This document shows positions 1-64,000 of a stretch of DNA of 64,000 nucleotides, piece by piece. Each line of letters starts with the position of its first letter. The first letter of the stretch is position 1. Below the pieces are notes generated by a model. It was given only the letters and a program-made list of their open reading frames with translations, searched no databases and had not been told where the DNA came from. The translations under genes and the position numbers were made by a program. Source of the DNA: a virus (taxonomy: Duplodnaviria; Caudoviricetes); the IMG/VR virus record IMGVR_UViG_3300005439_000017, positions 20,020-84,019 of that record. The stretch is one strand, 5' to 3'.

Positions 1-1627
1 CCTTACTTTCCCTTATAGCTTTAGAAGAAAGAGCTAATATCGCATCTTTACTATCTCCTATAGTAGATAAATAAGCAGAGACAATATTAATATCTGTATC
101 AGAATGCTCTAATAAGTCCTGAATCTTTTCTGAAGTCATTTCGGAATTAGATTTTGCATATTCATACAGGAATTCAGACACCTTAACTTTACCCTGCTCT
201 AGATAGAATGTTTTAATCTCATTCTTCTTAGAGATCATAGGAAGAATTCTTTCTTTAAGAGAAGATAGTCTAGGATCTGAGAATCTTTGACTTATAAACA
301 CATCGAGAACATCATATGCTTTTATGTAAACATATAAGTCTCTAAGATCTTTAGTAGTTACAAGACTAGGAACCTCTTCAAGCTTAAGCATTCTATTGTG
401 CTGAATATTAATATCTTTATCTGCCTGATCTATAAATCCTATAAATCCTTCCACATCTTGATTCTTCTCTAGTTGTTCATAAATCCTATCTAATTCTGCC
501 TTATATTCATCTCTGATATTCTTCTGTTTGTAGTGAGCTAGTTTCCTCTTTAAACTATCTGTAGCTCTTTTAAGAACATCTTTAAAAGGATCCAGCTTAA
601 CTTGAAAATAGGCTTCATCAGAATCTATATCCGAGTTATAGACTTGTTCTAAGGTATCTGAGAGCATATCATTTGCCAATCTTTCATATTGAGCATTAAT
701 AATAGCATCAATTTCATTAGCAGAATTCTTACCAAAAATACCTTTAATCTTAGCCCAGATCAATTTGGCTGTGGCCAATAGCTGATCAAACAGGCTCTTA
801 TTTTCACTGTACACATTATTATTAACAAGAGCAGAAGTTAGCAGTTTACCTGCTGTTTCAAAAGCCATTTTCTCTTCAGTATCATAAATATCCTTGTACT
901 GTTCTTTAACAGTATTATACAAAGTAGATTTTCTGGCAAGATTAAGATATCTATCATACATAGGAGTATTCTTAACCATAGCAAATAAAAAGTGAGAAGA
1001 CTCTTCAGGAAGAGTTTCTATATTAGCTTTGTTATCAACAATATAAATAGTCTTCCTAGCTATATCAGCCATAGCCACAGCATCCTCACCAGTTCTTGTT
1101 TTAAGCTCATTAATAGCCTCTACAGATATTCCTTTAGAAGATAACCAACCAGTTAATAGATTATCTAACTTTTCGTTTGGTTTCTCTAAATTGTCACTGA
1201 ACAACTGGAATGATTTACCTTGTTGTCTGGCATTAAATATAGCTTGAGCAGCTAATGGGTTTATTTCAATAGTAGCAGAATTCTTAGTCTTAGTAATAAG
1301 AATTATATCTTGATTACCAGCAATATCTCTATAATAAGTATTAATATTATTAAGCTTATCAATTCTCTTTTGAAAAGCTGATTTACTTTCAATATTTTCA
1401 TTATCTTCTCCCCATCTTCCCTTGTTAACGAACCATTTATCATCAAATCTATGGATTAATTTACTATCTACAAGATATTTAAGCCAGTTTTCGACTGTAG
1501 ATTCCTGAAAGGATTCGGGTATAGTATAGTTATTAGCAATAAATTGTCTGTAGGCTTCAAACTCACCTACCTTATCTACAAGCGCTATCCAGCGACTATC
1601 ATTTTTATTTGGGCAAACTAATTTCAT
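1..1627 (-). CDS. Large virion/ejection protein of the crAss-like RNAP cassette, truncated by the window edge (>540 aa); degenerate zincin-like motif
   Basis: Not in the ORF track. ATG at 1627 lies 1 nt after the stop of the giant ORF. Translation begins MKLVCPNKNDSRWIALVDKVGEFEAY and later contains ETLPEESSHFLFAM and MAFETAGKLL. No stop found in the portion translated (to about 810), and the remainder appears open. Confidence 0.85.
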   Translation of the reverse strand, partial: MKLVCPNKNDSRWIALVDKVGEFEAYRQFIANNYTIPESFQESTVENWLKYLVDSKLIHRFDDKWFVNKGRWGEDNENIESKSAFQKRIDKLNNINTYYRDIAGNQDIILITKTKNSATIEINPLAAQAIFNARQQGKSFQLFSDNLEKPNEKLDNLLTGWLSSKGISVEAINELKTRTGEDAVAMADIARKTIYIVDNKANIETLPEESSHFLFAMVKNTPMYDRYLNLARKSTLYNTVKEQYKDIYDTEEKMAFETAGKLLTSALVNNNVYSENKSLFDQLLATAKLIWAKIKGIFGKNSANEIDAIINAQYERLANDMLSDTLEQVYNSDIDSDEAYFQVKLDPFKDVLKRATDSLKRKLAHYKQKNIRDEYKAELDRIYEQLEKNQDVEGFIGFIDQADKDINIQHNRMLKLEEVPSLVTTKDLRDLYVYIKAYDVLDVFISQRFSDPRLSSLKERILPMISKKNEIKTFYLEQGKVKVSEFLYEYAKSNSEMTSEKIQDLLEHSDTDINIVSAYLSTIGDSKDAILALSSKAIRESK

Positions 1628-1628
1628 A

Positions 1629-4600
1629 TTATTTACAGTGATCTATTAGGGTTTGGATATCATCATCCGATACATCTTTATTAGTATCAGAAATTGTATT
1701 ATCTAAAGTCTCAACTTGTTTAGTTACAGGAGATTTAGATTCATCCACTTTAACATTGTTACTAACTACTATGGATTGTAAATTGTCGATATTAATATCA
1801 TATTCATTACCTACTAACTTTCCAACCTCTTCATAGGTAAAAGTATTCTTATCTAGTAATCTGAATAATTTATTATCAAACTTAACCATAAACTTAGGAA
1901 GCTTCTCAGTAAATGTTTCTCCCTCTTGTTGATAGGTTACAGTGTCTATAACATTACTACCATCTTTGACTACTAAGTAGTGGTTTTTATGTTGTATTAC
2001 AAACTTAGGATCAACTTCTTTAACAAATCCTGAATTAGGATTATTTCTGATAAATTGCTCTACAAACCTATTTATTTTCTGCAAATATAAGGAATCTTGC
2101 TCTAATTTACCAAAAATATCTTCCTGAAAATCAATTAATCCTATATCTCTCAGATATTCTGTAGGAATAAAATCAGCAAATGAGTAGAGAGATTTACCAA
2201 CCCCGGATACAGCGAATGAATAAACGACAAGATCTTTGCCTATGCTAGCCACTTCGGTATTATCGTCTTTAAGAAGCCTATCAAAATCCTGAATAATTTC
2301 ATTTCTTTCATCCTTAGTATATCCTACTGTACCAGAGAATGTTATATAATTGACATCTTTATTACTCTGATAGTCAGGAGTATGCAGAAGTTTAATAAAC
2401 AGATTATCTTCATAGTCTTTATTACCTTTAAGTTTATTTAGCCTCTTTGCTAGTGTTTTCTCACCTATAAGCAACTCTTTTAGGTTTTTAGTATTATCCT
2501 TCAGCCAATCAAAATCTGTTGTTATAAACGAAATTAAACTGTTATTCAAAGCACTTATATTTTTATAATAGAAAGTGTCTGATGCATCTCCATTATCTTT
2601 AAGCTGTCTAAGAAAATTGTCAAATATTCTATTACCATATGGTATGTATCTGGCAGTATTATCTCTGGTAACTCTAAGCACATCAGTAAATTCTTTAACC
2701 ATTGGGTAGGTACTCTCTTCTGAGAATACTGAAGCTGTGCTAACCATCTTGTTTTCAATACTCTGATCTACCTTATCAAGAAATTGATTAAGTTGGGCTA
2801 AAGTAGGAAGAGATCTTATAGCGTCTGCTCTGGTTGCACTTACAGCAAGACCTAAACTATTAGCATACTTTCTATACTGTTTGTAGGTCTGATACACTAA
2901 TTTTTGATAATCGTTAGTAGTATCTTTTAACTCTCTTCTTAAAGTTTCAGTAGACAAATCTACAACCTTATTTTCCAACTTATCTATATTGTATTTAGCT
3001 ATTATTCTGGTCTCTGCTTCCTTTTCATTGTAAATGGTAAGAAATCTTACATAATCTTCCAATATAGGCTGAGAAATGAAATAAGAAGCTGTTTCAAGGC
3101 TATATCCAGCCCTAACTATCATAGCAGCAACACCAAATGTTTCAAAATTGATATTAAGATCATCTGCTACAGGATCTTTAGCATTATCAACAAAAGCAGC
3201 AAGGAATTGTCCAAGATTATCAGATATAAGCGTTTTGAGATCAAGCGCATACATTCCTGATAGATTAGTCTCAGACTTACCATCAAATGTAATAGTTCCA
3301 TTGTTTAAATAAAGATTACTTTCTTGGGCAAGAGCATGATTAGTATTCTGATTAGCAGCCAATCCAATTAGACCAGCACCAGCCTGGTTCCTTTTTCTGA
3401 ACTCTTCTTGACTAATAGGATCTATATAGATTAGTGGGGCTTTGCTCTTATATTTCCTAACTTCACCAGCAAGCTTTTGTAACTCAGCAAATCCCCCTTC
3501 TTTAACTATTTCATTATAATTAGCAGGATTAGTAAGAATAGATTGTATAATATCTAGAATACCATTATCTCTTTCTTCACGAGTATGAGATTCGGCCTCT
3601 GGATTGAATTCAATCTTAGTTATATCATTTCCCTGTTTCTTGAACTCCGGAAGCATGATATAGAGTTTATCAATATCGAAATCAGATCCCATCTGAGATA
3701 CAATTTCAGGGGGTAATACTACCATACTACCAGATTCTTGTGGTAAGAATCCAACAACTTTAAGAGGTATCATAGAGTGTTTTCCTTCTGTAGGAATCCT
3801 ATAACCAACCATTTTAAGAAGTTCTGGATCAATATCTGCTATATCTTTTGGTTGAACTACTTCTTTAGTCCACCAAGGTAATAGACATTCAGCATATTCT
3901 ATCACACCTTCTTTGTTCCTAATATATTTAAGATCCTGAAATCCGAATTGTGATACCTGAACAGCTCCAATGCCTCTAGTCTTCTGAGACATTACCCCAT
4001 TCTTAAAGATAGAAGTGAGAATAGGTTCAAATCTAGTAAGTAGGTTAAAGGGTAGGCTTATTGTCTGGCTACCATCTTTCTTAGTAATTAGTTTTAAACC
4101 TTGCTCATAATTATCATCAAGATTTCTGCTGTCAATCTCATCTCTGAGCATATCTACTAAAGTGTTTATATCAGAGAATTCTTCTACTGTAGCACTAAGA
4201 TCTTCTCTAACATTATCCACAATTAGTTTTTGATAAAGGTCTTTAATTTCTCTACCTGTTAGTTCTTTATCTTTAAGCTTATAAATAGTATCATTTTTAA
4301 CATTCTCCAATATCAATCTTCTAATCTGAGTACCAAACAATATGTGAGCATCTATATGCTTCTCAGGAACGTTCTGCACCCATCTCCAATAACTGTTGGA
4401 CAGAGTTATATATTTTACATCCTTGTTATTAAGGAAATCTTCTTGGTTATTAGAATTAATCTCACCTGCCTTAACAGCACTATCAAATACAGCCTCATCA
4501 ATACCATTCTCTTCCATAGTTCTTCTTAGCTTATCCAATTTAGGATTATCTTTAGTAAGAGCAGGAATAAGAGGTACTGCGGAATATTTAATTTGTGTAG

Positions 4601-7600
4601 GAACAACTTTCTTTAATTCTTCATTGTAAGAATGAGCATAATAGAATCCTTTAACCGGATTTAATATAATTCCATAATCTTTAATAGTCGCTTCTCCAGA
4701 TTGAAGTTTAAACAGAGATTCTTCTAATTTCGTATTGTATTTACCAGTAGCTTTAGCTATTTTAATATACCTATCAAGTGTCATATATCCTTGGGCGTCT
4801 GTATAATCAATACCATTGAATGCTGGTTTATCTACCTTCTCAGTTTTTAGAATAGCAACATTGTAAGTTTCTCCTGTAACATCTATATTTAAATCATCTC
4901 CGGGAACATTAATCTCGTTAGATCTCTTGGAAGCATCAGTAACATCTTTGTAAAAAGCTGTATCTCCAATGGTTAGTCTAGATATTTCACCTGTAAAGAT
5001 TAGACTATTTATGTAGAATCTATTCAGAGCCTTAGTTAAGCTACCATTATAAACTCTTTCTATGGCTACAGGATCGATAAACTCTGATTGAATAGCATTA
5101 CTATCATCCTTGGTAATAATACCTAAATCAAGAAGCTTATTTTGAAACTCTTGCGCTTTACCTGTTAAATATTCAGTAGCTGCTGATTTTAATTGTGTTA
5201 TCAAAGCAGGATCAATAGCTCCATTATTAACTATAGAACTAACTAAACCAGGGGCTAATTGCTGTATTGCGGCGCTGTCAGTGGATAATAACTTATAGCC
5301 ATTACCTTTAGTATTCCCCTTCTTAATATAATTCTTAACAGCCAAAGGAGAATCCATGGGAATTTTATTGATATAAAGATCTGCTATCCTTTTTATTTCA
5401 GGAACTATTACCTGATTTACATAAGTATCTACAATATCGTTTTCATTATATCTATAAGAAGATATGGCCCTAATGACAGGATTATCTGAAGGTGTGGGCA
5501 GAACATATACTGCAGTTTCTTTACTACCATTATTTAAAAATAAGTTGATTTTGGTTACCCAAGAATCTTTCTCATTGAAGTCTTTATATTTAGTACCAGA
5601 TTGTCCTTTTATTTGCTCCCTGAGACCATCCACTACAAATAGATCAAATCCCTTCTCTCTGAAGTTTTTATCGTTTATAAGTCTTTTAACAAGTCTTGAA
5701 TCAGAATAATAGGGATCATTGAGATAGGTTTTAAGTATCTCAACGCCAGAACCATTCTTTATTTTGGTTAAGAACTTGGTCATGAAGGTGTTCATGTTAT
5801 AACTATAAACACTCTTATTCTCAACATTCTTAAATGAATCTGTAATAATATCCTTGTTAAAGTTTATAACAAGGTTAGCAAGTCTATCAATAGCTTTATC
5901 TTCAGTTAAGAAAGGATTTTGAAGACTCTTAACGCTACTAACGAGGTTCTCAAGAGTACCTTCAGTACTACCATAAATAAATGTCTTAAACTCATTTATT
6001 CCGGGAATAATGAGATTACCAACAGACACAGACTGTTTATATCTATCAAATACCGATTTAGGAATATTTATACCAATAGCTCTAAGAACATCTATATAAT
6101 TATCTATAATATCGTCTGTAAGAGCTTTGCCTTCCTTGAGAGATGTTTCTAAAGAAGCTTTAAGAACTTTATATTTATTATTCAGTATGGCTAACGCCTC
6201 ATGTCTGATAGCTTGTTTATTATTATCTATGTAGATAAATTTGTCTATAAACTTATTCTTCCATTCTTCTTTTATGAAATTTCTAATATTCTTCCTATTA
6301 GAAGTCATGACTCTGAATTTCTTAGTTTCTCCTAATTCATCTACTTCTGTAGAAAATAGAACAGTTATGAACTTATTATTAGATTTAGAGAAATTAGTAT
6401 AGAATTCAGATTTAAGGTCATCTCCTGATTCATTTAATATATCAATGAGCTGATGAATTTCTGGTCTGAAACTAGTTAGTTCTTGCATCTCATTAATCAT
6501 ATCTGCATAGGTATCTAACCCAGCAAGATTTCTTACAAGGAAGTTATAAGTTTCATGAAAGTTCACTCTTTCATATTCAGCAAACTCGTTTATCTTGAAA
6601 TGATAATTAAGCTGTTGGTTGCCATCTACATCAGTATATAGAGTAGGCTTCTTCTCCATAGCTCTAAGCGAACGAACAAGGCGTTTCATACCAGCAGACA
6701 GTTTATCATATCCACTTATTTCGAAGTATTGATATTGCCACCTTTCTTTGTTATCAATGTCTGGTTCATCAATATCTACCTCGTTCTCAGACTGAATCTT
6801 ATTCTCTATGTACTCTGACCAATCTTGTGCGAGATCTCTTACTCTAATATTATATCCATATACTGATAAGAAACGTTTATGTTTGGTTTTAAGACCTTCA
6901 ATCTTTTCGCCATTAACTTCCATATCTTCAAACATATCTACCAGTTTCTGATTCAATTCTGGTAAGTTGCCTTTAGAATCAGCATGCCTTGCTTGGAAGC
7001 TTTCTATAGCTCTATCATATATAATGTTGAGATTGAGTTTATTGTTTGATAAAAACTCTCCATATTCTATAAATCCTACAGGTAATCCTTTATTAACCTC
7101 ATATTGTTCAACTAATTCCTCAATGGCTTCTATAAACATATCGTCTATAGTTTCTATTGCTTTTCTTTGCAGTTTAATGGTAAATCCTGGAACAAGAGAT
7201 TGCCTTACTAATAATTCGTTGTTTTGCCTATTTATATTGCGTTTAAACAACTTTTCAGATTGACTATATATTCCACTATCAATTCTATAAAAGAATTCGT
7301 CTAATGCAATCTTATTGCTCAATAGAGCTTTAAGTTGCTGATACAATCTTTTGAAGAAGTTAAGAATCTTAGCCCCTAAAGAACTAATAGACTGGTTATT
7401 AATGATATATCTCTTGAAATCTTCGGCAAGTTTTTCTTCAATATAAATATCATTTATTTCAGATTCAGAAAGATCTGGATATAATTCTCCCAGTTTACTA
7501 GCCTCCTCAGCAGTAATTTTGGGGTACTTTCTAGTACCTTGAGTAGTTACAGACTCCCTTTCTTTATTAGAAAGGATAAGATTAAATACTACGTGAAAAG

Positions 7601-10600
7601 CTTCGTGGTAGGTTGTACCTTCAGGGGCATTCCTGTTAATATAAATCATATTATCATAGAATAGCCCCCAAGCAGATTGACCAAATTTAGAGTTAATTGT
7701 TCTAAGATCATCAACAAATTGGACCCTATCTTCTATAAAAGGAAGGTTCTTGGCTACCCAAGCTAATTCGTTAGTACTATTCAGGGGTTCAAACTTCTCA
7801 TCTGTAGCAGACGATCTTCTGAATATTCCAGGTTTCCTAACAACCTTATCAGGAAACTTGTATGGTTCAGGTTTCTTAATATCCCCAAGATCAGGAACTA
7901 CTTTTGGTAATTCATAATGTAAACTTGGCTGAATGAAGGGGTATTGACTATTTAAGTCAGAAGTAACTACGAATTCCTCCGATAGAAAATCATTGTAGTT
8001 GCTATAGCTATTACCAGTAACAGGGTCATTGTATTCATCGAATCCATTTATTTTCGATTTAAGAACGTTTCTTAGCCTATTGGATAAATCATTACGAACA
8101 TAATCGTCATTGAAATTATCGCCAAATCTAAAGGTTTCAGAACCTATTATGATAGACTCTGTTGCCCCATCTATATAGAGAGTATTATCAGATTTATTTC
8201 CCACATAGGTAACCTCATTAATTTTGTCTGATATGTCTTTATAACTCTCAGGAGTAACATTGTTAAGGTTATCTATAATATATTCAACCTCTGCACTAGT
8301 TAGTCTTCTAAGATTAGCCTTAGCAGGTCTTACTTTACCATCTAGACCAATAATAGGAATATAGACTGCCCCATCTTTAAGATTAACGGCTGAAGTTGCA
8401 TTCTGTAACACTTCGTTGTTAGGAATAACAATATTACCTTGAAGACCATACCCCAATGAAAAATCCTTGGTTTTAAGAGTATCCGATAATTTCTCTGTTT
8501 TTTCTTCTTTCTTTAAAGACTTATTCTTATCAACATTGTTAAATAATCCTGGTCCTTTATGAATAATTTTAGATTCTGTTATAGGTTTTTTACCTCTATA
8601 AGTATCAATTACTTCTATCTGATCTGGTTCAAATACAACCATTTCCAAAAATGGTCTATATCCTTTGTCAGATTGCTTATTCCACACTACGGAATCAAAT
8701 CCAATTTCCTCTAACGCTCTTCTGTCATCGCTAGATATTGTAATGGAAGTTTCTAATTTGTACCTAGCCTCATGTAATGGATCTCCCATTATGTAAGGTC
8801 CTTTAGATTTCAAAAATGCATAGTAAAGATCTTTACCCTCTCCTATAGTATTCTTATCAGTAAATCTACCATATTTCTCGGCTTGTCTTATATCTCTTGA
8901 GAAGTATATTCCTTGTTCTCCTGTAAAAGCATCACTCTTTCTATACCCCTCATCTCCAGGCTTTTTGAATTTTTCTATTCCCTCTTTTCCTGCTGTCATA
9001 AATATCATAGGCTCACCATTGATATCCCTCATAATATTTTTATCTTTAACAGACTGATCAATAGCTCTCTCTAGATTTGTTCTATTGAACTTAACTATTT
9101 TCCCATCAGGCGACTGTACATAACCAAGGGTATAAAGATAGATTATAAAATTCTCAAGATTTTGTCTTATAGTAAACGCTGTTTTTAACTTAGCTTTAAG
9201 ATCGGGATTGTCATCAAGATCGAAAGACACTTTGGAATCGAAACCTGCAAGTAATATTTTTTTATCTTTTAATTTAGTAGTTCTATCTTTAAACTTTTCA
9301 CTAAGATAAATGGTTATGCCAAATTTATCATTAGTAGTCCAAGCCAACATGTCTTCAGAGTAATTATATTTAACAGGATCAGCATAATCAACCTTTAAAG
9401 GTCCATATTTATCTGAAAAATCCTGTAAGATAGTATTAGGCTCTCTTAGTTTAGCATATTGAATTTTACCTTGTTCTTTCCCATAGATTTCAACAAGATC
9501 TCTATAAAGAATAGAATCTTGCCCATTAGGGGCTTTAGTTGTAAAGTTGGTAGGAACCTCTACAGACTCTCCCTCATATAAAGCCTTTCTAAATCTAACT
9601 ATATCGTCATTAGCTTCAGCGATTTCCTTAGTATAGATAGCCTTAACAAACCCAATAATTCTATCTCCAGATATTATCTCTATAGCAGCTGTTAGATAAG
9701 GATTATTATTTGAATAGGAAAGAAGTTCATTAGGATCTAGATTATTAGCATTAGCAAATCTTATTATAAATGGATTTACATCCACAGATTTATTAATGTT
9801 AAAACTTACAGAATCCCCAACATTTACGCTATTATTTTCTAAATAAACAGGGTTGGAAAATGCATTATAGGCAACAGCATTAGGACTATTAGAAGTATTT
9901 TCATTAGACAGTTGAGTACTTAAAGCTTCTGATAGATCTGTTGTAGTAGGTATTGAATCTATATCGTTAGGTTCTACTATGGATGATTTAACTGTATTCT
10001 CAGTATTGAAATAATCATCAATAGTCTTTCTAATCTCTGGAAATATTTCTTGCTCTCTGGCATCAGATAAAGAGTCTTTAAGCTCTTCTGGAGTTTCAGA
10101 TCTAAGAGTATATCCTAAGTCTGTAAATATAGGTTCAAAATGAGCTTTGTCCATTTCAAAAGCTTTAAGATCTTTATATCTCTCCCCTAATGATTTATAG
10201 AAATTTCTATCAGGAGTTACCGATTTAAAGTATCTTTTCTCAAATTGCTTTACAGTTTCAACTTTAGTTAATTCGTTCCTTCTTCTATCCATCTCATCAT
10301 TAACTATCTTAGCTAATTCTGGAATATCTTTATAAAGAGTATTTTCAGGAACATCTATAGCTTTAGCTATATTCCCCTGAATAGGAGTTTCAAGAAGTCT
10401 TTGAAGATCTTCAACTGTAGCTTTCGATACAAAATTATCTCTAAGATTATCAGCAACCATGCTGCGCATTTGAGATTTCATATCATCTTTTAAGGCTGTT
10501 GTAATTTCTTCTTGTCCCTTCTTAGTTTCAACTTTCTTAAGTATATCTTTAATAGTTCCTAATTCTGTTTCAAGCTTAATCCTATCAATAAAAGATTGTT

Positions 10601-12374
10601 GAAGATCATTATCAAACGAGGATTGTATAGCAGATTGAACTTGAGCTTTTGTTGCAAAACCTTCTGCTTTAGCTGCGTTATATAAATTACTAAGAGTCTC
10701 TTTGTAAGCCTCTTTCATATTCTCAAATCCTTTAACAGAATTAAGAGCATTAAGCTGGAGTTCTGTTTTCTTAATATTATTAAGAAGAGGGCTGAGATTT
10801 AAAGCCACAGAAGCATTATTAAAGGAAGTATTGATATCGTCATTCAGAGATTTAAGCCTTTTCTCTTTCAATCTCTGTTGAACAAGGTTCTGAAGTTCTG
10901 TTTGTTTTACTTCTTCAGATTTAGTGTTATCGTTATAGATTCTATTAAAAGCATCTTCAACAAATTTGACATCATCCAATCTCGAAGATATCTTAGATCT
11001 AAAATCATCAGGATTAATATTAAGAGCCGAAGTATCTGTGTCTTGAGATTGATTTCTTATCTCATTTTCAAACTGATCTAGTTTCCCTTCTCTAGCTTTG
11101 GTGATAGCTTCCGACATGAAAGTATTATCAGCTATATCGTAGAAAGTTTTCTTATCTCCTACTTCAGCTGCTTGTGCTTGAGCCATATTGTTTCCAAGAA
11201 CTTTATCAAGCTTCGTCCTAATAGGATCTACAAATTCATCAATTCCTTGACTAGCAACAGTGAACACTCCTCCACCTAATCCTCCAAGTAAAGCAGATGT
11301 ATAAAGGTCTGGATCAGAAAGATAGCTAGATATTCTACTACCAGGAGATTTAGATTCAATCAATCCTTTATCTCTTTCAGCATTATAAGCAGATTCTTTT
11401 TGAGCTAGATATTGATATACCTCTTCACCTGCTTCTGTAGGTATTTGTTTTAATAGTTCTGATTTCAGAGTGCTGCCAGCTCTTCTGGCTAGATTAAAAC
11501 TCTTAAACATACTAGCATACTGAAAAGCATCGACACCTAATAATAAAGAGTTAGCATACCAAGTATTTCTACCGGTTTCTCCAGCTATTTCTTTAGCTGT
11601 AGCATCAGCAGATTCAGGATCATATCCTCTTTCTATAAGAGAATTATAAGATTCCTGATACGAGGTTTTAGCAGCTTCATATGATTCTGCTGTATTTTCA
11701 GTAAGTCTGGATAGTACAGCTGCTGTTAATCCTTTAGCTGAATTTACTTTACCTACAGTATTCAATAATCTACCGGCCCCTAAAGCTTTACCTGCTGATC
11801 CTAGTAGTTTTGTACCGGCTGCTGTAGGTATCATCATAGATACTGTTGTAGCCAAATTAGGTAGATTATTAGCCCACCAAGAACTCGATAAAGGATTGAA
11901 TCCTCTATCATCATCTGACATATATACATTAGCTTCAGCAGCATCTTGTGCCTGCATCATGATATCAGAGAACCAGTTATTGAATTCACTCTCAGCTCCT
12001 ATAACAGAATTGTAATGACCTTCAACATCAAGAAGTCTTGCAGAATCTCTAAGTGTTCCTAAAGTTAATTCAAGCACAGAATTATACAATCCCTTACCTA
12101 GATTGGCAAAAGGGTTTTGAGAGTCGGCACGAATAGCCTCATTATCAATACCCTCATAAGGAAGAAATCCATATTCACCATGTGACGGATAAACATTAAA
12201 TTCTGGGGACACTCTTCCAGATCCCGCTAATCCAGTATTAATATCAGATAAGTTTTTAGTACCAGGAATTCCTAAATCTGACAAGGTCTTATAATCAGAA
12301 TTCTGAGCCTTTAGGGACTCAGAAGCCTGTTTGTTGTTTTTATATAATTCCGATAAAGGTATGTATTCTGCCAT
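1629..12374 (-). CDS. Giant virion-packaged multidomain RNA polymerase (crAss-like/phi14:2 gp66 type, two-barrel), ~3,581 aa, with ART-like and zincin domains
   Basis: Catalytic GSDFDIDK (DFDID at 3669-3683), GYRIPTEG, AFVDNAKDP and YTDAQGY motifs, plus zincin TYHEAFH (7593-7607). Start is probably MAEYIPL at 12374, 1 nt after the upstream stop, rather than 12410. Confidence 0.92.
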   Translation of the reverse strand: MAEYIPLSELYKNNKQASESLKAQNSDYKTLSDLGIPGTKNLSDINTGLAGSGRVSPEFNVYPSHGEYGFLPYEGIDNEAIRADSQNPFANLGKGLYNSVLELTLGTLRDSARLLDVEGHYNSVIGAESEFNNWFSDIMMQAQDAAEANVYMSDDDRGFNPLSSSWWANNLPNLATTVSMMIPTAAGTKLLGSAGKALGAGRLLNTVGKVNSAKGLTAAVLSRLTENTAESYEAAKTSYQESYNSLIERGYDPESADATAKEIAGETGRNTWYANSLLLGVDAFQYASMFKSFNLARRAGSTLKSELLKQIPTEAGEEVYQYLAQKESAYNAERDKGLIESKSPGSRISSYLSDPDLYTSALLGGLGGGVFTVASQGIDEFVDPIRTKLDKVLGNNMAQAQAAEVGDKKTFYDIADNTFMSEAITKAREGKLDQFENEIRNQSQDTDTSALNINPDDFRSKISSRLDDVKFVEDAFNRIYNDNTKSEEVKQTELQNLVQQRLKEKRLKSLNDDINTSFNNASVALNLSPLLNNIKKTELQLNALNSVKGFENMKEAYKETLSNLYNAAKAEGFATKAQVQSAIQSSFDNDLQQSFIDRIKLETELGTIKDILKKVETKKGQEEITTALKDDMKSQMRSMVADNLRDNFVSKATVEDLQRLLETPIQGNIAKAIDVPENTLYKDIPELAKIVNDEMDRRRNELTKVETVKQFEKRYFKSVTPDRNFYKSLGERYKDLKAFEMDKAHFEPIFTDLGYTLRSETPEELKDSLSDAREQEIFPEIRKTIDDYFNTENTVKSSIVEPNDIDSIPTTTDLSEALSTQLSNENTSNSPNAVAYNAFSNPVYLENNSVNVGDSVSFNINKSVDVNPFIIRFANANNLDPNELLSYSNNNPYLTAAIEIISGDRIIGFVKAIYTKEIAEANDDIVRFRKALYEGESVEVPTNFTTKAPNGQDSILYRDLVEIYGKEQGKIQYAKLREPNTILQDFSDKYGPLKVDYADPVKYNYSEDMLAWTTNDKFGITIYLSEKFKDRTTKLKDKKILLAGFDSKVSFDLDDNPDLKAKLKTAFTIRQNLENFIIYLYTLGYVQSPDGKIVKFNRTNLERAIDQSVKDKNIMRDINGEPMIFMTAGKEGIEKFKKPGDEGYRKSDAFTGEQGIYFSRDIRQAEKYGRFTDKNTIGEGKDLYYAFLKSKGPYIMGDPLHEARYKLETSITISSDDRRALEEIGFDSVVWNKQSDKGYRPFLEMVVFEPDQIEVIDTYRGKKPITESKIIHKGPGLFNNVDKNKSLKKEEKTEKLSDTLKTKDFSLGYGLQGNIVIPNNEVLQNATSAVNLKDGAVYIPIIGLDGKVRPAKANLRRLTSAEVEYIIDNLNNVTPESYKDISDKINEVTYVGNKSDNTLYIDGATESIIIGSETFRFGDNFNDDYVRNDLSNRLRNVLKSKINGFDEYNDPVTGNSYSNYNDFLSEEFVVTSDLNSQYPFIQPSLHYELPKVVPDLGDIKKPEPYKFPDKVVRKPGIFRRSSATDEKFEPLNSTNELAWVAKNLPFIEDRVQFVDDLRTINSKFGQSAWGLFYDNMIYINRNAPEGTTYHEAFHVVFNLILSNKERESVTTQGTRKYPKITAEEASKLGELYPDLSESEINDIYIEEKLAEDFKRYIINNQSISSLGAKILNFFKRLYQQLKALLSNKIALDEFFYRIDSGIYSQSEKLFKRNINRQNNELLVRQSLVPGFTIKLQRKAIETIDDMFIEAIEELVEQYEVNKGLPVGFIEYGEFLSNNKLNLNIIYDRAIESFQARHADSKGNLPELNQKLVDMFEDMEVNGEKIEGLKTKHKRFLSVYGYNIRVRDLAQDWSEYIENKIQSENEVDIDEPDIDNKERWQYQYFEISGYDKLSAGMKRLVRSLRAMEKKPTLYTDVDGNQQLNYHFKINEFAEYERVNFHETYNFLVRNLAGLDTYADMINEMQELTSFRPEIHQLIDILNESGDDLKSEFYTNFSKSNNKFITVLFSTEVDELGETKKFRVMTSNRKNIRNFIKEEWKNKFIDKFIYIDNNKQAIRHEALAILNNKYKVLKASLETSLKEGKALTDDIIDNYIDVLRAIGINIPKSVFDRYKQSVSVGNLIIPGINEFKTFIYGSTEGTLENLVSSVKSLQNPFLTEDKAIDRLANLVINFNKDIITDSFKNVENKSVYSYNMNTFMTKFLTKIKNGSGVEILKTYLNDPYYSDSRLVKRLINDKNFREKGFDLFVVDGLREQIKGQSGTKYKDFNEKDSWVTKINLFLNNGSKETAVYVLPTPSDNPVIRAISSYRYNENDIVDTYVNQVIVPEIKRIADLYINKIPMDSPLAVKNYIKKGNTKGNGYKLLSTDSAAIQQLAPGLVSSIVNNGAIDPALITQLKSAATEYLTGKAQEFQNKLLDLGIITKDDSNAIQSEFIDPVAIERVYNGSLTKALNRFYINSLIFTGEISRLTIGDTAFYKDVTDASKRSNEINVPGDDLNIDVTGETYNVAILKTEKVDKPAFNGIDYTDAQGYMTLDRYIKIAKATGKYNTKLEESLFKLQSGEATIKDYGIILNPVKGFYYAHSYNEELKKVVPTQIKYSAVPLIPALTKDNPKLDKLRRTMEENGIDEAVFDSAVKAGEINSNNQEDFLNNKDVKYITLSNSYWRWVQNVPEKHIDAHILFGTQIRRLILENVKNDTIYKLKDKELTGREIKDLYQKLIVDNVREDLSATVEEFSDINTLVDMLRDEIDSRNLDDNYEQGLKLITKKDGSQTISLPFNLLTRFEPILTSIFKNGVMSQKTRGIGAVQVSQFGFQDLKYIRNKEGVIEYAECLLPWWTKEVVQPKDIADIDPELLKMVGYRIPTEGKHSMIPLKVVGFLPQESGSMVVLPPEIVSQMGSDFDIDKLYIMLPEFKKQGNDITKIEFNPEAESHTREERDNGILDIIQSILTNPANYNEIVKEGGFAELQKLAGEVRKYKSKAPLIYIDPISQEEFRKRNQAGAGLIGLAANQNTNHALAQESNLYLNNGTITFDGKSETNLSGMYALDLKTLISDNLGQFLAAFVDNAKDPVADDLNINFETFGVAAMIVRAGYSLETASYFISQPILEDYVRFLTIYNEKEAETRIIAKYNIDKLENKVVDLSTETLRRELKDTTNDYQKLVYQTYKQYRKYANSLGLAVSATRADAIRSLPTLAQLNQFLDKVDQSIENKMVSTASVFSEESTYPMVKEFTDVLRVTRDNTARYIPYGNRIFDNFLRQLKDNGDASDTFYYKNISALNNSLISFITTDFDWLKDNTKNLKELLIGEKTLAKRLNKLKGNKDYEDNLFIKLLHTPDYQSNKDVNYITFSGTVGYTKDERNEIIQDFDRLLKDDNTEVASIGKDLVVYSFAVSGVGKSLYSFADFIPTEYLRDIGLIDFQEDIFGKLEQDSLYLQKINRFVEQFIRNNPNSGFVKEVDPKFVIQHKNHYLVVKDGSNVIDTVTYQQEGETFTEKLPKFMVKFDNKLFRLLDKNTFTYEEVGKLVGNEYDINIDNLQSIVVSNNVKVDESKSPVTKQVETLDNTISDTNKDVSDDDIQTLIDHCK

Positions 12375-12375
12375 A

Positions 12376-14355
12376 TTATCTTTTGTTGTGGTGATTATAA
12401 ACTTTCTCAAATGTATTGGGGGTAGCCATATCTGCTTCAGGAATAATTATAATATCACTGTTTTTATTATGTTTGTCTGAAACATTGTATGTACCATCCT
12501 TATTTTGTCTTATATCATAACCATATTTCTTAAACTTCCTCCAATTCTCATTGAAATTCCAAGAAGCAGCATAGTCTTCCTCTGGACTAATCTCTTTATC
12601 TGGACCCATCATTTCGAAATCGTTAGCTCTAGCCCCCTGCCAACTCATAACCTGCGAAGGAGAGACACCAACCTTTATTGGATAAAGCGTTTCTTTTTTT
12701 CCATCTTCATTCACTCTTTCTCTACGATCAGCACCACCAACATTATCTTTTTCAAATCCGGCCTTCTTGAATTCATCTTCATTAACGTATACATTATAAA
12801 GCAGCATAGGTTCTTCTCCTCCGTGTACAGTAGGAACTAAAGCTGTTTGACCAGTAAACTCTTTCTTATAGTTCGTAACATCTCCACCATTAAGTGCTTG
12901 TCCTATAGGTAGCATGTTGAACTTCTCACCAAAAACCACAGCATTTGAATTATTTAATGCATTTACTCCCTGCTTGGAAGCATAATTAGCCAATGCAGGA
13001 TTTGCTGCAGCTACTTTAGTGCCTACTAATATCTTCTGAGCAACATCTCTATTATCTTGCAAATAGTCATAAAGTATATCTCCATATGGATTATCGGGGT
13101 TAGCTCCTTTATCTTCAATCCATTCGTTATAGCTCATTGGCCTTCCTGTTTTCTTTTGTGGATTTTTTGATCCAAACCCACCAGCCATTCCAGGTAGCTG
13201 TTGCCAAGGAGAATCTAAATATTTTTGATATTCCCCCCGAGACCTCTCATATAGATCTCCTCTTTCCCTTTTACCCAAATCTTTATAAGAAGTTGTTGTA
13301 ACAGGTCTACTAGGCATTTCAATAGCTGGACCAGGACTGTATTCTTGCCCAGCAGCTGTTGGATTATAAGATTCTGTCATAGTCTGAGACAATACCGATA
13401 ACTGTGATTTACCATTTAATAACTTTAACCAGCTAGCCGGGACATCTTCATAACCTGCCATAGTATTTGAAATAAATGGTATTCTGCTCCTCAGTAGTTC
13501 TTTCGCTTTATCTCTACCATATGCAGATGCAACTTCTTCTGGAGTATACGGTTGTTGAGTATTGGGGTTAATTGAATTAGCAAATCCAGCGTAATTGGCT
13601 CTAGGATTATTCATGAAATCCATACCAGATCTCCTGAAATATTGATCTCCAGCAGATTCGCTCATAAAACTCGGAAGTATTTCATCTAGTATTTTATCAA
13701 CTTCTTTTGAATTAGGATCTAGAAATTGCCCCTTACCTGTCTGTATTTTAGGAATATAGCCCATTGTACCATCAAGCTTTCTAACAGGGATATTAACAAC
13801 CTTCCAACCAAGATCCCTCATCTTGGCTTGAATATGAGGATGAATTGCCTTATCGGCCTCTCCTATATAGTCCTGAGTCAATTCAAATCCAGGTCTAGTA
13901 TCTTGATAGTTCTGCCAAGAGATCTTCCCGCTAGCATCAAGAAAAGGCTTATCAAACACATCTCTATTATATTCCCATACCTTACCTTGAGCAGCTAGCT
14001 GGTCTCTCATCTTCCTATGCTCCTGTTCCAGACCATATAGATCAGTTAATCCCTTTATTTCAGGACTAGCAGCAGTTCTCCTAGCAAGTCTCCTTATTTC
14101 ATTCTCCATCCCCGGAGTATATTTAGGATACTTTGTCATAAGAGCATTGCTTTCATTAAAGAATTTATTGATTATAGCATTCTTTCCAGCAACGTCAACA
14201 GTTCTAGTAGGTAAAGCAGCCAATCTATCTTCTATAGCCTCTAAAGAAGATCTATTCCTCTGGTATTCTTGTTCCTGTGATCTTGCTGCAGCATCATAAT
14301 ACTGAAAAGGAATAGGTATATAATTGGAGGGAGTATAATTGTCATACAAATTCAT
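12376..14355 (-). CDS. Virion cargo/ejection protein (crAss-like RNAP cassette)
   Basis: 659 aa directly upstream of the vRNAP gene. Its N-terminus (NYIPIPFQYYDAAARSQEQ) resembles crAss-like cargo proteins. Confidence 0.65.
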   Translation of the reverse strand: MNLYDNYTPSNYIPIPFQYYDAAARSQEQEYQRNRSSLEAIEDRLAALPTRTVDVAGKNAIINKFFNESNALMTKYPKYTPGMENEIRRLARRTAASPEIKGLTDLYGLEQEHRKMRDQLAAQGKVWEYNRDVFDKPFLDASGKISWQNYQDTRPGFELTQDYIGEADKAIHPHIQAKMRDLGWKVVNIPVRKLDGTMGYIPKIQTGKGQFLDPNSKEVDKILDEILPSFMSESAGDQYFRRSGMDFMNNPRANYAGFANSINPNTQQPYTPEEVASAYGRDKAKELLRSRIPFISNTMAGYEDVPASWLKLLNGKSQLSVLSQTMTESYNPTAAGQEYSPGPAIEMPSRPVTTTSYKDLGKRERGDLYERSRGEYQKYLDSPWQQLPGMAGGFGSKNPQKKTGRPMSYNEWIEDKGANPDNPYGDILYDYLQDNRDVAQKILVGTKVAAANPALANYASKQGVNALNNSNAVVFGEKFNMLPIGQALNGGDVTNYKKEFTGQTALVPTVHGGEEPMLLYNVYVNEDEFKKAGFEKDNVGGADRRERVNEDGKKETLYPIKVGVSPSQVMSWQGARANDFEMMGPDKEISPEEDYAASWNFNENWRKFKKYGYDIRQNKDGTYNVSDKHNKNSDIIIIPEADMATPNTFEKVYNHHNKR

Positions 14356-14361
14356 AAGTTA

Positions 14362-14392
14362 CAAATATAATGATTTTTAGTGAATTATCAAA
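14362..14392 (-). promoter_or_regulatory. Bacteroidota primary-sigma promoter (-33/-7)
   Basis: TTTG-N19-TATATTTG on the minus strand, 6 nt before the ATG at 14355. Confidence 0.8.
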
Positions 14393-14393
14393 A

Positions 14394-15167
14394 TTATATA
14401 TTGCTATGAGGATAGAGTTTAGGCAATAGATCTAATAACTGCTGATCTCTACCATATCCTTGGAATATATCGCTTAGGTTAGATATAGCTCCATATCTAT
14501 TTCTCCTCACATTAGCTCTATTTCTAAGATTCATATCCTGATACATATTATCATATCCAGCCTGTTCATTTCCAAATCTTCCATAAGCATCAGCCAACCC
14601 TATACCCATTTGATTAGCAGTAGATTGTATTCCAACATCTCCTCTATTTCTATCGCCATAAGTAGAATTAAGCCCTCTAAGAGTTACACCTCTATTAGCT
14701 AGTTTAGTAGCAGCTCTACTTGGGCCTGAAAGATTGCCTTGAGCCCATCTATCAACAGATCTCCCTGAAGACTTAATGTCTCCTATTTGATCTGATACGT
14801 CATATCTAAGCCCTCTTTGATTAGCTATAGAAGTTCTATACTGGTTTAAAGCTTCATCCCTATATGGATTCTGTATTCTATTTATTCTGTCAGTATTGAA
14901 ACTGTCAGCAAATTGCAAACCAGAGCCCAACAGGCCCATACCTAATCCTATATTGGAAGCATTATTATCTACCCAATCTCCAGCTCTTGAAAGAGGATTA
15001 CTATCCCAGAAATCACCAAGTCTACTTGAGAATGGTCTGCTAGGATATTCAAGAAATGCGTCTTGAGGAACAGGTTGTAGTTCAGGTAGAGTTAATCCTC
15101 CTTCGGGGTACATGTAACCTCCTCTAAGGTATTTAGGCGCTTTTTTTATTCTTATTCTTGTCCTCAT
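14394..15167 (-). CDS. Putative internal virion protein (Gly/Asn/Gln-rich)
   Basis: 257 aa with YLRGG and YPEGG motifs, a hydrophobic GLGMGLLGSGLQF segment and a position in the cargo cassette. Confidence 0.6.
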   Translation of the reverse strand: MRTRIRIKKAPKYLRGGYMYPEGGLTLPELQPVPQDAFLEYPSRPFSSRLGDFWDSNPLSRAGDWVDNNASNIGLGMGLLGSGLQFADSFNTDRINRIQNPYRDEALNQYRTSIANQRGLRYDVSDQIGDIKSSGRSVDRWAQGNLSGPSRAATKLANRGVTLRGLNSTYGDRNRGDVGIQSTANQMGIGLADAYGRFGNEQAGYDNMYQDMNLRNRANVRRNRYGAISNLSDIFQGYGRDQQLLDLLPKLYPHSNI

Positions 15168-15705
15168 TATATTTAATTATATTTTTACAAAACCAAATTA
15201 ACTTATCAAACGGCATATCAGACTTCATTTGATTAGCTGCCATACACACAAGTTGAATATTATTTTTAGAGTATTGTTTATAACAATCTATTTTGTCAAC
15301 ACTTACATTTGTATGTACTCTTCCATTAAACATTTCATAAGTCATTTCTATACCACTTAAGGCACAAATACCATTTTGATTTTCCCATATCTCTTTCAGA
15401 ACTTCCCACCCAAAATCTATAACATACCCGCTGGCTCTAGCTCTATCCTTTATTCCATGCCATCTTTCAAGTAGAATTCTGTTCAAATCCTTTTTTCCTC
15501 TATTAGTTAGTTTCTTCTTATTATATGCTGCTTGTTTACATAATTTACAACGATAGTCTTTGTTATCTCTAAACCATCTTGCGTTATTATTATCAAAAAG
15601 ATCTTCTGATAAATATTTCTTACAACAATAACATATTAAATTACCACAATCATCTTTTTGCTTAAATTTAGTTCTATATCTTCTTTTAGACTCTTTCAAT
15701 TTCAT
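15133..15705 (-). CDS. Free-standing His-Me/HNH-like endonuclease with N-terminal Zn-finger
   Basis: CxxC...CxxC motif, then CALSGIEMT...SVDKID...NNIQLVCMAANQMK. Overlaps both neighbouring genes. Confidence 0.8.
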   Translation of the reverse strand: MKLKESKRRYRTKFKQKDDCGNLICYCCKKYLSEDLFDNNNARWFRDNKDYRCKLCKQAAYNKKKLTNRGKKDLNRILLERWHGIKDRARASGYVIDFGWEVLKEIWENQNGICALSGIEMTYEMFNGRVHTNVSVDKIDCYKQYSKNNIQLVCMAANQMKSDMPFDKLIWFCKNIIKYNEDKNKNKKSA

Positions 15706-17200
15706 ATCCCATATTTATAAGGTTTTGTATTTGATTTTCATCTAAATCATGCTCCGATCCTTCTATAAACCCACCATATTCTTTTTTATTCCAGCGCGAA
15801 GCATTTAAAGCGAAGATAGCACGTTTCCTAGTCAATGGATTCTTACTATGAGTAAGTTCTTCTGTAGTCTTCCCAGTACGTTTCTTTAAGGCATTAAACT
15901 TACCTCTATTCTCCGGCTTGATGTGAATAGTTCCTCCGTCTCTGTATTCTTGGGCTTCAGGTTCTTGATACATCTTTGTCATCTCTTGTAACTGGAATAT
16001 CTGTTCAGACTTTACATCATTTCTATCCACTGAATTCTTCAGATACAAATCGTTCGGTCTTATAGTCAGTCTCTTGTCTTGTTTCATTCTATTCCTTTCT
16101 ATTTTAGCCTGATCTTTAGCAAATGTTTTATTCGTTAAAGGATTAATTAATCTATCAGAGGTTATCTTCGTACCTTCAGGTAATGTTGTTTTTATTCCTC
16201 CATCAGCATGACTAGGACCATCAAACATTAAAGTCTGACCATCAGGAGTAATAGCCACCTCTTCCTTTTCAACTTCTGCTGGTTGGTGACCCATCAGTGC
16301 TCTACCATCCCAGTAATTTCTTGTATAACTATTATCTTGCATAAATCCTCCATCTTTATAAAGCAGCCTACTATTTCCATACATCTGTTTAGGATTAGGT
16401 CTTATGGTATCAACTCTCAATTCTGGAGTTTTCATTTCTACCTCTTCAGGAGAATCAAATAAACCCCCTAGATAACTACCAGCATATGCTCCTACTCCAC
16501 CAAGTAGGGGATTTACTGAACCTAGACCTATAGTACCAGCTATTCCTCCTATTGTAGCACCAATACCATATTTAGGTATTTTTCCTCCTTTAGAAAATTT
16601 GTTACTTTTTAAGGATTTGTACTCTTCAGGGCTATACATTTTTCCTGTTTTATGGTTCATATAATAATAGTCGTTTATTTTTGTATTATGTGTTCCATAA
16701 TATTTTCCAAAATCTTTCTCGTTGAATATATAAGGAGATTCACCATTCTGAGGTATAGTATCCACTGAAACTATTGGAGGAATAAGATTAGGCTTAGATA
16801 CAATAGGGGATTCTTTTGTAACTTCAGGTTTGTATAAGACTGGTTGTACAGGTTTCTTATATATTCTAGCTACTGAATTAGGTGTAGCTTTATATGTTGT
16901 TTCAGGTAACGGAGACTTCTTATTTAGCTTTGTTAGGGCATCGTAGGCTTTCTGCCCCTTTATACCTTCCTGGGATTGATAGAAAGCCTTGGTTTGATTC
17001 AACCAAACATCATCTATTATATCAGAAGGTAGCCCTCTAGACATCAACATCTTTAAATCTGCCACATTGTTTTTACTTGAATTATATAGAGCTAAGCTAT
17101 CATTATATGCCTTTATTCTAGGATCACTCTTATTTGATGTATATATTGGAGTCTTTCCTCCATCTGGATATTGCATCTTATCTTTCTTTTTCATTATCAA
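15686..17200 (-). CDS. crAss-like internal virion protein with repeated aromatic-x-x-GG motifs
   Basis: AEVEKEE...GPSHADGG domain and GGTIHIKPENRGKF...KRAIFALNASRW module, both recalled from crAss-like structural proteins. Confidence 0.65.
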   Translation of the reverse strand: MIMKKKDKMQYPDGGKTPIYTSNKSDPRIKAYNDSLALYNSSKNNVADLKMLMSRGLPSDIIDDVWLNQTKAFYQSQEGIKGQKAYDALTKLNKKSPLPETTYKATPNSVARIYKKPVQPVLYKPEVTKESPIVSKPNLIPPIVSVDTIPQNGESPYIFNEKDFGKYYGTHNTKINDYYYMNHKTGKMYSPEEYKSLKSNKFSKGGKIPKYGIGATIGGIAGTIGLGSVNPLLGGVGAYAGSYLGGLFDSPEEVEMKTPELRVDTIRPNPKQMYGNSRLLYKDGGFMQDNSYTRNYWDGRALMGHQPAEVEKEEVAITPDGQTLMFDGPSHADGGIKTTLPEGTKITSDRLINPLTNKTFAKDQAKIERNRMKQDKRLTIRPNDLYLKNSVDRNDVKSEQIFQLQEMTKMYQEPEAQEYRDGGTIHIKPENRGKFNALKKRTGKTTEELTHSKNPLTRKRAIFALNASRWNKKEYGGFIEGSEHDLDENQIQNLINMGYEIERV

Positions 17201-20200
17201 ATGTTTCTGCTAACAGTAAACTTAATATACCTTCAGTTTGATTATCATAAGTTAATCTGGCTGTTGTATATTTATCACTAAACCTTTCCTTTTCAAAGAA
17301 TGGCTTATTTAAGTCTATAGAAGCTGTTATATTATAGTCAACATCCAAGATTGGAATATTGTAATCATTTCTAATGTTCCTGAATTGATTTATGTTCCAC
17401 TTGTTATTAACGAGTCTTGCTGTCGACAAGTTTATTATGTTTGTACTTCCAGATACTTGATATGAATTATACAAATAAAACTTATCGAATGTTCTGGTTA
17501 TTATTTCATTATTAGTAAAATCCTTAAACTTACTAGCATACGATATTGAACTAAATTGTTTAGATATATCTGGGTTATTGTTGTAAACTATATCCACTTC
17601 AAAAGGATATTTAGTAAAGTAAAATCTACCAACATTAGTAAGGGAATTATGCCTGAATATTTGAGTGGCTGTATACGAATAAAAATTCATATTATCAAAA
17701 CTATAAATACCTGGCTTATAATCATATATACTTCCCCAACATTTTAATTCAGGATAGTAACTGGTAGTAACAGATCTATCTATAAAATAAGTAGAATTAG
17801 TTAATAACATAATATCAAATGCTGCTCCATTATACCTATAAAAGCTCCCTTGTGCTTCACTAAAAACGACATCACCAACGTTATATATATTACCATCAAT
17901 AAACTTGCCCCTGAAGTTATTTAAATAGGTTTGCCTCATTTCGTAGTCCTTCTTAGTAAGAATATATCTTCTATACTTTTCATCCCAAGCTGCAGTATGA
18001 CCAACAGCATTAGGATTAGCAGGATTATCATAAAGAGGATAGAAATAGTCTTCATCTCTCATCTGATCTACTAGTTTAAGTTTTCCGTTATTTAGGAACC
18101 ATTTAATTCTACCATTAGAAGATATTTCATCAATTCCTTCATTAACGAGATATACTTTACCTTTACTAGAATCTGGATAGATTAAACCAAAAGGAGTTCC
18201 TAAGCTGGCCCATTGGCTTCTTGTTCCTCCATACCCTATATCAGAATAAACAATGTCTTTAACAGGTATAGCAAATATATCTCCAGAACCTAAGAAAGCG
18301 TTAGTATCCTCTGTTTTAAGTACTTCTCTTGCAACAGTTCTGGTTATGGAATTAGTAAGCTGAATGTAAAGATTATCATTACTTCTTTGAAGATTTTCTA
18401 TTTGGCCTCTATTCTTTTGTAAGTCTACATAATTAAGAGGTAAATACTGCCTAAAGTTATCTTGAACTCCTTCCAAATTATCTTTATCAGATCTGATTAT
18501 TCTTGTTGGAAACCTATAAGCAGCATTAGCTAATTCTTTACTTTGAATAACTGGCTGATAAGTATCATTAACTCTAGAATAGTCCTGATTATATAATATC
18601 ACATTACTAAAGAACGGGCTAATATTTAACACTCCTGTTCCGAGATCAGGATCTGTTAATCCATCGATAGTATTCAAAGGATATGCAGGATAATATATTT
18701 CATATGGTTGTACTCCTAAATATCTAAAGTTAATATTCACTGTAGATTGAGATACAAAGAAATGAGCTGTTCTATGAGATAAACTTGTTATAAGCGTTTG
18801 ATCTACTGGTTCTATAGGAGCAATGTTAGATGTTGATCGTAAGCAACAATTACCTACAAATACATCTCCACCAAATAATAGTATTCCATTTACTGCGTTT
18901 ATATCCTCCATAAGTCCAGTAAATGCTAATTCTTGTGCGTCAAATGAATTATATATATTTATCGTGTAAGAACAAGCTAACATCAATGGTGTTTGTGTAG
19001 GCCATACTAGCCCATAGGTAGATGGAGGATTAGATACATCATAGGTAGGACCGTTTATTACAGCAGCCATATCTGTATAGAATTCTACGAATACTGAATT
19101 ATCTACTTGATAATTGTAAATGTTCTTAGTAGTATTATAATAAACAAAATTAGTTTCAAATGGTTTATTAACAGTATTCTGTGTATAGAATATAGATCTA
19201 ACCCTTCTCATGGTATTTGAGTTAGCAGAAGAAGGGTTGTAGTTATTCAATGCTGGATTAGCATAATCTGCTATAAATCCAAACTTAAAATCTCCACTAT
19301 CAGGATACCAATTAAATGATGGGCTTATAGGTCCACCCAAAGCTGTGTGAGCTTTGAAGTGTGTTATTGTTTTTATATCTATATTTAATCCTTGAAATTC
19401 AGGCGAATAGCATCTCCAAGCTCTTTGTCCTATTTGTGATAAGAATGTAGGACCATCCTCTTTTGGATCACTAGAGGGTACAGATACTGATTTTCTTATA
19501 TTATAGGTTCCACTATTATTTAGATAGGTAATAAGATTACCTGTGGTCATAACAGCTTGAGGAATAGTTAAAGGATTAGATAATACTGTCGCATTACTTA
19601 AATCTCTTTTGGCATAATATATTTTGTAAGCTTGTATATTATTCTTTACTATAGGAGGTAATTGGAGCCCTCCTATCTGAATACCAAGGATAGTAGTATT
19701 AACTGTATCACTACCGTTTAAGAAATTTCCTCCTGTTGTAGTTGAGGTAACAGGCATAGGAAATTTATGGTGTCTTACTTTCTTATTTCTCAGGGTAGGG
19801 TATGTAACAGGATCTTGTGCTGTCAAATTAACAGGATTACCATTTATGTCAGCTCCCCAAATATCCCAATTAGAATTGTCAGAGTATAACTCGTTTTGAT
19901 TCTCCCAATACCCCATATTACTAGTAGCTAATGGATTATTGCTTGTGTCAAACAATTGAAATATTCTAGCATTACCATTAACCTGCTTAATATCATCAAA
20001 GCTTACAGTATCTATATTTAATGCAGCTTTAACAGCATTCTCTTGCCCAGGATCTAGATTAGACAGTAATGTGTCTTCAGGTATAGAAGATGGTATAGTA
20101 CCTTTATAAGCATCCCTGACAGTTCTTCCAGGAATGTGATATGCTTTGGTTTCTCTACCATTAGTCAATATAAAAGAGATATAGAATGCGTAAACTTCAT

Positions 20201-21272
20201 CATGTTGGTAACCCCTCTCTTTGAAGATAACTATATCGTCTTTATAGCTATCATCTAAAGTTGAATAGCCAATGTTTTTAACATCGGTAACATAATCAAG
20301 AGTCATTCTATTGACATACTTCTGTACTTCAATATCTGGTTTGGTAGACAGATTAGCTTGATATAATACACCTTCAAGCTGATTCAGTGTCTTTGCTGTT
20401 TCATATATAACACCATATTCCAGAACTTCTTCTAGAGATATTTCAGTATAACTTTCTTTTCCTGTGTAAGTGTAATCAATAAATGTATCAACAGTTGGTA
20501 ATTCTGCTACTATTCTTGGCGCTTGTAAAACCTGATCTTTAGCATATATAATACCTATTCTGAATCTTGGGTACAAAGTATCAAGATTAGTAAATGAAAA
20601 GGTTATAGATTTACTGCTAGGAGAACCTGACTCAGCACCATTATAGAATTGAGTAGTAAGCTTATCTGTAACAGATACCCAATTAGAAAACCCTATCCAA
20701 TTAGTTTGATTTCCATTCTCGTCCACATAGGCTATAAATGATTGATAGGTACCTGTTAGCAAATTACCACCAGTATTATTAACACCTTGAAGATTGAATC
20801 TTGGATATTTGTAGGAGAAAAATATATTCTGCTTAGTTACATTGGTGTTATCTATAACCTGATTCTGCACATCAGCATTTATCCATCTTGGAGGGTTTAA
20901 ATTATCAGTGAAATAAACTACTCTTTCTCCTTTGTAATTGAGTTTAAAAGTAGCTTGTATCTGATTAGTTATCTTAAAATTAAGAGCTGTTGTTGGTTGT
21001 ACTATAGAATAGAAATTGGCAGAATTATTGTATTTACCTATAATACATTGGTTTGTATCAGGATTAACAAGAAATAATACTTTCTCTTGTGTGTCAAGAG
21101 TTATACTACCTATAGGTAAATAACCTTCTGGCAGATTCTGCAAAAAATCTGTGCTTCTTTCATTTGTTATAGAACCAAACTCTTCTGTAAGATTACCGTT
21201 CCTTATATAAGGAGAAGTAAACTTAGGTTGATTTAATGGATCTGTATCAGTATTTAGTCCTTTTACCAGCAT
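17178..21272 (-). CDS. Tail muzzle / stabilization protein (P22 gp10-like)
   Basis: 1364 aa, N-terminal KGLNTDTDPLNQP motif, beta-rich, and in the canonical position in the crAss tail module. Confidence 0.8.
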   Translation of the reverse strand: MLVKGLNTDTDPLNQPKFTSPYIRNGNLTEEFGSITNERSTDFLQNLPEGYLPIGSITLDTQEKVLFLVNPDTNQCIIGKYNNSANFYSIVQPTTALNFKITNQIQATFKLNYKGERVVYFTDNLNPPRWINADVQNQVIDNTNVTKQNIFFSYKYPRFNLQGVNNTGGNLLTGTYQSFIAYVDENGNQTNWIGFSNWVSVTDKLTTQFYNGAESGSPSSKSITFSFTNLDTLYPRFRIGIIYAKDQVLQAPRIVAELPTVDTFIDYTYTGKESYTEISLEEVLEYGVIYETAKTLNQLEGVLYQANLSTKPDIEVQKYVNRMTLDYVTDVKNIGYSTLDDSYKDDIVIFKERGYQHDEVYAFYISFILTNGRETKAYHIPGRTVRDAYKGTIPSSIPEDTLLSNLDPGQENAVKAALNIDTVSFDDIKQVNGNARIFQLFDTSNNPLATSNMGYWENQNELYSDNSNWDIWGADINGNPVNLTAQDPVTYPTLRNKKVRHHKFPMPVTSTTTGGNFLNGSDTVNTTILGIQIGGLQLPPIVKNNIQAYKIYYAKRDLSNATVLSNPLTIPQAVMTTGNLITYLNNSGTYNIRKSVSVPSSDPKEDGPTFLSQIGQRAWRCYSPEFQGLNIDIKTITHFKAHTALGGPISPSFNWYPDSGDFKFGFIADYANPALNNYNPSSANSNTMRRVRSIFYTQNTVNKPFETNFVYYNTTKNIYNYQVDNSVFVEFYTDMAAVINGPTYDVSNPPSTYGLVWPTQTPLMLACSYTINIYNSFDAQELAFTGLMEDINAVNGILLFGGDVFVGNCCLRSTSNIAPIEPVDQTLITSLSHRTAHFFVSQSTVNINFRYLGVQPYEIYYPAYPLNTIDGLTDPDLGTGVLNISPFFSNVILYNQDYSRVNDTYQPVIQSKELANAAYRFPTRIIRSDKDNLEGVQDNFRQYLPLNYVDLQKNRGQIENLQRSNDNLYIQLTNSITRTVAREVLKTEDTNAFLGSGDIFAIPVKDIVYSDIGYGGTRSQWASLGTPFGLIYPDSSKGKVYLVNEGIDEISSNGRIKWFLNNGKLKLVDQMRDEDYFYPLYDNPANPNAVGHTAAWDEKYRRYILTKKDYEMRQTYLNNFRGKFIDGNIYNVGDVVFSEAQGSFYRYNGAAFDIMLLTNSTYFIDRSVTTSYYPELKCWGSIYDYKPGIYSFDNMNFYSYTATQIFRHNSLTNVGRFYFTKYPFEVDIVYNNNPDISKQFSSISYASKFKDFTNNEIITRTFDKFYLYNSYQVSGSTNIINLSTARLVNNKWNINQFRNIRNDYNIPILDVDYNITASIDLNKPFFEKERFSDKYTTARLTYDNQTEGILSLLLAETFDNEKER

Positions 21273-22033
21273 TAAATGTCAAGCCTTTCCTGTCTAGAAA
21301 GTGTTGTAAAGAATGTAGAACCCCTATTTATTTCAGGTAATAGTCTCACCCACATATTCTTTATATTCTCAAGTGTTGGTAGATCTGGAGCCATTGCTTT
21401 AGCTCCTGCTTGCCCACAATACCATTGCCATTTAGCTTCAGCAGCTTCGTATCTTGTACTCTTATTCTCGAACCAATCTGGTAACAAGAGCTGCTTAGCA
21501 CAATACCAGAAACATGCTTGTTTATATGATATATCATCAGGTATTTCTGGAAACCCATCTTCGTCAACTCTAAGAGCAGAATAGGCTATGTATATATCAC
21601 CATCTTTAAAATTAGTCTTTATGTAGCAAGGGTCTATTGTATATGTCCACTCTGTAGGACATTGTGTGTTTCTAATGTCTAATAGAATAGGATTTCCATT
21701 CAATTTATCAAGTGTTATAGTATCTACTACTTTAGGGGTATGGTTGATAAGCGTGTTACCAAACACACTAGTACTTGGTAATAATGGAAATCCATTAAAG
21801 TATATATAATTAAGCTTATGGAAGTTACAAGGGAGTTTCACCTTATAATCTTTTATAGTAAGCTTACAGTATCTATCCTCTAATTGTTGTGGGGCTTGGA
21901 TAGCCTCTAGCGCTTCACCACACCATTCTACAAGATCTACCCACCTCTCAGCATCCTGAAAGTTAAGATCTCTGTAAACCTTAGCTATTACTTCTTTAAC
22001 ACTTGTGAATGAATATATCATTATACTTGCCAA
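21272..22033 (-). CDS. Tail ring (tubular) protein
   Basis: SVKEVIAKVYRDL...VEWCGEAL and DEDGFPEIPD motifs, adjacent to the muzzle gene. Confidence 0.7.
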   Translation of the reverse strand: MASIMIYSFTSVKEVIAKVYRDLNFQDAERWVDLVEWCGEALEAIQAPQQLEDRYCKLTIKDYKVKLPCNFHKLNYIYFNGFPLLPSTSVFGNTLINHTPKVVDTITLDKLNGNPILLDIRNTQCPTEWTYTIDPCYIKTNFKDGDIYIAYSALRVDEDGFPEIPDDISYKQACFWYCAKQLLLPDWFENKSTRYEAAEAKWQWYCGQAGAKAMAPDLPTLENIKNMWVRLLPEINRGSTFFTTLSRQERLDI

Positions 22034-22476
22034 TAATCAACTTTGCCTGACTTTATTAAGGCTGCCAGTTGCCTTTTATTACCTCTTGATGGTATAAACG
22101 AATAGTGCTTCCTATTCTTTACGAATACTATATTCTTCCTCCATCTAAACCTGAAAATATATCCCCTTGTATGATCATTAAAGAAGTATACCGTTTCACC
22201 AACCTCTCTGGTTGTCTTGAAATCAATATACATCTTTCTCATACTATTCTTTCTTTTTATTATCGACAGCTCACCTAGACCATAAGGCAATTTAATGATC
22301 TCAGATTCATTCAAAAGCAGATCTGATATCTTCTGCATACCAGCATGGGTTATCTCGCTAAATCGCTTATAATCCACGTAGAAATCGCTTCCTTTAGGAT
22401 TAATGCTTTTATAGAACTTATAAACATCTTTTATTCTAAAGTCTACTTTGTTTTTCTGCTTACCTCGCTTCGACAT
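22021..22476 (-). CDS. HU/IHF-like DNA-binding protein
   Basis: EIIKLPYGLGELSIIKRK arm motif. Start is probably MSKRGK at 22476. Confidence 0.65.
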   Translation of the reverse strand: MSKRGKQKNKVDFRIKDVYKFYKSINPKGSDFYVDYKRFSEITHAGMQKISDLLLNESEIIKLPYGLGELSIIKRKNSMRKMYIDFKTTREVGETVYFFNDHTRGYIFRFRWRKNIVFVKNRKHYSFIPSRGNKRQLAALIKSGKVDYWQV

Positions 22477-23143
22477 CTGGTTGTTTAGTATTATCGTTAT
22501 TGTTATCTTTATCAGAGAATTGATTGAAATATACATCTAATTCTCCTTTTCTAAGCAGATCGAAAGCTGCTGATTCTAACCAATTAACAGAAGGATATTC
22601 CTGATCATAAGAGAAACAAGCTTCTCCTGTACAAGTCTTATAGTTTCTACCATCTGTAGGATCGTCCAGTATACCTCTAACATTTATATGAGTTAATGCA
22701 ACATCATTAATAATATAGATCTTGTTTCCTCTGGTCATATAATACTTCTGGTTTTTTGTGTATTTTCCATACTTAGACCAGCGTATTCTTGGAACAGATA
22801 TAGGTTGAAAATCTGTAATTTTATCAACAGATCCTACAAAAGTAATTAGATTCTTTTTATATACCTCTACGAATTTGGGTACATCTTTAACTGTTCTTAG
22901 AATATAACAGTCAGTTTGTATATCAGAGCACTCTGACTTGTCCACGAGTTCTAGCTCAAGAAGTCCTAGATCTTGTTCAATTTGTGGATTGACTGTATGA
23001 CCATTCTCATAATCTCGTCTGAGTATAACAGCTCTTCCTCTGTTAAATAGATATAACAGAAAAGCGTCTGACAATTTAGAATCATCAGTACGCTCTTTTA
23101 TAATCTTTCTTGTTGCACTTATTATCTCTCTAGCTGTGCTCAT
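22460..23143 (-). CDS. Tail ring protein (crAss-like)
   Basis: 227 aa with DDSKLSD...QDLG.LELELVD..C...CYILRT pattern, located in the tail module. Confidence 0.65.
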   Translation of the reverse strand: MSTAREIISATRKIIKERTDDSKLSDAFLLYLFNRGRAVILRRDYENGHTVNPQIEQDLGLLELELVDKSECSDIQTDCYILRTVKDVPKFVEVYKKNLITFVGSVDKITDFQPISVPRIRWSKYGKYTKNQKYYMTRGNKIYIINDVALTHINVRGILDDPTDGRNYKTCTGEACFSYDQEYPSVNWLESAAFDLLRKGELDVYFNQFSDKDNNNDNTKQPDVEAR

Positions 23144-23159
23144 TATATCTTATGTTTAG

Positions 23160-23230
23160 CAGGAGTGGAGAGATTCGAACTCCCATCAACGGTTTTGGAG
23201 ACCGCTATTCTACCCTTGAACTACACCGCT
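23160..23230 (-). tRNA. trnW: tRNA-Trp (CCA)
   Basis: Cloverleaf AGCGGTG...GCGGT-CTCCAAA-ACCGT...GGGAG-TTCGAAT-CTCTC-CACTCCT-G. One C3:C70 mismatch, and CCA is not encoded. Confidence 0.92.
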
Positions 23231-23270
23231 GTGTGGGTTGTTTTAGGCACACCCCTAAGCCTATAAACTA

Positions 23271-24020
23271 CTACCTATTCTTCTGATATGCAGCGTCAGA
23301 TATTGAGAAGTATTTACCGCATGTCATGCAGTGTAACCTTCTTTTAATTGATCCTGAAGCTGTTATTCTTGTACCATTTGATATTGTTCTCTTGCTGGTA
23401 CATTCCGGACAATCACATATTGATTTACCAATCATTACTGCCCTGTGAACTTGATGTGCAACATAAGGATTGAGTTTCTCGTATACTTTCTCAAGTAGAA
23501 CAACATCTTTTTTACAATAATCCACCATCTTTTTCATAGCAGATTTGTCGTTGTTAGACACAATGGCTTTCCATAATCCAAATCCAGTCTCATTCTTTCT
23601 ACCAATACCGAGGAATTTAGAAATATAGTCCAGTCTGTTTGAATTAAATCTGAATCCTTTTCTGCTCAGCTTCAATGTATCTATTGTTTGATAATCCGGA
23701 AACATTGGAATACCATGATATAAACATCTGGTTCTTAACCATTTCAAATCAAATTGATCCCCGTTGTGACCTGTGATTTCATCAGCCTCTTCCAATACTC
23801 TGGAGAATTTCTTAAGCATTTCCTTATCATCACCATTCTTCCATTCTAAAGAATACACTTGTTTTTCTCCTTCCCATTTCCAACAGATACAAATGATAGC
23901 TCTTTCTTGCACAATGTTATCGTAATCAATACTGATCTTCCTACCAACATTCCAAGAGAATACTATGTTAGGAGACGTTTCGATATCGAAAAAGAGCCTT
24001 TTAAATTTTTTATTTGTCAT
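23271..24020 (-). CDS. RNase H-fold 3'-5' exonuclease (DnaQ/YprB-like) with C-terminal Zn ribbon
   Basis: FFDIETSP, TGHNGDQFDLKWL and YCKKDV motifs, then CPEC...CMTC. Confidence 0.85.
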   Translation of the reverse strand: MTNKKFKRLFFDIETSPNIVFSWNVGRKISIDYDNIVQERAIICICWKWEGEKQVYSLEWKNGDDKEMLKKFSRVLEEADEITGHNGDQFDLKWLRTRCLYHGIPMFPDYQTIDTLKLSRKGFRFNSNRLDYISKFLGIGRKNETGFGLWKAIVSNNDKSAMKKMVDYCKKDVVLLEKVYEKLNPYVAHQVHRAVMIGKSICDCPECTSKRTISNGTRITASGSIKRRLHCMTCGKYFSISDAAYQKNR

Positions 24021-24042
24021 ATTTTATAGTAATTTATGAGTG

Positions 24043-24073
24043 CAAAGGTAATACTATTTTTGACATTTCCAAA
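24043..24073 (-). promoter_or_regulatory. Bacteroidota primary-sigma promoter
   Basis: TTTG-N19-TACCTTTG upstream of the exonuclease gene. Confidence 0.8.
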
Positions 24074-24091
24074 ATTATTTTCATAATTTCT

Positions 24092-24682
24092 TTATTTCGA
24101 TATCATAATATCCTGAATATGAACTATTTCATCATTAGGATTATTTGATCTCACATCTGTATAAGTTGATTTACCCCATTTCCAAGGTTTGTACCAAGGA
24201 GCTTTATTCCTTTTCCTATATGTATACTTTGTTAGATATAGGCTATGTTCAATATCAAGCTTCACACTGTCTGGCTTCACGATACCTTCAATCTTGTTAA
24301 ATTGATCCTCATAAAAGAATGTCTTGATAGTATCTGTTGAATCCTTTATAGGTACGTAGAAAGTCTCTTTGGTGTTTATTTGCGTTTTAAACGCATTTTG
24401 CAAGTTTTTGGAACTAGTGCCTGTCTTTGATTCAAAGTCTTCTCTAATGTCATTAAAAAGGGTTTTAAAGGTATTCATATTAGATTCTATTGTCTTTGAC
24501 TGTGCTGTAAATACACTATCGTTCTTAGCTTTATAATAAGCTATAACAGACTCTTCTTTTATCTTGTAACTAGTTTCAATATTTTGTCTTAGATTTTTCT
24601 CATGCTTTGCTCTATCCCATAGATAAGCTATTCCAGATATAAATACTAATACAGCAGTTATTTCTATTAATGTTCTTTTCAT
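24092..24682 (-). CDS. Membrane-anchored coiled-coil protein, possible spanin (Rz-like)
   Basis: Single N-terminal TM helix and coiled coil, immediately downstream of the lysozyme. Confidence 0.45.
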   Translation of the reverse strand: MKRTLIEITAVLVFISGIAYLWDRAKHEKNLRQNIETSYKIKEESVIAYYKAKNDSVFTAQSKTIESNMNTFKTLFNDIREDFESKTGTSSKNLQNAFKTQINTKETFYVPIKDSTDTIKTFFYEDQFNKIEGIVKPDSVKLDIEHSLYLTKYTYRKRNKAPWYKPWKWGKSTYTDVRSNNPNDEIVHIQDIMISK

Positions 24683-24683
24683 A

Positions 24684-25133
24684 TTATTTCTTAAAATATA
24701 GTTCAGCTTCTTTTTCTCTCCTTCTTACCAATCCCTGTAATACTTTGCCATTGCTCTTATTCCATTTTGCAAATTCATCTTTTATAGAAGGATCGTTTGG
24801 ATTAATATTTACTTTCCTAAGTAAAGTGCTGATTTTTAGATTGTTCAATCCGCAATTATAGGCAAAATCTACCAATGCATCAAATTGATTCTGAGTTATT
24901 GTCCTCTTAACTATAGAGGTTACTCCCGTTTCAAATCCCTTTAGAGTATTCTTTAGTAATTCTACAGCTCTGTGTTCTGTAATAGGAGTATCATTCATAG
25001 TAACTTTGGCACCATTCTCATAGAACGTATTACCAAACCCTATTGTTGGTATTTTAGAGGGGCAAAGATATGGTTTAGGACTAAAGCCTTCAAACTCCTT
25101 TATAAGAGATATTAGATTTTCTGATCCTATCAT
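24684..25133 (-). CDS. Endolysin, GH24 phage lysozyme
   Basis: IKEFEG...YLCPSKIPTIGFG, QFDALVDFAYNCG and GLVRRREKEAELY motifs. Start is probably MIGSEN at 25133 (TAATG overlap). Confidence 0.92.
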   Translation of the reverse strand: MIGSENLISLIKEFEGFSPKPYLCPSKIPTIGFGNTFYENGAKVTMNDTPITEHRAVELLKNTLKGFETGVTSIVKRTITQNQFDALVDFAYNCGLNNLKISTLLRKVNINPNDPSIKDEFAKWNKSNGKVLQGLVRRREKEAELYFKK

Positions 25134-25459
25134 TATTTGGTAAATTTCTTTATAACGAATGTAATATTTAAATTTGCAGAGTTCCAACCAAGAACGTCTT
25201 GTATATACAATGTTTGAGGTGCCGAAGAACTAAACACTGTTTTTAACAACTCAACCGATTGTAAAGAATTACCACCCACTGCTAAGGCTAATAACACATC
25301 TGTCCCACCATTAGTCGTTCCTATTTTCAATCCTCCAGTCATTGCGTTGGCTGTAGTATTCTCAACAATAGTATCTTGTATTTGATATCCAGCAGGGATT
25401 GTAGTAGTTGCATCATTTACAAGTCCTACTAGCTTTATTGTGCCTTTATTATACGCCAT
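25133..25459 (-). CDS. Small beta-rich tail-fibre-associated protein
   Basis: ~108 aa from MAYNKG, translationally coupled to the fibre gene. Confidence 0.5.
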   Translation of the reverse strand: MAYNKGTIKLVGLVNDATTTIPAGYQIQDTIVENTTANAMTGGLKIGTTNGGTDVLLALAVGGNSLQSVELLKTVFSSSAPQTLYIQDVLGWNSANLNITFVIKKFTK

Positions 25460-27228
25460 TATTTTATCATCCAAAATACTATACCATCGTTCACTGCTAC
25501 TAACTCTACTAATTCATTAGCTACCGAGAGTGTTAACACAGCCCCTGGTACGCCATCTCTTTCGATTCTATCGGTGCCATTTGGAGTTATATCCAATGTG
25601 GCTCCTGCTTCAGTAGTATTCTTTATAACTAATCTTTTACCTACTCCTACAGTAGATATAGCAGGCAAATTAAGTACTGTTGATGTTGCCACTGCTGACA
25701 CACTGTAAAGTATATAGTCATCTGCTGTCGCTGTTGCTGTAGGGCTTATAAAAGATCTTATTTTGCTAGTACTATAGCTACCATTGTTATGTATAGTTGA
25801 TTTGATATTAGATCCTGTTATAGCTGCTCCAAATTTATCATTAAGAAAGGTAAATCTAATAGTTTCTGCTCCAGATGAACCTGACCATATAGAAAACGGT
25901 ATAGTTCCTATCCACATATTGGTACTATTACCAACAGATCCAGTACTTATTTCCGTACTATTAGCAATATCTAAATTCCCTAATTGAGAATAAGATGTAC
26001 CAAATGTAGTTATGCCAAACCCATTTCCAGTACTATTAAATATATATTGACTGGTACTTCCTGTATTGGTATTGTTCTGGATAGTATAGTAAAGATCTCC
26101 TGCCAAGGTGTTGGCTTGAAAAACACTACTACCATCAAATTGCCACTTATTTGATATATCGAATTGAGTTGCTGGCGCAGCAAACAGACCTACTCTGGTA
26201 TTAACAGTATCTATATAAATATTACTATTGGTATTGAACTTTGTTCCATCGAAAAACAACGCTCTGTTTGTAGTGTAAGTGTCATTTCCTGACCCTCCAT
26301 ATCCTACAGGTAATATTGCTAGTTTGGAAAGAACTCCTCCTGAACTTGTAACCACTACAGCCTGCGTAGCCCCTGCTAACTGGTCTATTTTAACATTTCT
26401 ACCAATATCTATTGTTATAGCTGATGCCCCATTTATAGCCAAAGTAATTGGTTGTGTATCATTTGTTCCTACAACCATAGAAGCTCCGAAGCTGTTGCCT
26501 CCTTGCTTTATAGCATCAGTTATTCCATACCCAGCAAGAGTAGTTGGCTTGCCAGTAATCTTTCCCCAACCAAGGCTTACTATTTTTACATCAGTTACAT
26601 TATTATCTAGTATTTTAGCTGTTGTAATAGCATCATTAGCTATTGTAGCAACACCATCGTTGGTGATAGTAACATCGCCTGATAATTGTACAGCTGTTGC
26701 AACATTTGAAGCGTTACCTACAAATATATATCCGTCTTGTAGAGATGCTGTCATAAAAGACGAGAAGCTTAGTTGCCCAGCACCATCGGTTATTAACGCT
26801 TGTCCTGATGTTCCGTCAGCTCCTGGTAGCAACAATGTGAGGTCTGCTAATTGCGTAGACGGACCTATAAGACTAGTTCCAAATGAAGGGTCTGCTCCAA
26901 ATATCTTTAGAGCGTTACCACTTCCAGATTCTCCTAGATAAATATCACCAAAAAATGATTTTATTCCCTGAAATGTCTGATAATCTGTGTTAACCAGCCC
27001 TCTCTGTGTGGCAGATGCGTCCAGATTATATAAACTATTAATAGCATTAACTATACTAGTGTCAACCAAGGGATTAACAATAGAATTAAGAGCCCCTATC
27101 CTTGTAAATAGGGTGCTGAGATCTATCTTTTTGGTAACACCATTGTTAGATAGTGCTAATAGATCCGCGTCTGCAGGAGTTCCAGAAAAAGCTGGTAATC
27201 CTGGTATTGGTACTACTGTTATTGCCAT
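25459..27228 (-). CDS. Tail fibre / receptor-binding protein
   Basis: 589 aa, Thr/Gly/Ser-rich, with fibre motifs (QTFQGIKSF, GQALITDGAGQLSF, ITGKPTTLAGYGITDA, QGGNSFG). Confidence 0.8.
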   Translation of the reverse strand: MAITVVPIPGLPAFSGTPADADLLALSNNGVTKKIDLSTLFTRIGALNSIVNPLVDTSIVNAINSLYNLDASATQRGLVNTDYQTFQGIKSFFGDIYLGESGSGNALKIFGADPSFGTSLIGPSTQLADLTLLLPGADGTSGQALITDGAGQLSFSSFMTASLQDGYIFVGNASNVATAVQLSGDVTITNDGVATIANDAITTAKILDNNVTDVKIVSLGWGKITGKPTTLAGYGITDAIKQGGNSFGASMVVGTNDTQPITLAINGASAITIDIGRNVKIDQLAGATQAVVVTSSGGVLSKLAILPVGYGGSGNDTYTTNRALFFDGTKFNTNSNIYIDTVNTRVGLFAAPATQFDISNKWQFDGSSVFQANTLAGDLYYTIQNNTNTGSTSQYIFNSTGNGFGITTFGTSYSQLGNLDIANSTEISTGSVGNSTNMWIGTIPFSIWSGSSGAETIRFTFLNDKFGAAITGSNIKSTIHNNGSYSTSKIRSFISPTATATADDYILYSVSAVATSTVLNLPAISTVGVGKRLVIKNTTEAGATLDITPNGTDRIERDGVPGAVLTLSVANELVELVAVNDGIVFWMIK

Positions 27229-27590
27229 TAATTAGCTCCTATATAGTTGAAATTGTCCTGAAGGAAATCCAGAACATTGTAATTATTATCTAGTGTTATA
27301 CCAGTATTAGTACTTAACCCACAACCAACTACTTTCTTTTTTAGATCTTCTAATATCCTATTAAACTGATCTTGAGTTATGCAATTAGTTATAGATGAAT
27401 CTGTTGTACCATCTGGATACTGGTTCCATTTAGATATGATATATAAATCCAGAATAAACAAGTAAAGACATTGAAAATCAATGTCCTTACAGTCTGTTCC
27501 TAAAGTCATTTTGTTAACCAGTTCCTTTGTTCTTTTTGCCATGCAAACATAGGAATTATTAACTAATGTATTAATTTCGTTAGTCGTCAT
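27228..27590 (-). CDS. Putative tail hub protein B-like
   Basis: 120-aa Cys-containing helical protein in the hub position of the crAss tail module. Confidence 0.45.
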   Translation of the reverse strand: MTTNEINTLVNNSYVCMAKRTKELVNKMTLGTDCKDIDFQCLYLFILDLYIISKWNQYPDGTTDSSITNCITQDQFNRILEDLKKKVVGCGLSTNTGITLDNNYNVLDFLQDNFNYIGAN

Positions 27591-27981
27591 TAAACATAAA
27601 TTCGATTATTGGCTGCATTTTGGAAGCTTCTATCGACTCATTAATTAGATCTAGCCTATTACTATCTTTAACTTTAAAAGGTATAAAATCTACCTCAAAA
27701 GCCATGAATTCTTCTTGGATTTCAGTCAATAGTCTAATAGCCTCTGGTTCATTTTCTCCAAATTGATAGGTATTTTCACTGACTTTTGGATTATTAGCTT
27801 CATCTCTTTCCACCAGCTTTTCTATTACTTCTTGTCTTTGTCTATCAAAGTCTTCAGCAATAGGGGGAAGAATTCTTTCGATTTTAATCTTGTTTTTAGC
27901 TAATTCATACCAAATTGGTGTTTTATCATTGGATAACGAATCAATTGATGCTTTTAATCTTAAAATGTCTTTAATCTGCAT
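27580..27981 (-). CDS. Hypothetical acidic helical phage protein
   Basis: Start is probably MQIKDIL at 27981, downstream of its own promoter. Confidence 0.6.
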   Translation of the reverse strand: MQIKDILRLKASIDSLSNDKTPIWYELAKNKIKIERILPPIAEDFDRQRQEVIEKLVERDEANNPKVSENTYQFGENEPEAIRLLTEIQEEFMAFEVDFIPFKVKDSNRLDLINESIEASKMQPIIEFMFNDD

Positions 27982-27997
27982 ATTATTTTGTTTTATA

Positions 27998-28028
27998 CAA
28001 ATATACGAAAAATTATCCACATCCGCAA
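27998..28028 (-). promoter_or_regulatory. Bacteroidota primary-sigma promoter
   Basis: TTG-N20-TATATTTG, overlapping the end of the upstream gene. Confidence 0.7.
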
Positions 28029-28846
28029 CCACAATCTGAATTATTACACAATCTATTAACCAGATCTATAGTCTTTTGAGCATCTATGTACATTCCTGAA
28101 GCATATTGTGCTCTTGCTCCTCTTATCAGGGTATATAATCTCATGCTCAACATTATAGAATCGTTTTCACAATCAGAGCAACATGTATCAGCAGTAGCTA
28201 TTAGCTTTTGTTCGCAACACTCAGCATTATATGTATTTAAGAACATATACTGGATTGTAGAGCCAATATAAGGGGTCTGAGCAACTATATTGCTTAATCC
28301 AGTATAAGGCTTAATCAATTGAAAGGTAGTTGAACTAAGCCCTTGTAATACCTGATATGGAACACCATCTATTCTTATAAAAGTTCCAGCTGTGTATTTA
28401 GCAGCTAATTGGCTACTAGAACAAGTTACTATTGTACTTCCAGTAGATATAGAATAGTTGCCTAAAGTACTAAGAGTACTCCATATATAGTAATTAAATT
28501 CATATATACCATCAGATAACACGTTCTGGCCAGATGTTGTAAGACTCAATGTGGTACTATCTATAGCCAATATTGAAGTATTAACAGGTATCCAATTAGA
28601 TCCTGAACTGTAAGATAGAGTTACTACAGTCTTATTAGGAATTGTGATTAATATATCTGTTATATCAATCTTATCTGGTTTAGTAGCATTAGTTGTGCTT
28701 TTAGACACATTTAAATTATTCCTAGTAGTAACACCATTCCAATAATTAACACTATTAACTATGTTATCTACAGGAGTATTATCACTAAGACTAATGACTT
28801 TGCCGTCTGTTGATATGGTTCCTGATAATTGTATTTCTAAAGTCAT
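28013..28846 (-). CDS. Putative tail hub protein A-like
   Basis: 277 aa with DGIYEFNY motif and a Cys-rich C-terminus ending CNNSDCGCGCG. Confidence 0.55.
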   Translation of the reverse strand: MTLEIQLSGTISTDGKVISLSDNTPVDNIVNSVNYWNGVTTRNNLNVSKSTTNATKPDKIDITDILITIPNKTVVTLSYSSGSNWIPVNTSILAIDSTTLSLTTSGQNVLSDGIYEFNYYIWSTLSTLGNYSISTGSTIVTCSSSQLAAKYTAGTFIRIDGVPYQVLQGLSSTTFQLIKPYTGLSNIVAQTPYIGSTIQYMFLNTYNAECCEQKLIATADTCCSDCENDSIMLSMRLYTLIRGARAQYASGMYIDAQKTIDLVNRLCNNSDCGCGCG

Positions 28847-29229
28847 TACTTCTTTTTTGCAAAAAATTGACCTACATATTTGAATATGTCAATTCCTGTT
28901 ATTTCTTTTAAATTCTCTCTCAAACTTTGTACTTCAGCAGCAGCTATTATAAACACTACTACATCTACAAAAGGTACCTTACTACCATATCTATTTTGTA
29001 GCATAAGTTCCAAACTATAAGCAACTAAAATAGCTATAAAATATCCGACAGTAGTCCATCCTTTAGTTATTATTTTGTGGCTAACTATACCTTCTTCAGT
29101 TTTATGGCCCTTTATTAACCCTGTCACCCAATCTGCCAGAGATAATGCTCCTACCACCCATAATATATCAATTAAAGGAGTAAAGAATGTAACAATAGCC
29201 CCTAATATATAAGCTAAATATTTGTTCAT
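28846..29229 (-). CDS. Holin (phage_holin_4_1 / TcdE-like)
   Basis: Multiple TM segments with ADWVTGLIKG and EVQSLRENL motifs. Confidence 0.8.
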   Translation of the reverse strand: MNKYLAYILGAIVTFFTPLIDILWVVGALSLADWVTGLIKGHKTEEGIVSHKIITKGWTTVGYFIAILVAYSLELMLQNRYGSKVPFVDVVVFIIAAAEVQSLRENLKEITGIDIFKYVGQFFAKKK

Positions 29230-31169
29230 TATGGTTCATATGTTGCTAAACGGTTGCTAATATTTAAAATTTGTTCGGCTGTAGCTTCTACTAATAGAAA
29301 CTGCTCAGATAGCATAACACCACCAAATACATCTGTAGGATTTCCTGTAGCTGTTCTAACTTGATTTAAAGAGAAAGTTAAAGCTCCAGTATTTACTGTA
29401 TTTTTTAATTCTCCATTCAGATAAGCATTTTGCTCTAAACGCAAACTCATAGCATAAATGTTATATACTGTTTGATCATCAGTTTCATAGTATCTGTCTA
29501 CAAAAACTGAACCATCAGTTCTATAAGCATATTCCGTGTTTTGAGGAGTAGTATTTAGAACACCTGCTGTAACAAATGGAACAGTACTTAAAGAACTAGC
29601 TAACATGCTTGGTGCTCCAAAAGCTGGAGTATCTATATCTTTACATTGAACTATAAGTGTCATAGGCATGCCAGTACCTGTAAAATACGTATCTGAAAAG
29701 ACAGTATTTATTCCATCATTTATACTATAGGTTGCAATTACTACTCCCGAGTCAACCGAATAGGCTGGTGCATTTGTTACAAAGTTTCTGGTTATTGCTG
29801 TATTCATATCATAAATCTTTACAAAATTTCCAGAGCTTTCGGTATATCCTGTTATCTGAGGATTTGTAAACCCAAATACTTTCTCGAAGTAATCTTCTGT
29901 TTCAAGATCTAATTTACTACCTTTTATATATTCGTTTATTGTATCCCATGTTATTGTGCCACCATCTTTATCAACAAAAACAAAATGGTTCATAGCCTGA
30001 CCATCATTCGCTATTGTATTACTATTAGCTGATGTATTAGCTCCTTGGTATGCTCTTACTCTAATATAATAGTTAACAGGAGTATTATTAAAAAATCTCG
30101 AAATAATATTGCCCATTTTATTATACCCAGCTGGACTGGGGTGAATTCCATCTATGGTGTCAATTCCTGCTTGAGCACTTTGTTGCGTTATTCTACTCCT
30201 TCTGTACATATCCCAACATTCTAGTCCGTGGGCATTGGCTCTTTCCATTATAGCGTCTACGTAATCTGTAAACGGTATAGCGTATGGATAATCGGAGCGT
30301 TCTATAGGAGTTGTAAGTATTATTCTAGCATCAGGATAAGAAGCTTTTAAACCCTCTATAATTTTGTTTAATCCCCCATTAAATTCATATTCGTCTGTGC
30401 TTGTTGGTGATCCAATAGGAATTTGATATCTATAATCATTTTCTCCTCCGGACAATATAATTATTCCTTTTCCTGTAGCTACATCTGTATATCTATTGCA
30501 CATAGAAAATGTAGAGTCTCCTACATCTACTCTAGCAATAGTACTATCAGGAATTCCTAAATTCTGTATTGGATAAATGTGGGTCCCATTAATAACCTGA
30601 GAGTAAGCACTATCTGCTTCCCACAGATAGATAATAGAATCTCCTATCCAACTAATACCCCAATATACCTCCCACCAATCTTGAATAGCAGTAATTAGCG
30701 CTGCTTGTGGTCCAGTTGCACCACCATTTGCAGCAATAGAAACAATATTTGATGATGTTGAAACATCTGTTACAGATAACAAATTTTCGCTGTTATTTAT
30801 TACACCTTCGCCTTTTATTTCTCTGTATAACCTGCTTATGAGATTTTTCTGTGTATCGTTAAATACATCTCCTGCTCCTTCTTGTGCTAATATAAATACT
30901 GATGCGTCTGGGTCGTATTTATCTATTGTAGTTGTTAGTACATTTCCTACATCTTTGTTGTTGTAACCTGGAAGAAATTGAGTAAAAGCAGCATCCCATG
31001 CTACATCAACACGATAACCACCAACTCCAATTACAGCAGCCCAGTTTACATCGAAAGTAGTTTCTGTAATATTATTAGATATGGATTGCGAAGGAGCTGG
31101 TATTACAACTCCTCCTGACAATGCCTTTCTAACGTTCTTATCTAACCCTGTTCCTAAGCCTAATTTCAT
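29229..31169 (-). CDS. Virion-associated protein: FN3 domain interrupted by an SGNH/GDSL esterase
   Basis: GDS (30636-30644), GGEND and DGIHP (30138-30152) catalytic blocks, flanked by two FN3 halves. Confidence 0.8.
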   Translation of the reverse strand: MKLGLGTGLDKNVRKALSGGVVIPAPSQSISNNITETTFDVNWAAVIGVGGYRVDVAWDAAFTQFLPGYNNKDVGNVLTTTIDKYDPDASVFILAQEGAGDVFNDTQKNLISRLYREIKGEGVINNSENLLSVTDVSTSSNIVSIAANGGATGPQAALITAIQDWWEVYWGISWIGDSIIYLWEADSAYSQVINGTHIYPIQNLGIPDSTIARVDVGDSTFSMCNRYTDVATGKGIIILSGGENDYRYQIPIGSPTSTDEYEFNGGLNKIIEGLKASYPDARIILTTPIERSDYPYAIPFTDYVDAIMERANAHGLECWDMYRRSRITQQSAQAGIDTIDGIHPSPAGYNKMGNIISRFFNNTPVNYYIRVRAYQGANTSANSNTIANDGQAMNHFVFVDKDGGTITWDTINEYIKGSKLDLETEDYFEKVFGFTNPQITGYTESSGNFVKIYDMNTAITRNFVTNAPAYSVDSGVVIATYSINDGINTVFSDTYFTGTGMPMTLIVQCKDIDTPAFGAPSMLASSLSTVPFVTAGVLNTTPQNTEYAYRTDGSVFVDRYYETDDQTVYNIYAMSLRLEQNAYLNGELKNTVNTGALTFSLNQVRTATGNPTDVFGGVMLSEQFLLVEATAEQILNISNRLATYEP

Positions 31170-31483
31170 TATATATTATTATATAATCTTACTGTTCCAG
31201 AACTCATGGAAATGGAGGTCAGCTTTATAAAATATAATACAGTTCCTGCTGGTAGTGTTATACCTTGTAGTGCTTGATAAGAATCAACACTTTCTCCTTC
31301 GGCAGTGATTGTGGTTATTATAGAATCTGTTACTACTTGTAGTACGGTATATGATAAATTCTCATACAAACCTGTATCTCCATCTGCTATCGTTACTATA
31401 TTTCCAGCTCTTCCGAATGCTTTATCGTTTCCTGTACTAACTACTTTTAGTATATTGCTTGATATTTTCTCTAATAGTGTCAT
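31169..31483 (-). CDS. Small structural protein
   Basis: 104 aa, beta-rich (GITLPAGTVLY...SGTVRLY), coupled to its neighbours. Confidence 0.55.
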   Translation of the reverse strand: MTLLEKISSNILKVVSTGNDKAFGRAGNIVTIADGDTGLYENLSYTVLQVVTDSIITTITAEGESVDSYQALQGITLPAGTVLYFIKLTSISMSSGTVRLYNNI

Positions 31484-31920
31484 TATTCTGCGTTTACTAT
31501 GTTTCCTGGTGCGTTTACTTCAATAACTTCATATGTTACATACAGATCTACTTTAAGGTCTCCTCCTGTCGGATTACCTGTATTAGAAGATAGATATAAC
31601 GCCTGATTAGGATAGAATTGATCTTGATCTGTTCCTGGTAGAACTTTAATAAATGTTTGCCAACATTCTATACTAGCTATTAATCCTAAGAAATCAACAG
31701 AAGATTGAAACATTGGGGCTCCTCCTGGTGATACAGATAATTGAAGATTAGTCGTATAGGGTAATCCTACTGCGAGAGGGTCGTAATATACTCTAGCTAT
31801 TATTGATATAGGATTTATTATCTTGTTTGCTCCGGGAGCAGGGATAAGCGCTATCGGAGAGTTCAATATACCACAACTAAGTAGTTGGGTATCTGTTAGT
31901 TCGAATTTTTTGGTTATCAT
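31483..31920 (-). CDS. Structural protein, paralog of 31920-32348
   Basis: Shares SP..LIPA.G..K.I..., PYT.NLQLSV...GAP.FQS...FLGL and GDP/GNP motifs with the neighbour. Confidence 0.65.
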   Translation of the reverse strand: MITKKFELTDTQLLSCGILNSPIALIPAPGANKIINPISIIARVYYDPLAVGLPYTTNLQLSVSPGGAPMFQSSVDFLGLIASIECWQTFIKVLPGTDQDQFYPNQALYLSSNTGNPTGGDLKVDLYVTYEVIEVNAPGNIVNAE

Positions 31921-32348
31921 TAAATATTTACTGTTTTATTATCTGGTTGTGTATCTATAATCTCATAAGTTACATATATATTTACTGGTAAAGTACCAGT
32001 GGTTGGATCTCCAGATACACAATATAGTACTATAGGATCATTATCAATAGCTTGATTAATATCATTTCCTATAGCTGTTGGTATGAAGTACTGTCTACAA
32101 AAAGTTGTAGCTGTTAATCCTAGAAATTGTGACATTGATTGGAATATTGGTGCCCCATCTGCTCCAACAGAAAGTTGTAAATTTGACGTATAAGGTATAG
32201 CTGACGGTGTGTTGTAATACACTTCTCCCATAACAGATAGTACGTGTATTAGCTTACCTACCCCTGCAGCAGGTATTAAAATAACTGGAGAACTATTACA
32301 AGATTGAATATCGGAATAAGATATATTTATCTTTTTGGTAATTACCAT
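31920..32348 (-). CDS. Structural protein, paralog of 31483-31920
   Basis: Colinear similarity to the neighbouring ORF over the full length. Confidence 0.65.
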   Translation of the reverse strand: MVITKKINISYSDIQSCNSSPVILIPAAGVGKLIHVLSVMGEVYYNTPSAIPYTSNLQLSVGADGAPIFQSMSQFLGLTATTFCRQYFIPTAIGNDINQAIDNDPIVLYCVSGDPTTGTLPVNIYVTYEIIDTQPDNKTVNI

Positions 32349-32887
32349 TATTTTCCGTCTATTTTAAAATATAATGTAAAAGTTATATCTGTTATCGAGC
32401 CTGATGTGTTTTTTAGTTGAAAATTGTATTGACCGTTTGCAACAACTTCGGAAGTAGGATAATAAGTAATCGTTGTAGGATCTACATCCGACGCACCCCA
32501 GCTTGTTAATGTTGAAATAAAAATAGTATCTAAACTTATGAAAGAATTAAAAAGCGTTATACTCACAATATCATCTATAGGAACAGTGGGGAAGTACCAC
32601 GTAATTCTGCCACTAGTCTCATTAAAAGTAATCGTAGGATCATCAGCAGCATCTAGAAAATTATCTACGTACTTATCTGATTTAGTATCTGTAACGACCT
32701 TTAATGTGGCTGGATTCACTATAGTGTCTGTTGATGTTCCAGTATCTACTTCTGCTTGTGACGCAAATGGTAGACTTGAATTTAGAAATGGAAGAAAATA
32801 CTCCCATCTAATACTTCTTGGTGCTCTTGAGTTATTGAAGGACAATAGAATACTGTCCTGACTTGATAGGTTTTTTACATCTGCCAT
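32348..32887 (-). CDS. Head/tail fibre-like protein
   Basis: Fibre repeat FASQAEVDTGTSTDTIVNPATLK. Confidence 0.55.
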   Translation of the reverse strand: MADVKNLSSQDSILLSFNNSRAPRSIRWEYFLPFLNSSLPFASQAEVDTGTSTDTIVNPATLKVVTDTKSDKYVDNFLDAADDPTITFNETSGRITWYFPTVPIDDIVSITLFNSFISLDTIFISTLTSWGASDVDPTTITYYPTSEVVANGQYNFQLKNTSGSITDITFTLYFKIDGK

Positions 32888-32901
32888 TATTGTAATTATA
32901 T

Positions 32902-32942
32902 AAAAATAAGGAAATCAGGGATTTCTCCCCGAGATCCTTATT
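32902..32942 (-). terminator. Intrinsic terminator
   Basis: AATAAGGA-TC-TCGGGGA-GAAA-TCCCTGA-TT-TCCTTATT-TTT after the 421-aa gene. Confidence 0.75.
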
Positions 32943-32955
32943 AGTAATTTAAAGA

Positions 32956-34221
32956 TTAAAGACCGGCTCCTGTAAACCTATTAGGTGTGGTAGCTACCCA
33001 AGCATTCAGACAAGTTTGAATAGTTGTCAGAGCTGTAGCATTAGCCAGTTTGGAAGGAATAGCAATAATAGTCTCTTGGGGCCTTGTAGCATGACCATCG
33101 GTGTAGGCACGATCGAAGATTGCATCATGAGTGATTACTATTGTATTGTAGCTTTCCTCTTTAGAGAAATCACTAGAAGAGAAAGCAGATCCTGAAGCTG
33201 TAATTGCAACAGTTGCCCCTACAAATGGTTCTGTAATTGTAAATGCTGATGTATTAGTACCATCATTTGTAACAGAATCTATTGTATAGCGAACACCTTG
33301 CACCCAAATCGAATCACCTGCTTGCAGTAGAATACCAGCAATATCGCCAGTAGTTGTACCAACAGATACTGAGTTCTGAGTAAAGTTAATCGTACCAGTA
33401 GCACTTGTAGAAGTGAAGGTAGAATTAGGTTGGTTTACAATGAAATCAGTAATTGTTTTTGGCAGCCAGATTCTATTCAGATATCCTTGATATCCTTGTG
33501 AATAGTCTTCAATTTCTTGAAGTTGAGCTATAGTGTTAGTACCAATATAGTTGTCTACATCATAGGTAATCGGAGTAGTATTCCAGGCTTCACTAGTACC
33601 TACTCTGAAGAAATACTTAGGGTTTTTACCTTTTAGTTTTATGCCCCACGCTGTTGCGCTTGTTAAACCATTAGTGCCAGTACCATTACCTATAACAGAT
33701 GCTGATACAAATGAATCAGGATCGTTATTAATGGCAGTTACGAAGTATGTAGCAATCTCAAGCTGAGTCGCAGAACTATCTGATGGGTAATTATACCTTT
33801 TCGGTACTTGCCTAATTTCTTTCTCTGCTTGATCAATTACTGACAATTCATATTCAACGCCAGAAGTAGCAACGATATCACCAGTACCTGTTGCCAGAGT
33901 CTTAGGTGAGCCTGCTGGATGTAATCCCACATAAGTAATTTGATTTCTACCAGAGATAAATTTCTGACCTTTATACCCAGTAACACCAACACCTATGACA
34001 GGGAAGGATACAATGTTGCCTATTTTAACATCAGAGCTATTTACAACTCTTTGTACGATATTAATACTAGGACTGTTTACGATTGTTTCAGCAGCTCCTA
34101 GCTGTGTCCAATCTTGTTTAAATGCAGCGATTCCTCCATCAGGAAGTGTACTTGTAGTTAGGCCAGAGGCTGCTACAGCTACATCTTTTGATACGAGCAA
34201 TCTAAACACTTTGTTCATCAT
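32956..34221 (-). CDS. Auxiliary capsid / head decoration protein (crAss-like)
   Basis: 421 aa, Thr/Ala-rich, downstream of MCP and ring genes, followed by a terminator. Confidence 0.6.
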   Translation of the reverse strand: MMNKVFRLLVSKDVAVAASGLTTSTLPDGGIAAFKQDWTQLGAAETIVNSPSINIVQRVVNSSDVKIGNIVSFPVIGVGVTGYKGQKFISGRNQITYVGLHPAGSPKTLATGTGDIVATSGVEYELSVIDQAEKEIRQVPKRYNYPSDSSATQLEIATYFVTAINNDPDSFVSASVIGNGTGTNGLTSATAWGIKLKGKNPKYFFRVGTSEAWNTTPITYDVDNYIGTNTIAQLQEIEDYSQGYQGYLNRIWLPKTITDFIVNQPNSTFTSTSATGTINFTQNSVSVGTTTGDIAGILLQAGDSIWVQGVRYTIDSVTNDGTNTSAFTITEPFVGATVAITASGSAFSSSDFSKEESYNTIVITHDAIFDRAYTDGHATRPQETIIAIPSKLANATALTTIQTCLNAWVATTPNRFTGAGL

Positions 34222-34246
34222 TAGTTTTTAATTTAATTGTTATTTA

Positions 34247-35098
34247 TTATTCTTGTCCTTGTAAAAGGGCGGAATTCGTTGGAAAACGTTTGGATTCTAT
34301 ATCTTCTAATGCTATATTAACAGCAATATTAACTATCTCAGCATGAGTATGTTCTGGCAATTCACAATCTATACTATTTAGTACAACTGTACCGATACCT
34401 GTGAAATTAGGATTTTGAGCTATGAAAGTCTGCCCTACTGTCAATACTACTCCGTTATGAGTAATAGAGGCAGAAGCGACTCTGTAAAGCTTCCCAGGTA
34501 TTAACCCTCCACTTAATACTATTGTATTTGTTGAAAATGTTATAGTAACTGGTCTTTTTAGATAAGTGAGATAATAGCTGCCTATAGTGAATTTACCAAA
34601 TGTCAAGGCTTGTATCTTATTTCCCATCATTAGTCTTGAGCCAAAAGCTTCAGTAGAAGCTGAGGGATCTGGTATTGCAAACGGATCATCCTTTGTGACA
34701 AGATATTCATTGCTGGTTATACCAACAAATCCTAACCTTGTTGCCTTGTTTTCTTCGTTACAATCAACGTAATTGACTTCTGCTTCTTCCTGCCAAGCAA
34801 ACCAATAATCTGCTGGTAAATCGAAGAAAAAGCCATTTGGTTTGGCACCTGCTTGACTAGCTGATAGAGATAAGATCGTATCAGGTATTAATATTGTCCT
34901 AAGATCGTCTGTTCTTTTCTGAGTTTCCTCGAAAGTAGTCTTTAGAGTATTATTACCTGATAGTCTTACTTTAACATATCTCTCCTGAGATCTGTTTAAA
35001 AAGATGTCTATTTCTTCAGGCAGTATGTTCTTGTAGTAATTAGCTTCAATTCTATCAAGAAGTACTCTAAAGTTTATATGCATCTCGTTAACAGTCAT
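34247..35098 (-). CDS. Head-tail ring protein (crAss-like)
   Basis: PEEIDIFLNRSQ...FEETQKRTDDLR...CELPEHTHAEIVNIAV motifs. Confidence 0.75.
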   Translation of the reverse strand: MTVNEMHINFRVLLDRIEANYYKNILPEEIDIFLNRSQERYVKVRLSGNNTLKTTFEETQKRTDDLRTILIPDTILSLSASQAGAKPNGFFFDLPADYWFAWQEEAEVNYVDCNEENKATRLGFVGITSNEYLVTKDDPFAIPDPSASTEAFGSRLMMGNKIQALTFGKFTIGSYYLTYLKRPVTITFSTNTIVLSGGLIPGKLYRVASASITHNGVVLTVGQTFIAQNPNFTGIGTVVLNSIDCELPEHTHAEIVNIAVNIALEDIESKRFPTNSALLQGQE

Positions 35099-35859
35099 TA
35101 GATTTTAGTTTCCTCGTTTTTAAGTTTCAGAGCCTTTAAAAGGTCTGATTTCTTTGGATTTTTAAGGTTATTTAGAGTCAGATTAATATCTGCACCCATC
35201 ATATCCTCTCCATAGTAATATGCACCATTTTTGATCTTGAAGATCTTTTTCTGTACCAAGTCTTCAATAAGAACCCTCATAGTCTTATCTTTATCTTCAT
35301 AAAGTTTAATAAACTGATCAGTTTCTTTCTCTGCTTTAGCTTTAAGAGTCCTTTTAATAACAACAGGTTTCATATTGTAGGTTTTGTACCCAAACAGTTT
35401 AAGGAAATCTGATTGTTCTTCTGAACTCATATCTGCAAGATATTTGTAAGCCATGAGTTGATTATCGAATTCTCTAACCTCTTTTTCAGCTTCCAAAGTC
35501 TCATTATACATGATATAAATCGACCAAGGTTTAATCTTATCTCTAGACTCTGCTATATCTCTCTTTGATCTTAGTACCAGATATTCAAGTTTCTGTGCAG
35601 GGTCTGTAAGATCAAATGTTCTTTCTTTGTTAGTCATTACTACTGCAAACTCATTCCAGAATACAGATTCAGGACTCAAATCCAGATTTAACTTTTGTCC
35701 TAGCTCGTCAGCCTCTTCTTTAGTGAGACCTGTTACTTTCTTACCTAACTTATTTCTTCCGATTGAATACCAGCGCCTACAGTTAGGATAAACTCCAAAT
35801 TGTGTTCTACCTTTGGATGGTAGTGGTTTTACTATTACTATTTCTTGTGTATTTTGCAT
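35098..35859 (-). CDS. Conserved crAss-like protein downstream of MCP
   Basis: 253 aa in the canonical position after the major capsid gene. Confidence 0.55.
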   Translation of the reverse strand: MQNTQEIVIVKPLPSKGRTQFGVYPNCRRWYSIGRNKLGKKVTGLTKEEADELGQKLNLDLSPESVFWNEFAVVMTNKERTFDLTDPAQKLEYLVLRSKRDIAESRDKIKPWSIYIMYNETLEAEKEVREFDNQLMAYKYLADMSSEEQSDFLKLFGYKTYNMKPVVIKRTLKAKAEKETDQFIKLYEDKDKTMRVLIEDLVQKKIFKIKNGAYYYGEDMMGADINLTLNNLKNPKKSDLLKALKLKNEETKI

Positions 35860-35871
35860 AAAATTTTATTT

Positions 35872-35896
35872 AAAAGGGGCAATATTTCATGCCCCT
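35872..35896 (-). terminator. Intrinsic terminator after major capsid gene
   Basis: AGGGGCA-TGAAATAT-TGCCCCT-TTT. Confidence 0.75.
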
Positions 35897-35914
35897 AACT
35901 ATTTTTTTTTTCTT

Positions 35915-37387
35915 TTAGAATGATGCCAGGTCAAATACCAGCTCTCCACATGACAGAGGGTTGGTAATTCTAATACCTTTCTCAGCCAGGAAGTGTACTG
36001 TCCATCCATCAAGACCATTAGATCTCATGGTATTCATATAACCTTTAAGGTTATCAGCGCCAGCAGCTCCACCTGGAGTTTGTGCACCAGCAGTATACCA
36101 GCTCAGGAATGAACGATCTATACCATCAGCACCTTTAGCAACCATTGAGATGTTAGATTCTCCACCATACATAGAGAAGTCGAGAATTGTACAACGATAT
36201 GACTCAATTGGTTTCAGTGTTACCGGATGAAGCTCCCTGTTGTTAACTGGGTTATCGTACAGAGGATTGTGTACCAGAGTAAGTTCTGTTCCATTCAGAC
36301 CTTTGTATTTAATGAACTGTCCTTGCAGAGTAAGCTCTTGCCCAGAACCAGCAATAAATACGTCTGAATTAACAATTTGATAACGCTGAACTGAGTTTTT
36401 CATTGCTTTATCAAAAGCATCGAAGAACCAATATCCGCAGAATCCAATAAATTTGGTTTGTTCTGCATCTCTAGCGTTTTCCATCAAATCAGTAAGGAAT
36501 TGACGAACTACTTCTTCTGTTAGTTCGGTATAATAGCGTTTGTTAGCTGGAGCAATTTGTTCCAACACACCAGCACCAATGAATACAGGACGACCATTAG
36601 CACCTGGAAGGTGAACAGTTCCTTGAGGATCTTTGTTGTATTCTGAATACCAAAGCATCCTTTCACACTCATCTTGCCACTGAAGCATGAACTGATATTC
36701 CTGCTCATACATCCATAGCATAGAACCGCCTTTACCATCTCTTGCACCAACATTCAGCACCATTACATCAGTCTGAGCACCACCAGTCATGGTGAATTCT
36801 TTCCTCATGGTAGTGAGTTGGTTTTCAAACCACATAGGAGTAGCTTGATAGCTGGTTCCACCTTCTGAGTATTCCTCATAAGCAGAGAATTCTTTTGAGA
36901 ATTCTTTTCCTGGTTCCAGTTGAGTAGGATCTACGAACAAATCTGGATCTGGTTTCAGAAGCTGCAGAGTATAGATAAAATCTGTACCATCCTGATCAGG
37001 GTCAGTTTGAACACGAACCAGAGTTCTATCGTTAGTAGCAAGAACGTCACCAAGACCAAATATCTTTTGAGAAAGTTTTACTTGGAAAGTTGTTCTGTTG
37101 ATACCAGGAGTAGCTCCACCAGTTACTTGTGCCATAATAGGAACAGCAGTAGTCAGAAGCCCCATCAAAGGCCAGCGGTACTCTCTATTACCAATTATCT
37201 TATGTGTTTTAGACATTCGACCTGTGCCCTGTGTGTAAAAATTGAGAGCGTACTTCTTAGGCCCAAATGCATAGGCCAGAGTACTTGACAATATCTCTGG
37301 TTTTGTAAGCAGCGCAGTAGCAAGGTTATTTTGCTCTGTCATACCAGGTTGCCATTTCTGTTTAATAAACTGTAGATTGTTAACCAT
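35915..37387 (-). CDS. Major capsid protein (crAss-like, HK97 fold)
   Basis: 490 aa with NQLTTMRKEFTMTG and GAGVLEQI motifs, a high-expression codon style and position after portal and scaffold. Confidence 0.88.
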   Translation of the reverse strand: MVNNLQFIKQKWQPGMTEQNNLATALLTKPEILSSTLAYAFGPKKYALNFYTQGTGRMSKTHKIIGNREYRWPLMGLLTTAVPIMAQVTGGATPGINRTTFQVKLSQKIFGLGDVLATNDRTLVRVQTDPDQDGTDFIYTLQLLKPDPDLFVDPTQLEPGKEFSKEFSAYEEYSEGGTSYQATPMWFENQLTTMRKEFTMTGGAQTDVMVLNVGARDGKGGSMLWMYEQEYQFMLQWQDECERMLWYSEYNKDPQGTVHLPGANGRPVFIGAGVLEQIAPANKRYYTELTEEVVRQFLTDLMENARDAEQTKFIGFCGYWFFDAFDKAMKNSVQRYQIVNSDVFIAGSGQELTLQGQFIKYKGLNGTELTLVHNPLYDNPVNNRELHPVTLKPIESYRCTILDFSMYGGESNISMVAKGADGIDRSFLSWYTAGAQTPGGAAGADNLKGYMNTMRSNGLDGWTVHFLAEKGIRITNPLSCGELVFDLASF

Positions 37388-37414
37388 TAATCATAGTTTT
37401 AGTTATATTTATTG

Positions 37415-38542
37415 TTATTTATTGTTCTTAAGAAAAGGTAGTTGCCATTTACTGAAATCAATGTCTTTTCCATCTTCTTTTGTTTGTTCTTTTGCTTTTG
37501 TAGCTATCTTATTACCAGTATCGGTAAATTTGGTTATTGCTTTCTTAACTTCCTTGGTAGCCTCTGTTTTAGCCTTAGTTTTAATATCATCATATTTAAA
37601 ATCAAGGAAAGACGCATAAGCCATTTTCAAAGCAGCATGCTTATCTGCTTTTGTTTTCCTCTCATATGGGGTTAAACCCTCTTTATCTTTCTGAGTAAGA
37701 TACTTAATGAAGTCTGGTTTTTTAGCCTCATTTAGAGGTAACCCTCCAATTTCAGAAGAGGTTTTTATAGTATGAACTACATCAGCCCAATAGTTTTCGA
37801 CTCTCTTCTTGTGTTCTGCCATTGCTTGTTCTTGGTCTTTTATCAGATTTTGCTTAGATTGTTCATCTAGTTTTCCAAGCTTCTTTTTAGCAATTTTGGC
37901 TTCTTTTTCAGTTATACCAGCAGCTTCATATCCTTCAATCTTATCTTTAATATCTTCATCATCGTATCCTTCCCTTTCGAGAAGGGATTTTATAACAAAT
38001 TTCTGATTGATAATATTATCTTCCCCCTCTATAGTTAGATCTGAATAATCTGGAGATTGTAGAAAGGTTTTGATGAATTTCTCTGGCTTTCCACCGTTTT
38101 TAAGATAATCATAAAGATCCCCCATCAACCCATCTCCCATTTCCTTGATACCATCTAGTTCTTGTTCAATAGTGCTTGCTGCAATATCTTTAAGATAAGA
38201 AGCTATTCCTGAGATGCCAGCATTAAGATACTCTTCGTCTACATCTCCTTCTAGACCTAATTCATCATTAATTAACTTATAGAAGCTTTTTACAGACTCT
38301 GTTTCATCAACCTCTTCTGTTTCTGTCTCGGGTTTCTCTTTTTCTTCCTTTTCGACTTCTTCAGTTTCTGGTTTAGACTCTTCTTCCTTTGTTTCTTCTT
38401 TAGTCTCCTCTTTTTCCTCAGTCTTTACTTCGACTTCTTCCTTTACTTCTTCCTCTTTTACAGATTCAAAAGTATCAGAAAGAATATTGTCCAGACTAAA
38501 GTCTTCCCAGTTAATTTCTGTTTCTTGTGTTTCTTTACTCAT
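37415..38542 (-). CDS. Acidic scaffolding-like protein
   Basis: Glu/Lys-rich low-complexity N-terminus, between portal and MCP. Confidence 0.7.
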   Translation of the reverse strand: MSKETQETEINWEDFSLDNILSDTFESVKEEEVKEEVEVKTEEKEETKEETKEEESKPETEEVEKEEKEKPETETEEVDETESVKSFYKLINDELGLEGDVDEEYLNAGISGIASYLKDIAASTIEQELDGIKEMGDGLMGDLYDYLKNGGKPEKFIKTFLQSPDYSDLTIEGEDNIINQKFVIKSLLEREGYDDEDIKDKIEGYEAAGITEKEAKIAKKKLGKLDEQSKQNLIKDQEQAMAEHKKRVENYWADVVHTIKTSSEIGGLPLNEAKKPDFIKYLTQKDKEGLTPYERKTKADKHAALKMAYASFLDFKYDDIKTKAKTEATKEVKKAITKFTDTGNKIATKAKEQTKEDGKDIDFSKWQLPFLKNNK

Positions 38543-38627
38543 ATTCTCTCAAATTTAGTTAATTTTTATGATATTATAATTATTTTTATTATATTGATTT
38601 AAACTTTTTGTTGATTGTTATAGCTTT

Positions 38628-40991
38628 TTATTTACTTTTGGGTTTTGGTTTATTTCTCGCAGCTATCTTTTTAATCTCTACTTCCTTTTCTTTCATCTTC
38701 TTCTCATGATTAACTTTATCTCTTTCAAGATTCAGATAGTCTTTATCAAGATTTTGATTAGCTCTGGATTCTTCCCTTTGAATATTTAGCTTCTCTCTTT
38801 CTATTTGAAACTTATTGGCTATTTCCTGAGAATTATCAGGCGTAGATTCCTCTTTAGACAATTCAGCAATAGTTAATTTAGTCTCATTATCTCTAATATT
38901 ATTATCTATCTCTGTCTGTCTATCAGCCTCTTTATCTCTTATTTGAGCATCTGCAATCTCTTTCTGAGCTTGTAATTGTTGTTCCTGAAGCCTTTCTTCT
39001 CTCTCCTGTGCTCTCTTATCAGCAGCTTGGAGTTGTTGTTTCACTTTAGCTATAGAATCTGTAGAAAGGATATTGGCAATGTCTGTCAGTGTTACAGCTC
39101 CTGCTTGTAAAGCTGCCTGAGCAAGTTGTTTAAGTGTATCTAGTGATTGTTGATCTTTAGAGCTATTTGATATAAATATGCCAAATTCAGAATCAGCAAA
39201 TTGATCTCCGTCTATACTAAAGAATATCCTATTAAGATCATCAGTAACGTATTGAGCTTTCTTACCATCTTTCCAAGCAACCTTAGCTGCTTCCAGCAAA
39301 TTAGTTAAAACTCTTCTTTTAACCTCAGAGTGTATATAAAACATGGGTTCGGTAATGTGAGAACTCTGAACAACAGATCTTTCAACATTACCAACCAGTT
39401 CGCTTGAACTTACTTCTCCCTGCCTTTGTCTAGATACTCCACTAATCTCACCAATCATATCTTCGATCTTATTTAACATAAGAACATATTGATTAATGAT
39501 ATTGGCCAATGACATATCTATTGACTGAAAATTATTAAAAGAAGAAGATTTACCTGCAAATTTACCAGTACCTTCTTCAAACGAATTGATGAACGCAACA
39601 CCTAAAGTATCAAGATAATACATCCACTTCTCAGTATCTATACCCAAAGATCTTGGTATTTGTGCTATATCCATCAACATGATCTTGTCTTTAGATTTAG
39701 CCAACGATAACTCCAAACGATACATCATCACATCATAGAAGTATTGATGAGGTTTCATCACAGACACGAGTGCCTGATGCCTCCAAACACCTGTATAAGG
39801 CAATTTCCTCCTAGAAGGATTATCTAAAGACATATTCTGATATGGAACAGGTCTGACGTTAACAAATATATCTGCACCTATTCTGGTACCTTCCCAAGTC
39901 TCATTAACCCATTTCCATTCTATAGATTCGCCAAGATCTTTGTTTGGTTTATAGGTCTCGTCTACTATGGTCTCTTCTTGTTCTCCTGTTTCAGGATTCT
40001 GAAATGTAAGAAATCCAACTTTTCTCAATCCTTGCCAACATACATGTACTACCCTTATTAGTGAGTTATTATTAAGAATATAAGAATCATTCATAAAGGG
40101 ATCAGCATAACTAATTGGTACACCAAGATTAGTGTCCACAATAGTTACGTAATTTTGCCCATTTTTAATTGATTCTATCCTATCTATATCCTCTTCAGAC
40201 AAATCATCATAGAATTGATCATATACGTCCGAGGGTGTCATAAAACGCTGATAATAGCAATACTGAGCATCTTCTATGTATGAAATATCATTAGACATCT
40301 CGGCATAGAAATGCCTTGGATCAACCAGATAAGCATCTGGGTCACCATTCCTAATACCTGTATAGTATATTTCATTACCTGTTGTTAAATACCCCTTAAA
40401 TCCCTTATTAAACAGAGTTTTAACATCACAATACCAAGTAAGATAGTCTAGAGCTTGTTGCCCTAAAATCTCTCTCATATCGGAATAAGAAGTTTCTATG
40501 AACTTATCTATCTGCTCTATAGTCATCGGTTGCTCTGGAGCCTCTTCTGGAGGAATCATACCAGCTGCAAATAGTTCTTGCTTGAGTATATCTGTAAGAG
40601 TCTTTAGTACTAGCTCTTGCTTCTTCTGCTCTGCTATAGTAACAGAATCTGAGTTTAGCGCGACTACTTTATAGTTAAATGGCCTCTTTATCTCTTCTCC
40701 TACTAACAGGTCTACTTTAGGCTTTATAATATTATAATTCTGTAGAGTGGCTGGGAACTGAGCATTCTTTAATCCATATGGATTTGTAACATAATGTAGA
40801 TCTCTTTCGTTTATATGACCATTATAAAGATCTATATTATTCTGTATTTCCGGATAGTCCAAAGTACCTGTCATGGATGTATAGCCAGTAAGGTTCAGAA
40901 TGCTATTTATAACACTTCTTCCCCATTCCTTTAGCGATCCATATTCAGATTCTTTCTGAGAATCAGTCAACCTTTGATTAGGTATAATCAT
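38628..40991 (-). CDS. Portal protein
   Basis: 787 aa with NYNIIKPKVDLLVGEEIKRP, ISGVSRQRQG and VERSVVQSSHITE motifs. Confidence 0.9.
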   Translation of the reverse strand: MIIPNQRLTDSQKESEYGSLKEWGRSVINSILNLTGYTSMTGTLDYPEIQNNIDLYNGHINERDLHYVTNPYGLKNAQFPATLQNYNIIKPKVDLLVGEEIKRPFNYKVVALNSDSVTIAEQKKQELVLKTLTDILKQELFAAGMIPPEEAPEQPMTIEQIDKFIETSYSDMREILGQQALDYLTWYCDVKTLFNKGFKGYLTTGNEIYYTGIRNGDPDAYLVDPRHFYAEMSNDISYIEDAQYCYYQRFMTPSDVYDQFYDDLSEEDIDRIESIKNGQNYVTIVDTNLGVPISYADPFMNDSYILNNNSLIRVVHVCWQGLRKVGFLTFQNPETGEQEETIVDETYKPNKDLGESIEWKWVNETWEGTRIGADIFVNVRPVPYQNMSLDNPSRRKLPYTGVWRHQALVSVMKPHQYFYDVMMYRLELSLAKSKDKIMLMDIAQIPRSLGIDTEKWMYYLDTLGVAFINSFEEGTGKFAGKSSSFNNFQSIDMSLANIINQYVLMLNKIEDMIGEISGVSRQRQGEVSSSELVGNVERSVVQSSHITEPMFYIHSEVKRRVLTNLLEAAKVAWKDGKKAQYVTDDLNRIFFSIDGDQFADSEFGIFISNSSKDQQSLDTLKQLAQAALQAGAVTLTDIANILSTDSIAKVKQQLQAADKRAQEREERLQEQQLQAQKEIADAQIRDKEADRQTEIDNNIRDNETKLTIAELSKEESTPDNSQEIANKFQIEREKLNIQREESRANQNLDKDYLNLERDKVNHEKKMKEKEVEIKKIAARNKPKPKSK

Positions 40992-41011
40992 TCATAACAA
41001 ATTAATTTTTA

Positions 41012-41042
41012 CAAATATACAAATTTTTCTTGTATTTTACAA
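41012..41042 (-). promoter_or_regulatory. Bacteroidota primary-sigma promoter upstream of portal
   Basis: TTG-N20-TATATTTG. Confidence 0.75.
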
Positions 41043-44000
41043 TTGATTTCTTTGGAATAGTTCCTTTTGAAAGAATTTATCTTCTAAAAGATAGTTCTTC
41101 TTTACAAGTTCTTGTTCCATTTCCATCTTCAACTCTTTTCTGTATAGAATCGCCAATAAAAAGGCTATAACAGCATCAAAGTTCCCTTCATCATTATAAC
41201 TTATCAATTGTTTTATAAGAAATTCATCGTATAGTTTATTTAAGTTCAATAGCTCTCCTTGCTCTTCAACAAGCCAATCGTAACCCCATAACTCACACTG
41301 AGTTTTTATGGCTGGTACCATATGTGTACCTTTTGGCCTCTTTACTGAACTATTCTTTATAATTTTATCTAGAATATCTGGCTGATCCTTTAGGAGGTAA
41401 GATTGACCTCTTTCTTCAAAATACCATTCTAGTCCTCTCTTTTCGTTCTCATATAGACAAACTGCATTGTAATATAAGCACATTCTTCTGACAATCTCAT
41501 AGAATTCTTTGGCCTTTTCAGGTCTACCATGATAGGTAGCTACTGGCAAATCATATACTTCTCCAGCATTTATTAAAGTTTTCCATACTATACAACTTCC
41601 TACAGATTGTGAATTGTTTGCCTCGTCTTGATCGTAAGGATCACAAGTGGCAAAATATTCCCCATAATCAGATTGATTTGGCTTACTAGGGTGTTCATAA
41701 ATTATTACTGCTCCTTCTTTATCAAGACCAAATTCATCCTTCTTAAAAGGCCAATCTAATGGCTTCTTTCTCGGGTCGGGTACAAATTCTACTGTACCAT
41801 CTTGTTTCAGATCGAATCTGCCAATATCTTTAAGATACTTAAGTTCTTTCTTGGCTTCTATTTTTGCTAACTGTCTTGCAAGTAATGCTGCAGGGAATTT
41901 ATTACCCTTACTAAGAACAAAGGCTTCTTGAGGTGTCCAAGCGTTCTGAGATACAAAGTTATCATAATCGCTCCTCCTTCTTACCCCCTTAAGTTTCTTT
42001 TCTCGTTCCTTTAAGTCTGATTCTTTTGCTATCTCAATCAAAGAATTACCATACTTGTCTATGTAGGGAGGTTTAGCAAGATAATTAGGAATAAATAATC
42101 CGCTTTTAGTACCTGATTTACCTTCATCCCAAATATTATCAAACTCTAAGAGATCGTAAGCTCTAGGATTATAATACATTTCTGCAAAGTCCTGAGTACC
42201 TCCTTCAATATCTCCTCCAGTTCCAAAGATAATAGGAGTACCCCTCATTATATCTCCATCTTTCCAAGTTGGTTGCGAGAATGTATATGCTCTTATTAGG
42301 TTTGGCATCTTTCCAGCTTCTTCCCATAGAAATAAACTGGTTGCTTTACCAATAGCTTTAAAAGCATCATCTTTAAATGTTATCTTATGAATTTCTGATT
42401 TATAGCCTGACCATACTTCAGTACCATTTACTGTTTGCTTAAATTGAGCTTTCATAAAATCCCTTCTATCAGGATTCCTTTGTCTTCCCCATGCAGTATG
42501 TTTATTCAAGAAATCTAAATCTTCAATAATCATACCTATAGTATTGTCAGCCAAACCATCTAAGTATGCTCCAACAACAGATATTGATTCTCTAATAAGA
42601 TTAAATTCATTGGCTACCAGCCAAGCATTCTTAAACGAATTATGTGTGGGAATAAAATCTTTTGTAAGGTATACATGGTCTTTGGAGTCTATTAATATAC
42701 AAGCTGATTTTTCCTTATAGTCTAGTTTATTGATTTCCACTATAGCTGTATACTTGTTTATATTTTTTTCTCTAACTCTATCCGATTTTCTAGGAAGCTT
42801 AAACAGATTTTCATTAGACCTTATATAAACTCTGTACGCACCATTGCTTTTTAGCTTCCTATCAAAAGTACAATTTATACCTAGACTTCTGACTACAAAA
42901 CAAAAATCCTCAGCCAATCTTAAAGAACAAGTAGAGAAATCTATATTTCCATATTTATTTATAGATCCGTCAGTATCTAACAACCCCTTTATCAAGTCAT
43001 ATCTATCGTTTATAGAAGAATATTTATATATATCTGGTATAAACTTGGTTTCCCCTTTACAGTCAAGTTGTAGTCTCTTTATTTCTTCTTTTAAAGGATT
43101 TATTTTGTAGCCTCTGTGGGGCTTGTTATATTTAATATGTAGCATGGGATGATGGACATTATAATACACTATCCTGTAATTACAGGTTGTTTCATCATGT
43201 ACTAAAGTATACTCATCGCCCAGCCTGTCTTGAATAGCATCTAATATTTCCTGATCGGCCGATGCTATCTTCAAAGCCCTATTAATAGTACCATCTCCTA
43301 TTAAAAGCCCTAAAACATAAGGATCTATTGGAAGACTAGTAGACGAGTTTTCATATTCTACTTTATCTATTTGTCTAACATGGTACTTATACTCTCTATT
43401 TTTACCTTTGTTTATTTCTCTTGTGAGATTGCCATTTATTAACTGTTCGGTGGTAAGAATCTTCTTATATTTTTTCCCCCTCCCTTTACACCAAACCTCC
43501 CACAAATGATCTTTTCCACACTTTACTATTCTCCCGTCTAAGAACTTAATTTCATAGACATCTTTCTCTCCCTGCTCAAACTTTTCAAGAACTTTGGCCT
43601 TTCCATTAGGAGTTAACACAAAATCCCCCTCCTTTATCTCTCCCATTGTAGAGGGTCCAGTTGGAGTCATGACACATTCGGAGTACGGCTGTTCAAAACC
43701 TTTCCTTCTAGCCTTTGCTACTATAAGCCCTTTATTCTGCCTTTTAGCCTCATTAAGAGCCCAAAAGAACTGATAATCCATATCATAGAAGGTGGGGAAA
43801 TCTATAAAGTTTCTCTTTCTACCATCAGGTAGCTCTTCTACTTTCAGTATCCTTGAAAAGTTCAGATAGCCATAGTGCTCTCCTGTAATCTTAACTCCAC
43901 TGATTTCGTAACCCTCAATCCTTCTCCTCTTCTGTTCATCCCAATAATTAATATAATCTTTAGTCCCTTTAGGAAACTTACAATAGTATCCATACTTCCT

Positions 44001-44090
44001 GAAGCGATCTGCTTCTTCACAAAATAAACTGGTATCTATCCCTTCTAATTCTGGTATAAACGTCATATTATCTGGAGTTAAATATTTCAT
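41037..44090 (-). CDS. terL: Terminase large subunit with intein in the Walker A motif
   Basis: KARRKGF|intein|SFKNA, LWEEAG Walker B, nuclease TCDPYDQD and FDAVIAF motifs. Confidence 0.92.
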   Translation of the reverse strand: MKYLTPDNMTFIPELEGIDTSLFCEEADRFRKYGYYCKFPKGTKDYINYWDEQKRRRIEGYEISGVKITGEHYGYLNFSRILKVEELPDGRKRNFIDFPTFYDMDYQFFWALNEAKRQNKGLIVAKARRKGFEQPYSECVMTPTGPSTMGEIKEGDFVLTPNGKAKVLEKFEQGEKDVYEIKFLDGRIVKCGKDHLWEVWCKGRGKKYKKILTTEQLINGNLTREINKGKNREYKYHVRQIDKVEYENSSTSLPIDPYVLGLLIGDGTINRALKIASADQEILDAIQDRLGDEYTLVHDETTCNYRIVYYNVHHPMLHIKYNKPHRGYKINPLKEEIKRLQLDCKGETKFIPDIYKYSSINDRYDLIKGLLDTDGSINKYGNIDFSTCSLRLAEDFCFVVRSLGINCTFDRKLKSNGAYRVYIRSNENLFKLPRKSDRVREKNINKYTAIVEINKLDYKEKSACILIDSKDHVYLTKDFIPTHNSFKNAWLVANEFNLIRESISVVGAYLDGLADNTIGMIIEDLDFLNKHTAWGRQRNPDRRDFMKAQFKQTVNGTEVWSGYKSEIHKITFKDDAFKAIGKATSLFLWEEAGKMPNLIRAYTFSQPTWKDGDIMRGTPIIFGTGGDIEGGTQDFAEMYYNPRAYDLLEFDNIWDEGKSGTKSGLFIPNYLAKPPYIDKYGNSLIEIAKESDLKEREKKLKGVRRRSDYDNFVSQNAWTPQEAFVLSKGNKFPAALLARQLAKIEAKKELKYLKDIGRFDLKQDGTVEFVPDPRKKPLDWPFKKDEFGLDKEGAVIIYEHPSKPNQSDYGEYFATCDPYDQDEANNSQSVGSCIVWKTLINAGEVYDLPVATYHGRPEKAKEFYEIVRRMCLYYNAVCLYENEKRGLEWYFEERGQSYLLKDQPDILDKIIKNSSVKRPKGTHMVPAIKTQCELWGYDWLVEEQGELLNLNKLYDEFLIKQLISYNDEGNFDAVIAFLLAILYRKELKMEMEQELVKKNYLLEDKFFQKELFQRNQL
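42639..43694 (-). mobile_element. Class-3 intein with LAGLIDADG homing endonuclease (352 aa; TerL residues 133-484)
   Basis: N-terminus EQPYSE, block B DHLW, block F ACILID, block G PTHN/S, and LAGLIDADG motifs LGLLIGDG and IKGLLDTDG. Confidence 0.88.
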
Positions 44091-44457
44091 ACACCTTCTT
44101 AAAGATATAATCTACAAGATAGGCATATGGTTCATCATTATTAGGATCTATAGAGTAATCTATCTTATTAACTATTCTATTTGCTGTATGTATACACTCA
44201 TGTACTATTGTTGGTACATCAGAGTCAGGATTAAGGTATAAAAATATAGTTCCTGGTACTACTGTGGGTTTATAAACAATGAAAGCTAGCACTTCATTAA
44301 AGTCTTCTCTACTAGGCGCAGGTAAATTATAAGACTCATTTAAAGATTTCATATCTTCATAAAAATCCTTCACTACTCTTACTTCTATAGACATTGGATA
44401 GATACCCAAATCTATTACTCCTGTTGTCACTAAATTTCCTGTTTGTTTCCTAGCCAT
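44068..44457 (-). CDS. Small zincin-like metallopeptidase
   Basis: PTIVHECIH...NDEPYAYL motif. Confidence 0.7.
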   Translation of the reverse strand: MARKQTGNLVTTGVIDLGIYPMSIEVRVVKDFYEDMKSLNESYNLPAPSREDFNEVLAFIVYKPTVVPGTIFLYLNPDSDVPTIVHECIHTANRIVNKIDYSIDPNNDEPYAYLVDYIFKKVYEIFNSR

Positions 44458-44478
44458 TAACTATACCTAATTCTTTAA

Positions 44479-45021
44479 TTAAACCTCATCATAACTTACA
44501 TCTCTATTACCTCTTGTTCTCTTCTGCTCTAATTTCTCTTTAGCAGCAGCTTCTTCTAGCTGTTTTACTGATACTACTATCTTTCCTAGTTTCTCTAGTT
44601 GAGACATTCCTTCAAGGGCTTTATCAACCCTCTTTCCCATCTTATCTATCTTGGTAAAATCCACTGTTAAGAAATACTTTCTCAGTTTATCTATAAGAAC
44701 ATAAGCATCTTCTATAAGACCCATTATAGGAGTCTTTGTTAGTCTCTCATATCTGTCAAGTGCTGCTTCTATAATTGCATCTTGCTTCCAGTTCTTCTCT
44801 TTTATATAATCATTCTTGACTATATTCTTCCTCTCTTCTATATCAATATAAACACGATAAGGACTATTCCAGTCCTTAACAAAATATATGTACTCGAATT
44901 CAGAAAAAGCCTTCTCCTTAACCTTTGTTTTATCTCTATCATAAATAGCCTTAAACTCAGGAATAAGGAGAATTTCTGTATCTATTATTATTTTATTATT
45001 TTCTAGTTGGAATAATTTCAT
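44479..45021 (-). CDS. Conserved crAss-like protein upstream of TerL (possible small terminase)
   Basis: LLIPEFKAIYDRDK...YIYFVKDWNSPY motif and position. Confidence 0.5.
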   Translation of the reverse strand: MKLFQLENNKIIIDTEILLIPEFKAIYDRDKTKVKEKAFSEFEYIYFVKDWNSPYRVYIDIEERKNIVKNDYIKEKNWKQDAIIEAALDRYERLTKTPIMGLIEDAYVLIDKLRKYFLTVDFTKIDKMGKRVDKALEGMSQLEKLGKIVVSVKQLEEAAAKEKLEQKRTRGNRDVSYDEV

Positions 45022-45377
45022 TGCTTTATTTTACATCTTATATTGCCGCCTTCCAATTCTTCTTCTAGGCTTAAAGGACTATCAAAGTCGGAAATAAAAT
45101 AGGTAACTGTTATTCCACTTTCTATATCTTTTATAGTTCTAATACTTTCTTCATAGTCTCTTGGTTTCCACCACACTTTCATAGGAAGCCACTCATAATA
45201 TGTTTCTGATCTATTTCTATCAACCTCTTCTTGAATTTGCTCCTTAGATTTACTAAAATCCATTATAAACCAACTACTTCCCCCACGCTTAATTCTTCGC
45301 TCAAACTCAAATCCCTGAACGAATTCGTGTATCATTGGTATCCTATAGCTATCTTCTAAATCCTCTAATTTCAACAT
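45018..45377 (-). CDS. Hypothetical protein
   Basis: 119-aa ORF overlapping its neighbours in the operon direction. Confidence 0.55.
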   Translation of the reverse strand: MLKLEDLEDSYRIPMIHEFVQGFEFERRIKRGGSSWFIMDFSKSKEQIQEEVDRNRSETYYEWLPMKVWWKPRDYEESIRTIKDIESGITVTYFISDFDSPLSLEEELEGGNIRCKIKQ

Positions 45378-45651
45378 GGTTTGTTCTATTTTTATTTAAA
45401 ATAATCTTATTAATATCATTAAAACTGTGATCTACAATTATATCTCCTTTTGAGACATGATTAATTATACACTTAGTTTTGTACGGATCACCATTAGTTT
45501 TAAATGTAAAATCAATGAACTGAATATCATTCAGATCACATGTAAAATTAACTTTTATCTTTTTAGTAAAATATTGAGGATTATCTTCAGTGCTATTCTT
45601 CATCTCCTTCATCAATGTCCTCGTTGTCTTGAATGTGAATGGTCTGTCCAT
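45349..45651 (-). CDS. Hypothetical protein
   Basis: 100-aa ORF in the operon direction. The start may lie further downstream. Confidence 0.5.
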   Translation of the reverse strand: MDRPFTFKTTRTLMKEMKNSTEDNPQYFTKKIKVNFTCDLNDIQFIDFTFKTNGDPYKTKCIINHVSKGDIIVDHSFNDINKIILNKNRTNHVEIRGFRR

Positions 45652-45853
45652 CTAATTTTCTTCTCTTTAAGGATTCTTGTCTTTTTGTTCTCACTAGAAA
45701 TTTACCAAGGTTTGGAAACATTATTCCTTTCAGTTCACCAGCCTCCATAGTATTCCTGAACATTTTAAAATGTGATCTCATAACTCTGTCTACTATATAA
45801 ACAGGTAAGTTAAGATCTCTTGCTATTTGCTCAGATACCTCTTTAAATAACAT
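45593..45853 (-). CDS. HU/IHF-like DNA-binding protein
   Basis: EQIARDLNLP...GIMFPNLGKFLV motif. Confidence 0.7.
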   Translation of the reverse strand: MLFKEVSEQIARDLNLPVYIVDRVMRSHFKMFRNTMEAGELKGIMFPNLGKFLVRTKRQESLKRRKLDGQTIHIQDNEDIDEGDEE

Positions 45854-46112
45854 CTATTTGATTCTTTAGAACAGCTGGATCACCAACAGATAAATCTTGT
45901 AAAAACTTCTTAAACTCACTATAAGAGGTAAAATCAAGGTGTACTACTGACTTAACTATAGTTTGATCTGTTCCTGAATAGTCTAAGTAGAATATTACTG
46001 TTTTACCTGGTCTTAGTGATAAATATTCTTCTGGAGTTATTAAATAACTTAACTCTCCGTCTGGTTTCTTATCAAATCCTAAATTTACTAATTGCTTTCT
46101 TGTGATACCCAT
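45843..46112 (-). CDS. Hypothetical protein
   Basis: 89-aa coupled ORF. Confidence 0.55.
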   Translation of the reverse strand: MGITRKQLVNLGFDKKPDGELSYLITPEEYLSLRPGKTVIFYLDYSGTDQTIVKSVVHLDFTSYSEFKKFLQDLSVGDPAVLKNQIDVI

Positions 46113-46279
46113 AACTTAAAATGAATTTCAAATGCTTTCTTTCCTATTACTAATTCTGTTTCAAATCTAACCCCACTCTTTCTATAAGCTATTTCCATAC
46201 TTATCATTTCCTCGATAGCTTCATTAAAATCATACAGAACTATCTTAATTCCCTTGTATTTTGATTGTGAATTGTACAT
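46088..46279 (-). CDS. Hypothetical protein
   Basis: 63-aa coupled ORF. Confidence 0.45.
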   Translation of the reverse strand: MYNSQSKYKGIKIVLYDFNEAIEEMISMEIAYRKSGVRFETELVIGKKAFEIHFKLWVSQESN

Positions 46280-46610
46280 TTGCTTGTTGCTTAGTGATAA
46301 ATATCTTAGGATTAATACTATAATGATTATTAAAGAATAACAGAGCTTTCTTATCTTTTAGGGATTTAATATAGTTATTTAAATTCTGTTCAGATATATT
46401 TAACTTCTCTTTTATAATCTTTCTATTCTCTGAAGAGAATACTAGTCTGTCTATGTAGATTTTGTCCAGATTAACTTGAGAAAGATCATTTCTAATCTCC
46501 ATAAACTGAGCAAGGACAGCAATTTCTGTCCTCGTCAATTTAAGAATACCATTAAGTATTTGTAAATATACCTGATAAAAATTGTCTTTCTTTACTGGTA
46601 CTATAAACAT
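46245..46610 (-). CDS. Winged-HTH protein (RepL/MarR-like)
   Basis: LTRTEIAVL...KEKLNISEQNLNNYIKSLKDKK...YSINP pattern. Confidence 0.65.
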   Translation of the reverse strand: MFIVPVKKDNFYQVYLQILNGILKLTRTEIAVLAQFMEIRNDLSQVNLDKIYIDRLVFSSENRKIIKEKLNISEQNLNNYIKSLKDKKALLFFNNHYSINPKIFITKQQANVQFTIKIQGN

Positions 46611-46612
46611 AA

Positions 46613-46978
46613 TTAGCTTTTGTATTTACCTACTAGATTAAATCTTTGTAAAACAATATAATCTTTATCGTTAATTTGGATAACTGGAGGGGAGGGTTTG
46701 AATATTACCATATCGCCTCTTTGATACCTATCCTTTAGATTATCTCCAACTGCTACAAGAATAGCTTTAGGGGCTTTATCTTTTTGAACTGACTCTGGAA
46801 TGATAATTCCACTCTTTGTCTTCTCTGTAACAGGGATAAATTCTCCCAACAATAGATCATCCTCAAGTACGAAATTTACATCATCTAGCGTCTCTGGAGC
46901 TTCAAATAAAGGTACTTCTGTTTTAACAATTTGACCATTACTGTCAACTCCTAGTTTTGTTTCTGTTTTTTTTGTCAT
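46613..46978 (-). CDS. groES: GroES-like co-chaperonin
   Basis: EKTKSGIIIPE mobile loop, AILVAVG and GDMVIF motifs. Confidence 0.85.
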   Translation of the reverse strand: MTKKTETKLGVDSNGQIVKTEVPLFEAPETLDDVNFVLEDDLLLGEFIPVTEKTKSGIIIPESVQKDKAPKAILVAVGDNLKDRYQRGDMVIFKPSPPVIQINDKDYIVLQRFNLVGKYKS

Positions 46979-46982
46979 AATA

Positions 46983-47408
46983 TTATTTAGAATAAGTATA
47001 TTCTTCAGCTTCTACTAAGCTATCTTCTCCCCTACCTATTGAATCAATAAACACTGAATCTATATTATATAGTCTCGTATAATTATCTTCCGCAGGGTGA
47101 TTCACACTAACATCATAAAGTACTTTTGATTCTGTGAAATGTACTTTAATTACTTTACAATTTTTAATCCTACCATTACCATAGAACTCTAGCTCAACAG
47201 AGTCTCCTATTTGAAATCTAGAGGGTAGCAATCTAAGGGGATCATTACCTGTCAGGAATTTCCAATCTGCGAGATCTGAATAAGATACGCAATGATCTCT
47301 TTGTGTTTCTTCTGGATATGCTCTATTCCATTTCTCTGCAGCTACAGCCTTCTTAGCCATCCAATTTCCAAACGATACCAGCATGGTATCTATTGATTGC
47401 TTTTTCAT
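46983..47408 (-). CDS. Hypothetical protein with SH3/KOW-like C-terminal part
   Basis: SRFQIGDSVEL...KVIKVHFTESKVLYDV. Confidence 0.55.
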   Translation of the reverse strand: MKKQSIDTMLVSFGNWMAKKAVAAEKWNRAYPEETQRDHCVSYSDLADWKFLTGNDPLRLLPSRFQIGDSVELEFYGNGRIKNCKVIKVHFTESKVLYDVSVNHPAEDNYTRLYNIDSVFIDSIGRGEDSLVEAEEYTYSK

Positions 47409-47451
47409 TTATTTTGTGTTCAGCTTACTCTGTCCCCAGTTTAGTATTGTA

Positions 47452-47576
47452 AGTATTTTAATGTCTGTACTTGCCTCTTATTTCAACCAGAGAGGTTCTA
47501 ACCTTGCTTTTACCTGGCATAAACTCAGACGTCTTCGGTTGCGAAAGATGAATTTACGGTTCACGTTTAAAATACC
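47452..47576 (-). ncRNA. Candidate structured RNA directly 3' of tRNA-fMet
   Basis: Closing helix GGTATTTTAA/TTAAAATACT encloses GTGAA/TTCAT, TTCG/CGAA, GTCTG/CAGAC and CCTCT/AGAGG stems. Confidence 0.4.
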
Positions 47577-47579
47577 AAT

Positions 47580-47656
47580 TGGTTGCGGAGGCTGGATTCG
47601 AACCAGCGCTTTCTGGGAAATGAACCCAGCGAGATGGGCCTCTTCTCTACTCCGCG
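47580..47656 (-). tRNA. trnfM: Initiator tRNA-fMet (CAT), CCA encoded
   Basis: C1:A72 mismatch, three G-C pairs in the anticodon stem and loop TTCATTT. Confidence 0.93.
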
Positions 47657-47666
47657 ATAATAATAT

Positions 47667-47795
47667 TTAGAGATTATTAATTAATCTGTAGATTTTAGTG
47701 TCTATCAAATCTGTCATTTCTTGATTACTATACCCATATTCCTGTTTAATCTCCAACAGGATATGTAATAGTTCTATTCTTTCATGTGATGTCAT
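47667..47795 (-). CDS. Small hypothetical protein (42 aa)
   Basis: MTSHERIELLHILLEIKQEYGYSNQEMTDLIDTKIYRLINNL. It starts 1 nt after the upstream stop and is below the track cutoff. Confidence 0.45.
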   Translation of the reverse strand: MTSHERIELLHILLEIKQEYGYSNQEMTDLIDTKIYRLINNL

Positions 47796-47796
47796 A

Positions 47797-48009
47797 CTAT
47801 CGTCTATTAAATTTTTCCTGCCTAATTTCTTCCTCAATTTCCTTTACAGTATCAATCAGACTATCTCCTCCTTCAAACTTCATTCCTATATTCTCCCAGT
47901 TATTAAATTTAATACCTTTTGGTAGATAGGCTACCCCATCTTTGGGGTTGGTATATTTCTTCAAAATTACCAATCTTTGTTCTCTGTTCATTTCTTCTTG
48001 AATAATCAT
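47797..48009 (-). CDS. Hypothetical protein (near-leaderless)
   Basis: ATG at 48009 lies 3 nt after the promoter TTTG. Confidence 0.55.
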   Translation of the reverse strand: MIIQEEMNREQRLVILKKYTNPKDGVAYLPKGIKFNNWENIGMKFEGGDSLIDTVKEIEEEIRQEKFNRR

Positions 48010-48012
48010 ATA

Positions 48013-48044
48013 CAAATATAATACTTTTAATTATATTTTCCAAA
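48013..48044 (-). promoter_or_regulatory. Bacteroidota primary-sigma promoter
   Basis: TTTG-N20-TATATTTG. Confidence 0.8.
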
Positions 48045-48053
48045 TTTATTTGG

Positions 48054-48347
48054 TTATTTATTTACTTCGTGTTCTTCGTACCAGTTTTGGCGAATTACTT
48101 GACCAAAAGCATCTGTTTCATATTTATTATCTGATAACACATATTTTTCCCGAATTTCCTCACACATTCCAACAAAATATTTAAATTCTCTACCTACGTC
48201 ACAAACCTCTGGTATTGTTGCAGTTACAAGAGCAAGTATATATTTATCTTTTACTTGAACCATAGTTGACATACTTAAATGTACTACATCATTATTTAGT
48301 AGATAGTACTTAGTATTTATATTTGGATACACTGATACTCTATACAT
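48054..48347 (-). CDS. Hypothetical protein
   Basis: 97-aa ORF after nrdJ. Confidence 0.5.
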   Translation of the reverse strand: MYRVSVYPNINTKYYLLNNDVVHLSMSTMVQVKDKYILALVTATIPEVCDVGREFKYFVGMCEEIREKYVLSDNKYETDAFGQVIRQNWYEEHEVNK

Positions 48348-48359
48348 AATTTTTATTTT

Positions 48360-50207
48360 TTAAATTTCACATTGACCTCCAGCACAAGCTAAATTATCTT
48401 TGAAATTTGTGTTGTTTTCTATCTCCACTACTTTTGAAAGATCCAGGTTACTTAACTGATTTTCAAGCTCTTCGTATCTCTCTCTAGTTATTTCCTGAAA
48501 TGGTGCCTGTTTATAGGAATGCTCAGAATGTGGTATAACTGATATACCTGTATACAGATGTCTATTTGCCCACATCCAATCTCTCACTTGATCCCACTCA
48601 TCTTCTTTTATATTCACAGTGGCAGAAACATTGTTCATATTTGGTCCTTTAACGTGCCCCTCAGCAACCCAATTTTGATTATATGATTTTACCCTTTCCA
48701 AGAATTCTATAGCTCCTTCGTGTCTCGTAATAGCATTATTTGGTGCTTTTACAGGTATAGATATTACAGCTTCTTCTGTAGGTTTAAATATCTCATCCTC
48801 TAACATTTCTGGATGATAAATAGATAAATAAGTATACAAACTTTCCATCTTGTTTACCCTCACTGTTCTGATATAATAATCATTATACCAGCTATGAATT
48901 CCAGAGCTAGTTCCTAAAACACAACTAGTTGTTCCTGAAGGTTTTACTACTGTTGTTCTAGCTGCAGGATTGATATTCAAAGAATCAGCAATCATATGAT
49001 TGGCTGTACTAATAATCTTAGCTCCTCTTTTTAACCACATTCCGTCTATCTTATTAGAAGCTATTCCTGTAATCCCTACACCTATAAGAGAATCTTTCTC
49101 TGTATTTTCTTGCCAGATATCTCTAAGATAAGTAAAATCTGTATAAGTAGCTTGTATGGTAGCAATGAGGGTAGCTGCCTCACATCTATTGTAAAAATCA
49201 TTCTCATCTTCTATATTTCCAGCATTTATTTCAACCAGATTACAGAAGCTATATGGTCTAAGACTTACTTCATGGCAAGGATTGAATCCATAATCAGAAT
49301 CATTAGTAAAACTAATTCCTGGTTCTCCAGCCCCACTTGCTTTAATTCTTTCCCAGAATTGATTAAACTCCTCTTCAGTTATCCTATCTCTGTTTATAAC
49401 AGCACTATTATTAGCTCTGGCAAAATGAGGATTTAGTTCCCACCAATTGCCAGACTTACAGCCTATCATGGATTCATCATCGAAAGAGAATAAGGCTATC
49501 ATGGCGCTTCTTCTTATTCCTCCACTTAGAACCGCATCTGCTATGTGGCACATTATTGAATGTACTTCTAGTGAGGTTAGTTTATCTCCTTCTTCTTTCT
49601 GAGACAATATTTGTTCTATTTCAAACAAACATCTTTTTAGTGGTTCAGGGCCTGGGGCTTTTCCACCAGAAGTCTTTAAGAGTTCTCCTTTAGCCCTAAT
49701 ATCAGAAAAATCAAACTTTGGGTATTGTCCTTTAGCTAAATAAGCTTTTAGAAGCACTTTAACAGCATCTGACCAACCTATAATAGAATCTTCTATTACA
49801 AACCTTTTCTTCTTTCCTAGCTTAGATATTTGTGGTAATTTATCAATATGTTTATATTGTACTGAATACCCTACTCCACATCCTGAAAGTAATAGAAACA
49901 TTGTTTCTGAAAACGATTTATAGTGATCTATAGGTAAAAAGGAACAGTTATATAGTCTGGCGTTATTTAGCTCTATTGGTTTTCCTGCAAATTGCATAGA
50001 CCTCATAGAAGGTAATACTTTCTTATCATACACATATTGATAAGACCAATCAATCTTATCTTTCCATTTAGGAAATTTCTTTATGTGCATTTCCTTATTT
50101 CTAGTAACTATTTCTTCCCATGTTTCTCTTCTTTGTAATTCAGGTAAATATTTAGCGTATTTGTTAAATATTATTATATTTGATAGTGCCTCTAAGCCTT
50201 TATTCAT
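48360..50207 (-). CDS. nrdJ: Class II (B12-dependent) ribonucleotide reductase
   Basis: LPSMRSMQFAG, YNCSF, FNPCHE, VKPSGT and C-terminal ACAGGQCEI motifs. No beta subunit gene nearby. Confidence 0.92.
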   Translation of the reverse strand: MNKGLEALSNIIIFNKYAKYLPELQRRETWEEIVTRNKEMHIKKFPKWKDKIDWSYQYVYDKKVLPSMRSMQFAGKPIELNNARLYNCSFLPIDHYKSFSETMFLLLSGCGVGYSVQYKHIDKLPQISKLGKKKRFVIEDSIIGWSDAVKVLLKAYLAKGQYPKFDFSDIRAKGELLKTSGGKAPGPEPLKRCLFEIEQILSQKEEGDKLTSLEVHSIMCHIADAVLSGGIRRSAMIALFSFDDESMIGCKSGNWWELNPHFARANNSAVINRDRITEEEFNQFWERIKASGAGEPGISFTNDSDYGFNPCHEVSLRPYSFCNLVEINAGNIEDENDFYNRCEAATLIATIQATYTDFTYLRDIWQENTEKDSLIGVGITGIASNKIDGMWLKRGAKIISTANHMIADSLNINPAARTTVVKPSGTTSCVLGTSSGIHSWYNDYYIRTVRVNKMESLYTYLSIYHPEMLEDEIFKPTEEAVISIPVKAPNNAITRHEGAIEFLERVKSYNQNWVAEGHVKGPNMNNVSATVNIKEDEWDQVRDWMWANRHLYTGISVIPHSEHSYKQAPFQEITRERYEELENQLSNLDLSKVVEIENNTNFKDNLACAGGQCEI

Positions 50208-50210
50208 TTA

Positions 50211-50603
50211 TTATTGTTCTTTATTTTCAAAATTTAACCCAAACTCACTTATATGATCATCTATTTCATAGTAATCACAAGTGATTTCTTCATCCTTATT
50301 TATATCTTTAATTGCTATACAGTACTCATCAAAACAGCCTATATTAGGCTTATTAGAGTGATTAGTAAAACGTAAATTATCTATATCTACGTAGATATTC
50401 CCATCATCTTTAAATACTCCATATACCTCTAAAAAGCCTTGTAGATGTAATGGATAAGTATGAAACATATCTCTCTTAAAAATATTATAGCTACCAGGAT
50501 AATTGATAGCTATTATTGTGTCTTTCTTTACGTTCTCTGTAGAGAACAGACCTATTCCCTTTCCCTGTACCTCTTTGAGGTAAGTATTAATCGTCAATAT
50601 CAT
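50211..50603 (-). CDS. SET-domain lysine methyltransferase
   Basis: GKGIGLFS, RFTNHSNKPN and AIKDINKDEEITCDY signature motifs. Confidence 0.88.
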   Translation of the reverse strand: MILTINTYLKEVQGKGIGLFSTENVKKDTIIAINYPGSYNIFKRDMFHTYPLHLQGFLEVYGVFKDDGNIYVDIDNLRFTNHSNKPNIGCFDEYCIAIKDINKDEEITCDYYEIDDHISEFGLNFENKEQ

Positions 50604-50811
50604 GTCTTAGTGTTATAAAATCTCCATATTCTACAAATTCCCCATTTATTATACATAGATTTGTATCTATTCTATTTTCATAATTAGTATTGTGGAGTAT
50701 ATTTTTTATCTCGTCTACAACTGGTGAGATAGAAATCATATAAATAATATAATCTCCTACTTTTGCTATCTTATTATCAATCAATTTCAGCATATATTCT
50801 TGTTTAAACAT
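50587..50811 (-). CDS. Hypothetical protein
   Basis: 74-aa ORF overlapping the SET gene start. Confidence 0.5.
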   Translation of the reverse strand: MFKQEYMLKLIDNKIAKVGDYIIYMISISPVVDEIKNILHNTNYENRIDTNLCIINGEFVEYGDFITLRHDIDD

Positions 50812-50829
50812 AATTCTCCCCCTATATGT

Positions 50830-51155
50830 GTGTTATCACATTTTTTTCTTTTCTTAATTAACAATTTCCAGCCAGTCAGTTCGTTTTCTTTCGAATACAC
50901 CATCTTAGATAGATTTATGGTCGGTGTTAATTCACCAGCCAAAGGTCATTTGGCTAATCCTACCTAAGCCTGCTTTTATATGTTAATCATTTTCGTTACT
51001 ATCGGGGACAACTCAATTGCTATATTTTACTCTTTGCAATGTTTACAACCCAACTTCTGAACTCCTACTTATGATTACCCTCGGAGCTGATCATTTTGTC
51101 TTATATTGTTAGATTTAACAACCTAGAATATATCTTATTCGACATCATGGTAACA
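50830..51155 (-). ncRNA. Candidate ~330-nt structured RNA / long 5' leader
   Basis: ORF-free, begins right after the promoter at 51160, and contains many stems (GAATA/TATTC, TTGTTA/TAACAA, TAGCCAA/TTGGCTG, GGTG/CACC, ACCAT/ATGGT). Confidence 0.45.
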
Positions 51156-51159
51156 GGTG

Positions 51160-51190
51160 CAAAGATACGAATTTAGATCCAAATTTCCAA
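51160..51190 (-). promoter_or_regulatory. Bacteroidota primary-sigma promoter
   Basis: TTG-N20-TATCTTTG. Confidence 0.8.
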
Positions 51191-51198
51191 GAAAAATC

Positions 51199-51453
51199 TT
51201 ATTTATTTTTCTTCCAATCTCCATACCATAGCTGATAATGGAAATCATCTAAATACTTTGTATATCCTTCAGTTTCTAATAAGGTTTTAGTATAATTAAA
51301 ACTACCTCTATTAAATCTTATTAGCCAATCTATAATAATATAGTCTCTATCTTCTTTTAAATCGTTGATTTCCATCAATTTAAACTGTTCATACTTTATA
51401 GTTTGATAAGGTCTCCCTGTTTGAGTATCTATTGGTAATTCTTTTTTATCCAT
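51199..51453 (-). CDS. Hypothetical protein (first gene of the leftward block)
   Basis: 84-aa ORF. Confidence 0.5.
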   Translation of the reverse strand: MDKKELPIDTQTGRPYQTIKYEQFKLMEINDLKEDRDYIIIDWLIRFNRGSFNYTKTLLETEGYTKYLDDFHYQLWYGDWKKNK

Positions 51454-51553
51454 AACTTATAGCTTTTTATTCAAATATAGATGAAATTCTGAAATTTTCA
51501 AAATTTTTATTTTTTAAATTTTCTATGTATGATAGGAGACGTGAAGTACTACA

Positions 51554-51586
51554 TTCCACAACCCGGGGCTACGCCTTGGGATGGAA
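51554..51586. other. GC-rich hairpin at the strand-divergence point
   Basis: TTCCA-CAA-CCCGGGGC-TAC-GCCTTGGG-A-TGGAA. Confidence 0.55.
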
Positions 51587-51638
51587 CTACCCGGTCCCTT
51601 CTCTAATCAATTTTCATTTTAACCCTTAATTAATCGTT

Positions 51639-52166
51639 ATGTCGACTAAAAAAATCACTGGTACACTGCAACAAGTTATTGCTGGTACTAACAAGAATGG
51701 TGGACAGTATGTTACCCTGATCACAACTTCAGGTGTTTCTGCTGTGTTTAACAGAAGCTATGTAGCTGCTATCTGTGGTAACATTGGTAAATCTATCCAA
51801 AAGCTAGCTTTTTACGCAAAGCAGTACAACGTAAGCTTTGACTCTCGTGCTGTTGTGGCAGGAGAAACAATCGGAAAAGCTGCTGATGGAAGTGATATCC
51901 CTGCTACCAAAGATCATGACAGGTTTACCAACCTGACCATTGAACTGCGTCCTGAATTCATGAAAATGAACATGGAAGCAGATGCTATTGCTGATGCATT
52001 GACATCCTCATTCAGTCTGCCTTCAACTTCTGGAGTTGCGATTGCCACAAGACCTGCCATTGAGCCTGCTATTGTGGAACCTGTCACAGAAGAAGTAGAC
52101 ATGCCACCTGTAAATCAGCCTGTTGCTGAAAATGCTCCTGTTGCACAGGACAATCAACCATTGTAA
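51639..52166 (+). CDS. Putative OB-fold ssDNA-binding protein with flexible acidic/Pro-rich tail
   Basis: Beta-rich N-terminal ~105 aa, a low-complexity tail ending DNQPL, capsid-like high-expression codons and its own terminator. Confidence 0.45.
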   Translation: MSTKKITGTLQQVIAGTNKNGGQYVTLITTSGVSAVFNRSYVAAICGNIGKSIQKLAFYAKQYNVSFDSRAVVAGETIGKAADGSDIPATKDHDRFTNLTIELRPEFMKMNMEADAIADALTSSFSLPSTSGVAIATRPAIEPAIVEPVTEEVDMPPVNQPVAENAPVAQDNQPL

Positions 52167-52170
52167 GATT

Positions 52171-52193
52171 AGGGGCTTTAGCCCCTTTTCTTT
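52171..52193 (+). terminator. Intrinsic terminator
   Basis: AGGGGC-TTTA-GCCCCT-TTTCTTT. Confidence 0.8.
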
Positions 52194-52223
52194 CGATTTA
52201 ACAACGATTAATTAAGTCTACAT

Positions 52224-52316
52224 ATGTCAGATCCAAACAACAATATCATTACTCTAAGTATCTTAGGATTCGCTATTTGTGCATTTCTATTTGCCTTAGC
52301 TTTAATGATGTTTTAA
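52224..52316 (+). CDS. Small membrane peptide (30 aa)
   Basis: MSDPNNNIITLSILGFAICAFLFALALMMF. Confidence 0.4.
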   Translation: MSDPNNNIITLSILGFAICAFLFALALMMF

Positions 52317-52332
52317 GATACTCTGTGTGGGG

Positions 52333-52447
52333 AGTGTTGCTTTCATATATCTCAGTAACAATACTCTAAGTTATTGGCTTTTAAAAACAAATTGTTTGAA
52401 AGCAAGGCTGATAGCTTAGAGATCGTTGCTGAGTATGTGCTTACACT
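52333..52447 (+). ncRNA. Long bulged hairpin (~115 nt)
   Basis: Nested pairs AGTGT/ACACT, CATATA/TATGTG, CTCAGTAAC/GTTGCTGAG and CTCTAAG/CTTAGAG, with G-U pairs favouring the plus strand. Confidence 0.5.
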
Positions 52448-52633
52448 ACGAAGCTTACGAGATCTTATATTATCGAATTACGAAGTAATGAGAGAATATT
52501 AGAGATTTAGAAAGTTAGTAGAAGAAAATACGTAGTCGATAGACAAGTATTTGATTCTTAAGTATATAACAATAATAATATTATTTAAGTATTTAAAAAT
52601 CAATACATTAACAATCAATAAAGTTTATAAACA

Positions 52634-52831
52634 ATGATATCAATAATTTTCATTCATCTTAGCGTACTTGCGCTTTGCGCAATTATCGCTTTACTTATCA
52701 TAACTTTTGGAAGTCCTATACCTGTTCATCCTTTAGATGAACTGGTAGATCTATCAGTAATTACTGGTATTATATTTATAACTGTCGAGTTCATCCATTG
52801 GATGACTCGTTGGATTATAGGTTGTTACTGA
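52634..52831 (+). CDS. Small two-TM membrane protein
   Basis: 65 aa, hydrophobic. Confidence 0.55.
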   Translation: MISIIFIHLSVLALCAIIALLIITFGSPIPVHPLDELVDLSVITGIIFITVEFIHWMTRWIIGCY

Positions 52832-53045
52832 TATTACTGATTGCTTATATATAAGTTAGAGATAAGCTTCAAGCAGATCTTCGTAAACTCAGATAGCTTT
52901 CAGCAACTCTAACTAACTCAAAAAGTCTCAGTATTGAAATGATTCATTAATATAATAGCACAATTGAGAGGATTCTATTCAAGTCGTATGGCTAGAAATG
53001 AACTCCTCTTTTGTTGCTATTTAACATTTTAACAATCAAATACTT

Positions 53046-53207
53046 ATGAAATTATTACTCATACAACTTACTATGTTTGCTACATTCTTTGGAATCTTTG
53101 CAATTAATGGAAAATGGTGGTTTATTTTTATTCATTTAGCAATTGTTTTCATTGTATATGGTGTTACATGGTTTGTTAAGGAAGTTAAGAATAGTTGGGA
53201 TGATTAA
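53046..53207 (+). CDS. Small membrane protein (53 aa)
   Basis: MKLLLIQLTMFATFFGIFAINGKWWFYFIHLAIVFIVYGVTWFVKEVKNSWDD. Confidence 0.5.
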   Translation: MKLLLIQLTMFATFFGIFAINGKWWFIFIHLAIVFIVYGVTWFVKEVKNSWDD

Positions 53208-53334
53208 GTTACTGATTTAGAGACAGTTGTGGTGGTATTAGACACCCATCTATCCTATCCCTAACATTCTATCAATTACCTATTTTCCACTCATTTTCAT
53301 AATATATAGCTTATTTTTAAGAATTTTCCTTTGT

Positions 53335-53545
53335 CAATTCGGGTTATACTGATCTATTGACTCAGTTAGTATTAAAACGAGAATTGTACTAACGAAATAA
53401 AAGCTCTCGGTCAACATCTAGGTCAATGAGCGTGTTTTATACCTAGAAAGTAATGCTAACTTTAACACAACGTATGTTAGATGAAACATAGTTAAAAACA
53501 GTAGAATACAAACAATCATCTGATCAATGATTGGCCTACTGTTTT
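53335..53545 (+). ncRNA. Structured intergenic block with possible H-type pseudoknot
   Basis: CAATTC/GAATTG, ATACTGA/TTAGTAT, TCTAGGT/ACCTAGA, AAAACAGTAG/CTACTGTTTT and CAATCAT/ATGATTG stems. Confidence 0.4.
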
Positions 53546-53577
53546 ATTTTTGATAATCAAATTTAACACTTAAAAAT

Positions 53578-54072
53578 ATGAAAACAAACATTCTCAATAC
53601 AGCAAATACTAGCACACAATTGTTAGATTTGTTAAAAAAGAAACAACAAGAAAATACCATTCAAATCTCATTATTATGTAAAGAAAATGAGAAACTGAAG
53701 GTTGCTATTCATGTATTATCAACAGATATCACACCTATCTTAAAAGAAATTTCCAGAAGAAAATACAAAGAAGGCAAAATAAAATCAACCAATAATAGTA
53801 ACAGACCCCTCACTTTATATGAGGAAAGATTCTATAACAGAGTACTAGCATCAATCAAAGTTGTACCATTGTTAACTATAAAAGAGTTAGCAGTTCGTAT
53901 TCATCAACAGTACAAAGATGAATATAGAAATAACTCAATAGATACTATGAGGCTTATGGTAGGCAGGGCACTAAAGCTAGCTCTCAAAGAGGGAAAAGTA
54001 ATAACTGTTCCATGTAAAAGCTGGTCAGGAAAAGGAAAGAAACCACATTGCTATACTACCACTAAAAGCTAA
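53578..54072 (+). CDS. Coiled-coil plus putative winged-HTH DNA-binding protein
   Basis: LTIKELAVRI...MVGRALKLALKEGKVITV...Y pattern. Confidence 0.5.
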   Translation: MKTNILNTANTSTQLLDLLKKKQQENTIQISLLCKENEKLKVAIHVLSTDITPILKEISRRKYKEGKIKSTNNSNRPLTLYEERFYNRVLASIKVVPLLTIKELAVRIHQQYKDEYRNNSIDTMRLMVGRALKLALKEGKVITVPCKSWSGKGKKPHCYTTTKS

Positions 54073-54076
54073 ACCA

Positions 54077-54541
54077 ATGACAACAATAAAACTTGATAAT
54101 GGTGTTACCATTACTCTAACAGAACAGCAATTAGCTGATATCAACAGACAACAAAATAAAATTACCTCAATTGATCAAATTAATAGCATTTCTGATGCCG
54201 AAGAGATTCTAAAAAATACTAATCACACTCGTTACTATGAAAGTCAATTTGTAAGAAAAAAAGACTGGATCTCATACCAAGTGGAAACAATCATCAAAGC
54301 TGTCAATTACATTGACAATGGCTTTAAGATCTGGACTCCTGATTTCTCAAACAGAAACATAGAGAAGTTCATTGCTTGGATGGAATACAAAGAAGGTTCT
54401 GGTTGGGGGTTCGACTGTTCGTCTTGCCGTTGCTACAATTCTTACGCTTGGGTTGGTGTTTATTTCAAAAATAAGTCTTCTGTAGAAAAAACTATTAACA
54501 AATACCTAAGCCTATACAGTAAGTATTTAGAAGGTAAATAA
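54077..54541 (+). CDS. Small early protein, putative DGR target (paralog 1)
   Basis: PDFSN..EKF..W...VR...YFK....KY..LY..YL family pattern, with an A-depleted patch at 54401-54463. Confidence 0.7.
   Translation: MTTIKLDNGVTITLTEQQLADINRQQNKITSIDQINSISDAEEILKNTNHTRYYESQFVRKKDWISYQVETIIKAVNYIDNGFKIWTPDFSNRNIEKFIAWMEYKEGSGWGFDCSSCRCYNSYAWVGVYFKNKSSVEKTINKYLSLYSKYLEGK
54401..54463 (+). repeat. Putative DGR variable region VR1
   Basis: 50/63 nt identical to 58231-58293. Only 6 A in 63 nt, and 12 of 13 differences fall at codon positions 1-2. Confidence 0.7.
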
Positions 54542-54557
54542 TTGGCAGTCTGAGCCG

Positions 54558-54765
54558 AACTAATGAATTAAAATACTATATTAGTTGTACACAGTTGTTG
54601 TACATCAATTCTACTCAGAAATAGGTAGCCGATAAGTAGAGACTCGGTATTCATTAGTTTTAAATATTTAAATCGTTAGTATCTATAAAAATAACCAAGA
54701 ATAAAAGAGATCATTGAGAGTTAATAGCAAGCGATATCCTTAGCTATTTTCTCTCTTTATCTCTT
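54558..54765 (+). ncRNA. Two structured elements (multibranch ~100 nt and bulged hairpin ~60 nt)
   Basis: AACTAATGAAT/ATTCATTAGTT 11-bp closing helix. Second element: AAGAGA/TCTCTT, GAGAG/CTCTC and AATAGC/GCTATT. Confidence 0.45.
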
Positions 54766-54806
54766 CTTAATAACAAAAATTATAGCGGCTATAATAGCTT
54801 CAATAA

Positions 54807-55019
54807 ATGGAAACAATACAAAATTTTAATCTAATACAAATAATAAGTTCAGTCCTATTTATACTATTTTCTGTATTTCATATATTTGTATATCCAACTA
54901 CAAAATTAGCAAAATACATAATAGCTAAGAAAGTTGAAATACTTACAATATATGATATTAACATTGTAATAATGGTAGGATCTATTATTGCTTTTGCAAT
55001 CGCAACAATTTATAAATGA
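54807..55019 (+). CDS. Small two-TM membrane protein
   Basis: 70 aa, hydrophobic. Confidence 0.55.
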   Translation: METIQNFNLIQIISSVLFILFSVFHIFVYPTTKLAKYIIAKKVEILTIYDINIVIMVGSIIAFAIATIYK

Positions 55020-55098
55020 CAATAGTTTTAATATCATTGTTTATAACAGTCCTAGGACTGTTTATAGCAATTAACTATCACGATAAACACAACTAAAT

Positions 55099-55638
55099 AT
55101 GAAACATTTTATAACAATTCTCCTACTAATCATAGGATTAACAAACACCAAAGCTCAAAACTGCGAAGTATATCTTGCAGGATTTACAGAAGATGGTAAA
55201 TATACTATCAGTAATCCTTCTGGAATCTGTGGAATAGTGCAAAGTGCTGCCATTAATCAGTTTCCAGGCAAATCAGTGAGTATCAACTATATGAGTTTTC
55301 AATTACAAGGAGACTCAAGTTGGGCAAAATTTCATGGTACAATAGAAAATAGCAATATTACAGTCTATACAAAAGTAGAAATTACACCATTTGGTATTAA
55401 ATTACCAGATGTAGGTGAAACCATATCATTGTATGGATTATACTATTGTGTAAGTACCTTATGTTGTGAACAAAGTTGCCAAATAACAGGATATCAAGAT
55501 CCTATGTGTTTATGTTGGAAAGTAAAACTAACAGAAGAATGCAGAGGAGGACCATTTTGCAATTCGGGTTGGTTCGGAATGTCATACACACAATTTCATT
55601 ATGAAGTTGGTGTAGTAACTGGACAATGTCAACAATAA
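55099..55638 (+). CDS. Secreted Cys-rich protein
   Basis: Sec signal peptide ending TKA-Q (Bacteroidota-type Gln at +1) and many Cys in the C-terminal half. Confidence 0.65.
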   Translation: MKHFITILLLIIGLTNTKAQNCEVYLAGFTEDGKYTISNPSGICGIVQSAAINQFPGKSVSINYMSFQLQGDSSWAKFHGTIENSNITVYTKVEITPFGIKLPDVGETISLYGLYYCVSTLCCEQSCQITGYQDPMCLCWKVKLTEECRGGPFCNSGWFGMSYTQFHYEVGVVTGQCQQ

Positions 55639-55645
55639 AATATAT

Positions 55646-56039
55646 GGGCCCGCATGGAATTGACAGGTAGGTTCAGCATTGTAACTAACAGCGATAGAAT
55701 GGTATTATACTATCTAAAAAATGTATACCAAAAGAAAACGACAACAACAAAACAATTTCTGCCGAGTCTAGGAACTTCGCAGAACAAGTTGAATCGAAAA
55801 TTGTAGCACTGTTTCCTTCTGTTAAAGAAGAATTAGCAGTAGCCGCATAATGCATGAGATAAGAGGAGATAACTAGCCCTCAATTGTATCAAATGAATTA
55901 TTGAGCTAGGCAATTTTAATAGTTTGTTTATTCTACAAAAATAAACTGGTGGAGAGAGTCTTCCAGACTCCCTAAATAAGCTGTTTTAATTAGTTACATA
56001 GCACTATTCTGGACGTGGGTTCGACACCCACCGGGTCCA
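55646..56039 (+). ncRNA. ssrA: tmRNA
   Basis: Acceptor GGGCCCG/CGGGTCC-A with G3-U wobble, 5' GGAATTGACAG, T-arm GTGGG-TTCGACA-CCCAC, and an internal tag frame ending LAVAA-stop (55848-55850). Confidence 0.93.
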
Positions 56040-56069
56040 CAATAAAATCTTTCATAAATAAATTAAAAC

Positions 56070-56315
56070 ATGAAAAGAACACGTAAACACAATGTGGATG
56101 AAGTGATTCGCAAATTATCAAGGAAAAAAGATTGCAAACTTTATCCTTGGAAATCTGAGATCGAAATCCTTGATGGGACAAAGACTCCCAAACAAAATGA
56201 CTTAGGAAATGGTTCCTGGGGAATGCTTGATTATCTGACCAAATACGAAGGTTGGGTAATTATAACAGTTTCTAAATTTACAGTAATCAAAAAGAAAAAG
56301 AACAATGGAAACTAA
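56070..56315 (+). CDS. Hypothetical protein
   Basis: 81 aa containing NDLGNGSWGMLDYL. Confidence 0.6.
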   Translation: MKRTRKHNVDEVIRKLSRKKDCKLYPWKSEIEILDGTKTPKQNDLGNGSWGMLDYLTKYEGWVIITVSKFTVIKKKKNNGN

Positions 56316-56580
56316 AGATCTCGGATATTTCCCTACTAACGAAGAGGGAATAATCATCAAAAATATAGCTAAAGGCTATGCAGCATCAATTATGACTGCT
56401 GAAAGATACAAAAAAGCACCTGAAGAGAAAGCTGAACTTGCAACAGCCAAGAACAAATATAAAGCTGCTGTAAGAAGCAAAAGTCCAGCACTAAAAGAGT
56501 CACAGAGTGTTCTGATTCAGGCTATTCTTAGTGCCAAAACTCCAAATTGGGGTAGCTTAACATTTAAGCCCCTTTCATAA
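56305..56580 (+). CDS. Hypothetical basic protein
   Basis: 91-aa coupled ORF. Confidence 0.6.
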   Translation: METKDLGYFPTNEEGIIIKNIAKGYAASIMTAERYKKAPEEKAELATAKNKYKAAVRSKSPALKESQSVLIQAILSAKTPNWGSLTFKPLS

Positions 56581-56618
56581 GAAACCAAATCTTCCGAGGT
56601 CTATAAAAAGGAGGAATG

Positions 56619-57080
56619 TACTTCAAGATAGGATACTAGCATGTTTAATATGTAATATAGAGCAATTAACAAAAAAAATGTCTCTATATAAACAAAAGAG
56701 AAGATAGTATTACGTATGATTGCAGTGGTGAGCAAGTCCTATCAAATATATCATACCAGAAAAATGGTAGAGAGTATGAATCTAACTTGAGTATTAATAT
56801 TAATCAATTGTAACACTTATATAAGTTACAGCGAGAGTTAGAGGAGGCAACATATACGACAAAGAATGTATATGTCTTAACAATAGTAATATTGTTATAG
56901 TAGTTATTGTATATAGAAAATACGTTGCAACTGAAAAATGTTGCACTAGGTTAAATGTACCAAACCAGCTATATAGTAACATTGTGCAACTAGCGTGATT
57001 AGCTAGTAATGTCCCAGACAGAGTTTAGTTTATAACTATCTCTAAATAGTTTCTACTAATCAGTCTTCTATAAAAAGACA
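56619..57080 (+). ncRNA. Candidate large (~460 nt) structured ncRNA
   Basis: No credible ORF. At least 9 helices, including GATAGGA/TCCTATC, ATATAGAG/CTCTATAT, TCATAC/GTATGA, TGTAAC/GTTACA, AACAATA-GTAA-TATTGTT and GTTGCAC/GTGCAAC. Confidence 0.5.
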
Positions 57081-57099
57081 GATTTTAAATAATTCTAAA

Positions 57100-57414
57100 A
57101 TGAATCAAATATTATCTCCAACAAAAATAGATAATTCTATTCAATCTTTCTATGAATATAAAGGATATACTGTGAGACTTAGATTTATAAAAGGATTAAG
57201 ATTAAGTGGAAATGCTAGTTATTCTATCATAAAGTATATTGATAATATCAATAGTCCTAATGGTAAAAAGGCTTTATATTTAAAACAGGAAAATTGGACA
57301 TATTGTCTACCAGAGAAATTATTAGAAAGAGCTAAAAACTACATAGATAATCATGAAGATAATCTAATTAAGAAATTCAAGATAAAAGCTGATAAGAGTT
57401 CAGCTCCGAGTTAG
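57100..57414 (+). CDS. Hypothetical protein
   Basis: 104-aa ORF with an A-rich leader. Confidence 0.6.
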   Translation: MNQILSPTKIDNSIQSFYEYKGYTVRLRFIKGLRLSGNASYSIIKYIDNINSPNGKKALYLKQENWTYCLPEKLLERAKNYIDNHEDNLIKKFKIKADKSSAPS

Positions 57415-57640
57415 TCCACTAACTCTAGAGGTTTGATCATTTGCCGGCAAGATCAGATCAGTGGAATACAATAGAGAGAAACTTGTTCAACTATTGTAAA
57501 TTAGCGCTTATAAGTAATTGCAAGTACTGTAAGCAGAACAAGAGTGGTGTACATCACTAAGTATTTAAATTAAGATTCTCCATGTAAAAAGCAACTTGGA
57601 GAACAAAAAAGGTAGAGAGTGTACATATCTATCTTTCTTA
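57415..57640 (+). ncRNA. Chain of hairpins, candidate ncRNA
   Basis: TCCACT/AGTGGA, TTTGATC/GATCAGA, TACAATAG/CTATTGTA, AGTGGT/ATCACT, TTCTCCA/TGGAGAA and AAAGGTAGA/TCTATCTTT. Confidence 0.4.
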
Positions 57641-57668
57641 TTCATTTGGAAAACTAATACAAATTTAT

Positions 57669-58007
57669 ATGGAAATAAAGAAGCAACTAGAAATATATAA
57701 AATAGCTTTAAAGGATTATAGAAAAGGATTAATATCAATCTATAGAGTAAAAAAATTCTTATATAATCTTTTTAATATAAAAGAAGAAATTAATCCTTTT
57801 TATATCAATAGTTATGAACTAACACGGTATGGGTTTTGCCATTATTTTAATAATAAAACAATAACCTATATATGTACATTATCCATATTAAATTCATTAA
57901 GACCGGATCATGAGTTAGCATATTGGTTTCCTGTAGGAGATAAAAAATCTAGAATTAAATTACTTAAAAAAGCAATAAAAATCTGTGAACAAAAATTAAA
58001 TCAATAA
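57669..58007 (+). CDS. Hypothetical protein
   Basis: 112 aa ending YWFPVGDKKSRIKLLKKAI. Confidence 0.6.
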   Translation: MEIKKQLEIYKIALKDYRKGLISIYRVKKFLYNLFNIKEEINPFYINSYELTRYGFCHYFNNKTITYICTLSILNSLRPDHELAYWFPVGDKKSRIKLLKKAIKICEQKLNQ

Positions 58008-58008
58008 T

Positions 58009-58374
58009 ATGGAAAAACAAATAACTCATTTTACCGACATCAAATCTTATGAAGATGCGTGTCAGGTATTAAAGAAAAAGCCTAGCAAAAAAGCTAAAAT
58101 CTACGAAAGATTAAGAACTATTTGCAAAGCAATAAATTCATTAATCAATAATGAAAACAATGCTAAATTTCCCGATTATAAGAATACGATTCAAAGGAAA
58201 TGGTTTCCTTACTTTACATGTAGTGAAGATAGTTGGGTGTTCTTCTTTTCGTCTTGCGGCTACTGCCGTTGTGACGCTTGGGTTGGTGTTTATAAAACAC
58301 AAGAAGCATCAGACTATGCAGGAAGGACATTTTTTAAGGAATATGTAGAATTTATCGAAGATCAAAGTAACTAA
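58009..58374 (+). CDS. Small early protein, putative DGR target (paralog 2)
   Basis: IKSYEDACQVL...PDYKN...KWFPYF...VR...YKTQEASDYAGRTFFKEY. Confidence 0.7.
   Translation: MEKQITHFTDIKSYEDACQVLKKKPSKKAKIYERLRTICKAINSLINNENNAKFPDYKNTIQRKWFPYFTCSEDSWVFFFSSCGYCRCDAWVGVYKTQEASDYAGRTFFKEYVEFIEDQSN
58231..58293 (+). repeat. Putative DGR variable region VR2
   Basis: Ungapped match to VR1, 4 A in 63 nt, and an identical 3' 18-mer GCTTGGGTTGGTGTTTAT. Confidence 0.7.
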
Positions 58375-58377
58375 AAA

Positions 58378-58767
58378 ATGAAACAACTGTTAATAATTTT
58401 GTTAAGTGGTATATCAATAACAGTACAATCACAAAACTTACAAATAGCTCAAAAAACTAAAAATGGTATAGTCTATAACTACTCAAAAGAAAAGTTGATA
58501 GAAGCTACGAAAACAGCTAATAATAGCATTAGTATAGATAGGATAGCTTACAAAGATGTTCACATTACTAATACTACTATTCCTTTTTTAGTATTTGAAA
58601 AGGAAACATTTGACACATATTCTGAAAAGATGTATATTCCACTAATTGAAACAGCTAATGGATATGAACTCGAAGAAAGTTGGTCCCCCAAGTACTATCC
58701 TGATAAGTATACTGTGTATTCAGGTATGTTTTCTGTTATTTTCTATGATAAATTAACCCAAAAATGA
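58378..58767 (+). CDS. Secreted hypothetical protein
   Basis: Signal peptide MKQLLIILLSGISITVQS-Q. Confidence 0.6.
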   Translation: MKQLLIILLSGISITVQSQNLQIAQKTKNGIVYNYSKEKLIEATKTANNSISIDRIAYKDVHITNTTIPFLVFEKETFDTYSEKMYIPLIETANGYELEESWSPKYYPDKYTVYSGMFSVIFYDKLTQK

Positions 58768-58823
58768 TATTAGCAATTTTAATCATAGTAATAATTATTT
58801 TACTGTGGAAATAAGCAAAATAT

Positions 58824-58899
58824 TAGTGTAGAGGACAGAAGTTCGAATCTTCTACTTATCATGAGATAGGTTCTTCTAGTGGTTAGGAAGGCTACACTA
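58824..58899 (+). ncRNA. Circularly permuted tRNA-like RNA (YrlA/Y-RNA-like module)
   Basis: Order is stem TAGTGTAG, AGGAC, T-arm AGAAG-TTCGAAT-CTTCT, acceptor-like ACTTATC-ATGA-GATAGGT, D-arm TTCT-AGTGGTTA-GGAA, then stem CTACACTA. Confidence 0.75.
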
Positions 58900-58902
58900 T
58901 TC

Positions 58903-58976
58903 GGGCCCATAGCTCATTCGGTTAGAGCATCTGACTCATAATCAGGGGGTGCTTGGTTCGATCCCAAGTGGGCCCA
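58903..58976 (+). tRNA. tRNA-Ile2 (CAT, lysidine) or elongator tRNA-Met
   Basis: GGGCCCA/TGGGCCC-A, TCTGA-CTCATAA-TCAGG and CTTGG-TTCGATC-CCAAG. Confidence 0.9.
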
Positions 58977-58990
58977 CAAATAAATTTAAA

Positions 58991-59242
58991 ATGATACAAT
59001 CAATAATTTTTGTAAATATAATACTAGGTGTTATATTTATACCCGTCTTAGTCTATTCGTTTGTTGAAAGAATAATATATGGAGAATGGCCTACTAAATC
59101 CACATCTTTTGGAGATTGGTTAATGTCATTTATTGTAGGAACTATGTATATATTTGTAGGCATAACTATAGTAGGTGGGCTTATTATACTATATATGTGT
59201 TTACAAGCTCTATGGCATTATTGTGGTAATATAATACATTAA
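58991..59242 (+). CDS. Small two-TM protein, LG(V/I)xFIP family
   Basis: Real start MIQSIIF at 58991. The track start overlaps the tRNA. Confidence 0.6.
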   Translation: MIQSIIFVNIILGVIFIPVLVYSFVERIIYGEWPTKSTSFGDWLMSFIVGTMYIFVGITIVGGLIILYMCLQALWHYCGNIIH

Positions 59243-59255
59243 GATTATCAAAAAA

Positions 59256-59328
59256 GCACTATTAACTCAGCGAATAGAGTAATGGTTTTCTAAACCATAA
59301 GTCCTAGGTTTGAATCCTAGATAGTGCA
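59256..59328 (+). tRNA. trnR: tRNA-Arg (TCT)
   Basis: GCACTAT/ATAGTGC-A, ATGGT-TTTCTAA-ACCAT and CTAGG-TTTGAAT-CCTAG. Confidence 0.88.
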
Positions 59329-59342
59329 CAAATTAAAAAAAT

Positions 59343-59564
59343 ATGCAAACATTATTAACAATTCTAATTTTATTAGGAGTTATCTTTATTCCGTTCTCGA
59401 TAGGAAAACTCTTATATTTAGTAGCGCCTAATAAAGAACCGGCATTACCAGAAACAATAGGTAATGCTTATATAATGGGTGTCGTAATAATTGTACTAAT
59501 ACTAATAACAGCAGGTGCAATTTATGTAACCTATAGAGCTGCCGGAGATATATTAAATTCATAA
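59343..59564 (+). CDS. Small two-TM protein, LG(V/I)xFIP family
   Basis: MQTLLTILILLGVIFIPF. Confidence 0.6.
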   Translation: MQTLLTILILLGVIFIPFSIGKLLYLVAPNKEPALPETIGNAYIMGVVIIVLILITAGAIYVTYRAAGDILNS

Positions 59565-59683
59565 ATAAATAAAAGAAATCTTTTCTAGCCATTCTAAAGA
59601 TGGCAACTATAGACCATTAAAACGTTGAGGTGAATTAACCTATATGAAGCAAATGCGACCCTTGGCAATAGTAGATTTGATAG

Positions 59684-59776
59684 CACTAGTAGTATCCCTA
59701 GTAAGGTGTGGTAGGGTCTTTGTAGGTTCAAATCCTAGGTCATCTATTTATTTGGATGTAAGACCCGCTACTAGTG
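59684..59776 (+). ncRNA. Structured RNA containing a T-arm-like hairpin
   Basis: CACTAGTAGT/GCTACTAGTG and GGGTCTT/AAGACCC enclose TAGG-TTCAAAT-CCTA and CATCTA/TGGATG. Confidence 0.5.
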
Positions 59777-59798
59777 TAAAAACCAAGAAAAGAAAATT

Positions 59799-59984
59799 AT
59801 GGAAGAAAAACAAGAAAGATATATAGTATTTTTCGATACTAAAGATCAAATAAGATATGAAAATAGAGAAGATCTACTACATAGATTAAAAAACAAGAGT
59901 GTCTTTGAAACTGATAAAATAGTTGATTTAAATGAAGGCAGAATATACAAATTAGTAGATTGGATGAGAATAAACTTAAAATAA
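59799..59984 (+). CDS. Hypothetical protein
   Basis: 61-aa ORF with an A-rich leader. Confidence 0.5.
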   Translation: MEEKQERYIVFFDTKDQIRYENREDLLHRLKNKSVFETDKIVDLNEGRIYKLVDWMRINLK

Positions 59985-59985
59985 G

Positions 59986-60210
59986 ATGATACAGATATTA
60001 CTAACAATATCAATGATTCTAGGAATTGTTTTTATTCCTTTCATAGTAACAATTATAGAAGATTTAATAACTTTTAAAAGTTTTCAACTTCCTATTTTTA
60101 CTTTAATTGACTATCTTAATGGTGTATCAATTTTAGCAATATTCGCAGCTATATCATCTATCATCTACTTAATATATTTACTAGCTGGAATTTTATTATT
60201 ATACATATGA
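59986..60210 (+). CDS. Small two-TM protein, LG(V/I)xFIP family
   Basis: MIQILLTISMILGIVFIPF. Confidence 0.6.
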   Translation: MIQILLTISMILGIVFIPFIVTIIEDLITFKSFQLPIFTLIDYLNGVSILAIFAAISSIIYLIYLLAGILLLYI

Positions 60211-60440
60211 AACAATTAATACTATTATTAGTAGTACTATCATCTTGTACTACTATACAACAAAACAAACAACAATCAAAATATCTTAAAGATGTTACAT
60301 GTATTGATACTGACAAAATCAATAAATTTGCTAATTTTGAAGAGATTAAAGATGATACCAACTCTTCTGTAAAGTATAATAAATGTGTGAAGATTATACT
60401 TACAGTAGATAATTCAGATGTTGAAAAAGAATTAAAATAA
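60207..60440 (+). CDS. Small lipoprotein
   Basis: Lipobox VLSS-C at residue 14. Confidence 0.6.
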   Translation: MKQLILLLVVLSSCTTIQQNKQQSKYLKDVTCIDTDKINKFANFEEIKDDTNSSVKYNKCVKIILTVDNSDVEKELK

Positions 60441-60446
60441 AAAAAA

Positions 60447-60758
60447 ATGAATATATTTAAAAGAGTAAAAACACTAGAATATAACGAAAATAGGTTAAGA
60501 AATATTATAGATATTCTTGAAAGGCAAGTTTTTGAACTTAAAAATCCCGCTAAATTTAAAGTAGGAGAAAAGGTATTAGTTACCAGCGATGTTACAACAT
60601 ATAATAATGTAAGAGATGAATGCATAGTAGTAGATTTTAGACTTACTAGAAATATATACAACTCAGAAACATATAGATTTTACAGATTATATACTTTGTT
60701 TAATCTACGACAAAATAGAATATTACAAGAAATCGATGAAAGTTTTATTAATGTCTAA
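60447..60758 (+). CDS. Hypothetical protein (coiled coil plus SH3-like)
   Basis: NPAKFKVGEKVLV motif. Confidence 0.55.
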   Translation: MNIFKRVKTLEYNENRLRNIIDILERQVFELKNPAKFKVGEKVLVTSDVTTYNNVRDECIVVDFRLTRNIYNSETYRFYRLYTLFNLRQNRILQEIDESFINV

Positions 60759-60885
60759 AAATTTGAAACAAGTAATTATTCTAACATTAACAATAGCTTT
60801 ATTGAGCAATTGCTCAAAAGTATCACATACAAAATACAATAATTTTAAAAAAACAAAATCAACTTGTAAAAATCAAAAATTCTAA
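60751..60885 (+). CDS. Small basic lipoprotein (44 aa)
   Basis: MSKNLKQVIILTLTIALLSN-C, overlapping both neighbours. Confidence 0.45.
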   Translation: MSKNLKQVIILTLTIALLSNCSKVSHTKYNNFKKTKSTCKNQKF

Positions 60886-61277
60886 TGAACACATTTTTAA
60901 ACATCTATAGCGATCTATATTGGATTACTAGACTAGATTCACTAAGAACATTTGCTATTGCAATTACTGCAATTTTCACATTTACTATACTTGTATATTT
61001 TATTTCTCAAGCAGTTGAAAATAATAGTTACAAGGATTTTACTTGTAAATGGTTTTACAGATTATGTCTAGCTATTTTAATTATTTTTGCTCCCGCTACG
61101 ATATTATTACCCACAGAAAGAGAGACTTTTTTAATACTGGCTGGAGGTAAAACTATTGAATTTGCACAACAAGATACTTCCTTGCAAAAGATACCGGCTC
61201 AAACAACAGCTATTGTATCTAAATTCTTAGAAGAGCAACTAAAAGAAGTAGATAAAAAACAAGAAGACAATGAGTAA
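60885..61277 (+). CDS. Membrane protein
   Basis: Two TM segments and LLPTERETFLILAGG motif. Confidence 0.6.
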   Translation: MNTFLNIYSDLYWITRLDSLRTFAIAITAIFTFTILVYFISQAVENNSYKDFTCKWFYRLCLAILIIFAPATILLPTERETFLILAGGKTIEFAQQDTSLQKIPAQTTAIVSKFLEEQLKEVDKKQEDNE

Positions 61278-61330
61278 ACATGAATATGTATTTACTCAAG
61301 GTAAATATACAAATACTAATTTTTCATATC

Positions 61331-62140
61331 ATGAAGAAAGCCTTAGTAAAAAACCGAAGAACTACCCAAAAGAACCAAATATCAAAAGTACAATCACAAG
61401 AGAAGGAAGAAGAATTAACCACAAAACCGGTATATCTTTCGTTTGAACAAGTGTTTGGAAATCCTATAACAAATTATAGCAATGGGATAGCTAATGGGCA
61501 TCTATTTGCATTAGCAAATATAAAAGGTGATATTAAAGTAAAGTGCTGCACTTGTAAAGACTTTATTCAGGACTATTTCTGGTCTAGTTATACTGGAAAC
61601 GATGTTAACCAACAATATGGATATTCTTGTAAAGCAGAATCTATACAAGATAACTATATTATCTATTTAGCATTTTCTTTAGGCATGGGGTATGTAGATG
61701 GGAAAAATAATCATAAAGGAATATTTTCAATTCCGACTAATTGGACAAAGAATCTTGAACTTTTTATATATTTATTATCCAGCGATTTAGGATTATCATG
61801 TCCAACAGGATTAAGGCTAGAAGACGGTAATTATACTATTCAAATACAGAAAGATTGGACAGAAAAACCATACTTGTTGAGTCTATTAACATATTGTATT
61901 AGAATAGGTTGTTATACTAGCTATTATGAGTTTCTGGAGAGAGAATACTATCAACTAACAAATCCATTTGTACTTATTAATAATGATAATACAAGTAAAT
62001 GGGATATTGTTAGAACAAAATTAAACAAACTAATTCAATTAAAACAAAACAAACAAAAACTACCTGATCAAAAGTGGACAGATTATACAACACAAGGTAC
62101 TGCTCATAATAGTTCAGGTATAATTTCTTACAATTTATGA
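61331..62140 (+). CDS. Hypothetical protein with CCTCKDFIQD motif
   Basis: Probable start MKKALVK at 61331. Function not assigned. Confidence 0.6.
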   Translation: MKKALVKNRRTTQKNQISKVQSQEKEEELTTKPVYLSFEQVFGNPITNYSNGIANGHLFALANIKGDIKVKCCTCKDFIQDYFWSSYTGNDVNQQYGYSCKAESIQDNYIIYLAFSLGMGYVDGKNNHKGIFSIPTNWTKNLELFIYLLSSDLGLSCPTGLRLEDGNYTIQIQKDWTEKPYLLSLLTYCIRIGCYTSYYEFLEREYYQLTNPFVLINNDNTSKWDIVRTKLNKLIQLKQNKQKLPDQKWTDYTTQGTAHNSSGIISYNL

Positions 62141-62388
62141 TTAATATACCATTTAGTTCTGAAAGAGTCAGAACATTACCACAGGGCTTTACAACAAGCT
62201 GTAGTCCTATTGGATTCGATGAACAAGGAAATCCTATATATCATCCAAACAGAAGAGTAAGAAGATCTCACATCTATTCCAAATTATTGAGAAGAGAATC
62301 GAGAAAATTGCAAAGAAAGCAAACCATCATTGGCACAGATGCTAATGGAAAAAGATTCAAGAAAGTTATAATTCATAATTTGTCCTAG
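62137..62388 (+). CDS. Small basic hypothetical protein
   Basis: HPNRRVRR motif. Confidence 0.55.
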   Translation: MINIPFSSERVRTLPQGFTTSCSPIGFDEQGNPIYHPNRRVRRSHIYSKLLRRESRKLQRKQTIIGTDANGKRFKKVIIHNLS

Positions 62389-62389
62389 T

Positions 62390-62620
62390 ATGAGAGGTAA
62401 AAAACTATCTTGGCAAGAATTTAGAGATCTAAAAACTACAACAATTCCTAACAATGAAGCCAAAGAAAGGAAACTTAGGGCAGATATCCAAAGAGCTAAA
62501 GTACTTGTTATACGTTCTAATTTTGGATCTGTAGCTGAATTTAAGAGAAAAGCACCTAGTTTTTCTAATAGATTTTTATTACAAGCTTTTAGAACCTATA
62601 AGAATAGTAAACTACTATAA
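62390..62620 (+). CDS. Small basic hypothetical protein
   Basis: 76-aa ORF. Confidence 0.55.
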   Translation: MRGKKLSWQEFRDLKTTTIPNNEAKERKLRADIQRAKVLVIRSNFGSVAEFKRKAPSFSNRFLLQAFRTYKNSKLL

Positions 62621-62629
62621 TCCATACAT

Positions 62630-62789
62630 CCTCTGGAATGGACAAATAGTAGAGTGTTGCGAAATTGCTCTAATTTACGACTTATTATTTATAATAATTA
62701 GTAAATTATCAAAAGTAGAACTATTCCACTATTCTAATTAGTTTGTAATCTTATATAGACTAATGGCGGTTCGAATCCGCCCCAGAGGA
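62630..62789 (+). ncRNA. 160-nt tRNA-ended RNA (acceptor stem plus T-arm enclosing four hairpins)
   Basis: CCTCTGG/CCAGAGG-A acceptor and GGCGG-TTCGAAT-CCGCC T-arm, followed by CAA like the other plus-strand tRNA genes. Confidence 0.7.
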
Positions 62790-62854
62790 CAAGAATCTCA
62801 AGATTCAAATAAAGAGGACTTTTCATGGTTTTTAACTTCATATAAAACCATATT

Positions 62855-62888
62855 AGGGTAGAGGAGATAGCATCTTCTACCCTTTTTT
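62855..62888 (+). terminator. Intrinsic terminator
   Basis: AGGGTAGA...TCTACCCT-TTTTT. Confidence 0.75.
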
Positions 62889-62906
62889 AACTTTTTAATT
62901 AAAATT

Positions 62907-63404
62907 ATGAAGACATTAAAAATAGATGAAAATAAAGCTAAGGAACTTTATCCAATAGCTTCTAAAGAATTTAAGATTGTGTTGGAGACAACATTTGGAG
63001 TAGATTTCTTTAAAAAAAGATCTCCTCTTGATATTGACTCTCTAGTAAAGCTAGTAGACTATACGTTAGAAACGTATCATATTAATATATATGATCTTAT
63101 ATTAGATGAGGTAGATACAAAAAACGAAGATTTTAGAAGAGCAAATGCCACAATTATTCTTAAGTATTTAGCAAAAGCTTATAATGAAGAAACAGTATTA
63201 AATTGGAGAAATACTAATGAATACAAATATTTTCCATATTTACATTTCGTTAGTGGTTCTTGCTCGGTTCTCTTCGACGGTTGGTGTTTCTGTCTGCATT
63301 GTCCGGTTGGTTTTTACTATAAGAACGAAAAATTAGCAAGGCAAGCATATAACAATTTTAAAATTTACTTTGAAGATTTTTGGGGAGCTAAAGCTGACCA
63401 ATAA
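62907..63404 (+). CDS. Small early protein, putative DGR target (paralog 3)
   Basis: LKYLAKAYNE...NWRNTNEYKYFPYL...VR...YKNEKLARQAYNNFKIYFEDF. Confidence 0.65.
   Translation: MKTLKIDENKAKELYPIASKEFKIVLETTFGVDFFKKRSPLDIDSLVKLVDYTLETYHINIYDLILDEVDTKNEDFRRANATIILKYLAKAYNEETVLNWRNTNEYKYFPYLHFVSGSCSVLFDGWCFCLHCPVGFYYKNEKLARQAYNNFKIYFEDFWGAKADQ
63255..63317 (+). repeat. Putative DGR variable region VR3 (divergent template)
   Basis: 3 A in 63 nt, mostly NNY codons, ends GGTTGGTTTTTAC. It does not align cleanly with VR1/VR2. Confidence 0.55.
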
Positions 63405-63426
63405 AGTTAAATTATAAGACAGACAA

Positions 63427-63597
63427 ATGAAAAAAATTTACATGATATTAATGTTAACTATCCTAATTTTTGGATTAGGAATGGTTTTAGTATGTATACA
63501 AGATAAACAAATGGGAATGATCAATTGGTTAGCTTTGATTCTATTTGAATTCGGACTACAAGGATTACTTGAATTACTTTTTAGAAAAATAAAATAA
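63427..63597 (+). CDS. Small two-TM protein (56 aa)
   Basis: MKKIYMILMLTILIFGLGMVLV..., below the track cutoff. Confidence 0.5.
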   Translation: MKKIYMILMLTILIFGLGMVLVCIQDKQMGMINWLALILFEFGLQGLLELLFRKIK

Positions 63598-63605
63598 ATA
63601 ATAAA

Positions 63606-63824
63606 ATGGTGGATGATATACTTATATGTCAAGATAAATTTAAAGACTTATCTTTGAGAGATTGGTTTGCTGGGTTAGCTTTACAAGCACTATTATCTAA
63701 TACTTATATAACTAAACTAGTAGATGAAGCAAGTGAAGATGATGAGATAGTGGATTTTACAGAACATATTACTGAATTAGCTTATACAACAGCTGATAAC
63801 ATGTTAAAACAAAAAGAAAAATGA
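63606..63824 (+). CDS. Widespread small phage protein (LRDxFA family)
   Basis: LSLRDWFAGLALQALL...AY.TADNML motif. Confidence 0.7.
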   Translation: MVDDILICQDKFKDLSLRDWFAGLALQALLSNTYITKLVDEASEDDEIVDFTEHITELAYTTADNMLKQKEK

Positions 63825-63994
63825 CAATACTTTTATCTTTACTAGTATTAGCAGGTCTAATAATAGTAACTGTAGCAGCATTGGCTGCAAGAGAAGAAGA
63901 ATCAAATGTAACATATTCAGAACATAAACTGAATATTACACTATACGATAAATACAAAAATTGGGATTCTAAACATTGCCCTTATTATGAGTGA
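63821..63994 (+). CDS. Small membrane-anchored protein (57 aa)
   Basis: MTILLSLLVLAGLIIVTVAALAAREEE, with ATGA overlap. Confidence 0.5.
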   Translation: MTILLSLLVLAGLIIVTVAALAAREEESNVTYSEHKLNITLYDKYKNWDSKHCPYYE

Positions 63995-64000
63995 TATAAC

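Follow-up and report, generated by a model that had tools for sequence, protein, structure and literature searches.

The window analysed here, a 64,000-nucleotide stretch of an 84-kb crAss-like phage contig, contains three paralogous genes on the + strand that code for small proteins. Gene A (54077..54541) is an ORF of 154 aa belonging to a phrog_11581-like family of DGR target proteins, and its codons 109-129 make up the patch VR-A (54401..54463), the start of which may lie one codon earlier. Gene B (58009..58374, 121 aa) is a shorter paralog that does not have the N-terminal hairpin, and its variable region, VR-B (58231..58293, + strand), is built on the same scaffold as VR-A. The third paralog, gene C (62907..63404, 165 aa), has a VR-like patch (VR-C, 63258..63320, + strand) with a scaffold that differs from that of A and B, and this patch is not followed by a template. 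The intergenic stretch 3' of gene A (54542..54806) corresponds to the slot that holds the template and spacer in the related loci L001 and L003. Here the slot is empty, with no match to VR-A in an A-tolerant scan or blastn and no match to the spacer element in nhmmer. Downstream of gene B, the next ORF starts at 58378, only 4 bases past the stop codon, so that there is no space for a template. Small ORFs adjoin gene C on its downstream side, where neither a template nor an RT is present.

VR-A and VR-B were singled out in an initial annotation as DGR-type variable regions, and a recount gives the same figures for the pair. The two segments, each in frame 0 of its own ORF, align without gaps with 50 of 63 bases identical. 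Twelve of the 13 differences are at codon positions 1-2 (in order 1,2,1,2,2,1,3,2,2,1,2,2,1), and A makes up 6/63 bases of VR-A and 4/63 of VR-B. The invariant 3' 18-mer (54446-54463) occurs exactly twice in the window, and the 84-kb genome has no further copy, with 0.06 matches expected when up to three mismatches are allowed, and the pair is found by blastn against the whole genome at E = 8e-12. The flanks had been described as dissimilar. This is correct for the adjoining 15-mers, which have only 0-10 of 15 bases identical, but homology between the proteins A and B turns out to extend along almost all of the sequence (28% identity over 133 aa, E = 4e-7). The two genes are hence old paralogs and not unrelated.

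The nucleotide identity of the pair exceeds what conservation of the protein would lead one to expect, because each of the 11 identical residues has the same codon in both genes (P ~3e-4 given the codon usage of this genome) and the third base is unchanged at 9 of the 10 non-identical ones (P ~4e-3, same codon usage). The patch uses genome-rare codons such as CGT, TCG, TGC, TAC and GAC, and none of the fourfold-degenerate codons ends in A (0/10 in VR-A and 0/9 in VR-B). The patch of gene C has similar properties, with an A fraction of 0.06 and 0/9 fourfold codons ending in A, and neither an A-tolerant scan nor blastn finds a second copy of it in the genome. Across nine family genes, A is found at 1/97 synonymous sites of the homologous 22-codon patch, compared to 111/276 elsewhere in the same genes (Fisher P = 1e-16).

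We now consider the protein family. Whole-protein homology to phrog_11581 was found for the genes here. Gene B matches it at E = 5e-7 and gene C at E = 5e-4, while gene A by itself gives no match. With a family HMM the values are 5e-54 for A, 1e-36 for B and 2e-25 for C, where the underlying alignment (A2) contains these three sequences themselves. Independent support for the membership of gene A comes from its closest homolog, P0152 (50% identity), which is a DGR target in L037, and from the BFVD fold matches of its protein, which are uncharacterised crAss-like proteins. Gene C is the ortholog (41% identity) of gene 17883-18386 of L003, which has its own template repeat. The family profile retrieves at least 1,391 representative clusters (50% identity), and the family proteins have ~25 residues, forming two helices, C-terminal to the variable region. 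The Cys pattern could suggest a Zn knuckle, but this reading was discarded, since the Cys positions vary across the family. Pfam has no match for genes A and B, their neighbours or canonical family members. A word-indexed homolog search with gene B returned only gene B itself, a related-locus search with gene A found no loci, and neither the window region nor P0038 matched named phages by megablast or tblastn.

In the relatives, the homologous patch is a true variable region, accompanied by an A-rich template repeat and an RT with the GxxxSQ motif, and this supports the DGR-type assignment. The most informative case is L037, the contig with the closest homolog, where a single template, adjacent to the RT, supplies two paralogs separated by 6.3 kb. 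The two variable regions show 17 differences, each of them at a template adenine, and 16 of these fall in the first or second codon position. A C-like paralog immediately precedes the RT and template, which also act on an A-like gene at a distance. In L003, 16 of 18 mismatches of the first VR/TR pair are at template adenines (blastn). In an ungapped scan 65/66 positions of this pair are compatible (50 identical and 15 template-A mismatches), as are 65/66 of the second pair (48 and 17). L001 has a VR/TR pair of 79 bases, and in both L001 and L003 the template lies 7-18 bases past the stop codon. The mismatches at template adenines found by blastn amount to 15/16 and 11/12 in L006, 12/12 and 14/14 in L008, 19/20 and 17/17 in L009, 14/14 and 17/17 in L011, 8/8 in L012 and 11/11 in L020. 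For remote targets the corresponding numbers are 11/12 (L017), 13/13 (L018), 15/18 (L021) and 10/11 (L023).

An RT is present in 11 of the 17 viral records that carry the family, and the family-linked RTs have GxxxSQ and YxDD motifs. The targets can adjoin the RT, lie 6-36 kb from it, or be located beside a template of their own. The template is followed by a conserved spacer RNA element (hairpin, A-run, TTGGTA...GAAGAAGA), and no Rfam family covers the template or spacer region. A comparison of L010 with L011 provides a precedent for DGR loss inside the family. In the 80-kb contig of L003, a scan of positions 3,579-53,315 (~50 kb) revealed no RT, and its 653-aa protein is a DNA polymerase. 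With two clean templates and no RT seen in ~50 kb, the enzyme may be distant or divergent in this lineage.

It is informative to place the A/B pair on this background. Its identity block covers codons 3-23, as do the VR/TR blocks of L037, L001 and L003, and all ten variable codons coincide with codons that bear an A in the template of some relative. Comparison at the sequence level thus establishes that the family patch is a variable region in the relatives and that the A/B pair agrees with it in anatomy and boundaries. With the template missing, the adenine specificity at VR-A and VR-B is not directly readable.

The initial annotation suggested looking for an RT and a template in the rest of the genome, and none was found in the 84-kb contig. 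With stop codons read through, the record gives no match to PF00078 at E <= 10, and a custom HMM made from nine family-linked RTs finds none there either. A consensus scan, an A-tolerant scan and blastn give no third copy of the scaffold in the 84 kb, and no copy of the VR-A/VR-B scaffold was found in viral, metagenome or genome collections, although records nearly identical to this one may have been left out of these searches. An nhmmer profile of the spacer element from nine relatives finds the two elements of L003 and none in the phage genome. The contig begins in the C-terminus of a DNA polymerase and, according to CheckV, the record is 67% complete. Three contigs end within 71 bases of one another, ~0.6 kb past gene C, which indicates that something is unassembled at that spot; from synteny with L034 we estimate that roughly 2-4 kb would be missing. 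The JGI 3300025916 and Logan SRR5456976 contigs, which probably represent one sample, match the window at 100% identity across the patches, and VR-A and VR-C are crossed unbroken by the JGI contig as well as by the unitig-like contigs from Logan.

On the basis of these results, we propose, with a probability of about 0.8, that VR-A and VR-B were written by a DGR and that a single template wrote both of them; that the patches are now orphaned is more likely than not. The ~22-codon beta-hairpin-and-loop segment of the family acts as a DGR variable region in small non-structural proteins. In a DGR of this kind, the template repeat is transcribed together with the downstream spacer element, the GxxxSQ RT copies it and misreads adenines, and the cDNA then replaces the variable region. 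VR-A and VR-B would both derive from one common template, now unseen. Such a template would leave all non-adenine positions identical and confine the differences to template-adenine codons, and would explain the kept third bases, the A depletion and the rare codons. That one template diversifies several unlinked small genes, as the initial annotation proposed, is directly observed in L037 and in LoVEphage (see below), but the 84-kb contig offers no template, RT or spacer to go with it here.

As to the present state, the relatives have intact templates and RTs and the 84-kb contig has neither, which makes it probable that the patches are frozen relics. The most likely scenario is that the template and RT were lost and the patches were frozen soon after the last writing. 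All 50 common positions are still identical, which points to very recent writing and fits either a recent loss or a cassette that is still active. In the latter case, which we regard as possible but distinctly less likely, the template, spacer and RT would lie between position 64000 of the window and the DNA polymerase gene, or be supplied by a co-infecting relative. The arrangement in L037, with the RT and template behind the C-like paralog, argues for such a location, as do the three contig breaks just after gene C and the CheckV estimate. On the other hand, the ORFs that follow gene C include neither element, the gap is short by synteny and consists mostly of DNA polymerase, the JGI and Logan contigs run through VR-A and VR-C without a break or a single difference from the window, and no copy of the scaffold was found in the collections.

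We have also considered explanations that involve no DGR. Genes A and B are 3.8 kb apart on the same strand and could recombine, so that the block could be a gene-conversion tract, followed by diversifying selection on a binding loop at positions 1-2. The 12/13 bias towards these positions has a P of ~0.04 under an even spread. However, conversion leaves unexplained the avoidance of synonymous A and the use of rare codons, which are common to the family in other genomes. Moreover, the ends of the block are the VR/TR ends of the relatives, the variable codons are their template-adenine codons, and the true two-target DGRs of the family look alike, which makes this alternative improbable. Even less credible is plain paralog conservation of a Cys/Tyr/Ser/Phe-rich, perhaps metal-binding motif, in which T-N-Y codons and a register-shifted alignment would create the pattern. 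It is true that BLASTP favours a gapped alignment matching a C-x2-C-R-C motif and that the patch is compositionally biased. Yet the Cys positions are not kept across the family, the 11/11 identical codons and 9/10 third bases are unlikely under the codon usage of the genome, and the homologous patches in the relatives have templates.

The initial annotation further suggested looking for a CLec-like fold, the fold of DGR variable proteins such as Mtd, TvpA, TaqVP and AvpA. In the AF2 model of the protein encoded by 54077-54541 (pLDDT 94), no likeness to a solved C-type lectin was found; the AF2 model of the L017-type protein is poor in the variable region. The labels "early", "cytoplasmic" and "anti-defence binder" given to genes A and B are tentative, and it is the gene context that would suggest a binder acting inside the cell in the conflict between phage and host.

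Multi-target DGRs with remote variable regions are known from the Treponema denticola TvpA system and from Legionella, where the targets are cellular surface lipoproteins with lectin folds. The window resembles these systems in the proposed use of one template, with the RT in trans, for several dispersed paralogous targets, but its targets are phage proteins without signal peptides. Remote DGR targets have also been noted elsewhere (PMC8144416).

A close known counterpart is the DGR of Quimbyvirus and of Bacteroides phage LoVEphage, in which the second target is non-structural (Benler et al. 2021, PMC8008677; LoVEphage MW660583.1). The L017 family member, which matches phrog_11581 at E = 9.5e-44, has 37% identity to LoVEphage QVQ57199.1 (E = 4e-19) and also matches another LoVEphage record, OY725593.1 (E = 1e-25). 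As in the window, the target is a non-structural member of this protein family; in LoVEphage it is a remote target whose neighbours code for methyltransferase, radical SAM and RtcB proteins. Its variable region of 113 bases has a matching template by a frameshifted RT at a distance of ~14 kb; all mismatches (19/19) are at template adenines, and this one template serves both a tail protein and the non-structural protein. From the matching gene neighbourhood, Quimbyvirus ORF 80/84 would appear to belong to the family as well. LoVEphage differs in having a complete cassette and a long variable region of lectin-tip type, shared with the tail protein, whereas the window, from a crAss-like phage, has 63-base variable regions, of which two have one different scaffold and the third has yet another, and its contig contains neither a template nor an RT.

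Variable regions with a lost or broken RT and template have been described in crAss-like phages, and the question of past versus present activity of such incomplete cassettes has been raised (PMC11054128, PMC7290462, PMC12386605). The cassette-less state is thus already known in this group. However, the targets in those cases belong to the structural module and are tail-fibre or receptor-binding proteins that carry C-type lectin domains, while in the window they are proteins of ~120-165 aa encoded on the opposite strand amid small ORFs, tRNAs and a tmRNA. With the system of Bordetella phage BPP-1 (brt, TR, avd, mtd) the family shares adenine-specific copying of a template into a variable region near the 3' end of the target ORF, and NNY-type codons that avoid stop codons. 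In BPP-1, the single target is a tail fibre with a C-type lectin fold, the IMH is GC-rich and the accessory protein Avd is present. The phrog_11581 targets are instead non-structural, the ends of their variable regions are not GC-rich, and five viral records that carry the family, one of which is 100% complete, have no Avd (PF05635).

[quoted passage not shown] 2021 (PMC8144416) is in this fold. The comparison with the relatives shows that a large family of small phage proteins, which are non-structural, is regularly targeted by DGRs. More tentatively, phrog_11581 may represent a widespread, uncharacterised DGR scaffold unlike the C-type lectin, in which the hairpin of non-structural, probably intracellular proteins is a modular slot for the variable region of the resident DGR. 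In crAss-like phages the slot would take a 63-71-base type of its own with gene-specific templates, and in Quimby/LoVE-like phages the tail-fibre lectin tip. Such a slot would allow the diversification of an intracellular binder, for example against host defence proteins, either together with the receptor-binding tip or independently of it. A two-copy variable-region signature can be read correctly from raw sequence, although the writing cassette is missing from the assembly. If the interpretation is right, intracellular targets of programmed hypermutation by phages are much commoner than one would judge from the single Quimbyvirus case, and the family members would be candidates for evolvable anti-defence or takeover binders.

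The 63-nt segments at 54401-54463 (VR-A) and 58231-58293 (VR-B), which the initial annotation took for variable regions (VRs) of a diversity-generating retroelement (DGR), share 50 of 63 bases in an ungapped alignment (blastn, E = 8e-12), and no nucleotide similarity was found between their flanks. They lie in frame within gene A (54077-54541, + strand, 154 aa) and gene B (58009-58374, + strand, 121 aa), whose proteins are homologous over nearly their full length (28% identity over 133 aa, E = 4e-7). Of the 13 differences, 12 fall at codon positions 1-2, adenine makes up 6 of the 63 bases in VR-A and 4 of 63 in VR-B, and the terminal 18-mer of the patch occurs exactly twice in the window, as it does in the whole 84,019-base genome. 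At all 11 identical residues the same codon is used (P ~3e-4 given the codon usage of this genome), at 9 of the 10 differing residues the third base is kept (P ~4e-3), and the patch contains codons that are rare in the genome. The anomaly is at the nucleotide level, and genes A and B are old paralogs that carry one anomalously similar patch. A third paralog, gene C (62907-63404, + strand), has a similar A-poor patch with a different scaffold.

Other features were seen nearby. Between genes A and B there is a phage-encoded tmRNA (55646-56042, + strand; Rfam RF00023, 63 bits), which is syntenic with one at 18850-19248 of the related crAss-like 80-kb contig L003 (JBMFGG010000645.1), just 3' of the second template there. 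Just downstream of the neighbour of gene B are tRNA-Met (CAT) at 58903-58977 and tRNA-Arg (TCT) at 59256-59329, both on the + strand, and an ORF of 3,593 aa occupies 1629-12410 on the - strand.

Among 1.84 billion proteins, a profile of genes A, B and C picked out 1,391 representative clusters (E <= 1e-3). The members are mostly 120-190 aa long, some of ca 300 aa being tandem fusions, and have neither a Pfam domain nor a name; matches to phrog_11581, a PHROG with no assigned function, were obtained with genes B and C and with relatives. No other part of the family varies as much in alignments as the patch, which is almost devoid of K, E, Q and M. In nine genes from five genomes, A is the third base of one of the 97 fourfold-degenerate codons within the patch, compared to 111 of 276 elsewhere in the same genes (Fisher P = 1e-16). 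Such avoidance of A at synonymous sites cannot be produced by selection at the protein level, and it is how a DGR template and the copies made from it are expected to be designed.

In the AF2 model of the gene A protein (pLDDT 94), a hairpin at the N-terminus is followed by three helices and a long hairpin (residues 97-118), and the C-terminus is made of two helices; the VR is predicted to form the second strand and the loop after it. The lectin fold that the initial annotation had suggested looking for was not seen in this model. The AF2 model of a lectin-tip-type member is unreliable in the VR, so that the family may be either a reduced lectin or a different scaffold.

The closest homolog of gene A (P0152, 50% identical) is encoded on contig L037, where a single template repeat (TR) accompanies two targets. 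The A-like gene (3513-3977) lacks its own template, and a C-like paralog 6.3 kb downstream (9669-10142) is followed by the template (10169-10239), a spacer element and a reverse transcriptase (RT) with the motif GNYLSQ, running from 10350 to the contig end. Mismatches of the two VRs to this template fall at template adenines in 17 of 18 and 20 of 21 cases. Of the 71 sites compared between the two VRs, 17 differ; every one of these is a template adenine, and 16 of them are at codon positions 1-2. The two VRs contain 9 and 6 adenines. This pair gives the same picture as VR-A and VR-B. The A/B identity block spans codons 3-23, the same codons as the VR/TR homology blocks of L037, L003 and a further related contig, L001, and each of the 10 variable A/B codons falls on a codon that contains A in the template of one relative or more. 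The proposal that one template serves several unlinked small proteins is realised in the closest relative.

Related contigs, searched with an A-tolerant scan and then with blastn, have the patch repeated in an A-rich version just 3' of the gene. L003 has two family genes with one template each (10462-10537 and 18416-18491, both clean and with spacer elements). In the ungapped scan, its pairs combine 50 identical positions with 15 template-A mismatches and 48 with 17, being compatible at 65 of 66 positions in both cases; by blastn, 16 of 18 mismatches of the first pair are at template adenines. No RT was found in the 50 kb of this contig that was read (3,579-53,315), and after the second template comes a lipoprotein gene, in the place that the RT occupies in L037. 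L001 has a 79-base VR/TR pair. In the IMG/VR loci fetched with the family protein P0176, the mismatches at template adenines are 15/16 and 11/12 (L006), 12/12 and 14/14 (L008), 19/20 and 17/17 (L009), 14/14 and 17/17 (L011), 8/8 (L012) and 11/11 (L020). An RVT_1 RT is present in 11 of the 17 viral records obtained in this way, mostly directly downstream. The family-linked RTs have the motifs GxxxSQ and YxDD, and 3' of the templates there is a conserved element, a hairpin followed by an A-run and TTGGTA...GAAGAAGA. Avd (PF05635) was not found in five family-bearing records. In the complete 58-kb genome of L011, the cassette is found amid exonuclease, helicase, NinG, methyltransferase and replication-initiator genes rather than structural ones. 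The initial annotation read the DGR signature of the patches correctly.

The conserved Trp codon of the VR (codon 4 of the aligned register) has TAG as its counterpart in all three templates, those of L001, L003 and L037. In every functional VR this adenine must therefore have been replaced by G, which builds a selection step into the design.

The provirus of L012, rated 98% complete, has a short VR/TR pair (10335-10376/10523-10564), but its whole record gave no match to RVT_1. In L005 (10487-10540, 10618-10700) the template matches the VR in its 5' half only, the rest being replaced by a tRNA-Leu (TAA) and sequence unrelated to the VR, and looks truncated. L016 has two family gene copies 1.45 kb apart (10195-10525 and 11650-11980) that are 100% identical over 331 bases including the VR, as would result from a duplication that happened very recently or from an artefact of the assembly.

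Taking the evidence together, we consider it likely (roughly 80%) that the A/B patches are VRs written by a DGR into two paralogs from one common template. In the present assembly they are orphans. Neither the RT nor the template that the initial annotation proposed to seek was found in the 84-kb record, nor was the spacer element, and the slots used for templates in the relatives are empty: gene A is followed by a 265-base intergenic stretch without a template, gene B by an ORF starting 4 bases past the stop codon, and gene C by small ORFs. Variation in the population, also anticipated, does not show in the one JGI and two Logan contigs, probably from one sample, that match the window at 100% identity with VR-A, VR-B and VR-C included. 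Degenerate scaffold patterns gave no other copy in viral, metagenome and genome collections, from which near-identical records may be missing.

The main rival to a loss of the cassette is that it is hidden in an unassembled gap. CheckV puts the completeness of the record at 67%. The IMG/VR contig and one Logan contig stop at the same base (window 64000), the JGI contig (Ga0207663_10000879) 71 bases further, and the first bases of the record encode the C-terminus (last ca 70 codons) of a DNA polymerase. These shared ends, and the start inside the polymerase gene, indicate that the assembly breaks repeatedly within or before that gene. The genome is roughly collinear with L003, where the polymerase follows the C-ortholog region, and by this synteny only about 2-4 kb is unassembled; the CheckV value probably understates the completeness. 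Loss also has a precedent within the family, where L010 (99% complete) has neither RT nor template and its close relative L011 has both, and it has one in crAss-like phages generally (PMC11054128; PMC12386605). A recent loss of the cassette in the window's phage is the more likely explanation.

Family genes also occur as remote targets. In L017, L018, L021 and L023 the patch spans 107-112 bases and the template lies beside the RT, with 11/12, 13/13, 15/18 and 10/11 mismatches, respectively, at template adenines. In the record behind L017 (G011), the RT is ca 36 kb from the family gene by coordinates, and the RT-proximal target (RT locus L031) is a tail protein (phrog_5302) with the same tip segment as the family member. 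In the complete 58-kb genome of L011, the cassette is found amid exonuclease, helicase, NinG, methyltransferase and replication-initiator genes rather than structural ones.

A family member is also encoded by Bacteroides phage LoVEphage (MW660583.1), where it carries the annotation "hypothetical" and has genes for methyltransferases, a radical SAM protein and RtcB around it. The 113-base patch of this member matches a template ca 14 kb away, beside a frameshifted RT, and each of the 19 mismatches is at a template adenine. RVT_1 matches this RT (48183-48768, - strand) in two pieces in different frames, and an RT split across frames has likewise been reported for Quimbyvirus. For the Quimbyvirus DGR, Benler et al. 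described a second, non-structural target (PMC8008677), which the LoVEphage family member matches. Since the LoVEphage target fits that description, the use of this family as a DGR target is partly known already.

What the first reader, a model, noticed from the sequence alone, without database searches (positions are those of the whole stretch)
62630..62789. 160-nt RNA with tRNA acceptor stem and perfect T-arm but four internal hairpins
Seen: CCTCTGG/CCAGAGG-A plus GGCGG-TTCGAAT-CCGCC enclose hairpins AGAGT/GCTCT, TAATTTAC/GTAAATTA with TTATTAT/ATAATAA, TAGAA/TTCTA, and an 11-bp ATTAGTTTGTA/TATAGACTAAT stacked on the T-arm. It ends in A-CAA exactly like the tmRNA, tRNA-Ile2 and tRNA-Arg genes, and a terminator follows. 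TGGAAT could also pair with ATTCCA in the third loop. There is no D-loop GG and no assignable anticodon. Inference: a tRNA-like-domain ncRNA processed by RNase P/Z and the CCA enzyme, comparable in architecture to a tag-less mini-tmRNA.
Basis: partly seen in the sequence, partly recalled or inferred. Interest (0 to 1): 0.75.

Follow-up and report, generated by a model that had tools for sequence, protein, structure and literature searches.

The report
Orphan tRNA-shaped RNA gene in crAss-like phage
A crAss-like phage carries a 160-base gene for an RNA that has the top half of a transfer RNA but no arm able to read codons. It is one more, sequence-unique example of the phage "tRNA look-alike" RNAs whose job has been unknown since they were first seen in phages T4 and T5.

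Summary
At 62630-62789 (+) a perfect 7-bp acceptor stem (5 G-C pairs) encloses a canonical T-arm and about 128 nt of strongly folding sequence (MFE -46.4 kcal/mol, z = -5.5). It lies in a 28%-GC, ORF-free gap 9 nt after a stop codon and 66 nt before the only intrinsic terminator in 3.5 kb. Such a top half appeared in 0 of 300 composition-matched random genomes.

ARAGORN and Rfam call nothing there. The favoured fold is a four-way junction: acceptor, AA, a 98-nt arm, an 11-bp hairpin with a 6-nt loop abutting the T-arm. That leaves no usable anticodon.

A cryptic CUA anticodon loop can be drawn, but it costs at least 10.6 kcal/mol and the phage shows no TAG recoding.

The layout resembles T4 species 1 RNA (rnaC) but lacks its kissing loops, and a covariance model shows only the generic tRNA frame in common. 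No homologue was found anywhere, so covariation could not be tested.

Verdict: a real, probably RNase P-processed, non-decoding tRNA-like RNA of unknown function. This scan has noted many phage tRNA look-alikes before on other DNA.

The parts
62618..62620 (+). TAA stop of the upstream 76-aa ORF (62390-62620); the RNA starts 9 nt later, so it is probably co-transcribed with it
62630..62636 (+). Acceptor stem, 5' strand CCUCUGG (C1-G72 ... G7-C66); nucleotide -1 is U
62637..62643 (+). AAUGGAC: linker plus a D-loop-like GG (RNA positions 11-12) with no D stem. Same register as CAUGGA of the phage tmRNA. GGAAUGGA is also the D-loop word of phage tRNA-Leu genes.
62639..62736 (+). Long arm (RNA 10-107): basal helix UGGA/UCUA plus AUAGU/ACUAU, then an A-U-rich extended hairpin. 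An alternative fold only 3 kcal/mol above the MFE uses the tandem copy ACUAUUCCA, caps a side hairpin with a GCGA (GNRA) tetraloop and leaves an 8-nt linker.
62737..62764 (+). 11-bp hairpin with 6-nt loop AUCUUA, directly abutting the T-arm (anticodon- or variable-arm position); pair probabilities 0.90-1.0
62765..62781 (+). Canonical T-arm GGCGG-UUCGAAU-CCGCC
62782..62789 (+). Acceptor stem 3' strand CCAGAGG plus discriminator A
62790..62792 (+). CAA trailer (no encoded CCA), identical to the trailers of the tmRNA, tRNA-Ile2 and tRNA-Arg genes of the same strand
62793..62806 (+). Small trailer hairpin GAAUC-UCAA-GAUUC
62855..62889 (+). Intrinsic terminator (11-bp stem, 5 G-C pairs, then T run); the only one found in 60500-64000

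Best explanation
This is a gene for a non-decoding, tRNA-shaped small RNA of a crAss-like phage.

Shown by the sequence:
- It has a 7-bp acceptor stem stacked on a canonical T-arm.
- It has a stem-less D-loop-like AAUGGA whose GG could dock on the T-loop as in tmRNA.
- It has an A discriminator.
- Two extended arms stand where the D and anticodon arms would be: a 98-nt arm and an 11-bp hairpin with a 6-nt loop.
- The gene lies at the 3' end of a run of small early-region ORFs on the + strand, just before a terminator.

Inferred:
- The RNA is cut out of the operon transcript by host RNase P at C1.
- Its 3' end is trimmed after A73, and it receives CCA from the host enzyme, as the phage's CCA-less tRNA and tmRNA genes with the same A-CAA ending must.
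- Its 11-bp arm is too long and its loop too short to present an anticodon, so it cannot read codons.

Most likely role (inference, weakest step): it works as a tRNA mimic that occupies or recruits a tRNA-binding protein early in infection. Candidates are a host tRNA-targeting defence nuclease, a processing or modification enzyme, or a phage partner protein. The same has been proposed, and never proven, for T4 species 1 RNA, T5 RNA1 and YrlA-type RNAs.
For: Sequence and fold:
- All stems are present.
- MFE -46.4 kcal/mol, z = -5.5; the same fold holds in context, z = -5.7.
- A strict top half occurred in 0 of 300 simulated genomes; the real genome has only tRNA-Ile2 and this element.
- In the 84-kb record, five T-arms pass the strict test (all Watson-Crick stem pairs, at least 3 G-C), and all lie in tRNA genes, the tmRNA or this element. 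The weaker T-arm-like motifs elsewhere have no acceptor partner.

Context:
- A-CAA ending shared with three genuine RNA genes.
- No ORF of 60 codons or more; correct strand; terminator 66 nt downstream.
- GG in the tmRNA register.

Non-decoding:
- ARAGORN and Rfam are silent.
- The 11-bp hairpin has pair probabilities 0.90-1.0.
- A covariance model of the element aligns ordinary tRNAs arm for arm: acceptor, D position = long arm, anticodon position = 11-bp hairpin, T-arm.

Precedent:
- T4 rnaC has the same layout of acceptor, long arm, 10-bp hairpin with 6-nt loop next to a UUCGAAU T-arm.
- rnaC is still 'of yet unknown function' (PMC9697503).
Against: - No homologue was found, so there is no conservation or covariation support. 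Searches covered INPHARED phages, IMG/VR, JGI metagenomes, GTDB genomes and neighbour-gene synteny.
- There are no expression data.
- The interior is A-U-rich, and several folds lie within 3 kcal/mol of each other.
- There is no loop-loop pairing like that of rnaC.
- The decoy role is pure inference: no partner gene was found, and there is no TROVE/Ro60 in the 67%-complete record.
Confidence: 0.55

Rival explanations
1. It is a cis-acting processing or stability signal rather than a trans-acting RNA. A tRNA-like module at the end of the early operon would recruit RNase P to define the 3' end of the upstream mRNA. This is tRNA 'punctuation', as with MALAT1-mascRNA or plant mitochondrial t-elements. 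The released RNA would be a by-product.
For: - It starts 9 nt after a stop codon and sits just before the terminator.
- No promoter of its own is evident.
- RNase P is known to process non-tRNA substrates, including phage RNAs and polycistronic mRNAs (PMC11143913).
Against: A minimal acceptor/T-arm would be enough for that job. The two long, very stable extra arms, about 125 nt in all, are then unexplained. The terminator already defines a 3' end 66 nt downstream.
Confidence: 0.12
2. It is a decaying or expanded tRNA gene, that is, a pseudogene. A former tRNA would have kept its top half while insertions and drift destroyed the D and anticodon arms, leaving no function.
For: - It is an orphan sequence with no relatives.
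- GGAAUGGA resembles the D-loop of phage tRNA-Leu genes.
- After a 65-nt deletion ARAGORN can force a cloverleaf.
Against: - The acceptor (7 of 7 Watson-Crick pairs) and T-arm are flawless in a 28%-GC background where drift would erode G-C pairs.
- The interior is far more stable than shuffles (z = -5.5).
- The A-CAA context is intact.
- Phage genomes rarely keep 160 nt of dead sequence.
Confidence: 0.12
3. It is a derivative of the tmRNA tRNA-like domain (a tag-less mini-tmRNA) that binds SmpB or otherwise modulates trans-translation. The TLD-only RNA of mycobacteriophage DS6A is thought to work this way.
For: - No D stem, and GG in the tmRNA register.
- The 5' word UGGAAUGGACA matches the tmRNA's UGGAAUUGACA at 10 of 11 positions.
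- CACUAUUCU and UAAUUAGUU are shared with the 3' strand of the phage tmRNA's P2 helix; word-sharing score 33 against 12 +/- 10, p about 0.03.
- Hudson et al. 2014 report a phage TLD-only RNA and its inhibition of tmRNA (PMC4131195).
Against: - U3-A70 instead of G3:U70.
- A 28-nt hairpin separates the P2a-like strand from the T-arm, where tmRNA has GGAC.
- The shared words are in a different order.
- The overall alignment to the tmRNA is not significant, and the Rfam tmRNA model gives no hit at E<=10.
- The phage already encodes a full tmRNA that such an RNA would also inhibit.
Confidence: 0.1
4. It is a cryptic amber-suppressor tRNA(CUA). A 65-nt insertion (RNA 34-98) would sit in the 5' strand of the anticodon stem. 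The RNA would refold or be spliced to expose the loop UUCUAAU (RNA 103-109).
For: - ARAGORN calls a 96-nt tRNA(CUA) with U33 and A37 once positions 34-98 are deleted.
- Shuffled interiors reach that score in only 3-5% of cases.
- crAss-like phages often carry suppressor tRNAs, and divergent undetected ones have been postulated (PMC7886860).
Against: - That fold costs 10.6-17.5 kcal/mol relative to the MFE, and its pairs have probability about 0.
- The competing 11-bp hairpin would persist even after removal of the insert.
- No bacterial intron type is known at this position.
- Reading TAG through gains no more coding coverage than reading TGA through, no long late gene is split by TAG, and TAG ends 4 of 53 long ORFs.
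Confidence: 0.04
5. There is no RNA gene here. The feature is either a chance structure or a phage attachment site carrying the 3' part of a host tRNA gene.
For: The region is A-T-rich, so hairpins are common. With G.U pairs allowed, loose acceptor matches arise in 63% of simulated genomes.
Against: - The strict version occurred in 0 of 300 simulations.
- The 5' acceptor strand is present, which an attP fragment would not need.
- No genome of 185,579 species holds the 25-nt 3' end.
- 120 looser matches were all non-tRNA.
Confidence: 0.04

Closest known systems
Phage T4 species 1 RNA (rnaC, 139 nt; NC_000866 70908-71046)
   Same: - Phage-encoded, about 140-160 nt, lying among or near tRNA genes.
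- Acceptor-like stem, one long arm, then a 10-11-bp hairpin with a 6-nt loop next to a canonical UUCGAAU T-arm.
- No anticodon.
- No Rfam family.
- Function unknown (PMC9697503).
   Different: - rnaC has two loops that are perfectly complementary over 6 nt (UUGACG and CGUCAA). This RNA has no loop-loop complementarity of 5 nt or more.
- The rnaC acceptor has two U.U mismatches and an 8-nt linker before the hairpin.
- No sequence homology: model R1 scores rnaC at 12.5 bits, below ordinary tRNAs at 14-18 bits.
Phage T5 RNA1 (NC_005859 30501-30644, 'tRNA-like stable RNA with unknown functions') and the Leu-tRNA-shaped anticodon-less phage RNAs noted earlier in this scan
   Same: - tRNA top half with a folded insert where decoding parts should be, and a hairpin just before the T-arm.
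- A73-type discriminator.
- The GGAAU(U)GG word of Leu-type D-loops.
   Different: - T5 RNA1 keeps a Leu-type D-arm. Here there is no D stem, and the GGAAUGGA word overlaps the acceptor stem.
- R1 scores T5 RNA1 at only 8.3 bits.
tmRNA tRNA-like domain, including the TLD-only RNA of mycobacteriophage DS6A (Hudson, Lau and Williams 2014, PMC4131195)
   Same: - Acceptor and T-arm with a stem-less D-loop analogue whose GG is at positions 11-12.
- No anticodon arm.
- Gene ends A-CAA like the phage's own tmRNA.
- A helix starts right after the D-loop analogue.
   Different: - No G3:U70.
- No tag reading frame or pseudoknots.
- A local 11-bp hairpin abuts the T-arm instead of P2a/GGAC.
- Not matched by Rfam RF00023.
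YrlA-type bacterial and phage Y RNAs
   Same: A non-decoding RNA with a tRNA-mimicking module, found in phages, including crAss-like phages according to earlier notes of this scan.
   Different: - In YrlA the RNA ends form the Ro-binding stem and the tRNA-like part is internal. Here the ends form the acceptor stem.
- No Ro60/TROVE gene in the 84-kb record.
- No Rfam match.

Membership tests
Canonical tRNA (Rfam RF00005 / ARAGORN) | 7-bp acceptor stem, discriminator base, and T-arm with a UUCRANY loop | tested here: met
Canonical tRNA (Rfam RF00005 / ARAGORN) | D-arm with a 3-4-bp stem, and a 5-bp anticodon stem with a 7-nt loop (U33, purine 37) | tested here: not met
   - No call by ARAGORN, even with intron options.
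- No RF00005 hit at E<=10.
- The arm at the anticodon position is 11 bp with a 6-nt loop.
- The cryptic UUCUAAU loop needs at least 10.6 kcal/mol more.
tmRNA / TLD-only tmRNA derivative | G3:U70 alanine identity pair | tested here: not met
   The pair is U3-A70. The phage's real tmRNA has G3:U70.
tmRNA / TLD-only tmRNA derivative | Stem-less D-loop analogue with GG a few nucleotides after the acceptor stem | tested here: met
   AAUGGA here against CAUGGA in the tmRNA, both at positions 8-13
tmRNA / TLD-only tmRNA derivative | P2a helix formed by the strand after the D-loop and the strand immediately 5' of the T-arm (GGAC); match to RF00023 | tested here: not met
   A 28-nt local hairpin abuts the T-arm. 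There is no RF00023 hit at E<=10. Only weak word sharing with the P2 strand was seen.
T4 rnaC (species 1 RNA) type | Acceptor stem, long arm, and a roughly 10-bp hairpin next to a canonical T-arm | tested here: met
T4 rnaC (species 1 RNA) type | Two hairpin loops complementary to each other (kissing pair) | tested here: not met
   T4 has UUGACG and CGUCAA. Here no complementarity of 5 nt or more exists between unpaired regions.
T4 rnaC (species 1 RNA) type | Detectable sequence or structure homology | tested here: not met
   R1 scores rnaC at 12.5 bits and ordinary tRNAs at 14-18 bits. blastn against phages finds nothing.
T5 RNA1 / Leu-tRNA-shaped anticodon-less phage RNAs | Leu-type D-arm (stem plus GGAAUUGGUAGAC-like loop) retained with the acceptor and T-arm | tested here: not met
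   There is no D stem. Only the word GGAAUGGA is present, shifted 6 nt into the acceptor. R1 scores T5 RNA1 at 8.3 bits.
YrlA / Y RNA with Ro60 | Ro60 (TROVE) gene in the genome, and a match to RF02553 | tested here: not met
   No PF05731 match in the 84-kb record, which is 67% complete, so absence is not proven. No Rfam hit.
Phage suppressor tRNA (CUA) | Stable anticodon stem-loop presenting CUA, and in-frame TAG codons in phage genes | tested here: not met
   The pairs of that stem have probability about 0. There is no TAG-specific gain in coding coverage.
Any of the above | Transcription, RNase P cleavage, CCA addition, aminoacylation | not testable with these tools
   No expression data are available for this metagenomic contig.

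The most novel reading that the evidence does not exclude
The RNA is a purpose-built tRNA decoy of an early phage operon. It would be processed and CCA-tailed like a tRNA. It would display, on an over-long arm, a loop (A-AUCUUA-U, containing U-CUU-A as in the anticodon loop of tRNA-Lys(CUU)). It would combine that with a tmRNA-style elbow to trap a host tRNA-directed defence enzyme, such as an anticodon nuclease, or another tRNA-binding factor. This would give a testable function to the 50-year-old class of phage 'stable tRNA-like RNAs'.
Probability: 0.12. Interest if true: 0.75.

Novelty: new variant of a known kind. Interest (0 to 1): 0.4.

Why it matters
Phage tRNA-like stable RNAs (T4 RNA C, T5 RNA1) have had no known function for about five decades. 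Notes from this scan suggest that such look-alikes are common in crAss-like and other phages.

This example shows that the tRNA top half can be combined with a tmRNA-style, stem-less D-loop and two unrelated long arms, in a phage that also carries its own tmRNA. That supports the idea that the acceptor/T-arm module is a reusable 'processing and stability handle' for varied RNA cargo.

By itself it is a single, unconserved instance without expression data, so it adds a data point rather than resolving the question.

Tried and rejected
1. Ordinary tRNA or tRNA with an intron. ARAGORN with default, intron and relaxed settings gave nothing credible. A scan of 1,820 single-deletion variants gave a tRNA(CUA) call only after removing positions 34-98. 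I rejected this reading on energy grounds and because the phage shows no TAG recoding.

2. Rfam at gathering and at E<=10: no tRNA, tmRNA, YrlA or other family.

3. Homologue hunting for covariation found nothing.
- blastn and megablast against phages.
- Four DNA patterns on IMG/VR. The 28 hits were tandem ordinary tRNAs.
- JGI metagenomes.
- GTDB genomes.
- Neighbour proteins P0001 and P0002 and an alignment of P0002 relatives.
- The three closest IMG/VR relatives by capsid protein (78, 65 and 44% identity), which are fragments without the early region.
- The early region of cr108_1.
- 151 Bacteroidota genomes searched with model R1.

4. A paralogue at 58702-58861, with the same 135-nt spacing between an acceptor-like 7-mer and a T-arm. 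It is not alignable and lies partly in an ORF, so it is probably chance.

5. Derivation from the phage tmRNA: only marginal statistics.

6. attP or a host tRNA fragment: no host tRNA has this 3' end.

7. An antisense target in the phage genome: only 11-14-mers, close to the number expected by chance.

8. Kissing loops like those of rnaC: absent.

9. Functional context: Pfam and PHROGs give no informative annotation for the neighbouring genes.

Full report
**Setting.** The window is the last 64 kb of an 84-kb IMG/VR virus record judged 67% complete. The finding lies in the + strand 'early' region (about 52-64 kb, 28-30% G+C). That region also holds a full tmRNA (55646-56042, Rfam 63.4 bits), tRNA-Ile2(CAU) and tRNA-Arg(UCU).

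**Observation.**
- The 160-nt stretch folds to -46.4 kcal/mol, against -26.7 +/- 3.6 for dinucleotide shuffles (z = -5.5).
- The identical fold is recovered inside a 311-nt context (z = -5.7).
- A loose scan (G.U pairs allowed) is not discriminating: 63% of simulated genomes gave some 'T-arm plus acceptor'.
- A scan matching the quality actually seen is discriminating. It requires a UUCRANN loop, five Watson-Crick T-stem pairs with at least 3 G-C, and seven Watson-Crick acceptor pairs with at least 4 G-C within 260 nt. It gave 0 hits in 300 simulated genomes, and 0.03 strict T-arms per genome. The real genome has five strict T-arms and two full hits, tRNA-Ile2 and this element.
- The region has no ORF worth the name. 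It begins 9 nt after the stop codon of a 76-aa ORF. It is followed after 66 nt by the only intrinsic terminator found between 60500 and 64000.
- The discriminator A is followed by CAA, exactly as in the tmRNA, tRNA-Ile2 and tRNA-Arg genes on the same strand.

**Anatomy.** The minimum-energy fold is a four-way junction:
- acceptor (RNA 1-7 with 153-159);
- A8 A9;
- a long arm (10-107);
- an 11-bp hairpin with loop AUCUUA (108-135);
- the T-arm (136-152);
- A160.

The acceptor, T-arm, 11-bp hairpin and the core of the long arm have pair probabilities of 0.9-1.0.

A fold only 3 kcal/mol above the optimum uses the tandem repeat ACUAUUCCA/ACUAUUCUA in its other register. It caps a side hairpin with a GCGA tetraloop and leaves an 8-nt linker before the 11-bp hairpin. 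The interior therefore cannot be fixed from one sequence.

A covariance model of the element (R1) aligns ordinary tRNAs onto it arm for arm, so its topology is that of a cloverleaf. The D position carries about 90 extra nucleotides, and the anticodon position is a closed, over-long helix with no variable loop.

AAUGGA follows the acceptor stem with GG at positions 11-12, exactly as CAUGGA does in the phage's tmRNA. GGAAUGGA is also the D-loop word of several phage tRNA-Leu genes.

**Is it a disguised tRNA?** ARAGORN finds nothing with default, intron or relaxed settings, and Rfam finds nothing at E<=10.

I generated all 1,820 single-deletion variants. ARAGORN then called a 96-nt tRNA with loop UUCUAAU (anticodon CUA, with U33 and A37) once RNA 34-98 was removed. 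Shuffled interiors reach the same score in 3-5% of trials, so this is mildly unusual. It is worth noting because crAss-like phages often carry suppressor tRNAs (PMC7886860).

I reject the suppressor reading for two reasons:
- That fold costs 10.6-17.5 kcal/mol, its pairs have probability about 0, and the competing 11-bp hairpin would survive removal of the insert.
- The genome shows no TAG-specific recoding. Reading TAG through raises ORF coverage from 0.908 to 0.944, against 0.940 for TGA. No long late gene is split.

I rate it at about 4%.

**Relatives.** None were found.
- blastn and megablast against 50,697 phage records.
- Four patterns on IMG/VR.
- A pattern on JGI metagenomes.
- The 25-nt 3' end on 185,579 species genomes.
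- Model R1 on 151 Bacteroidota genomes.
- Synteny through the neighbouring genes.

A looser pattern (T-loop plus CCAGAGGA) hit at least 120 genomic places, none of them a tRNA. The acceptor is therefore not borrowed from a common host tRNA, and an attP reading has no support.

No covariation test was possible, and this is the main weakness of the case.

**Comparison with known RNAs.**
- T4 species 1 RNA (rnaC) has strikingly the same plan: acceptor-like stem, one long arm, then a 10-bp hairpin with a 6-nt loop next to a CCGGG-UUCGAAU-CCCGG T-arm. It is still of unknown function (PMC9697503).
- The two rnaC loops are complementary over 6 nt (UUGACG and CGUCAA). This RNA has no loop-loop complementarity of 5 nt or more.
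- With filters off, R1 scores rnaC at 12.5 bits and T5 RNA1 at 8.3 bits, below ordinary tRNAs at 14-18 bits. Only the generic tRNA frame is shared.
- Neither T4 rnaC nor T5 RNA1 has an Rfam family.
- Against the phage's own tmRNA there are hints of kinship. The 5' word matches at 10 of 11 positions. The 9-mers CACUAUUCU and UAAUUAGUU lie in the tmRNA's P2 3' strand according to the Rfam alignment. The word-sharing score is 33 against 12 +/- 10 for random genome segments, p about 0.03.
- The kinship is not established. Those 9-mers are in a different order, G3:U70 is missing, and a hairpin replaces the GGAC junction.
- A TLD-only tmRNA derivative is known in mycobacteriophage DS6A and is thought to titrate SmpB (PMC4131195). 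I keep this as a 10% rival.
- No Ro60/TROVE gene is present in the record, which argues against a YrlA-type Y RNA.

**Mechanism.**
- Shown: a flawless acceptor/T-arm minihelix with a possible elbow GG, U at -1, an A discriminator and no encoded CCA, placed at an operon end before a terminator.
- Inferred from established tRNA biology: RNase P cuts at C1, the 3' end is trimmed, and CCA is added, as must happen for the neighbouring CCA-less tRNA and tmRNA genes.
- Inferred from geometry: it cannot decode, because the helix is 11 bp and the loop 6 nt.
- Speculative: it acts by mimicry on a tRNA-binding protein. The loop contains U-CUU-A, reminiscent of a tRNA-Lys anticodon loop, which suggests a nuclease-decoy experiment but proves nothing.

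**Verdict.** This is a real, orphan, non-decoding tRNA-like RNA gene. It is a new variant within the known but unexplained kind of phage tRNA-like stable RNAs. Earlier notes of this scan report many such look-alikes in crAss-like and other phages on other DNA, so the kind is not new to the scan. This copy differs by its tmRNA-style 5' side and its lack of relatives. Interest is moderate.

Noticed in passing
window 55646-56042 (+): A full-length tmRNA gene in a crAss-like phage (Rfam RF00023, 63.4 bits). It has G3:U70 and ends A-CAA without an encoded CCA. ARAGORN does not call it. The 2021 crAss-like survey I searched (PMC7886860) contains no mention of tmRNA.
   Followed up: partly
window 58837-58871 and 58702-58708: Another orphan T-arm (AGAAG-TTCGAAT-CTTCT). 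The two 160-nt stretches do not align and the upstream part lies in an ORF, so this is probably chance.
   Followed up: partly
window 47580-47656 (-): The 'tRNA-Met' here has C1 opposite A72, the signature of a bacterial initiator tRNA-fMet. The second CAU tRNA (58903-58977) looks like tRNA-Ile2.
   Followed up: no
window 62720-62736: An imperfect tandem repeat, ACUAUUCCA then ACUAUUCUA. It lets the 5' segment UGGA...AUAGU pair in two registers 8 nt apart, within 3 kcal/mol of each other. This could be a conformational switch.
   Followed up: partly
window 61280-62140 (+), protein P0002: A 286-aa early protein with a conserved Cys/Tyr-rich core (CKD[YF]FQDYFW, VNQQYGYSC, LLSLLTYCIRI). It has no Pfam or PHROG family. 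Its only two relatives (42-44% identity) come from Logan assemblies.
   Followed up: partly
L077:1840-1880 (+), Lishizhenia sp. MAG, Bacteroidota: A perfect T-arm GCGAG-TTCAAGT-CTCGC followed by CCAGAGG-A, with no 5' acceptor partner within 300 nt and no ARAGORN call. It may be a tRNA 3' fragment or att-site remnant.
   Followed up: no
window 2097-2110 and 62665-62678: An exact 14-nt repeat, TTGCTCTAATTTAC, shared between the long arm of the RNA and the giant virion RNA polymerase gene region. This is slightly more than expected by chance (about 0.1 expected).
   Followed up: no
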